Shown one piece after another: positions 1-64,000 of a DNA stretch of 64,000 bases. Numbering within the stretch: the first letter of the stretch is position 1; the number at the start of each line of letters is the position of its first letter. The notes under the pieces were generated by a model. The model did not search any database and had not been told where the DNA came from. It saw only the letters and a program-made list of their open reading frames with translations. Both the position numbers and the translations under genes were made by a program. Source of the stretch: Blasia pusilla (taxonomy: Eukaryota); the NCBI GenBank assembly GCA_050084515.1, contig CM114271.1, positions 9,796,001-9,860,000 of the forward strand. The letters run 5' to 3'.

Positions 1-560
1 GCTTTTTCAAGATGTTTTTTGAAGAATGCAACTCGTCGGACTCCGACGAGTTGTTCGACTGACCAAAGATTTAATAAGTTTTTGGCCCAAAGCAAACCGT
101 CAGAGTCCGACTGCTTGCTTGACTCGCCGCCTTTTCAGGATGTTTTTTGAAGAATGCAACTCGTCGAACTCCGACGAGTTGTTCGACTGACCGCATGTTT
201 AGTATGTTTTTTGCCCAAAGCAACCCATCGGAGTCCGACGGGTTGCTTGACTAGAAACTGTTTTTGGCCGAAATCAACTCGTCGGAGTCCGACGGGTTGC
301 ATTCGGAAGTTGGTTTAGCAAATTTCACGTCAAATTCCAAGTTTCCATTCAATTGCGCAACCTGTCAGACTCTGATGGGTTGCTATGTTCACGTTAGTAT
401 GTTCAATTGCACAACCCGTCGGAGTCCGACGGGTTGAAACCAGGCATTAGCAAATCTGAATGCAATCCGTCGGACTCCGACAGGTTGCATCATTTAGCTC
501 GTTCCTAGAATCCGACCTTGAGCTGTGACGACCCGTCAGAGTCCGACGGGTTGCAGGAAC
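1..560. repeat. Array of ~27-bp palindromes in cargo-gene intron (64-bp period at first)
   Basis: GCAAC(C/T)CGTCGGA-N-TCCGACG(G/A)GTTG-type units start at 28, 92, 156, 220 and continue; perfect 25-bp palindrome CAACCCGTCGGAGTCCGACGGGTTG at 412-436. Confidence 0.95.
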
Positions 561-598
561 CCATGTAATTTTCTGACAGGTTGAGTTTGGATGTGCAG

Positions 599-3500
599 GA
601 TTGTATTGGAGGGGAGTGTCACCCACCACTGGATCCAGGACTGCAATCGGGTGAAGAAGGTGCTTACGATGCACCCGGGAGAGCACAAGGGGTTCTTGGG
701 CGATGCCCTTGTAAATCAGATGCTTGCAAAGGGTGATCACATAAAAAAAGAAAACTTGGGCAAATAAGTTTATTTCCCAAGATGCAGCCGTAACCATCCT
801 TTTCTGGTCGAAGATACAAGCCGCGAAGAAGAGCGCCTGACCGAGCCGAGCGGAGGGAGAAAGTATCTGGGTCTGAGCGCGCGGAATTCATCCAAGCTGC
901 ATTATCTGCAGCCACGAAATACACGGCGAGCAAGATGCAACAATACATCAGCATTCTCAACCCCGAACTTGGTCCGGAGTTCTACAAGGAGCTGAAGGCG
1001 ATTATCAAGCGCCAGCGGAAAAGGGATGAAGATCTGCAAGGTCCGATTGGGGAGAAAGTCTCCCTGGATTGCGTGCATCGGTTTGCGTTGTCCGGCATAA
1101 GCGAGTTTAGGAGGATCCAACTGATGAAAATCAGTCTCGAGGGCACAGAGGCCCAGAAGAGGGCGGCACACCATCCTCCGGGTGTGTCCGATCCAGTGAT
1201 CTCCCACTGGCTACGCGAATGGTCATTGTGGGACGCGTTGCGGGTTATCGGGAAGTTTGTGCTGGACGGTCTGCAAGTGGAGCTCAAAAGATTAGAGCCC
1301 ATTCCGGATGAAGCAAACCTGGAAAGTTCTGTAGATTTCGAGGTTTGGCTCGATGACATCCAGGACAAGCCAATCAAAAACCCAGGATTCAAGACAATGT
1401 TCAAGGTTTGCGTCCTCCCTCAGGCAGAGCTTGACGAAGAAATCGAGGGGAACAAACGGGATCAAGCAAAGAAGAAGCGAGATCTACAGGTGCAGACGAC
1501 CGATTGAGTTCGAGTAAAAGCTGCTCAACGGATGGTCTTCAGGTACTTCGTCCAGTGTAAGAATGCAGGTACCTGGAGAAAATTACCGGCAGCCTTGAAG
1601 TTGTGGGCTTCGCCGCCTGATGGAGAGACATTCTCCATGTACGACATGGAGATGGGGCAACACATGTCTGATTGGGAGGTGGAGAATTGCCCCATTTGGC
1701 TTGACTTCAACGACCCTGAAGACATCATCGATAAGGATTTATGAGTGCTTCATGATGCAGTGGCCTCAGGACAAGACGACATCCCCAATTTTGTGTAGCC
1801 TGAAGACTTCTTCGGAGGAGATGCAGAAGAGCAAGCCCACGAGACAGTTGAGTTGGCTTCCAAGGTCCGCACAGCCAAAGACAAATCCACAATGGGTCTC
1901 AAAGGCAAGGCGAGGGGAGGGAAAAATTCCGAGGCCGAGTCTTCCCAAAGAGAGGCTGAAGATTCAAGGCCAGAGGTGGAATCGTCCGGGCGAGCGGGGA
2001 GAGAGGGTCGGACCATGTCCTCGGCGAAAAAAACCCCACCTGAGTCTAAGGTCATAGAGACCCCAACAAGCCGTCCGCACACTCGGGAGAAGCGGAAGCG
2101 AGAGGTGCCAGGGTTGTCCCAAGGAGAATACAGTCCATCACCCTTGGGAAGACACAGAAAAACAACGACCCGGACAAGCGTCCTCCTTCAGTTCACTCCT
2201 TTACTAGATGAGCTGAAAAGCTTTAGTTCTCAAGCGTCAACACCAGCCATCGATAAATTGACAACGCTAGGACGGAAGCTCCAACGAAACGGGCACGCTG
2301 CCTGGACGGTGAATGGAGTGGTCGAAGAGGTTGCGGTGGATCTCTTGATCGCTGATATGCCCTCGGGGTTGCGACTGTGGGGCAAGAATCCTTCGGACGG
2401 GGTACTTGAGTGGAATGTGCCACTCTCTTATGACCAAATCGCGCTATTGTTCTCCTTTGCAGATGCCTATTTGAGTGACAAGGGTTGCTTCTTGATGTTG
2501 ATTGGAGGGAGCGAGGACAAGCTCTTCGACCTACAGTGCATCAAGAGATCGCTAAAGTGGAGGACGGCGCAATCGTGGATCATAAAAAACGAGTACCCAC
2601 TCTGATCCGCGACGAGTCAGATTCGGGTAAGGCTCAATTCCTGTAGTATAATCTCAATTATATTTTCAAATTCGGTTAAGGCTCAATAAGTGTTAATCTC
2701 CGTTGTTTTTGTCCGTGAGCAACCCGTCGGAAGGCGACGGGTTGCTGGCTTAGAGCAGCCCATGCTCGGATGAGAGCAACCCGTCAGTTTCTGACGGGTT
2801 GCATCTTTCCCACATACACAGGGAAAACCGTGGTGTACCTGCAACCCGTCGAAACCCGACAGGTTGCAGTTGCTTTTGGTTTTTCCCTATGTTTCTGGAA
2901 AGCTGCAACCCGTCTGATAGCGACGGGTTGCTCTCAGCCGAGCATGGGCTGCTCTAGGCCAGCAACCCGTCGCCTTCCGACGGGTTGCTCACGAACAAAA
3001 ACAACGGAGAGCCCGATGGGTTGTTTTTAGTCCCTGACCAACCCGTCGGAAGGCGACGGGTTGGTCCGGGACAAAACAACCCGTCGAACTCTGATAGGTT
3101 GATCCAAAGTTAGTAATTGAAAAAGTTCTCAAGCCGACTTCTTTAGTTGCTGACATTGTTTCCAACGTGCTTCTTTACAGATGGACCACTCCTACGTGTA
3201 CTGCTTCGTTCGGCCCGAGCACAATTTCCAGGTGTTCAAGATCGAGGATCCTGTGGATCCATGCTCAGATGGGTACAACTTAGATAGTTTGTACAATTCC
3301 CCCCCGGGAATTTACATGCAAGACACTACCCCACTTCTGGGAAGAAGGGAAAAATCGCCTGCCCTGATGCAAACGCTCATCGAGCTCTGCTCAAGGCCGG
3401 GTGACTTGGTGTTCAACTTAGTGGGACTTTCAGGGGCAAGTATCAAAGGTGCCTGGCAGAGTGGCAGGAACATTCTCTGCCTCGAGGGAAGGCACGAACT

Positions 3501-3693
3501 GTTTCACCTTTGCAAGGAGGCAAAGGCAGAATACGAAAGGCTCGTTGGGGCGTACAACTCTCCACCAGAGCCGAGAGCTCCGATTCCAGACCCACCATTG
3601 GTTGTGACTCCATCGTCACTTCCAACGATTCCAAAAATCAGGAGGGCAAGGCCGAAAGTAATTTTGCAAGAGCTCTTGGACAATGACGAGTGA
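599..3693 (+). pseudogene. Cargo gene of copy A, last two exons (599-2626, 3181-3693): central region plus beta-class DNA amino-methyltransferase-like domain
   Basis: Acceptor TGTGCAG|G at 598, donor CGG|GTAAGG at 2627, acceptor TTTACAG|ATG at 3180. ORF pieces 935-1507, 1532-1744, 1853-2605, 3181-3693 are broken by stops. Motifs VDLLIADMPSG and EKSPALMQTLIELCSRPGDLVFNLVGLSGAS...GRNILCLE. Confidence 0.8.
2697..3010. repeat. ~314-bp foldback inverted repeat inside the last intron of copy A
   Basis: TCTCCGTTGTTTTTGTCCGTGAGCAACC at 2697 pairs with GGTTGCTCACGAACAAAAACAACGGAGA ending at 3010. Pairing continues inward to a central palindrome at ~2840-2868. Confidence 0.9.
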
Positions 3694-3749
3694 GTTCAAA
3701 GAACTCAACGACCTAGCTTGACTGGAGCGTTTGGAGTAGGGAGTTTTTT

Positions 3750-4857
3750 GATGATGAGGCAAAGATTTCATAGAATAGATCAAATGTAAAGTTCCGAGCT
3801 TTCTTCGGATGATATAAAGGAGATGATTCGAACGATGGTGGTGCTTGTAAAAGTTTGCTGAACATTTTTTATGTCTTTTCGAATGTGATTGTCTATGTAC
3901 TCCGCGGACTTCTATTTTGCAACCCGTCGGATTTCTCCTCCTTGCAACTTTTCACTTTTTGACGACAACACCTTTTTACCACTTCCAGGAAACCTGTCGG
4001 ATTCCGACAGGTTGCCTGATCGGACTCTTTCCGTGTTGGTCCAACTTAAGAGGCAGTCTGGCGGGCTTCTTCCCTTGGCACCTTCCCCTCAACTCGTAAA
4101 GGCAGGCGTAGGCTTCTTTTCTTCTCTCAAACGTGTTGGATTCCTACTACCTGTGCGATTGCCATAATGGTATTACCAAGGACGGAGCACATATTGATAC
4201 TGGATGGGTGTCACATTTCAGAGCGTACGAGGTATACTGCCGAGGAAGGCGGTGGGACTCAAATCAGGTTACATGGGACCGTTATGGCCTACCTAGGGGG
4301 GGGGGCCAAGGCTCTCGAATTCGCCAACATTTTTGATCCCCGTCTACAATCGGCCAGAGGAGCCACTTGTATCCCAGGACATTCCTTTTGTACTGTCACC
4401 GAGGAGAGTTAGGAGTAAATTTGTAGATGACGAGGCTGAAGAAATCATAGACTCGGTCAAATGTACATTTCCGAGGTTCCTTCAGAGGTAATAAAGGTCG
4501 AGATTTTTTCAACCGACAATGGTGTTTGTAAAATTTTGCTGGAAATTTTTTTGGGACTAGTGCATTGTGTTATTTTAGCTACTCGGAATTACAATTTTGC
4601 AACCCGTATGATTCCGACGGGTTGCAACTTTGAGCTTTTTTCCCATTGCAACTTTTTAACCCTTTCCAGGCAAGCTGTCGGATTCCGACAGGTTGGCTGC
4701 TTGAGTGATCGGACTCTTTCCCTATGAGACCAACTTCTGACGCATTGTGGCGGGCTTCTTAACTTTTGGCTCGTTCCCCTACATTCGTCAAACCAGTTGT
4801 AGGCTTCTTTTCTTGTCTAAGATGTGCAAGATTCCTACTACCTGTCGGATTGCCATT
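3750..4857 (+). repeat. Diverged ~420-bp direct duplication in the element 3' region (~3750-4165 and ~4425-4857)
   Basis: Both units run from ...GATGA(T/C)GAGGC...TCAAATGTA... to ...TTCCTACTACCTGT...GATTGCCAT. The same duplication is at ~25470-25878 / ~26135-26568. Confidence 0.8.
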
Positions 4858-5542
4858 TTGGATTCCCAACCTGTTAGATTGTCGTGGGTGCAGGGTGGAA
4901 GAAAATCACTTCTAAAAATCTTTCCTTTCTTATGGTGAGCTTTCTTACGGGTTGGGAGGGGTGCAACTTCTCCGTTTCTCAGATTTAGGATCTGAATGAA
5001 GGGACATCAGTTCCTCTTTACTCCAGACAGCTAACAATCTTTTGGTTCAATTATCCTCTAAAGTGTTCACATTTCACAAAGTTGGTCTTGAGCAGACACC
5101 ATTCATAACCAACAGAAAGTTGGTTATGGGGCAATTTTGGGGAGGCCATGATGCAGGCAACAATCCCTGCAAAAAGAGAGGTAGGCATCCGGGTGGTCCT
5201 CCAACAAAAATACCCATGGGCATTGTTTTTTGTAGACCGAGACAGGTAATGTTAAAAAACTTAGGCTCACATGGAGAGTGATGGAAAAATGTTTGTAGTG
5301 GTCTTATGATGTCTACTTTTTTTTCGCCCCCAGGAAAAAGGAGGTTTTTTTAGGGCCAAATGTGGACCACTACCTACTCTCTTCTAAAGATTTCATGAAT
5401 TTGAAAGCAAACAAAATTTTCAAATATGTCAAAAAGTTTTGAAGAGAGGAGGCGGATTTGGCCTTTTTTTTTTAAGAGAGACTCTCCTCTCTTCCTCTCT
5501 TCCTCTCCTCTCTTACTCTCTCCTGCTAGAATACCAGCTCCC

Positions 5543-8500
5543 CAAAATTTTTGGGGAATTCGAAATCCTTGGCCCCCCCCTAGGTAGACCATAACGGTCC
5601 CATGTAACCTGATTTGAGTCCCACCGCCTTCCTCCACAGTAAATCTTGTACGGTCTGCAAGGTGGCACCCATGCAGTATCAATATATGCTCCGTCCTTGG
5701 AAACCAATAAATCCCTACTCCAAAACGCTTCAGTCAAGCTGGATCCTTTAGTTCTTTGAACTCACTCGTCATCGTCCAAGAGCTCTTCCAGAATTATTGT
5801 CGGCCTTGCCCTCCCGATTTTTGGAATAGTGGGAAGTGACGATGGTGTCACTACCAATGGTGGGTCTAGATCCGGAGCTCTTGGATTTGGAGGAGAGTTG
5901 TCTGCTCCAACTAGCGTGTCGTAATTTTCCTTTGCCTCTTTGCAAAGGTCATAAAGTTCCTGCCTTCCCTCAAGGCAGAGAGTGTTCCTTCCACTCTACC
6001 ATGCGCCTCTAATACTTGCCCTTGATAGGCCCACTAAGTCAAACACCAAGTCACCCAGCCTTGAACAGAGCTCGATGAGCGTTTGCATCAAGGTAGGGGA
6101 CTTTCCCCTTCCTCCAAGTAAGGGGGTACTGTCCTGCATGTAAATTCCCGGGGGGTAATTGTATAAACTATCTAAGCTATACCCATCGGAGCATGGATCC
6201 ACAGGATCGAGGATCTTAAACACCTGGAAGTTGTGCTCGGGCCGAACAAAGCAATAAACATAGGAGTGGTCCATCTGTAAAGAAGCAGGTTGGAAACAAT
6301 GTCAGCAAAAAGAAAGAGCTACTTGACCGCTGGTCTACTCTCAATATGGTGACACAATGTGCAACACGTCCATAGTGCATTCTAGTCCCTGTTGATTACC
6401 AACCCATAAGAACTTGGCCTAAAGTCCTAATAGTAGAGCAACTTGTCGGAGTCAGACGAGTTTTTTTACAAGTGTGATTGTTTTTTTTTTGCCTTGAGCA
6501 ACCCATCGAAAGCCGATAGGTTGCTGCCTAAGAGCAATCCATGGTTGGCTAAGAGCAACCCGTCGCTTTCCAACGGGTTGCACTCACTCAATGGAGACTT
6601 GTGGTGAATTTGCAACCCGTCGCTTTCAGACGGATTGCAACACCGCAGCCACAAGCTCTTGTGATCCGACAGGTTGCATGCAAAGATGCAACCCGTTGGA
6701 GCATGACGGATTGAATTTGGATTAAGAGTCCTTACCCGGACTTGACTCGTCGCCGATCGGAGTGGATACTCGTTCTTGATGACCCATGATTGCGCCGTCC
6801 TCCACTTCAGCGACATCTTCACGTACTCAAGGTTGAAGAGCTCGTCCTCGCACCCTCCAGTCAAGACCAAGAAACAACCCCTGTCACTCAAATAAGCGTC
6901 CGCAAAAGAAAACAAGAGCGCAATCTGATCATAGGTAAGAGGTTTCGCTTGTGGGACAACAATCCGTCTGACACTGTCCCAGACGGATTGTTGTCCCACA
7001 AAGCGAAACCCAGAAGGAAAATTTGCGATGAGGAGATCCACCGCCACCTCCTCGACCACCCCATAGACCATCCAAGGAGCGTGTCCGTTTCGTTGAAGTT
7101 TTTGTCCCAGCATGGTCAATTTATCGATGGCGGGTGTCGACTCTTGGGAACTGAAACTTTGCAGATCATCCACAAGATTCGTGAAGTGAATGAGGACATT
7201 TGTCCTGGTCGTTGTTTCTCTATGTCTTCCCAAGGATGATGGAGTGTATTCCACATCCTTATCTGCTCCTTGGGACGAACCACGCGCCTCCCGCTTTCGC
7301 TTCTCCCGAGTCTGCGGTCCGCTTGTGGGGGTCTCTGTTACCTCAAACTCGACTGGAGTTTTCTTGGCGGAGGACTTGGTCCAGCCCTCTTGCCCCGCTC
7401 GCTCAAACGATTTCGCCTCTCGCCTTGAGGTCTTAGCCTCTTTTATGGAAGAGTCGGCCTCAGATTCTTCGATCCCCTCGCCTTTCCTTTCAGACCCGTT
7501 GTAGATTTTTCCTTGGTGGTGACTACCTTGGACACCAACTTCGTTGTCTCAAGGGCTTGCTCCTCCGCATCTCCTTCCAAAAAATCTTCAGGCTGCACGA
7601 AATTCAAAATATCGTCCCTACCTGCGACCAATGCATCATACACCAGGCGTAAATTTTTTTCGGTTAAGTCCTCAGGGTCGTTGAAGTTCAACCAGATTGG
7701 GCAATTGTCAACCTCCCAGTCGGACATGCCATGTGTCATCTCTATGTTGCACATGGAAAATGCCTCTCCATCAGGCGAAGAAACCCACAATTTGTAGGCT
7801 GCCGGTATTTTTTGTCAGGTACTTGCATTCTTACAATTGATGAGGTACATGTACACCATCCGTTGGGTAGCTCTTTTTCGAGATGAATCGATCGCATGCT
7901 CTTGAAGATCTTGCTTCTTCTTTGCGAAATCCCTTTTCTTGGCCTCAATTTCTTCATCCAGGTCTGCCTGGGGGAGGATGTGATTCTTGAACATCATCCT
8001 GAAGCCTCGGTTTTTTGTGGGCTTGTCTCGGATGTGATCAAGCCATAGTTCAAAATATTCTACACTCTCGAGGTTTGCTTCCTACAGAACTGGCTCTATC
8101 TTCTTCAACTCGGCTTGAAGACCCATGAGCATGGACTTCCCAAGAAGCTGTAACGCATCCCAGAATGACCATTCACGTAGCGAATGGGAGATCACTAGAT
8201 CAGAAACTCCCAGAGGATGGTGTGCCGCCCTCTTTTGGGCCTTTGTGCCCTCGAGACTAATTTTCATCAGTCGGATTCTCCTAAACTCGGAAATTCCAGA
8301 CAGTGCAATTCTGTGAACGCGGTCCAGAGACACTTTCTCGCCGATCCGACCCTGTGGATCTTCGTCTCTCTTCTGTTGGCGCTTGATTATCGCCTTGAGC
8401 TCCTTGTAGAATTTCGGGCCAAGTTCCGGGTTCAGAATGGCAATGTAGCGCTGCATCTTGCTTGCAGTGTACTTCGTAGCTGTAGATACTGCAGACTGGA

Positions 8501-8952
8501 TAAACTTTGCACGTTTAGACGCAAACACGTTCTCCCTTCGCTCCAATTCCAATGAAGCGCTCTTCTTGGCGGCTTGGATCTTCGACCAACAAAGGATTGC
8601 GATGGCTGCATCTTGGGAAATGAAGCTATTTTCCCAAGTCTTCTTTTTAATTTGAGCCCCCATCGCCAGCATCTTTTTTACCAGAGCGTCGCCCAAGAAC
8701 CCCTTGTACTCTGCCGGGTGCGTTGTAAGCACCTTTTTCACCTTGTCACAATCCTGGATCCAACGGTGGGTGACGTTCCCCTCGGATACAATCCTGCACA
8801 TCCAAACACACGCTAAGAATTATTGCAAGCTACAGGGTTCTTGCAACCCATCGGACTCCGATTGGTCGCGCAACACCTGGTGGTCAAAATGGTAGCACAG
8901 AGAAAAATATTGCAACCCGTCGGGGTCTGACGGCTCGCAACACTTTTTTTTC
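5543..8952 (-). pseudogene. Copy B: inverted internal fragment of the element, with the last two cargo-gene exons (MTase-like domain)
   Basis: Minus-strand ORFs 8082-8801, 7815-7997, 7443-7790, 6466-7254 and 5996-6274 are homologous to the cargo protein of copies A and C, with the same splice positions. Both sides abut termini of other copies. Confidence 0.85.
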
Positions 8953-10653
8953 GGGGGCTGGTATTATGGCAGGAGAGAGGAAGAGAGGAGAGTCTCTCTT
9001 AAAAAAAAAGGGCCAAATCCACCTCCTCTCTTCAAAAAATTTTGACATATTTGAAATTTTTGTTTGCTTTCAAATTCATGAAATCTTTAGAAGAGAGTAG
9101 GTAGTGGTCCACATTCGGGCCTAAAGAAACCTCCTTTTTCCAGGGGGCGAAAAAAAATTAGACATCATAAGACCACTACAAATATTTTTCCATCACTCTC
9201 CATATGAGCCTAAGTTTCTTAACATTGCCTGTCTCGGTCTACTATAAGCAGTGCCCATGGGTATTTTTGTTGGAGGACTACCCGGATGCGCATCGGTACG
9301 ATGCCAACCTCTCTTTTTGCAGGGATTGTTGCCTGCATCATGGCCTCCCCTGAATTGCCTCATAACCAACTTTCTGTTGGTTATGAAATCAGGTGCGTGC
9401 CTGGATCGGCCCAGTAGTGTTCTTGGATGCGGCGAGTGTAGGTTCTAGAGCCCATTGCCCGCATCTATGGTGGACCAACTTGGTGCCCCATGCGGTGTTA
9501 TGGAGGGCGTATGGGAGAGTGGAGCACCCCTCCCATTTGTTAGTGGATACCATTATGGATCCAGGTCGTCGATCACAGGCAGTGAGGCATGATGATCGAC
9601 CACCGTTGGATCGTGGGTCACCAGAGAGTAGGCGAGCGCGGGCGCCTTGCCCACGTTTGTGAGTTTTTCCGCTTCCTATGCATACAAGGAGGCCGGTCCT
9701 GGCTTGGTTTGGGATGACCAAGTTCAGCGGTTGGTGGAGCCCAACTCTTTTACTGCTGCTTGATTATGGCCTTCAACTCTTTGTAAAAGTCGGGGCCGAG
9801 CTCGGGGTAAAAGACGACGATGTACCGTTGCATCTTGTTGGCAAGGTCACCGCCGATATCGCAGTCTGAATGAACTTAGCTCTCTCATAAGCTGAAACAT
9901 TCCCTCTCCGCTCTAGCGCCAATGTCACGCTTCTTTTTGCTGCCTGGATTTTGAGGTAAGTTTTTTCTCTTGCAACCTATCGGAGTCCAACGGGTTGCAA
10001 GAGAAAAAAGTTCCCTGATCTTCTGACCCGTCAGAGTCCGAAGGGTTTCTAGGAAACTCAATAGAAAGCCAAATACAATTTGTCGGAGTCTGACGGATTG
10101 TAAATATCGAAGCGAGTTCTTCCTATTGCAACCCTTTGCCTTTCGATGGGTTGCTGCTATCGTTAACAATTGCTTCTAAGAACCAACCCGTCGGAGTCTG
10201 ACGAGTTGAAATCGGTTCATATTCGGGAAAAAAGTTTCAGGATACTTACATGTTCATGGAGTGCATGGCCATCTCCACCATGGCCATATGATTCGGGTAG
10301 GGATGGAGAACTACCGCCCTCACATAGAAATGAGCCTCAAAGGATTTTGGTCCCTCCGCTTCAAACTGAGACCATGCCATAAATCGATGGTTGCCGTCCT
10401 AGATGAAGAAGTACAAGTTCTCCATCCACTCGTCCAGGGTTCCTGCCACTGCTTTGCGGAACTCCACGTCTCTCAACCTACAAAAAGCATCAAGACTCTC
10501 CAGGTCTTCCTTGGTTACCAAAGATTGGGTTCCATGCTCATCATAAGGTTGAACATAGAAAGGTGGGAAGCTATCCATGTATGAAGCTGTTGCCACAAAC
10601 TGCTTCAACTTGTCAATGTCTTCCTTGAATTGGATTTCTCAAATGTATCCATC
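8953..10653 (-). mobile_element. Copy D: deleted/rearranged derivative (right terminus plus cargo exon fragments incl. ParB-region exon)
   Basis: GGGGGCTGGTATTATGGCAGGAGAGAGG terminus at 8953, ~440 bp of terminal sequence, exon fragment 9737-9955, palindrome intron 9970-10210, ParB-region exon fragment 10250-10653 (SYMDSFPPFYVQPY) with intact GTAAGT donor. Confidence 0.75.
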
Positions 10654-10842
10654 GTTCAAAGTCAGCAAAGAGGAATCCTCGAGGCATTGAGGCCATCCAC
10701 TAGTGCCATCTGTTTCATCACCTACGAGAATGTCACCACTGCAATTCCAATTTTCATAAGAATTGGAAGCAATGCGATGCAAAGAGAATTGTAGAACAAT
10801 GCTTACCCACTAAAAAATTGGGTCAGTGTCAAGTCCAACAAG

Positions 10843-12310
10843 ATGCTCTCGAGCCTCATGGACACGAGTGCGTTCCCCTGCATGTCTCATGTCACTTCCC
10901 AATCGGACAATGAGTCAATCTTGAATCCCTTTGGGGACTCAGGGGATGAGGATTCTACCAAACCAACCAAACCTGAACCCAAACCTCCCCCTTCCCAATG
11001 ATCTAGTCCGGGGCCTAGCAGCCAAATTCCCCCCATGGCCAATGCTAGGAAGATGCCGCTCCGGTATTCCACTTTGGCAAGAGGACAAAGGGATGACGTT
11101 GATAATTTTGTGCTCGAGTTTTCCCATGTGGCTAAGGCTAATGGGGAGAGCTCGGAGGAAGATTTGTTATGGGTATTCCCGATCCTTCTAAAGAAGTGAG
11201 CAAGCCATTGGTACGAGGGCCTAGGAGCTAAAGTCACCAAAACATGGAAGAGGGTATTGGAGGCCTTCCTTCATGACTTCCGAGACTTGGAGTTTGAGGA
11301 CATGCTTCTGAAAAAGCTTCCCGATTTAAGATGTAAGAAGAAGGAGACTCTTAGGGAATACACCCAAAGATTCCGAAGCCTAGTTAATAAACTAGAACAC
11401 ACCACTACCCCTCAGTCGGTAGATTGGTTTGTGTCTGGACTATCCAAGGAAATGGACCGGTACTGCCGCCGGGGCCAATGAGACTCGCTCGAAGCGGTCA
11501 TTGCATCTGCCAAGGCGTACGAAGCCTCTAAGAAATATGGCAAGACGCAAAGACGACATCACCAACGGCGAGGCACTTCGTAGACTAGTTCTTCGTCCGA
11601 GGACAAAGCGTCCTCTACGGACACCAAAGCTTCTATTGACGATACCACGCAGTGCTTGGACTCCAAAGAAGACTTAAAGTCCAAGCGGAAGAAAAAGACC
11701 AAATGCCACAACTCTTCCAAGGATGGGCGGAAAACTAGGTCTGCAAAGCATGTCACCTAGAAGTCTGTAAGTCCAGTATGAGGGACCGCGAAGAAGGCGG
11801 GGAGGTCAGCCATTGAGGAGTTAAGTAAACAAATGGCGGAGTTGAAGGTGCATCTGGCGGCCCAGAAGGACCCTAGAAGAAGACCAGGTCTTATGAGGCC
11901 GAACGTATGGTGCAGTTCCCACGGAAACCAAGGGCATACTTCCCATGAGTGTCACCTTCAGAGAGATCTACGTTGGATCCAGGAAGACCCAACTACAGAA
12001 GAAGGGTGGTATGAAGCCAAAAAATGGGAAGGTTGTTATGAAATTCAGGCCATGCTAGCCCCTAATCCCAAACGGAATTGGATCCCAAAGTATGTGCCTC
12101 CGGAATACGCGGAACAGAGACCCTTGAGATAGATAATGGGCCCTACGGCCTTCACGTCACAAGTAAAAACAAACTGTTGCTACAATTGTGGAGCAGCCGA
12201 CCACTAGGCCAACAATTGCCCAAACCCCAAGAGGCCAGTAGGACTCAATCCTTTGTGAGGGAATTGCAAGAAGGGCAGCACATCAGAGTGGAGTGCCGGA
12301 ACCAAGGTTT
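10843..12310 (+). pseudogene. Gypsy gag
   Basis: Capsid-like stretch (AFLHDFRD...ETLREYTQRFRSLVNKL) and zinc knuckles CSSHGNQGHTSHEC and CYNCGAADH*ANNC; many stops. Confidence 0.75.
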
Positions 12311-12949
12311 TCGTGATTCTTTGGTCAAGTATGTCGAGAACCCCAAGAGAGATAAGCAGAGTCCAAGAATGAAGTAAATGTTCAGCTTGTCCGAGTAGAG
12401 GAGTTAGCGTCTCCCAAGACATGTAAAAAAGTTACCATCATGGAAGAGGAGTCCAAAAAAAAGGCACCCCAAGAATCCTCGGAGTGGCCCGAGGATCTTT
12501 TGAATGAAGCCCTCGCCGTCACCACGAGGTCAAAGACCAAGACCGCTGAGACAACCAAGACGAGGGTAGGGTCTTTGTCTTTGCACAAAGTCAAAGACTC
12601 CAAGAAGAAAAGAACTGACACCTTTCGAGCAGTGAAGGCCATTCTCAAAGGAGATGTGGACCCGGCCTTTGACCAAAGTCATCTCAAGTACTTTCATCAG
12701 GATGTCAAGGACCACGTTTGTGCTCAAGTCCGCCAAGACCAAGCCAAAGAACCAGTGTCACAACATAGAGCAAGAAGACCGAGGGCAGAAGAGGAGCCAG
12801 CTCTACAAGCCACACTGACCTGGCCCCTAGTTTTGGAAGCATATGATTTACTCAGGGACTTGGCATCAACGCCAATGAATATCACCTTATCACAGTTGTT
12901 GATGGATAACCCACTTTATGGTAAGATTTTGGAGTAGTGGAAAGTGAGC

Positions 12950-15329
12950 CGGGAAAACAAAAGAAGTCCCCAAAGAGTCTACCGGTAGTGGATTTATTCC
13001 GTATTGAAGTGAAAGATTTGGGAGCCCCATAAGTGGAAGTCGATATTGATGGAAAAACCATTAAGAAAGTCCCCATTGACTCCAAGAGTGGGATCAACAT
13101 TATGACAAAACAGAGAGCCCATGCTTTGGGGTACATAAAGTACGAGCCCACCGAAAAATATTTGCGGTTCGCGGATCAATCCCGAAAGCAACCACTCGGA
13201 AAACTCACTCAAATTCCAACGATGGTGGGGGTGTTTTGTTTTTTCTGGATTACTTACTATTGTAGCCATTGACGGCCACTGGATACCCCTTGCTGATTGG
13301 GTGACCTTGGATCTACAGTGCGCGAGTGAGAAGCGACTGGAAGAGAATACGGTTCACGTTCCAATCCCCGAAGTCGTTCTTGAAAAAATGATCAAGCTTT
13401 CATGGAAATCGCGTCTGACTCAAGTAGAAACGCTCGCAACTGAAGAGGGCTATACATCAGACCACGAGGGAAAAATAGCTATTGAGTCCTTCTCTAATGT
13501 ATATTATTTAAAGTGTTATGAAATCAACAAAGAGTCGACGTCTAGAGAACAAAGGTCGACCCAAGAAGAAGAAAAACTTGTACATTCCAATTTAAGGAAA
13601 ATGTGGTTCAAGAAAAAGACTACTTATAGGTCCCAATTACAAGTTAGAAGTCCTTACGCCTCTCGGCGGATTTGTCTCCTGCAGAACTCACTAATTATAA
13701 AAATTTGTGGCTTGAGTACTTGGATTTCTTTGTGTATGCCATGGATGAAATGAAAGGCGTTCCCGCAAAGTATGGTGAACACCGAATTGATCCAAAACCG
13801 GGCACCGTCGCAGTGTGTATGAGGCAGTACCGCCTTAATCCCAAATACTCATTGTTAGTCAAGGACGAGATTGACTAGCGTCTCGAAGCTAGAGTAATTT
13901 ACCCCGTGTTGAGCAGCGAGTGGGTATCTCTAATTGTGATTGTACCAAAGAAGCAATCCGGGAAGATCAGGGTGTGCCAAGATTATCGCAAGTTGAATGC
14001 GGCTACCTTGAAGGATCATCATCCCCTACCCTTCACCGACAGCATTATGGACAAAGTCGTTGGTTATGAGTGTTATACATTCTTGGATGGGTACTCGAGA
14101 TATAACCAGGTATCCATTAGGGAAAAAGATCGGCCCCTCATGACATTTACCACTGATTGGGGCACCTTCGCATAGCAGGTGATGTCGTTTCGACTGTGCA
14201 ACGCGTCGGCAACCCTCCAACGGATGATGATCTCAATCTTCCAGGAGTATCTCCGGCAATTCATCGAAATTTTCCTCGACAATTTTTGTATTTTCAGTTA
14301 AGAGGTGGAGAATTTGCACAAATTAAAGTTAACCTTGGCTCGATGTCACAAATTGGATTTATCCCTCCGTCTTGAAAAATTGTATATTGCCATGAGACAA
14401 GATATCTTGTTGGGACACCGAGTCTCCTCCCAAGGGATTGAGGTCCACAAGGCCAAAGTGGATATCATTGTAGCATTGGAACCTCCCACAAATCTCAGAG
14501 AATTGAGAGGCTTTCTGGTCCATGTCGGATATTATCGATGATTTATTAAGGATTATGCGGTAAAAGCGGGAGCCCTAACCACTTTGCTGAAGAAGGTCAC
14601 CGAATGGGATTGGACCCCCGCCTGCCAAGCAGCGTTTGAAGAATTAAAATAAGCATAGCTTGTAGCTCCTGTACTTCGGCCCCCTGATAGGACAAAACCC
14701 TTCCATGTGTACGTAAACACATCATCATTTGCCATTAGGGTGGTGCTCAGCGAACTTGATGATCATAAACATGATTATCCGGTTTAGTACGCATGTCGGA
14801 AATTATCTATTGCCGAACATAAATATACCATTACCGAACGGGAAGCACTAGGAATGGTATTCTCTTGTAAGGCGTTCCGTCATTATTCATTAGGGTATGA
14901 GTTTGTCTTTTATGTAGACCATTTTCGCTCCGACCCTTAATGGCCAAGGCAAATCTCTCCAAGAGAATTGCGCGTAAGATCTTGTTACTACATGAATTCA
15001 CATTCAATATAATTACCCGCGCATGGAAGGTACATACCAATGAAGATTTCTTATCAAGGTTGTGGATGACGAACACGGACCTTAGACACACTTTGGACGA
15101 TACCTTCCCCAACGAGGACCTGTTCAAGATTACTGAGGACCGACTGTGCCAGTCCCTGTATGAAGATATTTTGCGTTTTCTAATAACCTTGCGACTTCCT
15201 ACCCCTATGACGGCGGAAGAGTGGACAACTTTTTTACATAAAATAGGACCGTATGAGTTGTGTTGAGGGGTATTATTCAAATTGAGTGCTGATGAAAAGT
15301 ATCAAAGATGCTTGGAAGTAGAGGAAATT
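12950..15329 (+). pseudogene. Gypsy pol: protease, reverse transcriptase, RNase H
   Basis: VPIDSKSGINIM (protease), IVIVPKKQSGKIRVCQDYRKLN and FLDGYSRYNQV (RT), PPTNLRELRGFL, TITEREALGMV (RNase H). Confidence 0.92.
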
Positions 15330-15724
15330 AGAGGTGCGGTAAGAGGAGAGGAAGAGAGGAAGAGAGGAGAGAGGAAACTACCTTCAACCGAAATAGATAT
15401 TTTTTTTAAAGAGAGTTTCCTATGATTTGAAGAGAGGAAACTTTTTGTGCGAATTTTTTTGCACTTTTTTGCTCGGTTATTAAGCACTCCCACAATTTTT
15501 TTTCCCTCTTCCATATTTTGGCAACCCATCTGAGTTCGATTGGTCGCAAATTGCACAAAATTTAGAAAACTGAAAAATCAGTGGAATCATAAGTGTGGAA
15601 CCAATCACTTTTTCCATCCAAGGTGTGGAAACAATCTATCATTTGCCATGGGCTGAATAGAGTTCAAGCTCAAAGTGAAGGTTCGGAAAAATGAAAGTAC
15701 AATCTTAAACCTCATTTTGCATCC

Positions 15725-18700
15725 TCAAAGTGGTTTGTTTAAAAGACTCCCCACTTCTTTGAGGGACAGAATTGGTTGGTGGATTCCTACTCCTACCTCC
15801 GACTCTCTTAAAACTACCAGCAACACATAGTACATGTGCTTACAAGGGAAATACCTTTTGCCACTTGTCTCTCTTTGGACAAAGTCATCACATGAACATG
15901 TGGGAAAGCAACAGATGTGCACCACATACACCCATGTGACACTTGAATTTACAGTGTTGTTCCTGACCCAATACATCCTTCCTATTCCATTGCCACTCAT
16001 GACATCTTTTTGTGGCGATGATCTCTATTTTTGCCTCCCGAGCTGATGCAACTCGCTTTGCTCTCTCTACCGTTGGCCTACACATTCTGTTTCTCTTCAC
16101 CCCATTTCTAGACTCAAACAGAAATAGTGGATTGAGATCATCCACCTTCTCCGGGTACATGTTGACATCAATCTTGGGTTGAATACAAAATGCGAAGGTC
16201 TTTGTAATGCAAACATGCTCCGAACTTCCTCCATCTACGAGTATGAAACCGGCACTTGTAAGATTGTCCACTTCGTCTTCAGTGCAGTTCGTACCTGCAG
16301 CGATGGGCCAAATCGTGGGGGTATTCCCCGGAGCTCCAATGGCAGCCGGATAATACTTCCGAAAAGCGCATGATTCATTTGGGCAGAAGAAGTACTTCAA
16401 TTGATCCCCGGTCCTCCTGAAATAATCAAAGGTTTTGAGTCCCCAAAACCCAAGCAGTGGTTATTCTGTCCTTGTACAGTTCTTATTTAGGAAAGTGCCG
16501 CATGCTCTCCTAATGCCATCAAATCCTGCCTTGTAAGTGGGTCCACGTCCTGAGCTGCTCCGAGATATATGCCATTGTTTTAGGTTGCAACCCACCTCCA
16601 TTACCAGAATCCCATATTGTTGAACCATCCCACTGACCGGATGTTGCAAACTTCCAGCAACGGAGGGCTTTTGAAATAAAACATTCACTGATTTTGGAGA
16701 AGTAACTCCATCACGGATTTGGGAGTGGTCCGGGGTCCCCGAATACCTAGGCGACGTAATTTCCTCATCCAAATCAATCACCGGATTTGTTCCTCGATGC
16801 TGCCTCTTCATCTTCCTGAAGTCAAGATACTTATCTGGTCTCCACGAGTCTCGCTCGAACTGCTCTACCACCATCTGTATGCGACGTCTTGAAACCCACC
16901 CACGAATATCCCCACCAATGTGTACATCTTGCTCAAGGGGAGTTCCTGCTACGCACCGGTTGAAGGCTTCCACATAGATTTTTTCATCACCAGATCTCAC
17001 AACCGCCCTGACATAGAGCTCGTAGATCAAAGCCCCCCTTCCATTTGTTATGCCTTTTGTGAGGAAGATATGGGATGTTGCAGACTGTAGCATTGCTCTT
17101 GCCTTGTCTTGTTGGCATGCCTCCACAAGTGAAATTTGTTGGCATGCTTGTGATGACCTCCACGAGGAATGAACACTTTCTGCTCCACTTGTGTTGGGGC
17201 AGAGGGCATTTTCATGAATGTTCAATCCCTGCAACAACGGCAATGTTAGAAGGGAACGAAAATAGCTCAGAAGTCAAAGAAATAAGCTACCTCTCGGAAC
17301 CAGACGGATTGCAAGGCCGAGGCATCCCATGAACGAATCTGCGACCCATCGGGTCCCGACTTGTTGCAACACCCAGGAAACACCTACTGCAACCCGTCTG
17401 ATTCTGACGGGTTGCAAGAACCTTTGGCCACTCCGGGCTGGAAGATCCAAGTGCAAGTCATCCGAAACCCATCCAGGTAGAACTATTTACACGCCTTGTA
17501 TACATGCAACTTGCATACTTGAATACGGGTTGCACCAAAATTCTTGATGCAACCCGTCGGTTTCCGACTAGTTGCACACTCGGGCAACCCATCGCATCCG
17601 GAAAATTGCTTGGTTTCTTCGATTTGAAATCCCTATAGTGCCCACACTTCTCAACTTTAGCTACAACTTTTCAAACCATTCTCAGCGTGAGCTTGACAAG
17701 ACAAAATAGTGAACTCACCTGCCGCATGAAGTTTCCCCATTGTCTCATACGTATAGTCCATCAACTCAGCCAAGAGCACAACTCTTTGTACTTCCCCTCA
17801 ATCGCATGCTTCCTCCACCACCCATAAAGTTCTTCTTGGCATTCCATGGCCTTTTTCAAGGTTTTGATGTCCTTGCAGCGTTGGAGTAGAGTGACATGCT
17901 CTGTCCTCTTATTCTCCTTGATGCAAGATTTGGTGTACCGGATCACAGACTGTTGCCAATTGAAAGCATCCGACCTTTCCCTCTCCAGTTGAACCTCTCC
18001 ACCCCAGAACACTTCCCTGATAGCAATCCACCCAGGTTGTGCATTGTCCTCCATGAACCCATAAATTTCCGGAGGTGGCCTTTTGTTTTCCTTCACCATC
18101 TCCAATAAGAGTAACCAGCACATCTTCAAACTACCAACGTCTTCCGCTTTTAGTTCAAAGACAAATATAGTTTTGAGTCCCTTCTCCACATGGTCATAAA
18201 CATGAGCACCCATTGTCAACCATCCGTTTTGCACTCTGTAGCAAATATCAAAGCTCACCCAGCTGCCGTTAAGATCTTCCCCTTCCCTCATTCGATCTAT
18301 AAGATCGAGGCCACTCGATGGACCTGTGGTTGACATTTTGAAGACATAGGCCCTGGATCCCTCGCCTCCCTGGCCCATGAATTGCCATCTCTGAATGAAT
18401 GGAAATATGGAGTTGGCCTTGATTCAGGCAATGGCATCCATTTCGGCCGTCTTTCCATCCAGTACCCATATTTGACGCAGCAAATTTCGAAAGCATTCAG
18501 GATCAGCGAGAAATGCGAGATTTTCCCATAATTGTTTCTCCTCAACAGCCATGATCTCCCCCTGTCCAAGGATTCCAAGCAATTGTTCACAAATTTGTAA
18601 TGTTGTTGTGAGCTTGATCATTCCGGGCTTTGAACCCGGAGAGTTTTTGTAGACCTCGGCAACTTTCTTCGCCACATCCTCCTTGATGTGTCTTTGAATT

Positions 18701-19721
18701 GCATCAGTCACACGATGAGTGTGGGAGCCAACATGAATTGACAGCCTTGTGTACTCTGACGTGGAGCCCAAGTCATGGACAATGAAAAATATGTATGCAT
18801 GACACGCTCCAACGTAGAATGGGGATGCCTGACAATGAGGACATCGATGGCCTCCCGACGGTATGGTGGCACCGACCTCGTATGGAGTTTATGCATTCTT
18901 GGGGGAAATTGCGACGTATTGACTCGCTCTAGATATGGGCATATTGGACTTCTACACTCCAAGGCTCCAACGCATTGACGGCGGGAGACAATCCAAGGAC
19001 CATTTGGAATTGAAGCACTAGTCCGTTGAAGCCTGCACCATCGATGACAATCAGACTTTCTGTCCATACCCTTCAAGCGTCCTCCATCTTTCTTTTGAGC
19101 AGGAGCAGCAAGTGGAGGCAACTCAAAAATGCAATTACCATCGTACGTGGGCGGAAGCTCGTCGACAAGAATATGCTTGAACATTTTCAAGGCGAGAGAC
19201 GATAGCAAACTATTGCCTAATACTCGCAAGAGGAACGAGTAGGCGGACAGAGGGCCCGGTTGGTGTCCGATAGATCCACTGAGGTTGAGAACATCCGGAA
19301 TATCTTCAAGAAGTACAACATTGTTACGAGCGTGTGAAGTTGGAGTCGAAGCCGGATCTATTGAGCTTGGAGTTGCAAACATAGAGCTCGGTGCACTAGG
19401 AAATTCTCGACCGTCTACTTGGGAAACAGAAGAATTCAGGGGCAAGCCGTAAACTCTGTATTGACCATTTGCTAGAGGTAGGAGATTCCATACTTTACGG
19501 TCTGCAATCATTGGCTGGACTGTCTCACCTATTATGTCCTCCGTACCGTCCACCCTAACATCCTTGGATACAAAGATGTTTCCAATTTGGAGAAGAAATC
19601 GAATTGAGAGAAAATTTTCATCCACTGCTATGAAAGACTCACAAGCTTGCGGTCGAACGATTTCTGATTGAGGAAGGGCCGCTAGATGACTACCACAAGT
19701 GAGCTTCACATAATTATCCAT
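15725..19721 (-). pseudogene. Mutator-family DDE transposase with N-terminal WRKY/GCM1-like Zn region and C-terminal SWIM finger; one intron (17229-17718)
   Basis: CVGALECRSPIC...HVGSHTH; candidate catalytic triad WVSFDICY / GFMEDNAQ / NTSGAESVH; SWIM CSCDDF...CKH at 15725-16000. Splice sites CAG|GTGAG and TTGCAG|G join in frame. A few frameshifts and stops. Confidence 0.8.
17300..17600. repeat. Palindrome cluster within the transposase intron
   Basis: For example TGCAACCCGTCTGATTCTGACGGGTTGCA at ~17388-17416 and TGCAACCCGTCGGTTTCCGACTAGTTGCA at ~17548. Confidence 0.85.
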
Positions 19722-19865
19722 TCCCAGAAGATTCTACCGGGAGGAGAATGAGAATGAGAATTTTTAACTTATAGTGAATAGGGACTCAGATTCTCCTGAC
19801 AGAATTTGACTGACAAGATGAAGTTTGGTAGTTGAAAATGTATGACATAATGGATTAAATTTTTT

Positions 19866-20800
19866 TGCAACCTGTTGGAGTCAGGTGGGTTGCAAAATTT
19901 GGGAATCAGAGACATTGGTTGCGAAGGATGCACTTCTTTTTGTTGGAACCCGTCGGAGTCCATTGGGTTGGTATCCCCTTCTTGCTGACCAAAGGTTTTT
20001 GATTCGATTTTGCTAGCATCAAACACAAGATATCGCTTGCATATGCTAAGGCAACCAATCGTTGGGGACTTTTGCGGGATTATCCAACTCAGGGTAGATC
20101 TTGTGACCCGTCGGATTGCAATGGGTTGCCTCGGAACTATGCGTTGTCGCATTGTTACCCGAGGGATAGAAAATTGTGCAACCTGTCAATAACCGATGGG
20201 GAACCCTGGTACCTTGCCTATTAACCCAAGATAAGCAAAGCGTGCAACCCGTCGGCTTCGGACGGGTTGCACGCTTCTGCCTCACCTTGTAACGCTAACA
20301 TGAAGGAAGCGTGCAACCCGTCGATCTCCGACGAGTTGCGCGGGTGCCGCGTCTTCTTGCCCGAAGACGGCGGAGGCACGCAACCTATCCGCCTCAGACG
20401 GGTTGCGCAATTGTCTCACCTTGTTACCCTTACATTAAGGAAGCGTGCAACCCGTCGGTTTCGACGAGTTGCGCGGGCCGCACCTTCTTGCCCAAAGACG
20501 GCGGAGACGCGCAACCTGTCGACCTCAGACGGGTTGCGCAAGTGCCTCGCCTTGTAACGCTTACATGAAGGAAGCGTGCAACCTGTCGGCCTCCGACAAG
20601 TTGCGCGGGAAGTCCGCCTTGTTATCCCAAGACGAGGGAAGCGTGCAACCCATCGGAATCCGACGGGTTGCGCGAGTACCTCGTGTTCTTGTCCGAAGAC
20701 GACGGAGGCGCGTAACCTGTCGCTCTCCGACGGGTTGCCACGAGGACGGAAGCCTTGAACCCTCGAGAAGCATGCAACCTGTCGAAGCCGTTGGGTTGGT
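19866..20800. repeat. Intergenic palindrome array; ~130-bp higher-order units, each with two palindromes, between the divergent genes
   Basis: AAGGAAGCGTGCAACC recurs at ~20303, ~20437 and ~20567, each followed by two GCAACC...GGTTGC palindromes. Confidence 0.9.
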
Positions 20801-21729
20801 TTTTTAGGGTCCAGACTTCCATAACGGTCTAGACGCGTCGGTGAGGAGAGCAGAATTGGCAAAAGCTCGGAGGGAAAAAGCAATTGCCATTGAAGAAAGC
20901 CCTGCCCGTCCAACCAAAAGTGTTGAGATGGAGGAAATGTCCCCGATGAAGTCCAGGGACACAATCAATATAGCGGAAACGGCCGAAGTTCAAGTGACGG
21001 ACGATGAGGTCATGAGGACCGCCATCGTGGAGATGGTGGACATCGCTGAAGAAGCAAGAGAGCGGTCATCCTCGTCCCTAAGCCCGGCGGAAGAAATTGA
21101 CCTCTATCGGATCGATGAGTTTCCAGTGGACTTGCTAGCTGCTGTCCCAGAGCAGTTGGCTGGCCTAGACACCGACCCAAGCTTCAAGCGAGTAAGAGAG
21201 GATCTGTGTTCTTTGAATTATGTGAAGGCCCATGTTGCAATTCATTGGCAATTCAGTGTAGCTTATTCACCTTTTCCCCGTTGTGACAGGTGGTAAAGTA
21301 GATGGCACTGATGGAGTACATCCGCGAAATTCAGTCTGACGAGGATATTGCGAAGCTGAAACAATCGGCAACAACAACATCCTACGTTGACAGCTTCCCT
21401 CCATTCTATGTTCAGCCTTACAATGACCATGGAATCCAAGCGCTGGTTACGGAGGAGGACTTGGAAGCGCTCGACACATTCTGGAGGAGGAGAGATCAGG
21501 AATTCAGAAGGGCGATAGAGGGGACAAAATTCAGCTGGATGCGGAACTTGTATTTCTTCATGTGGGATGGAAACCACAGGTTCATGGCGTGGACCAAATT
21601 TGCAGAGGAGCGCCCAAACTCATTGGAGACACATTTTTGCGTGAAGGCAGTGGTGCTACATCCATAGCCTCATCACATGGCAATGGTGGAGATGACCATG
21701 CATGCCATGAACACATAAGTTTCCTCTTA

Positions 21730-22310
21730 TTGCAAACCGTCGGACTCCGACAACTTGTTTGAGTCGCCACTGTTTTTGGAATGTTTTTGGCCGAAAGCAA
21801 CTCCTCGGACTTCGACGAGTTGCTCGACTCATCACTGGTTTAGGATGTTTTTGGCCGAAAGCAACCCGTCGGACTCCGACGAGTTGCTCGACTCACCGCT
21901 AGTTTTGGATGTTTTTTTGAAGAAAGCAACTCGTCGGAGTCCGACGGGTTGCTTGACTCGAAGCTGTTTTTGGATGTTTTTTGATGTTTCTGGCTGAAAG
22001 CAACTCGTCGGAGTCCGACAGGTTGCATTCGAAAGTAGGGGAGCTACATTGTTGGCGTCAAATTGCACCTTTAATTGAAATTTTGCAACGTGTCGGACTC
22101 TGACGGGTTGATATGTTCACTTTTCTCGCGGAAACCATTCTCTAAATACGGATTATCTGACAACCCGTCGGAGTCCAACGGGTTGAAACCAGGCAATCAC
22201 AAATGTGAATGCAATCCGTTGGACTCCGATGGGTTGCAAAATTTAGCTCGTTGCTTCCATTCCGACCATGAGCTGTGACGACCTGTCGGAGTTTGACGGG
22301 TTGCAGGAAC
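21730..22310. repeat. Palindrome array in cargo intron (64-65-bp period)
   Basis: Units at 21732, 21797, 21861, 21926 and onward, e.g. GCAACCCGTCGGACTCCGACGAGTTGC at 21861-21887. Confidence 0.92.
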
Positions 22311-24429
22311 CCATGTACCTTGCAAAATTTCTAATATTGAGTTTGGATGTGCAGGATTGTATCGGAGGGGAATGTCACCCACCACTAGATCCAGGATTAC
22401 GATCGGGTGAAGAAAGCGCTAACGACGCACCCGACAGAGTACAAGGGGTTCTTGGGTGATGCCCTTGTTAATGAGATGCTGGAAAAGAGTGCTCAAATAA
22501 AAAAAAAGACTTGGGCAAATAAGTTTATTTCCCAAGATGCAGCCGTGACAATCCTTTGCTGGTCGAAGATATAGGCCGCCAAGAAGAGCGCTGCATTTGA
22601 GCTGGAGCGGAGGGAGAAAGTGTCTGTGTCTCAGCGTGCAAAGTTCATCCATGCTGCAATATCTGCAGCTACGAAGTACACGGCAAGCAAGATGCAGGCT
22701 ACATCGCTATTCTCAACCCCGAACTTGGCCCGGATTTCTACAAGGAGCTGAAGGCAATCATCAAGCGCCAGCGGAAGAGGGATGAAGATCCGCATGGTCG
22801 GATTGGGGAGAAAGTGTCTCTCGATCGCGTGCATCAATTTTCCTTGTTTGGAATTAGCAAATTTAGGAGAAGCCGACTGATGAAAATCAGTCTCGAAGGC
22901 ATAGAGGCCCAAAAGAGGGCGGCACACCATCCTTTGAGTGTCTCTGATCCAGTCATCTCCCACTGGCTCCGTGAATGGTCATTTTGGTACGCGTTGCGGC
23001 TTCTCGGGAAGTCCATGCTCGTGGTTCTCCAAGCCGAGCTGAAAAGAATAGAGCCAGTTTCGGAGGAAGCAAACCTGGAGAGTGCTAAAGATTTTGAACA
23101 TTGGCTTGATGACATGCGGGACAAGCCCATAAAAAACCGAGGTTTCAGGACAATGTTCAAGGATCGCATCCTCCCTCAGGCAGACCTTGACGAAGAAGTA
23201 GAGGCGAAAAAAAGGGATTTTGCAAAGAAGCAGCGAGATCTTAAGGAGCAGGCAGCCGATGCATTTTGACTAAGAGCTGCCCAACGCATGGTGTTCAGGT
23301 ACCTCGTCCATTGTAAGACTGCAAGTACATGGCAAAAAATAGCGGCAGCCTACAAATTGTGGGCTACTCCGCCTTATGGAGAGACATTTTCCATGTATGA
23401 CATGGAGATGGCTCAAAGCATGTCTGATTGGGAGGTGGAGAATTTCCCGATTTGGCTGGACTTCAACGACCCTGAGGACATAACTGAGAAAGATCCACGC
23501 CTACTCTATGATGCAGTGGCCGCAGGTAGGGACGACATCCCCAATTTTGTGCAGCCTGAAGACTTTTTTGAAGGAGATGCGGAGGAGCCTGCCCTCGAGA
23601 CAGCGGAGTTGGTGTCCAAGGTCGTCACCGCCAAGGACAAATCTACAGTGGGTCTCAAAGCCAAGGCGAGGGGATCGAAGAATTTCGAGGCCGAGTCTTC
23701 CCAAAGAGAGGCTGAAAATTCAAGGCGAGAGCCGGAATCGTCCGGGCGAGCGGGGAGAGAGGGTCGGACCAGGTCCTCCGCAAAGAAAAATCCACCAGAG
23801 TCTGAGGTCATAGAGACCCCAACAAGCCGACCACAGACTCGGGAGAAGCGGAAGCAAGAGGCGCCAGGGTTGTCCTAGGGAGCAAACCAGGATGTGGAAT
23901 ACACTCCATCATCCTTGGGAAGACATAGAGAAACAACGACCCGGACAAGCGTCATCCTTCACTGCACGAATCTTCAGGATGAGCTGAAAATTTTCAGTTC
24001 CCAAGCGTCGACACCCGCCATCGAAAAATTGACAACGTTGGGACGAAAGCTTCAACAAAACGGACACACTCCCTGGACGGTCCATGGGGAGGTTGAAGAG
24101 GTGGCGATGGATCTCTTCGTCGCTTCTTTGCCCTTGGGGTTGCGCTTGTGGGACGAGAATCCGTCCAACGGGGTCCCAGACTGGAATGTCCCTCTTTCTT
24201 ATGACCAAATCGCGCTCTTGTTTTCCTTTGCAGACGCTTATCTCAGTGACAGGGGTTGTTTCTTAGTTTTGACTAAAGGGAGCGAGGACGAGCTCTTCAA
24301 CCTCCAGTGCGTCAAGAGGTCCCTTAAGTGGAGGACGGCGCAATTGTGGGTCATCAAGAACGAGTACCCACTCCGATCCGCGACGAGTCAAATTCGGGTA
24401 AGGGCTCTAAATTTTTATCCAAATTGTCT

Positions 24430-24755
24430 TTCTCCGACGGGTTGCATCTCTGCATGCAACCCGTTGGATTGTTTGAGCTGGGTCTGTTTGCAATCCGTCT
24501 GAAAGCGACGGATTGCAAATTTACCGCAAGTCTCCATTGGGTGAATGCAACCCGTCGGAACCCGACGGGTTGCAAGTGCTAATGCTTTTGCAATTTTATG
24601 GAATGATGCAACCGGTCTGAAAGCGATGGGTTGCTCTTAGCCAACCATGGGCTGCTCTAAGCCAGCAACCTGTCCCCTTCCGACGGGTTGCTCATGGACA
24701 AAAAAATCACAAGACACTTGTAAAACAATCCGTCGGACTCCGACAGGTTGCTCCA
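24430..24755. repeat. Palindrome cluster in last cargo intron
   Basis: For example TGCAACCCGTCGGAACCCGACGGGTTGCA at 24546-24574. Confidence 0.88.
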
Positions 24756-27322
24756 ATGTTAGGATTATAAAGAAGTTCTCTAGGGTTAAGCGAAGTTCTT
24801 TGGGGATGTGTTGCACATTATGTCACCATACTGAGAGTAGACCAATGGCCAAGGTACTCTTTCTTGTTGCTGACATTGTTTCCAATGTGATTCTTTACAG
24901 ATGGACCACTCCTATGTTCACTGCTTTGTTCGGCCTGAGCACAACTTCCAGGTGTTTAAGATCCTGGATCCTGTGGATCCATGCTCCAATGGGTACAGCT
25001 TAGATAGTTTATACAATTCCCCCCCGAGAATTTACATGCAAGACGGTACCCCCTTACTTGGAGGAAGGGAAAAGTCGCCAGCCCTAATGCAAACGCTCAT
25101 CGAGCTCTGCTCAAGGCCGGGTGACTTGGTGTTCGACTTAGTGGGCCTTTCAGGGGCGAGTATCAGAGGCGCCTGGCAGAGTGGCAGGAACATTCTCTGC
25201 CTTGAGGGAAGGCAGCAACTTTTTGACCTTTGCAAGGAGGCAAAGGCAAATTACGACAGGCTAATTGGGGCGTACAACTCTCCTCCGAAGCCGAGAGCTC
25301 CGGTTCTAGACCCACCATTGGTAGTGACACCATCGTCACTTCCCATGATTTTGAAAATCGGGAGGTCAAGGCCGATAGTAATCTTGGAAGAGCTCTCGGA
25401 TGATGACGAGTGAGTTCAAAGAACTCAAGGACCCAACTTGACTGCAGCGTTTGGAGTAGGGATTTATTTGATGACGAGGCAAAAGATTTCATATAATAGA
25501 TCAAATGTATAGTTCCGAGCTTCTTTCGGATGTAGTAAAGGACAAGATTTTTTCGAACGATGATGGTGTTTGTAAAAGTTTGTTGAATATCTTTTTTGGT
25601 CTTGTCGAATGTGATCGTCTATGTACTCCGAGGACTTCTATTTTGCAAACCGTCGGATTTCCACGGCTTGCAACTTTTCACCTTTTTAACCACTTCCAAG
25701 CAACCTGCTGGATTCCGACAGGTTGGCTACATGAGTGATCAGACTCTTTCGGACTCTTTAGAGACATTTTTGGCGGGCTTCTTCACTTTGGCTCCTTCCC
25801 CTAGTATGGTCAAACAAGGCGTAGGCTTCTTCTCTTCTCTCAGACGTGTTAGATTCCTACTACCTGTGGGATTGCCATTTCTATTTCCAAGGACGGAGCA
25901 CATATTGATACTGGATGGATGTCACATTGCAGAGCGTACAAGATATACTGCCGAGGAAGGCGGTGGGACTCAAATCAAGTTACATGCGACCGTTATGGTG
26001 TACCTAGGGGGGGGGCCAAGGCTCTCGAATTCGCCAACATTTTCGATCCCCGTCTACAATCGGCCAGAGGAGCCACTTATATCCTAGGACATTCCTTTTG
26101 TACAGGAACCTAGGAGAGTTAGGAGTAGATTTGTAGATGACGAGGCTGAAGAAATCATAGACTAGATCAAATGTACATTTCCGAGATTCCTTCGGATGTA
26201 ATATAGGATGAGATTTTTTCAACCGATAATGGTATTTGTAAAAGTTTGCTGAATATTTTTTTTGGACTTGTGGATTGTGTTTTTCTAGCTACTCAGAATT
26301 ACAATTTTGCAACCCGTATGATTCCGACGGGTTGCAACTTTTCCCTTTTTGACCACTGCAACTTTTTAACCATTTTTAGGCAAGTTGTCGGATTCCGACA
26401 GGTTGGCTGCTTGAGTGATTGGACTCTTTCCCTGTGAGACCAACTTCTGAGGCATTGTGGCCGACTTCTTCACTTTTGGCTCGTTCCCCTAGATTCGTCA
26501 AACCAATTGTAGGCTTCTTTTCTTGTCTAAGATGTGCAGGATTCCTACTACATGTCAGATTGCCATTTCGGATTCCCAACCTGTTGGATTTTTGTGGGTT
26601 TAGGGTGGAATGGAATCACTTCTTAAAATCTTTCCTTTCTTATGGTGAGTTTGCTTGCAAAGGGTGCAAGCCATCTGATTCCGACGGGTTGTAAGAGTTG
26701 CAACCTCTAAAATTCCGACGAGTTGGGAGGGGTGCAGCTTCTCGGTTTCTCAGATTTAGGATCTGAATGAGGGGACATCAGTTCCTCTTTACTCCAGACA
26801 CCTAACAATCTTTTGGTTCAATTATCGTCTCATGTGTTCACATTTCACAACGTTGGTCTTGAGCAGATACCATTCATAACCAATAGAAAATTGGTTATGA
26901 GGCTATTCAGGGAAGGCCATGATGCAGGCAACAATCCCTGCAAAAAGAGAGGTTGGCATCGTATTGATGCGCATCCGGGTGGTCCTCCAAAAAAAATACC
27001 CATGGGCATTACTTATTGTAGACCGAGACAAACAATGTTAAAAAACTTACGCTCACATGGAGAGTGATGGAAAAATGTTTGTAGTGGTCTTATGATGTCT
27101 ACTTTTTTTCGCCCCCTGGAAAAAGGAGGTTTCTTTAGGCCCGAATGTGGACCACTATCTACTCTCTTCTAAAGATTTCATGAATTTGAAAGCAAACAAA
27201 AATTTCAAATATGTCAAAAAATTTTGAAGAGAGGAGGCGGATTTGGCCCTTTTTTTTTAAGAGAGACTCTCCTCTCTTCCTCTCTTCCTCTCTCCTGCCA
27301 GAATACCAGCCCCCAGGAAATT

Positions 27323-28096
27323 CCCCGTGTTATTAGAGACATGCATTCGGTCGATTCCGGAGGACACTATGCCGTTAAGAACATATTCAAGAAGATCTTG
27401 GCGGCACATTACTGGTGGCCAACCATGTATAGGGATGTAGGCAAATTTATTCAGAGCTGTGATGCATGTTAAAGAGCAACAAGACCAACTGCTACCTCTC
27501 ACTGGCCTTTGGTGCCAATCCTACCCTTAGCTCCTTTTGAGAAATGGGGCATTGATTTTCTGGGCCATATTTCTCTGGCTACTCGCCAAACAAGGCAGAA
27601 ATATATTCTTATAGCCACCGACTACTATACTAAGATAGTCAAGGCTGTCACAACACGCAAAGACAATAATGAGGCGGTGGCCCAATTCTTATATGAAATG
27701 ATTATCACCATGTATGGCTGCTCGTTGGAGTTTGTAAGTGATCGTGGAACTCACTTCCTAAACAAGACTATTGAGTCGTTGACTTCCCACTTTTTAATCA
27801 AACATCGAAAGAAAACACCGTACAATCCTAAAGCCAATGGGCTAATAGAGAAGTCTCATGGACTTATTTGCCGGATACTGAATCGCTTGACGGCCCTCAC
27901 ACACACACACACACCACGTTAGAGGTGTCCCAACGGCATTGTGGGCCTACTGGACAGCGGAGAAGGTTACCACCAAGTATATCCTTTTTTACTTTACGTA
28001 TGGAGTGCAACCCTTGACTCCCATTGAATGGGATTTGCCCACTTATCACATTTTGGAGGAGAACAGAGGAGGACGTTGCGGGGCTTCTCTAGGGGA
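27323..28096 (+). pseudogene. Gypsy integrase (Zn finger and core)
   Basis: MHSVDSGGHYA...YWWPTMYRDV...CDAC; PFEKWGIDF; SDRGTHF; PYNPKANGLIE. Confidence 0.93.
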
Positions 28097-28101
28097 GGAA
28101 T

Positions 28102-28415
28102 TGTGGAAAATTGCTAAATAAGCATAACTGGTGGAAAACGGCTCTCACACACACACACACCACCATGGAGAACAAATTTGCAATTAGAGAATGAGTGGAG
28201 GCTGGTCCTCTTCTCAATTATATAGGATATGTACAAGCAACCCTAACCCTACCCTTAACCATAGTCTTGAGTCAGACTAATTGTGATTAACTAAACCCAA
28301 GTTAAGATAATCGTGCTTAATTGACTAACCAAGATTAAGCTTCCCTACTTCATGTAAGTACCAAATGTTGTAGTTCAAGTGTCTCATGAGCTTGACTGTA
28401 ACTCAATCTTCAATA
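28102..28415 (-). repeat. Copia 3' LTR
   Basis: ~314 bp, highly similar to 34057-34366; adjacent to PPT. Confidence 0.93.
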
Positions 28416-28596
28416 CTCCCCCTCAAGCTCATATCGATATCTCTAATGTCTAAATCCTTTCTTAACATCTCAAACTTATCTCTAGACAATGCCTTAAAAA
28501 AGATGTCAGCAATTTGTTGATCTGTACCTATATACACAAGATCAATTTCTCCTACAAGCACTTTCTCTCTGATAAAATGATAGTGCACCTCGACAT

Positions 28597-28705
28597 GCTT
28601 TGTACGAACATGAAACACAGGGTTATTAGCAAGCTTTGTACGAGCATGAAACACACGGTTATTAGCAAGCTTTGTACAAGCATGAAACACAGGGTTATTA
28701 GGGTT
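28597..28705. repeat. 36-bp tandem triplication within copia RNase H
   Basis: TGTAC(G/A)A(A/G)CATGAAACACA(G/C)GGTTATTAGCAAGCTT x ~3, giving (NNxVFHxxTK)3. Confidence 0.85.
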
Positions 28706-31700
28706 ATTGATGCTACTAATATTGTCTACATATATTACACTAGGTCCAATTTACTAACACCAATCTCAACAAGTAATCGATGAAGCCACACCGTCTCACA
28801 TGCTGCATTGGTTGCTCCTCGTACTCAACCTCTGTTGAAGATAAAGCAACTGTAGGTTGCTTCTTTGAAGCCCAACTTATAGTTGCGCTTCCCAAAGTAG
28901 ATGAATAACCAGATGTGGAGTGTCGATCAGACTCGCTTCCTGCCCAATCAAAATTTGTGAATCCCTATAATTGAAAACTTGGAGAAGGTTCAAATTGATG
29001 CCCGAATTGAATAGAGAATTTCACATACCGCATAATCCTCCTCACAGCATCAAGGTGACATTTTCAAGGTGCTTGCATAAACTAGCTCACTAGGCCAACA
29101 ACATAGCTTAAATCTGGTCTGGTTATAGTTAGATAGATCAAACTTCCAACCATGCGCCTGTACATATTAGAATCTGCAAGCAGCTCTCCTTCATCCACTC
29201 TTAGCTTCACGCTCTGGTCCAACGGTGAAGAGATTGGCTTATAAGCCGTCATACCATGTTTTGAAAGCATATGAAGAGTATATTGTCGTTGTAGTAACCA
29301 CATGCTATCTCCGACCTTGATAAACTCAATACCAAGGAAGTACTTGAGTTCTCCCAAGTCCTTCATATCAAATTCTGCTTGTAACTTAAGTTGGATCATT
29401 TCTTTAGTACTCCCAGTAATCAAGAGATCATCAACATACAATACAATGAGGAGTGTATGATCTTATCCTCTCAAGACATATAACGAGGAGTCAGAATCAC
29501 ATACTCTAAAACCCAACTCTTGTAGGACGTATGTAATCTTGCCATACCAAGCTCGTGGAGCTTGTTAAAGCACGTATAGAGCTTTCTTCAACCTGCATAC
29601 GCGAAATGGAAACTTGGGCTACTTTTATCCATGTGGTTGAGTCATTTATACCTCCTTGTATAGATCTCCATTCAAGAAGACATTCTTGACATCCATGTGA
29701 TGTAATCTCCACTTCTTACTTACTGCAACTGCAACCACTGTTCTCGTAGTTGTCATCTTTGCAACACGGCTAAATATTTCCTCATAATCGATACCATATT
29801 TTTGTGCATAGCCCTTAGCGACCAATCTCGCTTTTTATTTTTTTAATTGTACCATCTTGATTGCGTTTGATTTTGTAAACCTATTTGCAACCAATAGCTT
29901 CCTTACCGGAAGGTATATCAACCATCTCCCATGTTTGTTGATGTCTTAATGCAGCAAGCTCTTCCTCCATAGCTTCAATCCATTCAGCTTTACTTGCAGC
30001 TTCTTCAAAACAACTCGGCTCCTGCTCTTGAAAGATAGTCATCATATATGCAAGAAAACCTCCATTTATGAATCTATGAACTGGATGTGTAACTCTACTT
30101 GATCTACGAAGTTGTTGTTCAAAGGTAGATGCTCTGACTAGTGTCAACATACTGAATATGTACTCTTCCCGTCCATGGACTCACTGATTTAACTGATGAA
30201 TCTATGACCTCTCGTAATCCTGCACTAATACTTGGGAAAGTTGAAGACAATGTCTATTGGTTTATAGTCATATTCTCCCCCTCAACAAACAAGTTTAGAG
30301 GTGGAATAGGCTCAGATGGAGCATACCATAACTTTAGCTCATCAAAGACAACATCCTGACTAATAATAAGATGCCTAGAGCATGGAATATAGCACTTATA
30401 TCCCTTAGTTCTATCAGCATAGCCAATGAAGATACATCTTTTAGACTTGGTGTCTAATTTCTGACGTCTCTTAGAAGGAACCTGAGCGTAACATATACAG
30501 CCAAATACTTTCAAGAAGGAAAAATCAGGTTTACTTCCTATGAAGACTTCGAATGGAGTTTTATTATGAACTCTTGGTGTTGGAGTTTGGTTGATTAAGA
30601 AGAGTGCACATGCTGCAGCCTCTGCCCAATACACCTTAGGCATGTTCTTCTCATTGAATATAGCTCGTGCCGCTTCAATAACATGTCGATTTTTCCTCTT
30701 AGCCACTCTATTTTGTTGTGGAGTGTAAAGACAAGTCACTTGACGTAAATAGTCATCAAACTATGTTGAAAGATACTCTCCTCCTCCATCACAACGCAAT
30801 TTCAGAATGTGTTGTCCAGTGTGCTTCTCTACTAGAACTTTGAATGTTTGGAACCCTGAGAATACCTGTGACTTGGCTTTCATAAAGTATACCAATATAT
30901 ACCTAGAGAAGTCATCAATAAATGAAACAAAGTATTGGCAACCACTAAGGCTATGTTGTGATGTTGTCCACACATCACTGTGGATCAACTCCAATATCTT
31001 GGATGCCATTCTACCTTGCTTTGGAAAAGGAAATCTAGCTTGTTTTCCAAATTGGCAAGCATGACATACCTCTAACGTAGCAAGAGTCGCTAATTTAGGG
31101 AGTCTTATTACTATATTAGATGATGAAAGATTGTATAATCTTTGAAGATTCATATGTTCAATTCTTTTATGCCACACATTTAGATCTATGACTTGTTGGC
31201 CGATTTAACCATACATTGTTGTTTGAATCTCTAGCATAGAAACATCTAATCTCAACATTCTGCCTGATCTAGTTCGTTTGGCAATTGTAGTCTGGTCATC
31301 CATTATTTCAATGAAACAACCATCTGCGTTAAACTTCACTTGATAAACCTATTCTACTATATGTCCTATAGAGATCGGATTTCTTGCAATCGTAGGAACA
31401 TAGAGAACATTTCCAATAGCACAAAGATCATCAGATGCTATTGGAACTTTACCACTATGCGTGATATGATGTTGAGTGTCATCTCCTGTGAGTACAAGTG
31501 TAGGATCTTCCACTTGCTCCAAACTACTGAACCATTTAGCTTGTGAGGTCATGTGATTTGATGCACCAGAGTCAATGTACCGATATGTTGTCGAGTCTTT
31601 CTTGACCATTGCTCCCATATGATGAGTCATGACCAAGAGATGCTCCGTTTGTGAAGCAAAACTTTGCATAGTGATCCTTTATCCCACAGTAATTGTAAGA

Positions 31701-32240
31701 TCTAGGGACCCTCTGCTGTTCACCTCGACCCCAACGGTTTCCACCATCACCACCTTGTGATTGTGTCAAGTATTGGTTTGTAGTTGATTGAGTGACGTTA
31801 TATTGAGTGCCTCTTCCTCCATATGCTTGATATCCACCACAACCATGGAAGTTTTTGCCATAACCCTTGCCTCTGTTTGATCCATAACTTGCAAATAGTG
31901 CACTTTCTTGCAGACTAGACGAGTTACCGTTGCCTACTAGGCCCATCTCTTCACTGATCAATAGAGGAACTAACTCTTAAAAGGTTGGATATTTCTCTCT
32001 CACAAAGATAGAGGTCTTAAAGGACTTGTAATCGTTTGAAAGGCCTTGAGGAGTGAATAAAATCATATCATTATCTTCTATTGTCACTCCAATGCTATTC
32101 AACTGATTAACAATATATTTGATACTCAAAATATAATCATTGATGCTCTGCAATCCTTTCCTCACTTTGTTCAATTGTTGTTTCAATTGAAGCTTTTTGA
32201 CCTTTGTAGATGTCTGGAACAGCTTTTCCAATGCATCCCA

Positions 32241-33269
32241 TGTCGTGCGCCTACTCTCCTTGAACGTTAACCTTGTTTGTTGCAGAAGCGTACGTTGAGT
32301 AGGTCATGCTCTCAACGATGATCTGCATCCAAACACGCACTTCAGTTAGTCGGGTCTTGGATCAATCAGCGGGATTACTTTACGAGTTCTCGTCTCGGAC
32401 TCTCATCAAGCTCAACCTTCCTAGTTTCGCGGTTTACAACATCGGCAAATCTTGAAAGACTTGGGACAGACTTCTGGTCGGTTTAGGAACCTGAAACGAC
32501 GTTTCGCGCCTAGCGGTTCCAACTATCCGATGGACATCCAATGAGTTCCTCACCAAGACTCGCACGAAGTGAATCTCGGGTTGGAATCCAAGTGTGGCGT
32601 ACAAAGTCCACTCCCTTGGATCAGGTTTGGGTTTCGGGTTTCCGCGCCAAACTCCCGTTCCATCCGTGCCTTTGAAACGCCGTTTGGCGCCCAAAGTGGG
32701 GATTCATTTCCCGAGATATTTCGGAGAGGGTCCTCCCTTACTAGTACTTCTGGGGATCTCCAAGGGCCCCCTATATTTAGGGAAAGACACACGGGCCTCT
32801 CCAATTGGCCCTCAACCCGATTGCTCTCTCAATCGTTTTTGGCCAATATCTCAGCCTATACTTATGCGTTTGCTGAGATCTTTGGTGCGTTGGAAGCGTC
32901 TTAAGATCATCTTTCCAACACGCCCTTATTTGTCCCAAATGCATCTCGGAGCTCAACGTTATGGTCCTAAACATAGTCAGATTCTCCCAAACGCTAGTCG
33001 TGTTCCAAACTGGTTCTCACCTCTTTGGCAACCAACCTCCCAAGACTCAACTCATCTCAAGTCTTGGCTCACGTTTGGTCTAGGTTTCCTGGTTGCGACC
33101 ACTAACGCATGAAACACACAACTCTGTTCCGCGTTTCGTCTCTTAGACTTTTCCAAGAGACTTATCCAAACGCCTCTCCAAAGCGCAAGCCTCGCAGCGT
33201 GAGTTCCTTTGAGTTCTGATGTTTCGCTTGGCACCTATTTGGTGTTGTTTGGTTATGAGGGTCGCGACA
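32241..33269. mobile_element. Solo LTR (1029 bp) inserted in copia gag
   Basis: TGTCG...CGACA termini and 5-bp TSD TCCCA (32236-32240, 33270-33274). Removal restores gag PKEAWD-ALEKLF. Confidence 0.88.
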
Positions 33270-34056
33270 TCCCAGGCCTCCTTCGGAAGATCAACATCTG
33301 GGATGTGACCTTTCATTGGAAACTGATCGTTATTGAAATGTAGTGGATTACTTGCCTTGCGCATTTGTTCCAAGCGCGAACATTCAAGTCTGTTGAGTCA
33401 CCTTCTGGCTTGGCCTCATCACCTATGATGAGCTCCCATAGTTCTTGACCCATGAGAAATTGTTTCATGCAAAACTTCCAGACATTGTAATTATGCTTGT
33501 CTAGCTTCTCGCATGTGATTGCTGTTGAGGAATATTCCATGATAAACGATTTCACTCATAAAAATGTAATTTTAGGTTTTCTACTACTCCAATTGAAGCA
33601 TAGACCACACCTACATAGAATTCGACCTGAAATTTGCTAAAATTGATCAACTGTATGAAGGAACTAGTCAAAATTGGCCTGTACAGAGCAAAGTGCATCA
33701 CTTTTCTTCACTAATTGCACTTTCCTACACCAAGATTGATACTACATGAGCTCATAGTGTCAGAATCAAGCAATTTTGGATGCGTTGGAAAGATCTCGAC
33801 GAGCTCTATAAGACAGCTAGAACAAGCCTTTGGTATTTTTCCAACCAAAGCGGACCCAGACGGCTGAATCAACCGGAAAAGCCCTAAAAAATGCCTCCAA
33901 AGTTTTATCACCGTCAAAGCTCCACCTGAAATCTGCACCCATTGAGCTCTGAATAAAATTTCCTTCTCCTAAACTTGAATTGTGCCTTCTCTTGCCTCTC
34001 TTATCTCTTCAAACACCAAGAATTTCAAGTGATTTTCTCTTCCCGCTCTGATACCA

Positions 34057-34366
34057 TGTGGAAAACTGCTAAATAAGCATAACTGGCAGAAAACGGCTCT
34101 CACACACACACCACCATGGAGAACAAAATTTGCAATGAGAGAATGAGTGGAGGCTAGTCCTCTTCTCAATTATATAGGATATGTACAAGAAAACCTAACC
34201 CTACCCTTAACCATAGTCTTGAGTCAGACAAACTAGGATTAACTAACCCTAGTTAAGATAATCGTGCTTAATTGACTAACAAAGATTAAGCTTTCCTACT
34301 TCGTGTGAGTACCAAATGTAGCAGTTCAGGTGTCTCATGAGCTTGACTGTAACTCAATCTTCAATA
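34057..34366 (-). repeat. Copia 5' LTR
   Basis: Adjacent to PBS; matches 28102-28415. Confidence 0.93.
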
Positions 34367-34371
34367 GGAAT

Positions 34372-34690
34372 GAGGCCTTAGTGGCTTTGGAGGAAGCATG
34401 GGTCTTAGCCCTCCGTCAAACCAAACTTGTACAAGACGAACAGAAACAACGATACGATTGACATTTACGCCCGCAATCTATAACCATCGAGGACCTGGTG
34501 TTGCTGTATGATAACCGCCGGTTGAAGTTCCCCGGGAAGTTAAAGTTGAACTAGATGGGACCCTACCATATATTAGCAATATATGAGAATGGATCATTGC
34601 AGTTGGAAACCTTGAACGGAGAAGCGCTACCCACTAGCGTCAATGGCATGCATGTTCAAGGGTATCATCAGTCGCAACCCTACCCTGACT
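34372..34690 (+). pseudogene. Gypsy integrase C-terminus (GPY/F module)
   Basis: DLVLLYDNRRLKFPGKLKLN*MGPYHI...ENGSLQLETLNG...VNG. Confidence 0.85.
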
Positions 34691-34749
34691 AAAATTTGAA
34701 GGGGGGCATTTTATAACAAAGCACTTCGCGTTATCACGAGGAACCAAGT

Positions 34750-36900
34750 GCGGTGTCGGGCTTTGGGTTCCCACGAAGTTCAAAGAGGAGACTGCTTCGG
34801 TCTTCAACGAAGCACGAAGAGGCAAACAGACTTTTTTCGTCAATCAAGACCAAGAAGACCTGGCCATTATCCTACACGCCATGCTCTAACCATTGCCGAC
34901 GGTGTCGGTATATCTTTGCCGCCACATCCAAGAAACCGTTAAGGGATTGCATCGACATAAGTCAGTGGCTACTACTTAGGCGTTCATTTTCATGGACGGA
35001 GAGCCTCCAAGGTTTTGCAGCAAGCCAAAGCACGGAGCACATAGGGATCAACTTGTGGCACATTGCTCGACACCAACGATGCCTTGTGAAGACCCATCTC
35101 CCATCATGCAAAACGCAACCATGCCAATTATTAAGCTTATGCCCAAGTTAATCAAAGCGCTCAAACAACGGTTGCGGGTAACATTTTTCCAATCAAATTG
35201 GACTCTTACCTCATGAGAGCTTCTCGGGGAGGTTTGTTATTTGGCTCGAGGCCGCCAAATTCAAGAAATTGGGGTTTTGGTACCAAGCCCAACCACAAAA
35301 TTGGACTCCGGATGATTGGAGGGTGACGTATATGCTTCCTGCTGCTCCTGGGTATGAGTATGACAATGACTTGTTGGTGAAGCACAAAGATGTGTTGGCG
35401 TTGGGATGTGTGATGTCACATTTCTTAAGAAGGAATGGCTATAACGCAACATCCTTGTCCCCACTCTTGTTTGGACAATTCTGCAAGCACTTGATGGCCT
35501 TGTTCTATCTTGCTCGTTCTTACTACCTAAGTAATAAGCTTGTCAAGATGTGCTATATGTTGTGGAATCAACATTTGGAACCCGAAGCACCAGGTGTAGA
35601 CTTCACTACCTTCTTGGACAGACAAGTGCGCAGGATGATCAAAACGCTTCATCTGGTTACGAAGTCTTTCTTATCGCCTTTCTTAATTCATTTTTACATT
35701 CATAAGAAGGAACTTCCAGCGGATGAGGCGCTAGATTGGACGCAATTGACTCCGGTGCGCATGCCAAAGTCGGATGACACTTCTGCTTTGGGAAGTTGTG
35801 AAGTCACGCTGACTCATGAAGCAAGTCGGAGGTGACAACAACCTAGTTCTTCTTTGGGCAAAGACAAAGATCGATCCGAAGTACCAAGACCAAAGCGCGT
35901 ACGGGTAAACTTTGAGATGCCTTTGGACACAGACCCTGGACCACCGGAAGATCCAGTTGAGACACCCAACAATACCGACACCTCCCAAACTCTTTGTCAC
36001 ATGCCGAGGACTTCAATGCATCTTTTGTGGTTCTTGAATCTTGCCGTACCAGTCATAAACCACCTACATAAGGTATTACACGTGGGCGATGAGACAGGAG
36101 CGGAACAATATATCTAGGCGTTGAATGAACTTGACACCAATGCACAGTCTTTGTTAGAGAACTAAGCACAACAAAGCCTGCTACAGCAACAGCTCGAGCC
36201 TCGCAATCAAGAGCTCGACGACACTAAGGTGACGCTTTGTAAAGCTCAAGCGGAGTTGGTACAAGCGTAGTATGAATCCCGGAATGCACAAAAATGGGAA
36301 ATTTTGGCAATCAATATAGAGTTTTGGGCAGATCAGTTGGTTGCGCAAGTCAAGCAGGCTTAGCAGTTGATTCGGTAGTATCAACAACAAGTGGCTCTTC
36401 TACAAATGGAATTCAAGAAAGTAGCGTGGCATAATGCTCAGATGTCCAAATTACTACAAGATCAGCAAGAAACCAACACCGACTTGCTAGCACAATGGTC
36501 ATAAGCCACAGGGAGGATCTCAATCTTGGAAGGACAACAAAAGCTTCTAAACAAAGTGCACCTAGATCCCAAAGACGTTAAGGAGATTGTGGAGGAGGCC
36601 CATAAGAACTTCGAACAAGAAATGATCAAAGAAATATCATATATCAACAAACACTGGAAACGCCAGTTCGATAACCATGCAAAGCCACTTGTGGAAGCAT
36701 CACCAACCATTACGGTTGCACTTGAAGAGCTTCCTCCATTTATACCCTCGGATGTCTTAGTCGAGAACAAAGTGCTTGGGACTTTGTTGGTCATTATTAA
36801 GTGGAGAGAGAAAATGAGGAATACATGCCCAACATCATCAACAAACCTTCGACTATTCATGGTCGTTTTCCCCCTGCAACCGAGTTTGAAGGATTAGAAG
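34750..36900 (+). pseudogene. Extra sense ORF downstream of gypsy pol (unknown function, C-terminal coiled coil)
   Basis: ORF pieces 34992-35216, 35269-35835, 35854-36117, 36526-36897. Homologues at 38288-40900 (-) and 44760-46700 (+) keep ARSYYLSN, FLSPFLIH, ALDWxQLT and PRPKRVRVxF. Confidence 0.7.
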
Positions 36901-36973
36901 ATACATTTATGGACTTAGATGTAGAACAATGAAGTGTTTGTCGGGGTGGCTCACATTTGAGGGAGGGGGTATG

Positions 36974-38287
36974 TGATACCCAAAAATTTATAATTTTGCA
37001 GATTAATACATTTTTATTCAACCTGAGTATGGATCTCTTCAAGGATGAAGACTACTTGAAGTAAAGTTTGTATATACAAGACTGCCTTGAATATTATTTT
37101 TGCGTATTGGATATTATGAGGAATATTGGAGTGGATGATGAAGCTCCTAGGACAAGGCAGAGAGATGGAATATCAAGGATTTGCCTTGGAGGAGAGGGAA
37201 ATGAACTCAAAAAGTCTAAAGACCAAGAGCGAAGCTTGACAAAGACAACGAAGCCTAATCAAGAACCTAGTTATGGAGTGCTTCGCCCTTTAACGGAGCA
37301 CAAAGAAGAAGCATAAGTACTTTTCTCTTCAACAAAGCACCAAGACCAAGCAGTAGTGCTTCGCGTAAGAACGAAGCATTTGGAACAAGCGCGAAGAATG
37401 CAGTGCTTCATCTTCAGAAGAAGAGGAAGAGCTTTGTCCTTGAAGGAAGAATAAGAGGTCCCGACTTCGCATTGAAGAGAAAATTGGTCACGATTTCAAG
37501 CGGCACACTGTTAGAGTAGTTAGGCTAGGAAGAGGCGTGACTTTTCAGAGTAGATAAGAAGGTAGGACAGTTACGACGAGCGGATTTGTAGAGATCATAT
37601 TAAGAGTCAAGAGAAACGTAGATTTAAATAGTTAAAAGATCCCAATAGGTGCTTACTTAGCAAGAAGCGCTTCAGATCATTGGTACTAATGTTGTTTGGA
37701 AGGATATTTAAGGATCATCAACATAGTGATCAACATCATTCTCTTACGATGTCCTTATGCTGTAGCAATGGTCCGAGCAAGAGAGTAGTATCCTCTCGTG
37801 CTTGTATACACTTTGAAGCTTTCTTGTTCTTGATGGAATAGTAAAGAACCCATTTCTTCACTCTGATGTGCGATGCATATGTTTGAGAATTCTTATTGGG
37901 TGTGCAGAGTGAGGAGTGGATTAGGAGAGCAACTTTCACCAATAGAATAACCAACATCAAGATGTGAGAAATCCGTTCGACAGAGAGTAGCCTGCCAAGA
38001 CGGATTGAGTTCCGAAAGTAGGCGAAGCCGTCTTCTTGTTGAGACCTCTCTGAGGTTCTTTGGTATTGAGTGAAGATGTACCTGAGCGTGAATTCAATTC
38101 CAGTGGAGAGAATCAAGGAAAGACATTGTGGTACTAATGGAGAGAAGAATATGATGATAACAAATTGAATCCGAATTGTATACACTTAACTACAACTATT
38201 GCAAGATAAACCCCAATTTAAACTCTCTTTTCAGATAATCGTGATCCTCTTGGGGATTGAACTCATTAAATTACCATAAAAAGATCA
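36974..38287 (+). repeat. Gypsy 3' LTR (~1.3 kb)
   Basis: Follows the PPT; TGAT...ATCA ends; related sequence at ~43600-44575. The start could be 36972. Confidence 0.7.
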
Positions 38288-40900
38288 ATTCTTATAATTC
38301 TTGTACATTACATCCACCAAGTACTCCGTTGGTCCCATGGAATCCCCCAAGCAAAGCATCTGTTGTATTTTTGTCATGATTGGCAAAGTTAGACTTGAGA
38401 ACCATGTGAAGTGAGACATAGTACTCAACATCTTACGGAGAGTGAAAACCTCTTCGTTATTGTGAAGTGTCTTCATTTGCTTGTCTGTTTCGGCTGGTTC
38501 GTCCTTGGTTGGTACATTGAAATCCACTCTTATGCGCTTTGGCTGTGGCACTTCCGGACACTCCTCATACTATGTTGAGGAAGAACTTTGGTGCATTCTT
38601 GGGTAAGCCGCTTTGCTTTGTGGAGTCTCGATGACCTCTCTTCAACCCAAAGCGGAAGCATCGCTAGTTTGTGGCATACGTATGGATGTCAATTGAACCC
38701 AATCTAGAGCTTTGTCAAGCAAAAGCTCCTTCTTATGCATACACAAGTGGATCAAGAATGGTGTTAAATATGACTTGTTATTTGGATGCAAGACTTCTAT
38801 CTTTTGCCTAACCTGTCGTTCCAGAAAAGTAGAAAAATCCACGTCCAACTCCATAGGATTTTTGTGTTGAGTCCACAAAATGTGGCATATGTACACATGT
38901 TCATTGCTCAAATAGTACGAGCGGGCAGGAAAGAAGAGAGTCATAAGGTGCTTACAAAACTATGAAAATAGGGGCGGAGGGAATAACGAAGCTTTGTACC
39001 CGTTTATACGTAATCTGTTCGAGTTGAAACAGCCCAAGGCTACCAAATCTTCATGTCGAATTTGCACTTCGCAATCATACTGTATGTCAGGGGCGGCAGG
39101 TAACTGCTAGGTGCCATGCCTAATCATCCACCGTCTAGTTCTCCAACTGTGCCCGAACGACAAAGCCCTTTTTTCCTGAGCCGTTCTCCCCACTTTCTCC
39201 TCCTTAGTTACCTCCGGTCAGTCTGGGCTCCAATCTTCCTTGATGGAAGCCCACTTTGAGGCAGTTTTTAGAGGCACTATGTCTGACGGGAATATCCCCA
39301 TGGAGGTTAGGGCCCGTATTCGCTCTTGCTCCGGAAAGGGGCAGGCTCATGGGTAGGGGCGCCCCTTCTCCAGCTTTCGTGATCGCACCACTTACCTATA
39401 CCAGCGATGCGGTTCCGCTTGGGCCTCCCCCAACCATCAGTGGTTGGTTCGACACATTGCGAGTGTCGCCGGAGCCTGGATCCACTTGGTGTGCATTTGG
39501 CACGCTGTCCAGTTGGGGGTGAGAGGATAGCCACTCACGATGTAGTGCGGGATATCATGTTCAGTATTGCTCGGGAGAGTGGCTTCCATGTGCAGAGAGA
39601 GAGGCACTACTCCTTGCGGGATTCCCTCATTCGTGCCGATCTCTACATGACACGTGAGGCTGAGGTGGTTGTGGCGGACGTGGTAGTCACAGATCCCACG
39701 CAGAGGGGTGCGAGCCCAAGTGGTGGCCCAAGGGCGAATGCTACAAGGAGCGGCGGCGGCGAAGAAGACACATATCTACAGTCGACTACACGAGGGACAC
39801 ATCTTCATCCCCCTGGCCATAGAGATGTATGGGGCTATGGGGGAGAGGTTCGACTCGTTCCTTACGGACTGCGCCCATCATCTCCACTCGAGAAATGGGT
39901 TGTCCTTAGCTACTGCGATTTTGTATTGTAGGCAGCGGGTCTCCATAGCGTTGCAGCGTGCCCAGGCCAATGGGATTTTGCGGCGGGCTCAGGCTGTGGG
40001 AGACGCCGGCGCTAGAGGCCCACTTAGTAGTAGTCATAGCTCTCTTGTTGTTCTTGATATTGTCTCTGCTTTGTTGGTGAGTTTCGTCGTTAGGGGGAAT
40101 GCCCCCTTCTTCCTTTTCTGGTCGTGTTGTGGCCTTCAGGTTTTGACTCTTTGAGTCCCCCTCTTTTGTACTTCCGATGGGTTTTCCATCACTCGTTTTT
40201 ATCGAAGTGCATCTTTCTTTCTTTTTCCTGAAATGCTTCACTGCTCGGCTTGATCTTAGCTCGCCCTGCAACTCCGTAGAAGTTAATGACCAGTTTGCTT
40301 GGAAGAATGTAGCCAAAGACCATTGTTATAACGCTTCTAGGCTCTCGGCGTTGAGATTCACACTTGGCAGCACTGTGCTTTGCATAATCGGAATAACTTT
40401 TTCCTGAAATGCTCCGTTGCTTGGCTTGATCTTAGCTCGCCCTGCAACTCTGTGGACGTTAATGACCAATTCGCTTGGAAGAACATAGCCAAAGACCGTT
40501 GTTCTAACACTTCCACAATCTTGGCGTTGAGATTCACACGTGGCAGCACTGTGCTTTGCACAATTGGAATAACTTTTTTCGCATGACATCGGAAGTGCCG
40601 ATCTAGGATGAGTTGGTTTATGCTTGCGTGCTCCTTTTTTTGGCCTACTCCTCACTTGCGGTTGCTTTGTATCCATGAAAAATGAGAGAATGCGAGTTCA
40701 AGGGGTCTAGTCTTGGTTCTTGATAACTATTTCTTGTTGTAACGGCTGCTTGTTTTCAATATGTTGGTTGCATCTTCCAGATCCTCGCACGAGGACAAAG
40801 ACCATGTAACCGCTGTGCCAAAATGCTTCGTTACTTCTTACGAGGGGAAGCGCTACTCCTTCCTCAGTCTTCAGTCAAGGTATGTTTCGAGAAAATGAAA
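38288..40900 (-). pseudogene. Second, inverted copy of the gypsy extra ORF, interrupted by a non-LTR element and carrying a ~176-bp tandem duplication (40222-40575)
   Basis: ORFs 38285-38551, 38642-38944 and 40358-40561 are homologous to 35269-36117 and 34992-35216. Confidence 0.75.
39180..40221 (+). mobile_element. 5'-truncated RLE-type non-LTR retrotransposon (CRE-like)
   Basis: CCHC finger CECRRSLDPLGVHLARC, RADL...VADVVVTDP, KKTHIY...FIPLAIEMYG (restriction-like endonuclease); TSD TTTTTCCTGA (39170-39179, 40222-40231). Confidence 0.85.
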
Positions 40901-42802
40901 TCTTTTTATATGCATCCCATTCACATGCGTAGGCAATGCTTCACCTTCTTACATCTCCAACTTCAAGGAACCATTCTCAAAAATTTGAATCACTCCGTAA
41001 GGTCCCATCTAGTTCAGTTTAAGCTTCCCTAGAAACTTCAGACGTCGGTTATTATAGAGCAACACAAGATCTCCTTCACTAATAGATTGAGGTTGAAGAT
41101 GTTTATCATAGCTCTTCTTCCTCTCCGCTTGCATAGTCTTTGTATGTTGGAGAGCAAAGAGCCTTACCTCTTTGAGTGCTACCAAGTCTTCATTCCTCTT
41201 CTTTGTTATGATTGGTTCCTCTTCGTCACATGTATCTTTCAGAATTCAACAGGTAGGAAGATCCCATTCAATCAGGGGCTGGTATTCCGACAGGAGAGAG
41301 GAAGAGAGGAGAGTCTCTCTTAAAAAAAGGGCGGAATTTGCCTCCTCTCTTCAAAAATTCATGACATTTCTTTATATTTTTCTCTCTTTCAAATGGTAAC
41401 AAGTGGACCAGATTGGGGCATAAACTAACCTCATTTTTCCAGGCTTGGATCTAATAGTAGATAGAAGGAGACCACTTCATACATGCTTACATCACTCTCT
41501 ATGTAAGCCAATTTTTTTCCAAATTGGTTTGTAAGCCAGTAAGAGGGAAAGCCAGCCAAAGGGTATATTATTGTTGTATAACCATCTGCAACATTTTTAT
41601 CAGTACAAAACTATTTTCATAACAATGATAGGTGCTAATAAACAATCAAACTATGGTGTCGATACACGACATTTCCTTCAAGGTTTGAATTCTCAATAGA
41701 TGAAAAGACGATGGGCTCTTAATACATCAATGCATGAAAAATCTCAACCGATCAATGCAGATCCATCAGATGGGGTTTTTTCATAACATAACAAATCAAA
41801 TCCGTACTCATCAAATCAAAATACAATCTGATGACTAGGTCTAGCCCAAGACTTTCACTGATGATAGATGGGATTTTTTCTCTGACTGATGATAGTCTTG
41901 GAGATAAAGGAATTGAAAAAGATGACAGGTGATTTGGTGAAATCACATGTCATTAGAAATGTTGGCTCACGAATAGGCACATGTGGAGGCTGATGGGCGT
42001 CTAGCAACTCTATTTAAACACACATGTGAGAATTAGAGGAACCAAACAAGAAGGCCTAGAAGGAAGGACTGAGAGGAAAATGGAAGCATTCAGCCAGCCA
42101 ACCTGTCAGAATCCTACAGGTTGCTAGATGTCAGAAGTCAATAAACGCTAGTGACCTAACAAGAGAAGAGAGAGAATGAAGTGAATACAAGGCATCATCC
42201 TTACATGCAACCTGTTGGAATCCGATAAGTTGCATGAAAGATGAAGGTTGGATGTAAGAACCCGTCAAACTAATCCCCTAAACCCTAAACTTGTCAAAAT
42301 CCGACACGTTGCAGGACAAGAGACGAGGAGATACCGAAAACAAACATGACAGATCAGGGGTAAGAAAATTGAAAGAAGTACAGCCCAAAAATTTTGAAAA
42401 GCATATTTCAAGTTGTTTATTGAAATTCATTTGCAATTCAGATATTTACATTGGATTTCTTGAACTAAACTCTTGTATATGATCTCTTCCGCCTCGTCAT
42501 CTACAAAAATGTTCCTAAGTCTCTTTGGTTCCTATACAAAAGACTTCACCAGGCTAACTAGTGGTTCCTCTTGACAATTGTAGATGGGGATGGAAAAAGA
42601 AGGGGAACTTGAGAGTCTTGCCCTCCTAGGTGCTCCATATCGGTCCTATTTCACTTAAGATATGTCCCAACGCCTACCCTGACATGTTATCTTGTATGCT
42701 CTCCAAAGTGACACCCATATAGGATCAATATGTGTTGCTCTCCATCTTAAAACCACTACTAGCCCACTCCAAAATGTGTGAAATCCAACAAGCCAGTGCA
42801 CT

Positions 42803-43330
42803 CACTCATCATCATCAAAAAGCTCCTCCAAAATTACCGCCGACCTTGCTCGCCCGATCTTGGGAATCATAGATAGTGACGATGGTGTCACTACCAATGG
42901 CTCTTCTGGAGGTGGATTTTTCCATGGAGGCGAATTGTATAATCTCAACTACCTCTCATAATCCATCTTGGCATGTTGGCACAACACCAAAAACTCCCTC
43001 CTTGACTCAAGGCAGAGAATGTTGCATCCGCTATGCCACACGGATCTAACATTGGCCCCAAATAACCCAACCAAATCCATCACCAAGTCTCCCAGGCGTA
43101 GGCAGAGCTCCATCAAGGTCTGCATCAGCGCTAGGGACTTATGCCTACCTCCTAGCAGTGGCAGACCGTCCATCATGAAAATTCCTAGGGGTGAATTGTT
43201 CAAGCTGTTCAAACTATAACCATCAGACGAAGGATCAAGTGGATCGTCAATCTTGAAAACTTGGAATGTGTACTCCGGTCGCACAAAAAAAAAAAAAAAA
43301 TTTTCGAATACTCGATCTACACCAAAAGTT
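42803..43330 (-). pseudogene. Diverged MTase-like last exon
   Basis: FVRPEYTFQVFKIDDPLDP...HKSLALMQTLMELCLRLGDLVMDLVGLFGA...GCNILCLE. Confidence 0.8.
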
Positions 43331-43599
43331 CCCATAATGTTGGTCAACATGAAGAAGGAACAAGAGAAGAGAATGAATGGTACAAGAAAGCAAGCAAGTG
43401 TGCCAAAAAAATGGAAGACATTTATTCCTAGGGGCAACTAAGAATTGAGGGAGAAATTTAGCTTGTATTCTGTGCAACCCTTCTAAATTCGACGGTTTGC
43501 ACAGAAGCCACACTAAAATATGACAAAATTGTAACCCATCGAAACCCAACGGTGCGATACCTTCAATTTGGATATTTTGAGGATAGGCACAATTTTGTA

Positions 43600-44575
43600 T
43601 CAAAAAGAGTACAGAAGTCTTTAGGAATGAAGACTGAAGATTATATGGAAGTAAAGCTTATATATAAAAGGAGTGCTTCAATATGATTTTGTTGTAATGT
43701 AAGAATGAGGAGTATGGGAATGGATTATGAACATGGTATCACAAAAATGTACAAGTCCTTCCTTAGGACGGACATGGGTTCCAAATAGGTGGGACCCACA
43801 CTTTTAGTCCATGATGGAAGGCAAGGCAAAGATGAGAGGAGCAATGAGGGAGGAGGGAGTGGAGGTGGAGGGAGAAAGAAATGGGGGAGTATGGAACACG
43901 AAGGCAAGGGGAATGAGAAAGAAGGCCTATACGGACAAGTCCTTCCATAGGACGGACATAAGTCCACAAACACGGACTTTTTCCACATGCAACCTTGATT
44001 ATGAAGCTCCTAGGATAAGGCAGAGAGGTGGAACATCAAGGACTTTCCTGGGAGGAGAGGGAAATGAGTTCACGAAGTTTGAAGACCAAGAGCAAGGCTC
44101 GACAAAGACAACAAAGCACGATAAAGAACGTGTTAATGAAGTACTTTGTTCTTTAACGAAACACGAAGACGAAGCATCAGTACTTCAAGCATAGATGAAG
44201 GACGAAGAATGAAGCGCTTCGTCAGTTAACAAAGAAGAAGAGGTCTCGACTTCGCAGCGTTGATAAGACTGTTCGCGATTTCAAGCGGCACATCGTTAGT
44301 TAGGCTAGGAACATGCATGACTTTTCGGAGTAGATAGGAAGGTAGGATAGTTACGACTAGTAGGAGAAGCCATCTTATGGCTGAAATCTCCATGAGGTTC
44401 TTTGGTGTTGAGTGAGGATATGCCTGAGTGCTCATTCCGATTCCACTTGAGAGGATAGATAGAAGGAAATATTGGTACTTGTGAGATGTCGAATGACATG
44501 ATAAATGATTGAATTTGACTTGTATACACACAACTACAATCTTTACATGATAAAAAACACATTAAGCTCTCTTTT
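43600..44575 (+). repeat. Degenerate, internally deleted LTR related to 36974-38287
   Basis: Shares GAAGCTCCTAGGA(C/T)AAGGCAGAGA, GGAGGAGAGGGAAATGA, GATTTCAAGCGGCACA and CTCTCTTTTCA blocks. Confidence 0.75.
43732..43997. mobile_element. 266-bp hAT-type MITE
   Basis: 8-bp TSD ATTATGAA (43724-43731, 43998-44005); imperfect TIRs CATGGTATCA / CAAGGTTGCA; interrupts the LTR-like sequence. Confidence 0.75.
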
Positions 44576-44759
44576 CAAACCCCCAAAATGAAAAATTTTC
44601 CCTAACCCATCCCACAGAAAAAAACTTTCCTCTCTCCAAACTGTCGAAAACTCTCTTTAACCTGTCAGAAAGAGAGCCCTAGGGGTTGCCAATATCTTCC
44701 TCTCTCCTCTCTCATCTCTCCTCTCCTGTTACGGCTCCTCAACCTCTGAGGGAGGGGGG

Positions 44760-46710
44760 GGTAGTGCTTCTCGATGAGGTACCTCACTCAGGGATGAAGC
44801 ACCCTTCTCGGCGTAGTGCTTCACTCTTATACAAAGCAGTCCGGTGGCAAAGTACTTCGCACCTCGATGAAGCATCCTATATGAGGTGCTTGACCCAAGA
44901 ATGAAGCAGGCTAGGAACCACGCAGTTACGGCCGAATGTAACGTTCCGACAGAGAACCGCTAGTGCGCCACAACACTTAGCCCTAGTCGCCCTTGACCAA
45001 GAAACAGTTATCAAGATCTGAGGTCTACCACCCGTGCCTCAGCCATTTTTGTCATTCTCATGGATACAAGGCAGCCGAAAGCATGAAGCTAGCCAAAGAG
45101 AGGAGCGCACAAGAAACGTCTTGCCCGTCCTTGGTTTGCGACCAAGATGCCCCGCGAAGAAGCTCTTCCCATCATGCAAAGCGCGGCAATGCCAAGAATG
45201 AAGCTTAGTGCCGAGCTGATCGAGGCATTGGAAGAGCAATCTCTTGCCACCTTCTTCCAATCAGATTGGACCCTTACATCCGGAGAACTTCTCGAGGAGT
45301 TGCGGTCTCATTGAGCTGCGGAGCAATTCAAGCGTCAAGGATTCGTCTATCGGGCTCAACCAAAGAACTAGACTGCAGATGACTGAAGAGCCACCTACAC
45401 GATGTCTGATGCACCCAAAGTCGAGTACGAAAATGAGGCACTAGTCAAACATGAAGACGTGCTTGCATTGGGATGCATTACCTCATAGCGCTTGGGACAA
45501 AATGGATACAATCCGTCTTCGTTGTTGCCACCTTTGTTTGTAGAGTTTTGCAAACATCTTATGACCCTTTTCTTCCCTGCTCATTTGTATTATTAAAGTA
45601 ACAAGTTGGTGAACATGTGTTACTTGCTATGGACACACCATGAGAATCACGAAGCACCAGGAGGAGACTTCACTTCTTTCTTGGACGGCCAAGTTAGACA
45701 GATGATAGAGGTTCTTCATCCTAACATGAAGTCCTTTTTGTCTCCGTTCTTGATCCACATCTATATACACAAGCAAGATCTTTATACTAACGAAGCTCTT
45801 GATTGGGTGCAACTCACACCGGTAGGCATGCCCAAGACTAGTGAAGCTTTGGCTTCGGGCAGTCGCAAAGTCACAGAGATGCCTCCAAGCAACGTGATTC
45901 GGCGTCGGCAACAACGGCGCTCGTCTTCGGCACAGGACAAAGAGCGTCAAGAGGCACCAAGACCAAAGCGGGTGCGGGTAGACTTTGACCTTCCCATTGC
46001 AGCAAAACCAGTTGCTAGTGAAGAGCAAATAGAGACACCGAGCAACAACGAGGAGGTCTTTACTCTTCACGGAATATCGAGGACTACGTCACACTTTTCT
46101 TGGTTCTTGGGTCTTGCCTTACCCGTGATGAACGAGCTGCAGAAGCTACTTCGCTTGGGTGATGAGGCGGGTGCGATGGAGTACTTGGCCGCCTTACACG
46201 ACTTGCACCATAAGGCAGAGGCTGCAATAGAACGTGAAGCAATTCGGGATATATTGGAATGACAAGTCGAGATCCAAGATCAAGAACTGGCCGACATTAA
46301 GGTAGTGCTTCGTAAGGCAAAAAGTGACTTGGTCACTACAAAGTATGAGTCCAAGAATGCAAGGCAGTGGGAAAGCTTGGCTATGAATATAGAATGTGGA
46401 GGAGATCACAAGTATGCACAACTGCAGCAAGCTTTGCAACAGGCTCATCAGTATCAACAGCAAGTGGATCTCTTGAAGCTCAAGAAGATTGCCACACACA
46501 ATGCGCAGATGCAAAAGCTCCTGCAAGAGCAACATGCAACAAAGATGGACTTAGTCGCATAGTTGTCCCAATCTAATAGACGAATCTCAATCTTGGAAGC
46601 AAAGAAAAAGCTCCACAAAGAGGTCTAGCTTTACCCGCAAGACGCCAAAGAACCGGTGGACAAAGCATTGAGGAACTTTGAGCAACAAATCATGGATGAG
46701 CACCGATCAC
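44760..46710 (+). pseudogene. Third copy of the gypsy extra ORF
   Basis: ORFs 45606-46262 and 46305-46562 are homologous to 35269-36620. Confidence 0.75.
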
Positions 46711-46714
46711 GGGT

Positions 46715-47620
46715 GTATTGTAGGAAGGAAGGACTTCTTGAGATTGGTAGAGATAGATACAAGGCAAGACTTGTGGCAAAGGGATATGCCCCAGGGGATG
46801 GTATTGACTTCAATGAGATTTTCTCACCAATGGTAAAGATTACATCCATTCGTGTATTTCTAGGCATAGTAGCTCTATACGACCTAGACTTGGAGAAACT
46901 TGATGTTACAACTACCTTATTGCATGGAAAGGAGAGTAATGCCAAAGGTTCCTTATGAGAGTGCAATTGGAAGTCTGATGTATGCAATGACATTCACTCG
47001 ACCAAATATCTTGTATGTTGAGAGTGTGGTTAGCAAGTTTATGTCAAACCCAGGGAAGAAACATTGGGAAGCATTGAAGTGGATTTTTCATTACTTGAAA
47101 GGGACCGTGGACATAGGAATTTTCTTTGATGGTAAAGTTGATGGAGCTGGAGCTCTAGTTAGTTATGCGGAATCTGATTTTGTAGGAGATTCACACAAGA
47201 GGAGGTCCACCACTCGTTTTGTGTGCACCACATTGGTGGGTGGACCTGTTTGTTGGAAGTTCATACGACAAGCCTCTATGGCACAATCTACTACATAGGC
47301 TAAGTATATGGTTGCATCTGAGGCAACTAAGCATGTTTTTTGCCTACAGAGACTTGTAGTTGAGTTGGGTTTGTTGCAGGATGGAGTTATCATGTATTGT
47401 GATAGCCTAGAGTGTTGTATACTTCGCTAAAAACCAAGTGTATCATGCCAAGAAAAAGCACATTGATGTTTGATATCATTTTATTTGAGAGGCAATAATT
47501 GAGGGTGTGATCAACCTTCTGAAGATAGGCACTGAGGAAAATGCAACAGATATGTTGACAAAGCCAATTTTGGTGGAGAAGTTCAGACAATGTTTGGACT
47601 TGTTGCATGTTCTACATTCC
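46715..47620 (+). pseudogene. Copia RT/RNase H fragment with internal deletion
   Basis: [11 protein letters not shown]...DFNEIFSP, VPYESAIGSLMYAM, RRSTT, KKHIDV*YHF, ENATDMLTK. Confidence 0.9.
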
Positions 47621-50600
47621 TAGGCATGATGTCAAGAATACTCTTAGGGTTAGCTTTATTGAAGTGAATAGAATATAAGACAAGATGGAGATTTTTGCTT
47701 ATATATTTGTAATTCTATCACTTACAAGAGTGACAACATGAAGCCCCCCCTGAAAGGCAAGCTTGATTGCCATCTATGATTGACCCGATAAAGAGGGGGA
47801 GGGGGGTTGAGGGGCGCACTACTTAGCCCATCCCCAACGAGAGTGCGGGGGCTGGACCCTGTGGTACAGTACACATAGTGATTTCATGGCTATTTAGTTG
47901 AAGCCATGTTCGGGTTCTAGTATCATCTCGCGCGTGTAGATTTAGGCTTGAGATTGAGTCTTGGAGAGCTTGCGATGTCTGATGTTTGCAGATTTCAGTA
48001 AATCAACCTAATGGTGTTTGATTGTGCATGTAGCTTCCGCATTGGAAGTGAACCACATACATATTGTGTGATTCATATGAGTGATTTTCCAATTTCTTCC
48101 AACATCTCCTCCTCTAATATGAGCAAAGGAGGTATCGGCTCCTTCCGTGTTGGTTAACATAGCCACACTTACTTGTTTCACCTCCTCTTCCATCTCTTCT
48201 CTTGCTGCTCTTCATAAATTGCATCGAAGCTCCCACATAGTCAATGAAGTCTTCAAGCATGCTAACTAAGTAAGTATGCATATCTATGTTGGTAGGAGGC
48301 AAGAGATACTTACAAAAGCATGTTGGAATGCATCCTCTTCTCCGTGAGCGAAGGACTCACTCCTTTGCTCATCGATGATGATGATGTTATATCTATAAAG
48401 AAAGATCGACGAGATCTAGTAGAGCGCCTTTGGAGATACTAGGGGATAGCCTCGGGAGGTCGAAAATGACTTGTTGAGGGCACAAGTAACCTAAGAGAGC
48501 TGGTTTCCCCTTCGTTTTAGCTCATTTGGAGCCATATTGAGAAATTCACTATTTCGCGTAATTTACCATTTTGGTATACTTGACTTTCCACTTTGGGAAG
48601 TGGCTCTTAATCCACTACAGTAGGTCAAGAGCTAAGGAGTTGACATGCGAGCATAGGTTACCGTGGAGAGAGTTTGGGAGAGGGAAGGGGATATACCTCC
48701 AAGAGAGAGAGAGAGAGCTTGAGAGCTCATTCTCTCTTTGTTGAACCTCTTGGCATGAGGCGGCGGAGCTATGGTCCTCCTTGCCTTGTGTGTGTAACCC
48801 AAGCCTCTCATTAGGAGAGTGGGTTTGGTTTAATATAAAGAGAGATGGAGTGTGCACATTTATGAGACCTTGTGATGGAGAGTTCTACTTGATTTATTGG
48901 AGATATTTTGGTACTTGTCATTTTGATGTTTGGATGCCATGAGTTAGCATGGGATTGTGTGTGTTTGTGTGTATGTTTGGTGACATCGATGTATGTTGTG
49001 TAGCGATGTGTGCGCACGGAAATGAAAATGTGCCTTCAATAGTCGTTGTGGGTCCACTTGCTCTATGTGTGGGTCTTTGACTAGTGCTAGCTCGCATTAT
49101 AGGATGGATACTCATCATGCCACATTTTAATTCATGGGTGCTAGTGTCACCAAAAACCATGGCTTTTGTTGCTCGTTGTCAGCTAGAGTCCCCAACACTA
49201 TAATTGTCGTGCAATGATGATGATTTGATGGGAACATGATAATCAATGTCTGCATGCTCTTTGGAAAAATATTGGAACCATTCCAGTAGCCGAACATAAT
49301 GGGACTCTGTATGGCCTCATGATCTACAGTTGGCTTGTCCACCCACACATGTACATCATACATAAGCATGCAATCCACCTAGTGCACAATCTACATACAC
49401 CTAGTGTATAATCTGGTGAAGGAATATCTCTGCCTTTGGCATTTTCATAGCTCCAAATTTAGTCACCAAAATTACCTTTTACGATTTGGCCATCCCTTGC
49501 TAGACGATACAATAATTCATCTATGCACACCACTAATTCCCTAACCTACCTCACATTCCTACAACATTTCTATTTTTTATCACTCATGAGTTTGCATAAT
49601 TTCCTTGATTCATAGGCTTCCTTCTTCATTGAGTCTGTCAACAGTTCTCCCAAATGTGTTGCCCATAGCTCAACATAGTACTCCTCAAAGGTTTGAGGCT
49701 CTTTTGTATCACACACATATTCCTCCCTTTTGAACTTTTTTCGTGTTGCACTCCTTGGTTCAAAGTCTTCTTACTAATTGCTTGTTATCTAGTGTAACCT
49801 AATATTCCCAACTATGGATATCCTTTGGGGTACTCCCCATCTCCCTTGCCACTTGAAGGATACAAGTACAAAATGAGATCGAAGAAGGTGGGCATTACTT
49901 TGAAGAAATTTACGTTCCTATGAATTTTTTTGAAAAAAAATACAATTTTGTGTCCAAATGCCTCACCACGGAGCACTAGTGGCCTTTTCACACGGACGAG
50001 TGTTTGATCACTTCTTTTTTTGGCAAGTTGAATGCTTAAACGAAAAAGTTTTAAAGTTATCTTTGATTCCTTTCAATTTTAACTAGAAAACACGTGTTTT
50101 GAGATATTTTCTAAAGACTAAGAAAGTCTTCAATTTTTATCAACTAACACTTATGAACGTCCATGGGATGCATAGGTTAATTTAAATTAACATCATGAAA
50201 TTTAATCTACCCATGACTAGCAATTTCATTAATTTTGAAAACTCTCAATTAACCTTTCAAATCAATTAACAAAGGAGAAGAAAATTGATCTTATCAGTTG
50301 AGAGAATCAATATAAAAAAAAGTGTTTGAAAATAAAAAAATCCTCGGATAATAATATTGATTTTAATAATCGGTTCTCTTCATTCCAAGATCCCCATACT
50401 CAAAGCCACGAGTCCTCATCTCCAACCATTAACGCCGCCATGACTTACGCGGACCAATCATTTTTTTGGCGCCTGCAGCGAACGGCTGGCCTCCCTCCAT
50501 CGCTCGCCCCCGCACATGCCACGCAGTGCAGTGCATCCCATTAAGACAGGCGAACAGCAATGCGTAAACATCCGCATGAAGCGTGGGTGTACGTTGCAAT

Positions 50601-53600
50601 GCATTCCAAATGATGACTAAACGCTCACGAAAAAAACCGAACTGCGTACGTTCCGTTTTCTTTGGTTGCACTGCCCTACACGAATGCGCTCTCTCGGCAT
50701 CAGTTGGATTTCCAAGTTTCCTTTTATAACGGTGAGGTTACTTCCGCTAGCTATAGTAAACTCAAAAGTTTGTGCCAGGTTGTTTTATTAATACAACTCG
50801 AAGGGATTAATATGCCCAACCCAATTCATTTATTTTTCATAGTTTGGGAAATATTTTTTATGCCCAATTGCATAAAATTAAAAAGGTATTTGTAAATTAA
50901 GAAGGCATTTTCAATAACAATATAGATGCTTTTCAATTTCATATCTTCTTACCATTCATTTGGTATACATCCTACTTTATATGTGATCTTCCTAACACGT
51001 GGAATCAACTAACACAAGGAAGAAGCACGGGAGCATATATATATATGCTCCCGTGCTTGATTGTATGGGCAGGTAGACACGTCCACCTAGAATTGTAGAA
51101 AGATCGGGTCACCATATTTCTTAACAGTAGTTTGTGATAAAAGGAATTGTTGTTTTTCGGGAATCTTGCGTTCGCCCCCCCTTCTAAATCATCAGTGCTC
51201 ATGCCCAAAACATGACCACATTAAAACTGTAAAAGAATGTCTTCTTCATCCTATTGGACTTATTTCCTTTTTTAGGTGCCCATGGGCCCAAAAGACATGT
51301 GTTAACTAGTGCTAGCCTCCACATGTGTTTAGGAGTTAAGTTTTTCTTTATAAAAAAAGTAGAAATTAATATAGAGCAAACAATTTAATTATGTTTCTTG
51401 TACACAATGGTTTCTTGTTGCTATCATCGTGGAAACATTTTTTGGATTATCCTCCCATTGCCATGTGTCAAGTAAAGAGGCTATTGTTTGCCACATGTAC
51501 ACTTCCTCACATAAATAGTAATCTTTTAATTTTGAAATCACATGCCTCATGTTATGACAAGTGACATGCAATGAGTTCACAATCATGAAAAGGCACCTTT
51601 AGTCAATAGAACAAATTGTAGTACTTCTGTACATGTAGACTAGGCCTAAAGGAACCTTCTAGAGCCCTCTCGAGAGCGTCCATATTTTTTTCCCTCTAGG
51701 GGGAAAGAGTGATTTCTTCTTTTTCCATACGTTCCCTCTTGACAGAAGAGAGTGTAAGTTCATCTTCCTATTTTCCCTATGCATTGCGAATAGCCAAGTC
51801 TATGACGCCCACACTAGCAAGGACTTGGGAAGTTAGTCATAATGGCGGGTTTAATGAGGAAAGACCTTGGCGTCACCCACCAAAGTTTCAACCTAGACTA
51901 GCTAGTCGCAAGACTAGGAAAGGCGATGGAAACAGCCGCAGGACTAACTCTGGGTAAGAAGTGAATGTGTCTTGTGACTAGTCTTAGGTGAGAAAGGGGC
52001 ATACCTACTCACATGGATAAGGGCAAGGCAAGCAAGGTTTGAGACTTTGGATCCAGGCGTCAAGTCAAGGGCGAGAAGCAAGGAACACATGTGTAGTCAA
52101 GATGGGTGAGATGCCATGAGAGTAGTCATGAAATGCGAAGGGCGGCAGTACAACCATGAGACGCCAAACAGGGAGTCAAGATGGATGCTAGTCATGAGAC
52201 ATATGAAACGCAGGTCCGGGCTCCAAGATGCATTTGGGGACCCGAGAGTTGCGTAAGATGCAAAAAGCCTCGACCAAGCCATCTTTATGGATAACTAGTC
52301 AAATGTTCGTCCACGAGTTGTGAACCACGTTTTGGTTGAGGGCCAAAATTAAGGGCTCAAGGGAGACATGGGGAAGGTGAGATTCTTCTAGAGAAACCTA
52401 GAAGTACCTATAGGGGGACACACTCTCCCTCTGAGCTTGCTCAAGCCCTTGATCTTGAAACTAATCATGGTGCATGTTTGGTCGTGTTTCAAGTTTGAGC
52501 GAAGGGTCACCCCTTGAGGAATTAACTGACTCGCTCCGTTTAGGCGAGCAACTTGAGGAGATTGGTCAAGGCTTGGGGAAGAGGCTTCCTAGTGAGACTC
52601 TATGCACTTGGGGAGACTCAACCTGAATCAGCGCTTGAAGGCTTCTCGGCTACCTACAGACCGCGCCATCGGTTGAGTTTTTGGGACTCAATCTAAGTCT
52701 TCCGGTTGCAAAGCTCAAGGTCAAGAGTGCTTCAAGATGAAGCTAGGTGAAGTTGAGGGCGAACTCTATGATGTTGTACCACCCAACTCATTCTCATTCT
52801 CTACCCTTTTTGAGTATTTACCCTCAAAACAATGGATAAGGTTTGTGTCTACCAAGTCTCTATATATCCTCTCCTCCCATCCATATCGTCCATTGTATTT
52901 CCTTATGGAAGGCTAGGGACAAAGATAAAGAGAGGAAGATGGATTCCTTTCCTTCCCTCATTTAGAGTAGGTAAGGGCTTATGGACCATCCTTAAGTTTC
53001 CAAAGTGGGCCCATATGTCTCTATCCCTCATGATACATCTAGAGACGATGTTCTCCTCCAATTCAATTCTCCCTCTTATTCCTCTTCAAAAGAACAAAAT
53101 GAATGCATAGGAGGTAAGCCTCCAAAGGCATTCAATTTTTATTTTTATTTTTTTGGCCTCTTATTACAATTTATCTCCTAATTTTTCTCATTATCTTACT
53201 GAAAACTAAACACAACATTGTTTGTTGTATAGGAACTTAAGAACTTATTGCCATATCTTCCATTCCTAAGTAATAAAATCCCCATAGTTATTACTTAGGA
53301 AGGGAGGATATGGCAATAAGTTCTAGTGTGCTTCATACCATCTTTATGTTATTTCCTTGTTTATTTAGGGGTTTAAGGACTTAAAATTACTTGCTAATGC
53401 CAAATTTCCAAAAATTTCCATAGAAGCCGTTTCTTGATTGGGAAGTGACTTCATCTTGTTGACCTTGCATTCCACAAGTATCTTTTAAGTGTAATGACCA
53501 CAAACATTTCTCCCAACTTTATGTGGAAGAGATTCATGGAATAGACAATCTGTGTGTTATGACAATTTGGTATATGAAGTAAAAGTCGTTACTTTGTTTC

Positions 53601-53669
53601 TTCAATAATTCTCCATTGGCCTGTGTGTGTGTGTGTGTATTTTTATAAAAAAAAAATTTTTTTATGTGC

Positions 53670-54140
53670 AACATCATTAATCTTTTCCTTTCACGGGCTA
53701 TGCACTAGCTCTTCAAACATTTTTTTATTTCCCGTGCATCTCACGAGCAACTTATCTATATTATTATGGGAGAGTGCCTTCTTGATTTGCAAACACCTCT
53801 ATCCTTGACACGTGGCAACTAGGCAGCAGAAAAGTTTTTCACATGCTACAGGCGCAAGAAAAAAATTTGAATTAATCTGAAATATCATTAATCTCTTCCC
53901 TTCAAGGGCTATATACACAAGTTCGTCAAACACTTTTCTATTTTCTGTGCATCGGACAAGCATCTTATCTATATTAGTATGGGACAGTGCCTTCTTGATT
54001 TGCAAACATCTCTATGTCTATACGTGACAAATGGACAACAAGAAAATATTTGACATGCTACATACAACCGATTTTTTTTTTGAATTTATACACAACATTA
54101 TTAATCTTTTCTATATATATTAATTCTTCAAACACTTATT
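53670..54140. repeat. Degenerate tandem repeat, ~211-bp period, ~2.2 copies
   Basis: ATTAATCT at ~53676, ~53887 and ~54098; TTATCTATATTA.TATGGGA.AGTGCCTTCTTGATTTGCAAACA repeated. Confidence 0.8.
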
Positions 54141-54385
54141 TTTTTTAATTAATATAATTACAACTCTCTTTTATTCCTTCCGATAATTCTTTCTTATTTA
54201 CATTGTTGTTTACATTAAAGTTAGTGGAGTCCAATCGTCACATTTATGCCTTTCTCATATGCTATTAGTTGAGCTTATTTTAGACGCCTTCTTTAAGGTG
54301 GTGCAACCTATGGATTCAAGTTCAACGTGGATGGCAGCAACCATTTGAAGATTAACATGCCTCTTTTTGTACTAGAAGCTCTCAA

Positions 54386-56186
54386 CAAAAACAAAGATGC
54401 ACTTCGATAAAAATGAGTGATGGAAAACCCATCGGAAGTACAAAAGAGGGGGACTCAAAGAGTCAAAACCTGAAGGCCACAACACGACCAGAAAAGGAAG
54501 AAGGGGCATTCCCCCTAACGATTTAAACTCACCAACAAAGTAGAGACAATATCAAGCAACAACAAGAGAGCTATGACTACTACTAAGTGGGCCTCTAGCG
54601 CCGGCGTCTCCCACTGAGCTGAGCTCGCCGCCGCAAAATCCCATTAGCCTGGGCACGCCGCAACGCTTATGGAGACCGCCGCCTACAATACAAAATCGCA
54701 GTAGCTAAGGACAACCCATTTTCGAGTGGAGATGATGGGCGCGATCCGTGAACGAAGTCGAACCTCTCCCCATAGCCCCATACATCTCTATGGCCGTGGG
54801 GATGAAGATGTGTCCTCGTGTAGTCGATCAGAGATATGTGTCTTCTTCGCCGCCGCTCCTTGTAGCATTCGCCCTTGGGCCACCACTTGGGCTCTGACCG
54901 CCTTGCCTCCCGCGTAGGATCTGTGACTACCACGCCCGCCACAACCACCTCAGCCTCACGTGTCATGTAGAGATCGGCACGAATGAGGGAATCTCGCATG
55001 GAGTAGTGCCTCTCTCTCTCAGACATGGAAGCCACTCTCCCGAGCAACATCGAACATGATATCCCGCCTTTGCATCGTGAGTGGCTATCCTCTCACCCCA
55101 ATCGACAGCGTGCCAAATGCACACCAAGTGGATCAGCTCGCGACACTCGCGGTGTGTCGAACCAACCACCGATGGTTGGGGAGGCCAAAGCGGAACCGCA
55201 TCGCATGTGGTATAGGTAAGTGGTGCGTCTGAAAGCTGGAGAAGGGGCGTGCCCCTACCCATGAGCCTGCCCCTTTCCGGAGCAAGAGCGAATCACGGGC
55301 CCTAACCTCCATGGGGATATTCGTCGGACATAGTGCCTCTAAAAACTTCCTCAAAGTGGGCTTCCATCAAGGAAGATTGGAGCCCAGGCCCGACCGGAGG
55401 TAACTAAGGAGGAGAAAGTGGGGACAACGGCTCGGCCTCAACTCGAAGGGAATCTCTACAAGTGTGAGTGAAGACGAAGTGGGAAAGAGCCATCCTCGAC
55501 CTGGGAGACGAGTGTAGAAGGAGCGGTCTATCTCTAACCAAAAATCGGGAGCAAAGGAGGGGTGCCACTATGGCCCAACTCCCTAAAAAGCGGAGGGCGC
55601 CACTAACTCGGTCGAGAGAAGACCTACTCCACCAAAAGAAATCGGCCAAGAGGGCTGTCTCACGAGCTAACTCCCCATGGGGCACTCTAAGGAGCCGGGT
55701 CCTAGAAGATCCCCAAACACTGCATGAGCTTCCTATCAAAGGATCTATATAGGGAAGAAAGGTGACTAGATGTCCGAGCAGTTCTAGTGAGGTAACCAGG
55801 TCTACGAGCAAAACAAGAAGAGAGAATGCCGAAGGCGACTTGAGGGTCACCAATCCTCGTAAGATCATCAACGTGGAGAAGATCCTCGGTAAGAGAGCCG
55901 CCATTTAAAGTCGATACAAAGTCCCGGCTCCCGAGCGGTACTCCCAAGACTCAAGCCCCCGACAGTCGCAAGAAGCCGTCGGGTAAATGTAGATCATCAC
56001 GAGGCCTGATGGAGACCAAGCCTTGCACTTCCCCACCTTCACCGCCAGGCCGACACGTGCCAACTGTGCTGAAAAGTGCTCGAATGCAGGGACAACCAGA
56101 TCTCCAAGACCAACAATATGAGTATCATCTGCCAGCGAAGGGAACATGCAACCCGGGAAAGCCTCCACCGTAGAACTGTGCTGAAA
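54386..56186 (-). mobile_element. 5'-truncated RLE-type non-LTR retrotransposon (CRE-like), same family as 39180-40221
   Basis: RT motif SLADDTHIVG (55905-56207), CCHC/RLE region, 3' UTR nearly identical to 40020-40215; 12-bp TSD AGAAGCTCTCAA (54374-54385, 56187-56198). Confidence 0.88.
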
Positions 56187-58849
56187 AGAAGCTCTCAAAG
56201 GCCACAAGTGCCGTGCTATATTGCTAAGGGAGATTTACAACAATATTGACGATTTGGTATTGGTACGTACATGAACTAAAATTCGTTACTTCCTTTCTCC
56301 AATATGATAATGAATGACATGCCAAAAGCGTTTGAAAGCGTCTGAAGCGGTGCTATTTTAGATGAGCTGTCTCAAGTTTGGGAGCCCCTCTACACCGCCG
56401 ATTCAACATCTCCAGTTTATTGGTGACCGATCCTGGACATGTTTGCTTTGACCCCCTATTGAAGAGGCTGCTGATTGGCTGACTCGCAAAGGAGGGAGAA
56501 AGCATCGAACTTGTCGGGGGCCCTTGGAGACTTATTGTGTCCGGTTATTATTGCTAGTGTCGCATAGGGTTGGAATCTGGATCGATACCCCCTTCGGTGT
56601 ACGGGATCATAGAACCGGCATTCTTTGTAATGCCAGCTGGTAAAATTTAGGAATTCCCGATATGTACAGCAAACTTTCGGGAAAAATCCGACGAGCTCGG
56701 GAAATTTTGGTGCCCACTGCCTTCGGTATCTCACTTGCCCTTAAATGTAGACGTGGTTTCCGCTCGACAGAATGTTTCTCTAGATCCCGAATTAAGTTCA
56801 GACGTGGTTTGAGGGAAGGGACGGGAAAATGGCCGAGTTGCGCACACTTGGGCTTTCACTCCATCTTGATTTCAAGCAGATGAAGCAATTTAGTAAACTG
56901 TTCATATCTCTCGAAGATCGGGGAGGATATGGGTGATCTTGTTCTTGGACTTAAACCGTTGGACTCATCGTTTCATTGCTTCCTTGCACTATGAGGATGA
57001 CTCGTTCGTTAGTGGACAAGGAAATATGAAATTATGAAAGCGAGTTCATAAGGACAGAAGGAAGGCGAGTTCATATTAATGCGCATCGCGTGGTGCACTA
57101 TGTCGATGTGTGCAAAATCTGTTTATAACGCATTGGGGTGACTACTCCAGTAAGTGTAGTGGGAGTAACTAGACGGGTAAGGGTCTCGTTGGCTTTGGGG
57201 AAGTGTAATGACAACGGACATCATTTATTTAAATTGGGAATATGAAGATGTGTCTAGGATATCACAAAACGAGAAGAAGACGGAATATGGTAGTTGTAAA
57301 TACAAATCCTCCAGCGAATGGACAGGAACTAATCCACTATTTCACAAACTCAATAGTGATAAACCGTTAACTAAGAGGAATAATATTTCCTTGTTTAATA
57401 TATTAGCAATTAATTTAAGCACATGTGATTTGAAGGACATCACAAGGACATCATATATATTTCCCTTACGAGACACGAGAGGATCTATTCTCTCATGGAT
57501 AATCGCGTAATTTCTACATTCCTAAACTTATCGTACCTCCCGATTTCGGCTTGAGGGTTTTCTTACAAGGTGCTCAATGATATTGCGATTCTATAATTAT
57601 CCCTATCATTATTTTCGCATGTACATAGTGTCTACATGATGGTACCACAATCGAGCGTTTTGTTCTATACCCTACTCACTCCTACCCGTGATTATACTTC
57701 TAATGATGGCTTACTTCAAGGCGAATTCATTCAGCAAACAACGAGGACTCCTCACCAAATTATACTTTGGGAACTGGACGTATCATAACTTCTATCGTAA
57801 AACAGGGGGCAAAAATAGGAGTACTTAAGTGCCTTTTGTTCCTCCATAAACGACGATTAGTGGATGTAACCGACACACTTAGAGTGGGCTAATCTGGCGG
57901 ACGATGTGAATAAATGTGAGGGGAATCCTTCTTGGAACAGTACGCGGAGCTAATGCAACTGCGAAGACTCCACCCCATAATACAATTGCGCCTCTCATGC
58001 CCAATTCGTCTCACGTCTTCCTAAGTAGGACAGTAATGCCCATCTTACGGAACCCGGTAATCACGTCCGCAGGAGTACCGGACGCCAAGATGCTCTTCAA
58101 TACGCGTTAATCTACACAGTACAAGGTACAGTATAGTACAGCGTCTTCCTTCGCTGGCAACCGCAGTTTTCCAGGACCACGTTTACCCCGATTTTGTTGA
58201 CTAACGCCGCTCCTTGGGGGTTGAGTTATCCATTATTTGCCTTTTTTCTCTATTTGTTCTAAGCATCCTTATTATCCTATGTAATTTTTAAGATGTATTT
58301 GTTAGTTCGTGTCATGTAGGGTTTAAACGAGTGTGGAGGTCCCATATGGGATTGATCCTCCCGGCAATGTGAAACCAAAATAATTGTGGGAGTTTATTAT
58401 CTACATAATCAAAAGAGGACGGGTTTGGGGAAACCCTCCTAAGGTGTTGACATCTGTTTTCTAAGTTCTCTTATGATGTCCAGAGTCCTTGGGAGGAAAG
58501 AGATCATGAAATTTTTCGTACATAATACATGACAACCCTCTTTCCGCAATCCTTGGAGTAGAACCCTTGGAGGATAGACGTGACATCGCCAAGTTGAAAT
58601 GATGGAGGCAATTGGAGAAAATGGAGTCCCATCCCTAAAGAGTTGATGGGGAAAACTTGGACCCAAAGAAGACCCGTGAAGCATGCCAAATCTTGGACGA
58701 AAGAGGTTCAAGGGTTTAGGGTTTAGGGTTTGCTCCTGAACTGTGGGAGCAAGATGAGAAAGAATTTGTGGATACCATAACCAAAGCAGTGGGCAAACAC
58801 TCACAACAGAACAACATGGAGGAAGCGATGAAAATTTGTAACCTCTCTC

Positions 58850-59155
58850 TTGACGGTATATCTTGAGAAGACAAAATTGAAGAACTATTTGCAAGGAATC
58901 CGTTGCTTGGAAGCCCGACTCAAGTTCAAGTTTAGGACGTGGGAAATACACTTGAACCATAAGAAAAGTAGGATGGGAACACAACTAAACTCTCGCGCCT
59001 TGTGTGACGATGGGGATGAAACCTCTAGTCATTACTTGGTCTCATGTGCAAAATTCACAACACACAAAGCAAGAGCATATGGTGATATTGCTAAGCTGGT
59101 AATACCACAATTGTTCAACACATTCAGTAGCCTTGATTTATTGCGCAAAAGCTGA
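58850..59155 (+). pseudogene. Possible LINE C-terminal Cys/His fragment
   Basis: RLKFKFRT...HLN...LCDDGDETSSHYLVSC resembles the C-x-ET-xx-H-xxxx-C tail of non-LTR RT ORFs; short and isolated. Confidence 0.4.
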
Positions 59156-62100
59156 TGTACAGGTAAGTAATGTCTATGGAGGATCCTAATCAGGTAAAGT
59201 AGATGGTGCGATGAAGAGTTTCTTGGATGACACTTGGAAGCTCCGCACCAACACGTTGTTTGGTCAACACTCACACTATATGAGAGTGTCACCCTCCTCT
59301 CATATGGCTACTTCTTCCACACCCATCCTAGTTCATGCACCGTCCAACCAGGGCACAAGATCTATGGTTGTAAGGCTATGAAAGGCACTACTTAATGAGT
59401 ACATTTTCTCTTTCTTTTTTTCTTTTTTTCTTTTTTTCTCTCTAAATTTCTATGAGATATGAGTAGAGTGTTGCTAACGCATGGATTCCATGCAAATGTA
59501 TGATAAGCAAGTTATGTTCCACCGTAAAAATTCAAAATAGTAGGAAATAAGAAAAGTGCATTGAAGATCGAAGGGCTAAAATTTCATGGAAGGAAATTTG
59601 GACTTGCTAGCTTGTATAAGTTTAAAAATGTTGAATACAAAATTTGGTTTCCAAATATTTTAATATGGGGAACTAAAATTAGCAACTATAGACATTAATA
59701 ACTTCATTAAATATTTTTCTAGTTTCTTATTTTCCAGAAATGCAAGAAAAAATATTTGATTACCGAATTCTCAACGTGTATGGAGAATTTTCCACATCGT
59801 TGAAGGCATGAATTACAGGAAGATGTGAAAATATAAACGAAACCTATAAAAAATTGTTAACGAAATGAAAATTGAAACCAATACTTTTGGAAATAAGAAA
59901 TTGAAACAGTGTAGAATAAACCTTTGACAGATATTGCTGGTGGACGGAAAGGTTAAACTGTCAAGTGTACGACCTTTGCCTACCCGCGGCTTTTCTTGTG
60001 CTTGTCCTGCGGTTTCATAATGAGGTTCTACTCGAAACGTGGTAAGATGACTGTGAGCACGCAGGTTTTGTGTATAGGTCCACATCTGACATGCGTCAGG
60101 CCAGGGCGCTTACGCAGGATCATCTGTATTTTTTTGATGAAAGAAATAGTCGGCCGGTTTTGTTACACTGTTTGTTTGCTCGAAACGTTAGACAGAAATT
60201 ACCCAAGATATTGTCCAGTAGAAAATGACATTTCGCAACTGTGGCAAGCATTTCCCAGTGGCCGAAAAGTCATTGTGTTGGGTACTGTATAGCAGAACTG
60301 TAGAACGGAAAGTAGGCGGACGGTGCGCGACAGTCAACTCAATACTGTATAAAAGTCTCCAGTATGTGCGTACAGTACAAAGAAGGGCAGCGAGAATCGT
60401 CGTACTTTCAGTTCATGTGGTATTTCGAGTTGGGCGTCGGGCGTCGTCAGTTCATTGAACTTCATTCCGTCACCGGTTGGACGCACCCGCAGTTTTGACC
60501 AAGCCGGTTCGGGGACTCGGGGAGAACGGACGAGGCGAGCGAGGTACGTATGAGGTGTAGTTTTTCCTCTTGAGGGAAAATTATAAAATACACATTTTAA
60601 TAGAACTGGGACGGAAAACCAATCCGGATACAAAGGAGGGAAAATTAGAGAGGTTAGGGGCGTCAGGGTTGCATCTCATGTCAAAACGTCGTCCGTCGGG
60701 TACCTCGTGTTCTTGTCCGAAAATGCAACCCGTCCGACGGATTGCATTTATAGGGGCCGGGATCCGCAGAGTAGAACATCCTCGCGAGTCGCGACCTGAC
60801 CTGATGATCCCGAGGACGTCATGTTTTCCCTGGTTCCCATGAACGGCCTCTCCTCTAGGGTCAGAGTGACCACAAGCACGCATTTTACCGTAAGAGGAAC
60901 CGCCGTATAACTCGATTCTGGCGCCCAAAAGTTTTGCACGCATAAAACTCAGCCACGCCCATAGGTTGCGAGTACGCTGCTGCACCCATGGGATCCGGCT
61001 TTTAATGGAGTTCATCGTGACCATAATGCCCTAACTAGTGACGACTGGTCGGTCGGAGAGAGACGGGGCAGGGGATAGATTAGAGAAGAGAGGAGACGGC
61101 AGGGCAGGGAAAAGGAGACGATGGTAATTGAGTGGGGTCCGCTTGAGAGGGAAGAGCAGTGAAGTCACGAGCGTCTCTGTCTCTCTAGACCTGGACACGG
61201 GGCCCACGATGCCAGCTGCCGGGTGAGGAGGACTGGAGACTGAGCAGCGATGCGGGGCAAGCGGAGTAGTGTAGAGAAGAGAGAGAAGGCCCGCATTACC
61301 ATTCTATCACTCTCTAGAATTGGGTTCTTCCTTCTATGACTTGTAGAGGATTGAAGCGAGGTAGCTGTCGTCCTTCTGGTGTGGAATCACCAGCTCCTAC
61401 AACGTAAGCGAATTTGAGAACGGTGAAGACACAAGAGGAGAGAGCTGGACAGAACTGTACTCCTTGAACGAGAAAAGAAGACGTGAAGCGAAGCGAAGCA
61501 CACTAACATCAGCGAGAGGAGGAGAGTGATCGTAAATCGTTGCGAATGAGCCACGGGGCTTTGAGGGACGAGGATTGGTTGAGAGATTAATAGGAACGGG
61601 GTTTTATTTTTCTTGATTGTTTTGCTGGAAGGGTATCAGTGAAGCAGCGCTGGAGGCCGACTTAAGAAGGCTGCCCAATGGCGTGGAATGAGATTTATAA
61701 AATTGGAGAGTATCGATCTGACATAATGTGGCGGCTCTTTTGTCACTTGGTGTAATCGACGATGCGAGATACAGTGACGGGCTTGCGTGTTCTCATTTGT
61801 AAGTGTTCTCTCGTTTGTGCCGGTCTAAATGCTACAAGATCTGCAATTGGAGGGCAGTTATGTCGTAGAACTCTATCTCATGCAGTATTTCCCCCTCAAC
61901 AGCGGATCCATTCGTGAAGCGTCATGCGAAACATAGGTAAGACATATGTTTCCGTAAGAAGCAACGTCATTCTGTCTGCGTACTGAACTGGCTAACTTGC
62001 AATTTATGCTTTCGGGAGACGTTGCCGCTGACGTTGACGTATGTATTTCATCTACTTGGTGAACAGATCCGAAAATTCGTCGCACACGTACTTGCAAAGT

Positions 62101-62571
62101 TTTGCATTCGTGTATTGCGAGCATTGTTCGTGTGATCGAGGTTTTGTGTTTGCAGAAGCTGTGTGGTGAGTGATGCGTCCCTACCTTGTGTACTGTTACA
62201 GAGGTAGTGCGAATGTCTGGCTTGGGCTCCGAGATTCGAATCTACTCGGTACCAGGCCTTCCTAGTTACTTAGTTTCTCGTCTCCCTCCTCTTCTGTCGT
62301 CTTTCCTCTCTCTGAAAATTAGGCAGCTCACTTCACTATCCACACTAGCGTGACAAGCACGCTATTCGGTGGTTGTTTGTTAACGAGTTATAATTGCACC
62401 TTGTCTCCGATCATGCAATAGCAGGGAGCTGCAGTCAGGGGCCTAATGTTGGTTCAAACTCCTCTAATCTCATGCAATGTTGTGCAGACAGACGCACTGT
62501 AAGGTCCATTTCGAGAAAGGTCAGACTTGCCGCGGCTCTGACTGCTAGCTTTGAGTCGAAGGAATCGCAAC

Positions 62572-64000
62572 ATGCCGCGCGGGGAGGTCGCTAGACAGAT
62601 CAGCTTGTTTGCTGATAGTACCCCACCTGGTTGTATGGGTGGCATGCTGCAAATGTTTGACTGGAACAGCGCTCTTTTAGGGAAGAAACTTCTTACGGAT
62701 CCAGACTTCGCTGATGGTGAGTTTCAAACTGGACCCTGTATATGTCGTGTACAGTTTCACGTTTCCTTTCCACAGCAATTCCATGCCTCTCCAATGGTTT
62801 TCCCATCTTAGTTGGAAGTTGCGCACTAATCACAATAAGTGCAGTGTGAGCCGATATGCACTTCCCCGAGCTTTATCTCATCTCCGCAATTTCAGGCACC
62901 AGGATCTACACGCGAAATTCATGGCTATGTATTGTATCGTGTGATCGACATAGATTCATTATTTTTACTCTGAGCCTGAATGATTGACAGGCCTTGAAGC
63001 TCCGAGGAACAGTCTTGACATGTTGGGAGGAAGTGTAGGAAATGTCGACACCCCCAAGAGGAGTTCAGCTAGGAAAGAAGACGGGCCGGTAATTCCGACT
63101 GCCTTACTTGCTGTGTAATATATTCGGCCGGACCTTGCAGCGTGTTAGCACCTTTCAGTTGTTCCCTTACTATCTCAGATCGGCTTCGGAATGCTGTTTT
63201 TCTCACTTCCTCGATCTTGGTTGCAGTACTCTTTCAAGGTTGGGAAGTCCCTGGTTCCTCCCAGGGATTCGTCCGCTTCCGTCAGAGAGTCGGTCGCTTC
63301 CAGGGATTCGTCTGTTTCCACTAGAGATTCGTCTGTCTCTGCTGACACGGAGAAGAGGCGTCGGAGCACGAGTGTGGTTGCGCGTCTCATGGGACTCGAT
63401 CCACTACCGGATGCAACGTCTGTAGCCCCGTCGCAACAAACTCCACCAACAGCACCAAATCAGCCGAAGATTTCGAAGGAGAAGTTCATATTTGCTCAGA
63501 AATTGCTGAAAGATGCGAAAGATGTGCAATCTGCAACCAGCGAGCAAGTGAGAGATTCGGAATTGAAGGTCGTAAGGGATTCGAGAGTGCCCTACATTGA
63601 GCAAGGAAGAACTTCCGAATTGAAGTCTTTGAGAGAGCAAAGCATTCTCAGAGCCATGCAGCATCAGCGCGCTGACGTAGACCAGCTTTCAGACAAGGAC
63701 GAGGATTTTGAACCCCTCCCCTTCCGTGATCATCCTCAAGAGAAACAACTACAAGAGTTCAAGAAGCAGTTTGCCACCAAGCTAGCCATTCAAAGCCACG
63801 AGAATCGCGAAAGGCGTCAGTCGGAGTCCTTCAATCGTGAGGTCGAGGTCAAACGTGTCATGGTTCAAGAAAAGATGGACGAGGCCAAAGCAGTGCTCGC
63901 GCGTGGAGAGAAAAATGACCCGAAGCGCCTGGCAGCTGCACTCGACAAGCTCAACAAATCGAGGGAGTTCCAGGAGGTTTTGGAAGTGCTGCAATCGAAC
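62572..64000 (+). CDS. TRM/LONGIFOLIA-like protein (VARLMGL + DUF3741 region), 5' part; exons 62572-62716, 62991-63088, 63227->64000
   Basis: PGCMGGMLQMFDWN, GLEAPRNSLD (across a phase-1 intron), SVVARLMGLD, DHPQEKQLQEFKKQF, SREFQEVLEVLQS. GT-AG sites keep the frame; exon 3 appears to run open to the window end. Confidence 0.88.

Follow-up and report, generated by a model that had tools for sequence, protein, structure and literature searches.

A methyltransferase-fold gene on an abundant repeat element of the land plant Blasia pusilla

A stretch of 64,000 nucleotides from Blasia pusilla (assembly GCA_050084515.1, contig CM114271.1, positions 9,796,001 to 9,860,000), here called the window, contains at 20808-25413 what a preliminary description made from the sequence alone took for an intron-containing fusion of a ParB-like domain with a beta-class methyltransferase of prokaryotic type, carried by a transposon. 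The locus raises the question of what kind of protein is encoded there and what it could do for a mobile element. The observation itself is real: the window contains a multi-exon gene five times, as copies or fragments, and 20808-25413, termed copy C, is one of them. The explanation that fits best, with a probability of roughly 0.6, is a decayed element gene for an accessory protein with a non-canonical beta-class methyltransferase fold, the likely target of which would be the palindromes of the element itself.

The repeat element and its copies

Copy C is one decayed copy of a gene on a very abundant repeat element of this land plant that is amplified as DNA. The 11.9 kb around copy C attract 82,857 of 12.43 million DNA reads (run X14; 0.67%). 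The five gene pieces in the window show 68-94% DNA identity, and four 3' ends terminate at one common sequence. DNA read depth and the comparison of ends support the proposed transposon in the form of an element present in very many copies with a common 3' terminus. The introns are kept in all copies, which indicates amplification at the DNA level. A 5' end of the element, a terminal inverted repeat and a target-site duplication were looked for, and none was found.

All five gene pieces in the window are pseudogenes now. The window start truncates copy A (27..5549, plus strand) within the first intron; this copy contains stops at 1505 and 2603. In copy B (5706..8939, minus strand), a 5' truncation falls within the first intron, and in the last exon a stop follows the residues RGAW. 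The divergent fragment copy E (9636..10653, minus strand) consists of an N-terminal exon (10239-10653) with one TAG and, downstream of it, part of the large exon (9636-9952). Copy D (41275..43295, minus strand), divergent at ~69% identity, comprises the last exon and the 3' part only. Sequence comparison within the window further reveals an isolated 3'-terminal element piece at 8954..9387 on the minus strand.

Downstream of copy C, the 3' non-coding part of the element (25414..27313, plus strand) ends at the shared terminus ...GAATACCAGCCCC and contains an internal duplication (25446-25890 / 26115-26579); a variant without 25423-25883 is found in DNA reads and RNA reads. Upstream lies a palindrome array (19867..20807) with a period of 67 at 20238-20738, over which DNA depth is about half that of the flanks. 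Beyond it lies a neighbouring gene in divergent orientation (15888..19733, minus strand) with broken open reading frames and palindrome copies at 17389-17596. The DNA depth of this gene is similar to that of the methyltransferase-like gene, and its RNA comes from the minus strand. Searches of Pfam and the PDB gave no match and no recognizable transposase domain for it; the gene may encode the transposase of the element.

Gene structure, splicing and decay

In its full form, the gene comprises about 990-1080 codons in three or four exons. In copy C, all features of which lie on the plus strand, the N-terminal conserved exon (21302..21714), the "ParB-like" exon of the preliminary description, has an alternative start at 21290 behind an AG acceptor and shares 67% amino acid identity with that of copy E (10239-10653, minus strand). 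Its motif DGNHRFMAW (21566..21592) is identical as a peptide in copy E (10372-10398). The first predicted intron (21715..22354) is filled with a ~65-bp tandem array of a 27-bp palindrome. The large exon (22355..24397) encodes a middle region and, from about 24020 to 24397, the first half of the methyltransferase-like domain. After a second predicted intron (24398..24900; GT-AG, phase 0), which also contains palindrome copies, the last exon (24901..25413, stop at 25411-25413) encodes the C-terminal half of the domain. A putative first exon at 20808..21191, an open frame that may start with the ATG at 20928 and is followed by a GTAAGA donor at 21192, has no counterpart in the other window copies and no Pfam match. 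Loose read ends show that many copies in the genome differ upstream of 20827 and at 21311-21316; this stretch may be part of the gene.

The decay of copy C can be traced by comparison with its relatives. The N-terminal exon contains an in-frame TAG at 21665-21667 (TAC in copy E), and the donor at 21715 has changed from GT to AT. The large exon carries four stops and one frameshift: TAG 22386 (TGG in copy B), TAG 22572 (CAA in copies A and B), TGA 23267 (CGA in copies A and B), TAG 23876 (CAA in copies A and B) and a 1-base deletion near 22697, where 363 of 654 DNA reads have an extra C.

Evidence for the two predicted introns comes from conserved GT-AG sites and from frame continuity, and the methyltransferase part is split by an intron of the spliceosomal type. 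At the junction 24397/24901 (phase 0), the donor CGG/GTAAGG and the acceptor TTTACAG/ATG are kept in copies A, B and C, and the sequence between them diverges among the three. At the junction 21714/22355, the acceptor TGCAG/G is kept in the same copies, and the donor is ATAAGT in copy C compared to GTAAGT in copy E, the divergent one; position 21714 is the second base of a codon, and base 22355 restores the downstream frame. RNA reads on the 11.9 kb number 513, 740 and 545. Most of them are less than 95% identical to copy C and therefore come from other copies. Their strand bias fits low-level sense transcription, with the highest sense-strand depth within the gene in the last exon. In the RNA-read check of the two junctions that had been suggested beforehand, neither is among the 15 joints listed (402 more in total). 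The continuous frame, the conservation of the splice sites and the physical linkage seen in two lineages suggest that the N-terminal and methyltransferase exons would be joined in one transcript.

Purifying selection

Pairwise alignments of the copies were analyzed with a simple Nei-Gojobori script, with stop and gapped codons dropped. Between copies, dN/dS lies at 0.17-0.37 in exons versus about 1 in non-coding controls. The start of exon 3 gives 0.31 and 0.21, the middle region 0.31 and 0.28, the motif-IV part 0.23 and 0.37 and the last exon 0.27, 0.25 and 0.17, compared to 1.18 in the intron 24398..24900 and 1.05 and 0.89 in the 3' non-coding part. The gene is seen five times in the window with exon dN/dS well below 1 and is therefore more than a product of chance. 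The protein, including the DGNHRFMAW exon and the middle region, has been under purifying selection while the family diversified.

These values also bear on a simpler explanation. Plant DNA transposons often capture pieces of host genes, and the methyltransferase-like gene could be such a captured or decaying fragment, amplified with the element as passive cargo; every window copy is broken, and the catalytic motif described below is degenerate. This is nevertheless quite improbable, as the low dN/dS holds between copies down to 69% DNA identity with controls at ~1 and the splice sites are conserved. Moreover, the liverwort Riccia sorocarpa has a multi-copy family of homologues at ~28% identity that share both the architecture and the unusual motif IV.

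The methyltransferase-like domain

The last ~300 residues, split by the phase-0 intron, adopt a beta-class N6_N4 amino-methyltransferase fold derived from the bacterial, phage or giant-virus type. The C-terminal part had been assigned to this group beforehand, and the assignment is supported by family-profile matches in the PDB, Pfam matches and the model of a Riccia sorocarpa homologue; the beta class follows, as already recognized, from the position of motif IV before motif I. Taken singly, the window exons always remain below the Pfam gathering score: the last exon of copy C matches N6_N4_Mtase with 21.1 bits (E 3.4e-4; cut-off 26.7), and that of copy A matches with E 0.019. Further matches of the last exon are the NCBIfam DNA methyltransferase PRK13699 (E 0.038) and, for copy A, a PHROG DNA methyltransferase (E 6e-5) and eight PADLOC families, all eight of them methyltransferases (best MTase_II, E 5e-4). 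These weak matches all fall on the motif X/I region.

Profiles extend the assignment to the whole domain. A four-copy last-exon profile finds 14 proteins at E<=1e-3 among 1.84 billion, eight of which (P0003, P0005, P0008, P0009 and P0011-P0014) are family members. Sub-threshold PF01555 matches occur in five of these eight, with P0009 covering profile positions 2-212 of 221. A 42-sequence family profile, A4, matches M1.HpyAVI/DpnA (E 3.1e-8) and CcrM (E 1.2e-4) in the PDB, spanning motif IV to motif I, and N6_N4_Mtase (PF01555) is the sole Pfam family matched at E<=0.01, in 28 of the 42 members. The AlphaFold model built with A4 for P0008, a Riccia homologue only ~28% identical to the window exons that stands in for the spliced protein of the window, reaches a pLDDT of 77.8 and a pTM of 0.79. 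In a Foldseek search of the PDB with this model, ranks 1-43 among the matches listed are all DNA amino-methyltransferases, the top matches are exclusively of the beta class, and CcrM comes first (E 7.7e-14). The Riccia proteins are collinear with the middle region, the motif-IV exon and the last exon, with P0028, P0051, P0019, P0024 and P0067 aligning to 22700-24283 of the large exon; both halves therefore belong to one protein. A horizontal origin of the gene is plausible, as its closest relatives outside plants are methylases of bacteria, phages and giant viruses.

The motif strings originally cited for 20808-25413 come from two copies. YFFMWDGNHRFMAW (with DGNHRFMAW at 21566-21592) and KSPALMQTLIELCSRPGDLVFDLVGLSGAS...GRNILCLE (25069-25206) are present in copy C, whereas VDLLIADMP, YLSDKG, WIIKN and HSYVYCFVR belong to copy A (open reading frames 1799-2605 and 3154-3693); the corresponding strings of copy C are MDLFVASLP, YLSDRG, WVIKN and HSYVHCFVR. 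Its last exon contains motif X, EKSPALMQTLIE (25069-25104), motif I, DLVGLSGAS (25135-25161), and GRNILCLE (25183-25206). The SAM-side motifs of the family are retained as K-S-x-x-L-M-Q-x-L-I-E (motif X), a weakened motif I, D-L-x-G-x-S-G-A-S, and G-R-x(5)-E. Most of motif X, the ribose-binding E and the D and one P of motif IV are kept, and the first glycine of the motif I GxG is missing in the window copies and in ENA fragments.

The catalytic tetrapeptide is D-[LM]-P-[ST], followed by G, throughout the family, compared to the canonical (D/N/S)PP(Y/F/W). Motif IV reads VASLPLG in copy C (24119..24139), IADMPSG in copy A (2348-2368) and IANFPSG in copy B (7009-7029), aligned with DLPSG/DMPTG of Riccia; P0009 has DPPT. 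Copy A and the Riccia proteins begin this motif with D, and a single proline is retained. The aromatic residue and the other proline are absent in all 16 Riccia-type rows and in all three window copies covering the site. Judged by these motifs, the enzyme is probably non-canonical or has lost its activity; given the residues that are kept, it may still be active in an unusual way. Pseudo-methyltransferases such as METTL14 would be a comparable case.

The N-terminal exon

DGNHRFMAW is strictly conserved between copies C and E although six of its nine codons differ, all synonymously as read from the alignment; the whole exon shows a pN of 0.176 and a pS of 0.873. The motif resembles G-x-H-R of ParB/Srx and DGQHR of DndB-like proteins. 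The identity of the peptide in two copies with saturated synonymous sites would agree with a genuine ParB/Srx fold and with the descent of the protein from a phage or plasmid ParB-methylase fusion. The language-model feature neighbours of the exon point in the same direction, as they belong to the ParB_N, DUF6551 and DUF3723 families: the 30 nearest named clusters include 11 matches in the family set with ParB_N, 8 in the DUF6551 set and 6 in the DUF3723 set, and 8 of the ten best family-bearing matches share a family or clan. Shared features amount to 119-165 of 256, below the tool's typical same-family value of 170, and in the best cluster of this kind no more than 11% of the members carry ParB_N. 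In a structural comparison of the methylase domain with viral proteins, rank 10 is taken by a phage protein of 494 aa with the name ParB/Sulfiredoxin. Conversely, Pfam, NCBIfam, PHROGs and PADLOC give no match to the exon at E<=10, PDB sequences yield no ParB and no relevant match, and a near-length search of 5.8 billion proteins, a phage tblastn search and a metagenome scan return no homologue. The AlphaFold model of the exon has a pLDDT of 44 and is unusable. The ParB/Srx identity given in the preliminary description is not confirmed by these searches, and the language-model neighbours serve as a lead. A ParB/Srx-like domain in this exon is a tentative assignment, just short of even odds. 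If the assignment holds, the whole protein would descend from a phage or plasmid ParB-methylase fusion, and this part could bind a nucleotide or load on the parS-like palindromes.

Palindromes and possible function

The element-specific 27-bp palindrome GCAACCCGTCGGA-N-TCCGACGGGTTGC forms arrays in the introns and the upstream region. A total of 114 half-sites are observed versus 0.81 expected by chance, and 110 of the 114 lie within element pieces. The gene span of copy C contains 25 half-sites, none of them in exons. In the first intron, half-sites extend over 21732-22304, with a period of 65 at 21738-21981 (Tandem Repeats Finder). GANTC, with a free middle base, forms the center of 21 of 35 full palindromes and is the site of CcrM-type enzymes.

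These centers, together with CcrM as the top fold match, would suit the earlier view that intact copies elsewhere encode an active DNA amino-methyltransferase (N6-adenine or N4-cytosine) marking element or host DNA, as would the conserved fold and SAM-side motifs, the purifying selection on the whole domain and the remaining D and proline of motif IV. Such activity is unlikely given the loss of the aromatic residue and one proline, the DPPT of P0009 and the incomplete GxG of motif I; the TSPPY that MpDN4MT1 carries according to the respective preprint (bioRxiv 10.1101/2021.02.12.428880) is likewise lacking. The preferred reading remains an accessory factor of the element rather than a host gene product. 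The protein would most likely serve as a module for binding SAM and/or DNA, having lost canonical amino-methylation. We infer that its likely target would be the 27-bp palindromes of its own element, where it could aid transposition or counter silencing.

Comparison with known systems

The beta-class PF01555 enzymes M1.HpyAVI/DpnA, CcrM, M.BceJIV, M.RsrI and M.MboIIA show the same fold, the same motif order (IV, target-recognition region, X, I) and a matching stretch from motif X to motif I with the G-R-x(5)-E strand. In contrast to these enzymes, the present family features D-[LM]-P-[ST]-G instead of DPPY, a weakened motif I and spliceosomal introns, and its domain ends a eukaryotic protein of ~1000 residues on a high-copy repeat.

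Marchantia MpDN4MT1a/b and the bdelloid rotifer N4CMT are, like the present family, broad beta-class members in eukaryotes, and another liverwort of the Marchantiales has multiple copies of a relative of the present family. A role as source or relative of plant 4mC enzymes, considered in the preliminary description, does not follow from this. The preprint describes MpDN4MT1a/b as a tandem pair of sperm-expressed host genes with TSPPY (bioRxiv 10.1101/2021.02.12.428880), whereas the present family is repeat-borne and has D-[LM]-P-[ST]-G in place of the S-P-P-Y signature. The nearest solved relatives are the N6-adenine enzymes M1.HpyAVI/DpnA, CcrM and M.BceJIV; rotifer N4CMT matches the family profile with E 0.8 and takes fold rank 27 (Foldseek, Riccia model). 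At the level of motifs and profiles, a specific link to the TSPPY-type plant 4mC enzymes is not supported.

Phage and plasmid ParB-methylase fusions (ParB_N + N6_N4_Mtase) show the same proposed order, with the candidate ParB-like part N-terminal and the methylase C-terminal, but about 600 residues separate the two parts here. According to Iyer et al. (PMC4738411), methylases from ParB-terminase loci reached eukaryotes, with derivatives in haptophytes, chlorophytes and chytrids, and land plants have few N6A-methylases. The same paper describes an inactive methylase domain in the DIRS1 retrotransposon polyprotein (PMC4738411). By analogy, both cases would combine a mobile element with an amino-methyltransferase fold, substituted catalytic residues and a presumed binding role. 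As far as that source describes it, the DIRS1 domain sits in a retroelement and derives from PCIF1-type (group 2) enzymes, not from the circularly permuted beta class. The present carrier, by contrast, keeps introns and amplifies as DNA.

TnpA of En/Spm is an accessory DNA-binding protein of a plant DNA transposon that binds repeated subterminal motifs. The present element may be analogous in encoding a second protein and carrying arrays of a short element-specific motif in its non-coding parts. The two proteins show no sequence relation, and the motif here is a 27-bp palindrome of the perfect type located mainly in the introns and upstream of the gene.

Homology and Fold of the Methyltransferase-Like Domain

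The C-terminal half of copy C, the gene under study (positions 20808 to 25413, plus strand), is soundly assigned to the beta-class N6_N4-type methyltransferases by ancestry, as the preliminary description had proposed. The last exon (24901 to 25413) matches the Pfam family N6_N4_Mtase (PF01555) with an E value of 3.4e-4 (21.1 bits), and the corresponding exon of copy A does so with an E value of 0.019 (15.3 bits); the gathering cutoff of PF01555 is 26.7 bits, which leaves the window exons alone below threshold. Further matches are found with the NCBIfam DNA methyltransferase PRK13699 (E value of 0.038) and a PHROG DNA methyltransferase (E value of 6e-5), and all 8 of the 8 PADLOC families matched by the exon are methyltransferases. 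The weak matches across the libraries all fall on one family and one place.

A profile built from four last-exon copies retrieves 14 proteins at an E value of ≤1e-3 from a library of 1.84 billion representatives. Eight of them are true relatives, a count that leaves out P0001, P0002, P0004, and P0010 (long proteins, each aligned in 4 to 22 stretches). Five of the eight show sub-threshold PF01555 matches, and the protein P0009 spans positions 2 to 212 of the 221 positions of that profile. P0006 and P0007, two LVIVD beta-propeller proteins aligning only to the first ∼40 profile positions, are judged spurious. A profile search of a 5.8-billion collection yields 72 proteins, comprising 43 ENA fragments and 29 "hypothetical proteins" of Riccia sorocarpa scattered over several chromosome-size contigs. 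A "longer" protein search, with copy A's last exon as the query, scored 0 of 640 candidates. The Riccia proteins are collinear with the motif-IV exon, the last exon, and the middle region of the window's gene; their genes are currently labeled hypothetical, "DNA methylase N-4/N-6 domain-containing," or "Trimethylguanosine synthase."

The profile of A4, the 42-row family alignment of the domain, matches M1.HpyAVI/DpnA (E value of 3.1e-8) and CcrM (E value of 1.2e-4) in the PDB, with the whole domain covered, and 28 of the 42 rows match PF01555 at an E value of ≤0.01 and no other family. The AlphaFold model of the Riccia homologue P0008, which stands in for the window's own spliced protein, reaches a pLDDT of 77.8 and a pTM of 0.79. 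Its Foldseek matches in the PDB, listed to rank 43, are all DNA amino-methyltransferases with beta-class enzymes on top: CcrM (E value of 7.7e-14) is followed by M1.HpyAVI, M.BceJIV, RsrI, MboIIA, N4CMT, and PvuII. The viral neighbors of the model are phage and giant-virus methylases. Motif IV precedes motif I in A4 as well as in the alignment A2, which is the permuted order. Homology and beta-class order are thereby established for the family and extend, via the alignment, to the gene in the window.

Catalytic Motifs and Relation to 4mC Enzymes

Motif IV of the family reads D-[LMI]-[PS]-[ST]-G. Copy A contains DMPSG, copy B NFPSG, and copy C SLPLG; the Riccia rows contain DLPSG, DMPTG, DMSSG, or DLSS, and P0009 contains DPPT. 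The aromatic residue of the canonical (D/N/S)-P-P-(Y/F/W) is absent from every row of the alignment. Preservation is good in motif X and in the G-R-x(5)-E strand, whose glutamate is present in nearly all rows. In motif I, the window sequences show D-L-V-G-L-S-G-A-S, in which the first glycine of GxG is replaced, whereas the Riccia rows retain GxG in F-A-G-G-W-G-A-S. From these residues, the active-site loop reads as conserved but noncanonical; catalysis has likely been lost or altered, and methylation by the encoded protein appears doubtful.

A possible source or relative of plant 4mC enzymes had been seen in this gene. In the report by Walker et al. (bioRxiv 2021, 10.1101/2021.02.12.428880), motif IV of MpDN4MT1a/b is TSPPY, a motif absent from the window family, and the rotifer N4CMT matches the family profile with an E value of 0.8, against 3e-8 for the N6A enzyme M1.HpyAVI. 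Since TSPPY is lacking here and N4CMT is a distant match, a special link to the 4mC enzymes is unsupported.

Copies of the Gene and Their State

The window is repeat-rich land-plant DNA with retrotransposon gag and integrase-associated fragments, and it contains five copies or fragments of the gene, copy C among them. Copy A (27 to 5549, plus strand) is cut by the window start, copy B (5706 to 8939, minus strand) is 5' truncated, copy E (9636 to 10653, minus strand) is a divergent fragment, and copy D (41275 to 43295, minus strand) retains only the last exon and the 3' part. A separate 3'-terminal piece of the carrier element lies at 8954 to 9387. Copies A and B are 81 to 86% identical to copy C at the DNA level, and D and E are ∼69% identical. 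The peptide YFFMWDGNHRFMAW and the long stretch KSPALMQTLIE...GRNILCLE, both quoted initially, are located in copy C. The strings VDLLIADMP, YLSDKG, WIIKN, and HSYVYCFVR exist too but belong to copy A, outside 20808 to 25413, and the versions in copy C differ slightly.

Copy C is a pseudogene. It contains five in-frame stops (21665, 22386, 22572, 23267, and 23876), at which the other copies read TAC, TGG, CAA, CGA, and CAA, respectively, as well as a 1-base deletion near 22697 and a mutated splice donor at 21715. Copy A is interrupted by stops at 1505 and 2603, copy B has a premature stop in the last exon, and copy E has a TAG within the conserved motif region. All gene copies in the window are dead.

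Selection on the Encoded Protein

The dN/dS values separate the exons from the noncoding controls. For copy C against A and B, the values are 0.31 and 0.21 at the start of exon 3, 0.31 and 0.28 in the middle region, and 0.23 and 0.37 in the motif-IV part; the last exon gives 0.27 against A, 0.25 against B, and 0.17 against D. The intron control gives 1.18, and the 3' noncoding controls give 1.05 and 0.89. In the N-terminal exon (21302 to 21714), the comparison of C with E yields a pN of 0.176 and a pS of 0.873, the latter being saturated. Its conserved peptide DGNHRFMAW is the same in both copies, with 6 of the 9 codons differing, all synonymously, as read by eye from the alignment. The low exon values together with the synonymous-only changes in DGNHRFMAW indicate that the whole protein was functional while the family diversified.

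The 3' noncoding end (26600 to 27313) shows 91 to 94% identity to copy A and to the piece at 8954 to 9387 (a dS-like value of 0.06), compared to 0.27 to 0.53 at synonymous sites of these copies' coding exons. This would reflect either strong constraint on the 3' terminus or mosaic copies.

Gene Structure and Transcription

The proposal that a methyltransferase-like gene gained introns is supported by conserved splice sites and by the reading frame. The intron at 24398 to 24900 is a phase 0 intron whose donor (CGG|GTAAGG) and acceptor (TTTACAG|ATG) occupy the same positions in copies A, B, and C around a diverged interior. For the intron at 21715 to 22354, the acceptor is kept in A, B, and C, and the donor is ATAAGT in C compared to GTAAGT in E; the last codon of the preceding exon has two bases only, and base 22355 brings the downstream sequence back into frame, so that the frame continues across 21714/22355 as well as 24397/24901. 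In copy E, the N-terminal exon is likewise followed by large-exon sequence on the same strand, which places the linkage of the two exons in two diverged lineages. The gene model starting from the ATG at 21302 comprises ∼990 codons, or ∼1,080 with the putative exon at 20928 to 21191 added.

In three RNA runs, of which 6 to 12% each was examined, 513, 740, and 545 reads were found. They are mostly <95% identical to copy C and therefore come from other copies. The strand bias is consistent with sense transcription of the methyltransferase-like gene and its neighbor, and the coverage, low overall, peaks over the last exon (∼28 to 30) and the 3' region. The predicted junctions 21714/22355 and 24397/24901 are not found among the 15 joints listed, beside which 402 others occur. 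The joint 25422/25884 was rejected as an intron because it also occurs in DNA reads, which identifies it as a genomic variant.

The Carrier Element and Its Neighboring Gene

Four 3' ends share one terminal sequence, ...GAATACCAGCCCC, and the copies are nested or abutting. In a DNA run labeled as the same species, 82,857 of 12,434,590 reads (0.67%) fall on the 11.9 kb around the gene at a likeness of at least 85%, and the summed depth of ∼330 to 1,460, obtained from 1% of the run, suggests hundreds to thousands of copies of the element. Introns are kept in every copy, which argues that the family amplifies as DNA. The shared 3' end, the dispersed copies, and the read abundance support the proposed transposon carriage. 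Dispersion, a common end, and DNA-level amplification are traits of class II (DNA) transposons, to which the element may belong. The 3'-terminal 13-mer has five matches in all, four being the 3' ends and the fifth a two-mismatch match at 46794; upstream of copy C it lacks an inverted partner. No target-site duplication was found, and no copy within the window has both ends.

The neighboring gene (15888 to 19733, minus strand) is a broken multi-ORF gene oriented divergently to copy C, with a DNA read depth similar to that of the methyltransferase-like gene and with RNA from the minus strand. Searches of Pfam (E value of ≤10) and the PDB return no match and no recognizable transposase. A C-x2-C...H-x-H finger and a D...D...E-like acidic spacing are seen by eye, a pattern that we take to recall Mutator-type transposases; such an identity is not claimed, as Pfam and the PDB gave no match.

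The N-Terminal Exon

The assignment of the N-terminal exon to the ParB/Srx fold is unproven. No ParB_N or other family profile in Pfam, NCBIfam, PHROGs, or PADLOC matches 21302 to 21667, its read-through, or copy E at an E value of ≤10, and a phmmer search of the PDB gives neither ParB nor another relevant match. Three homologue searches likewise end without a match: a near-length protein search, a tblastn search against phages, and a metagenome scan with alignment A3, in which 127 patterns matched and 0 were confirmed. The AlphaFold model, computed from a two-row alignment only, has a pLDDT of 44.4 and is unreliable.

D-G-N-H-R is strictly conserved between C and E and presumably resembles the nucleotide-binding motif G-x-x-R/G-x-H-R of ParB/Srx proteins. 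In a language-model feature search, the 30 nearest named clusters include 11 of a family set containing ParB_N, 8 of a DUF6551 set, and 6 of a DUF3723 set, with scores of 0.90 to 0.92 and shared-feature counts under the tool's same-family level. These neighbors are the sole positive sign for ParB and serve as a lead. The Starship DUF3723 lead yields no ParB link in a paper on it. A ParB/Srx domain is a tentative assignment, slightly disfavored on balance.

Palindromic Arrays and a Possible Fusion

The element carries a signature 27-bp palindrome, GCAACCCGTCGGA-N-TCCGACGGGTTGC. Its half-sites occur 114 times, compared to 0.81 expected, with 110 inside element pieces. Full palindromes, in which the center base is free, number 35, and 21 of these are centered on GANTC. 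Copy C has 25 half-sites within its gene span, none of them in an exon, and tandem arrays with a period of 65 to 67 fill the first intron and the region upstream of the gene. We infer that the encoded protein binds these palindromes. Over the intronic array at 21852 to 22248, sense RNA coverage is 9 to 28, compared to 0.4 to 7 in the neighboring exons, with reads that probably stem from many arrays genome-wide.

Intact copies may encode an intron-bearing eukaryotic descendant of a phage-type ParB-methylase fusion that still functions as a system on the element's own palindromes; the probability of this reading is put at roughly one in eight. The ParB-like N terminus and a methylase-derived reader would load on the parS-like, GANTC-centered arrays of the element, and the loaded complex would then mark, shield, or tether the element DNA. 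If true, a plant transposon would have co-opted a bacterial module for partition and modification, and the age of the family would reach back far enough for liverworts to share it.

Other Repeats and Genes in the Window

A direct pair of ∼1.5 kb (35072 to 36545 and 45141 to 46612, 65% identical) represents another repeated gene, whose ORFs at 35182 to 35835 and 45597 to 46262 have no Pfam match. Direct repeats at 28102 to 28415 and 34057 to 34366, 92% identical and ∼6 kb apart, enclose an ORF (30254 to 30760) with a retroviral polymerase SH3-like domain (E value of 5e-32) and are probably retrotransposon LTRs. An inverted pair of ∼1 kb (39178 to 40220 and 54389 to 55433) is 91% identical. A retrotransposon gag (11200 to 12132, plus strand; PF03732, E value of 1.5e-10), followed by a zinc-knuckle-like ORF, lies directly upstream of copy E. 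The open-ended ORF at 63149 to 64000 (plus strand) contains the plant VARLMGL motif (PF14383, E value of 2.2e-7) and DUF3741 and probably represents a host gene at the window edge.

Comparison with Known Systems

According to the survey by Iyer et al. (PMC4738411), prokaryotic amino-methylases reached eukaryotes in independent transfers, including derivatives of phage ParB-terminase loci; DIRS1 retrotransposons carry an inactive methylase domain, and land plants have few N6A-methylases. No prior report of a transposon-borne PF01555 gene in plants was found in the literature, with supplements and subscription journals outside the scope, and the Riccia genome paper mentions no methylase, methyltransferase, DNA transposon, Mutator, or CACTA.

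Eukaryotes rarely possess beta-class N6_N4 methyltransferases. In both cases studied, Marchantia DN4MT1 and rotifer N4CMT, the enzyme is encoded by a single host gene acquired from bacteria. In contrast to these host genes, the window family shows the fold within a protein of ∼1,000 residues that evolved under purifying selection on a DNA-amplified element. This is a third situation for the beta-class fold in eukaryotes, a land-plant element with a multicopy relative in the liverwort Riccia, and it indicates that mobile elements could be both vehicle and reservoir of such domains in plants. Given the conserved noncanonical loop, a testable question is how a transposon benefits from a protein with the shape of a methylase but probably no methylating activity.
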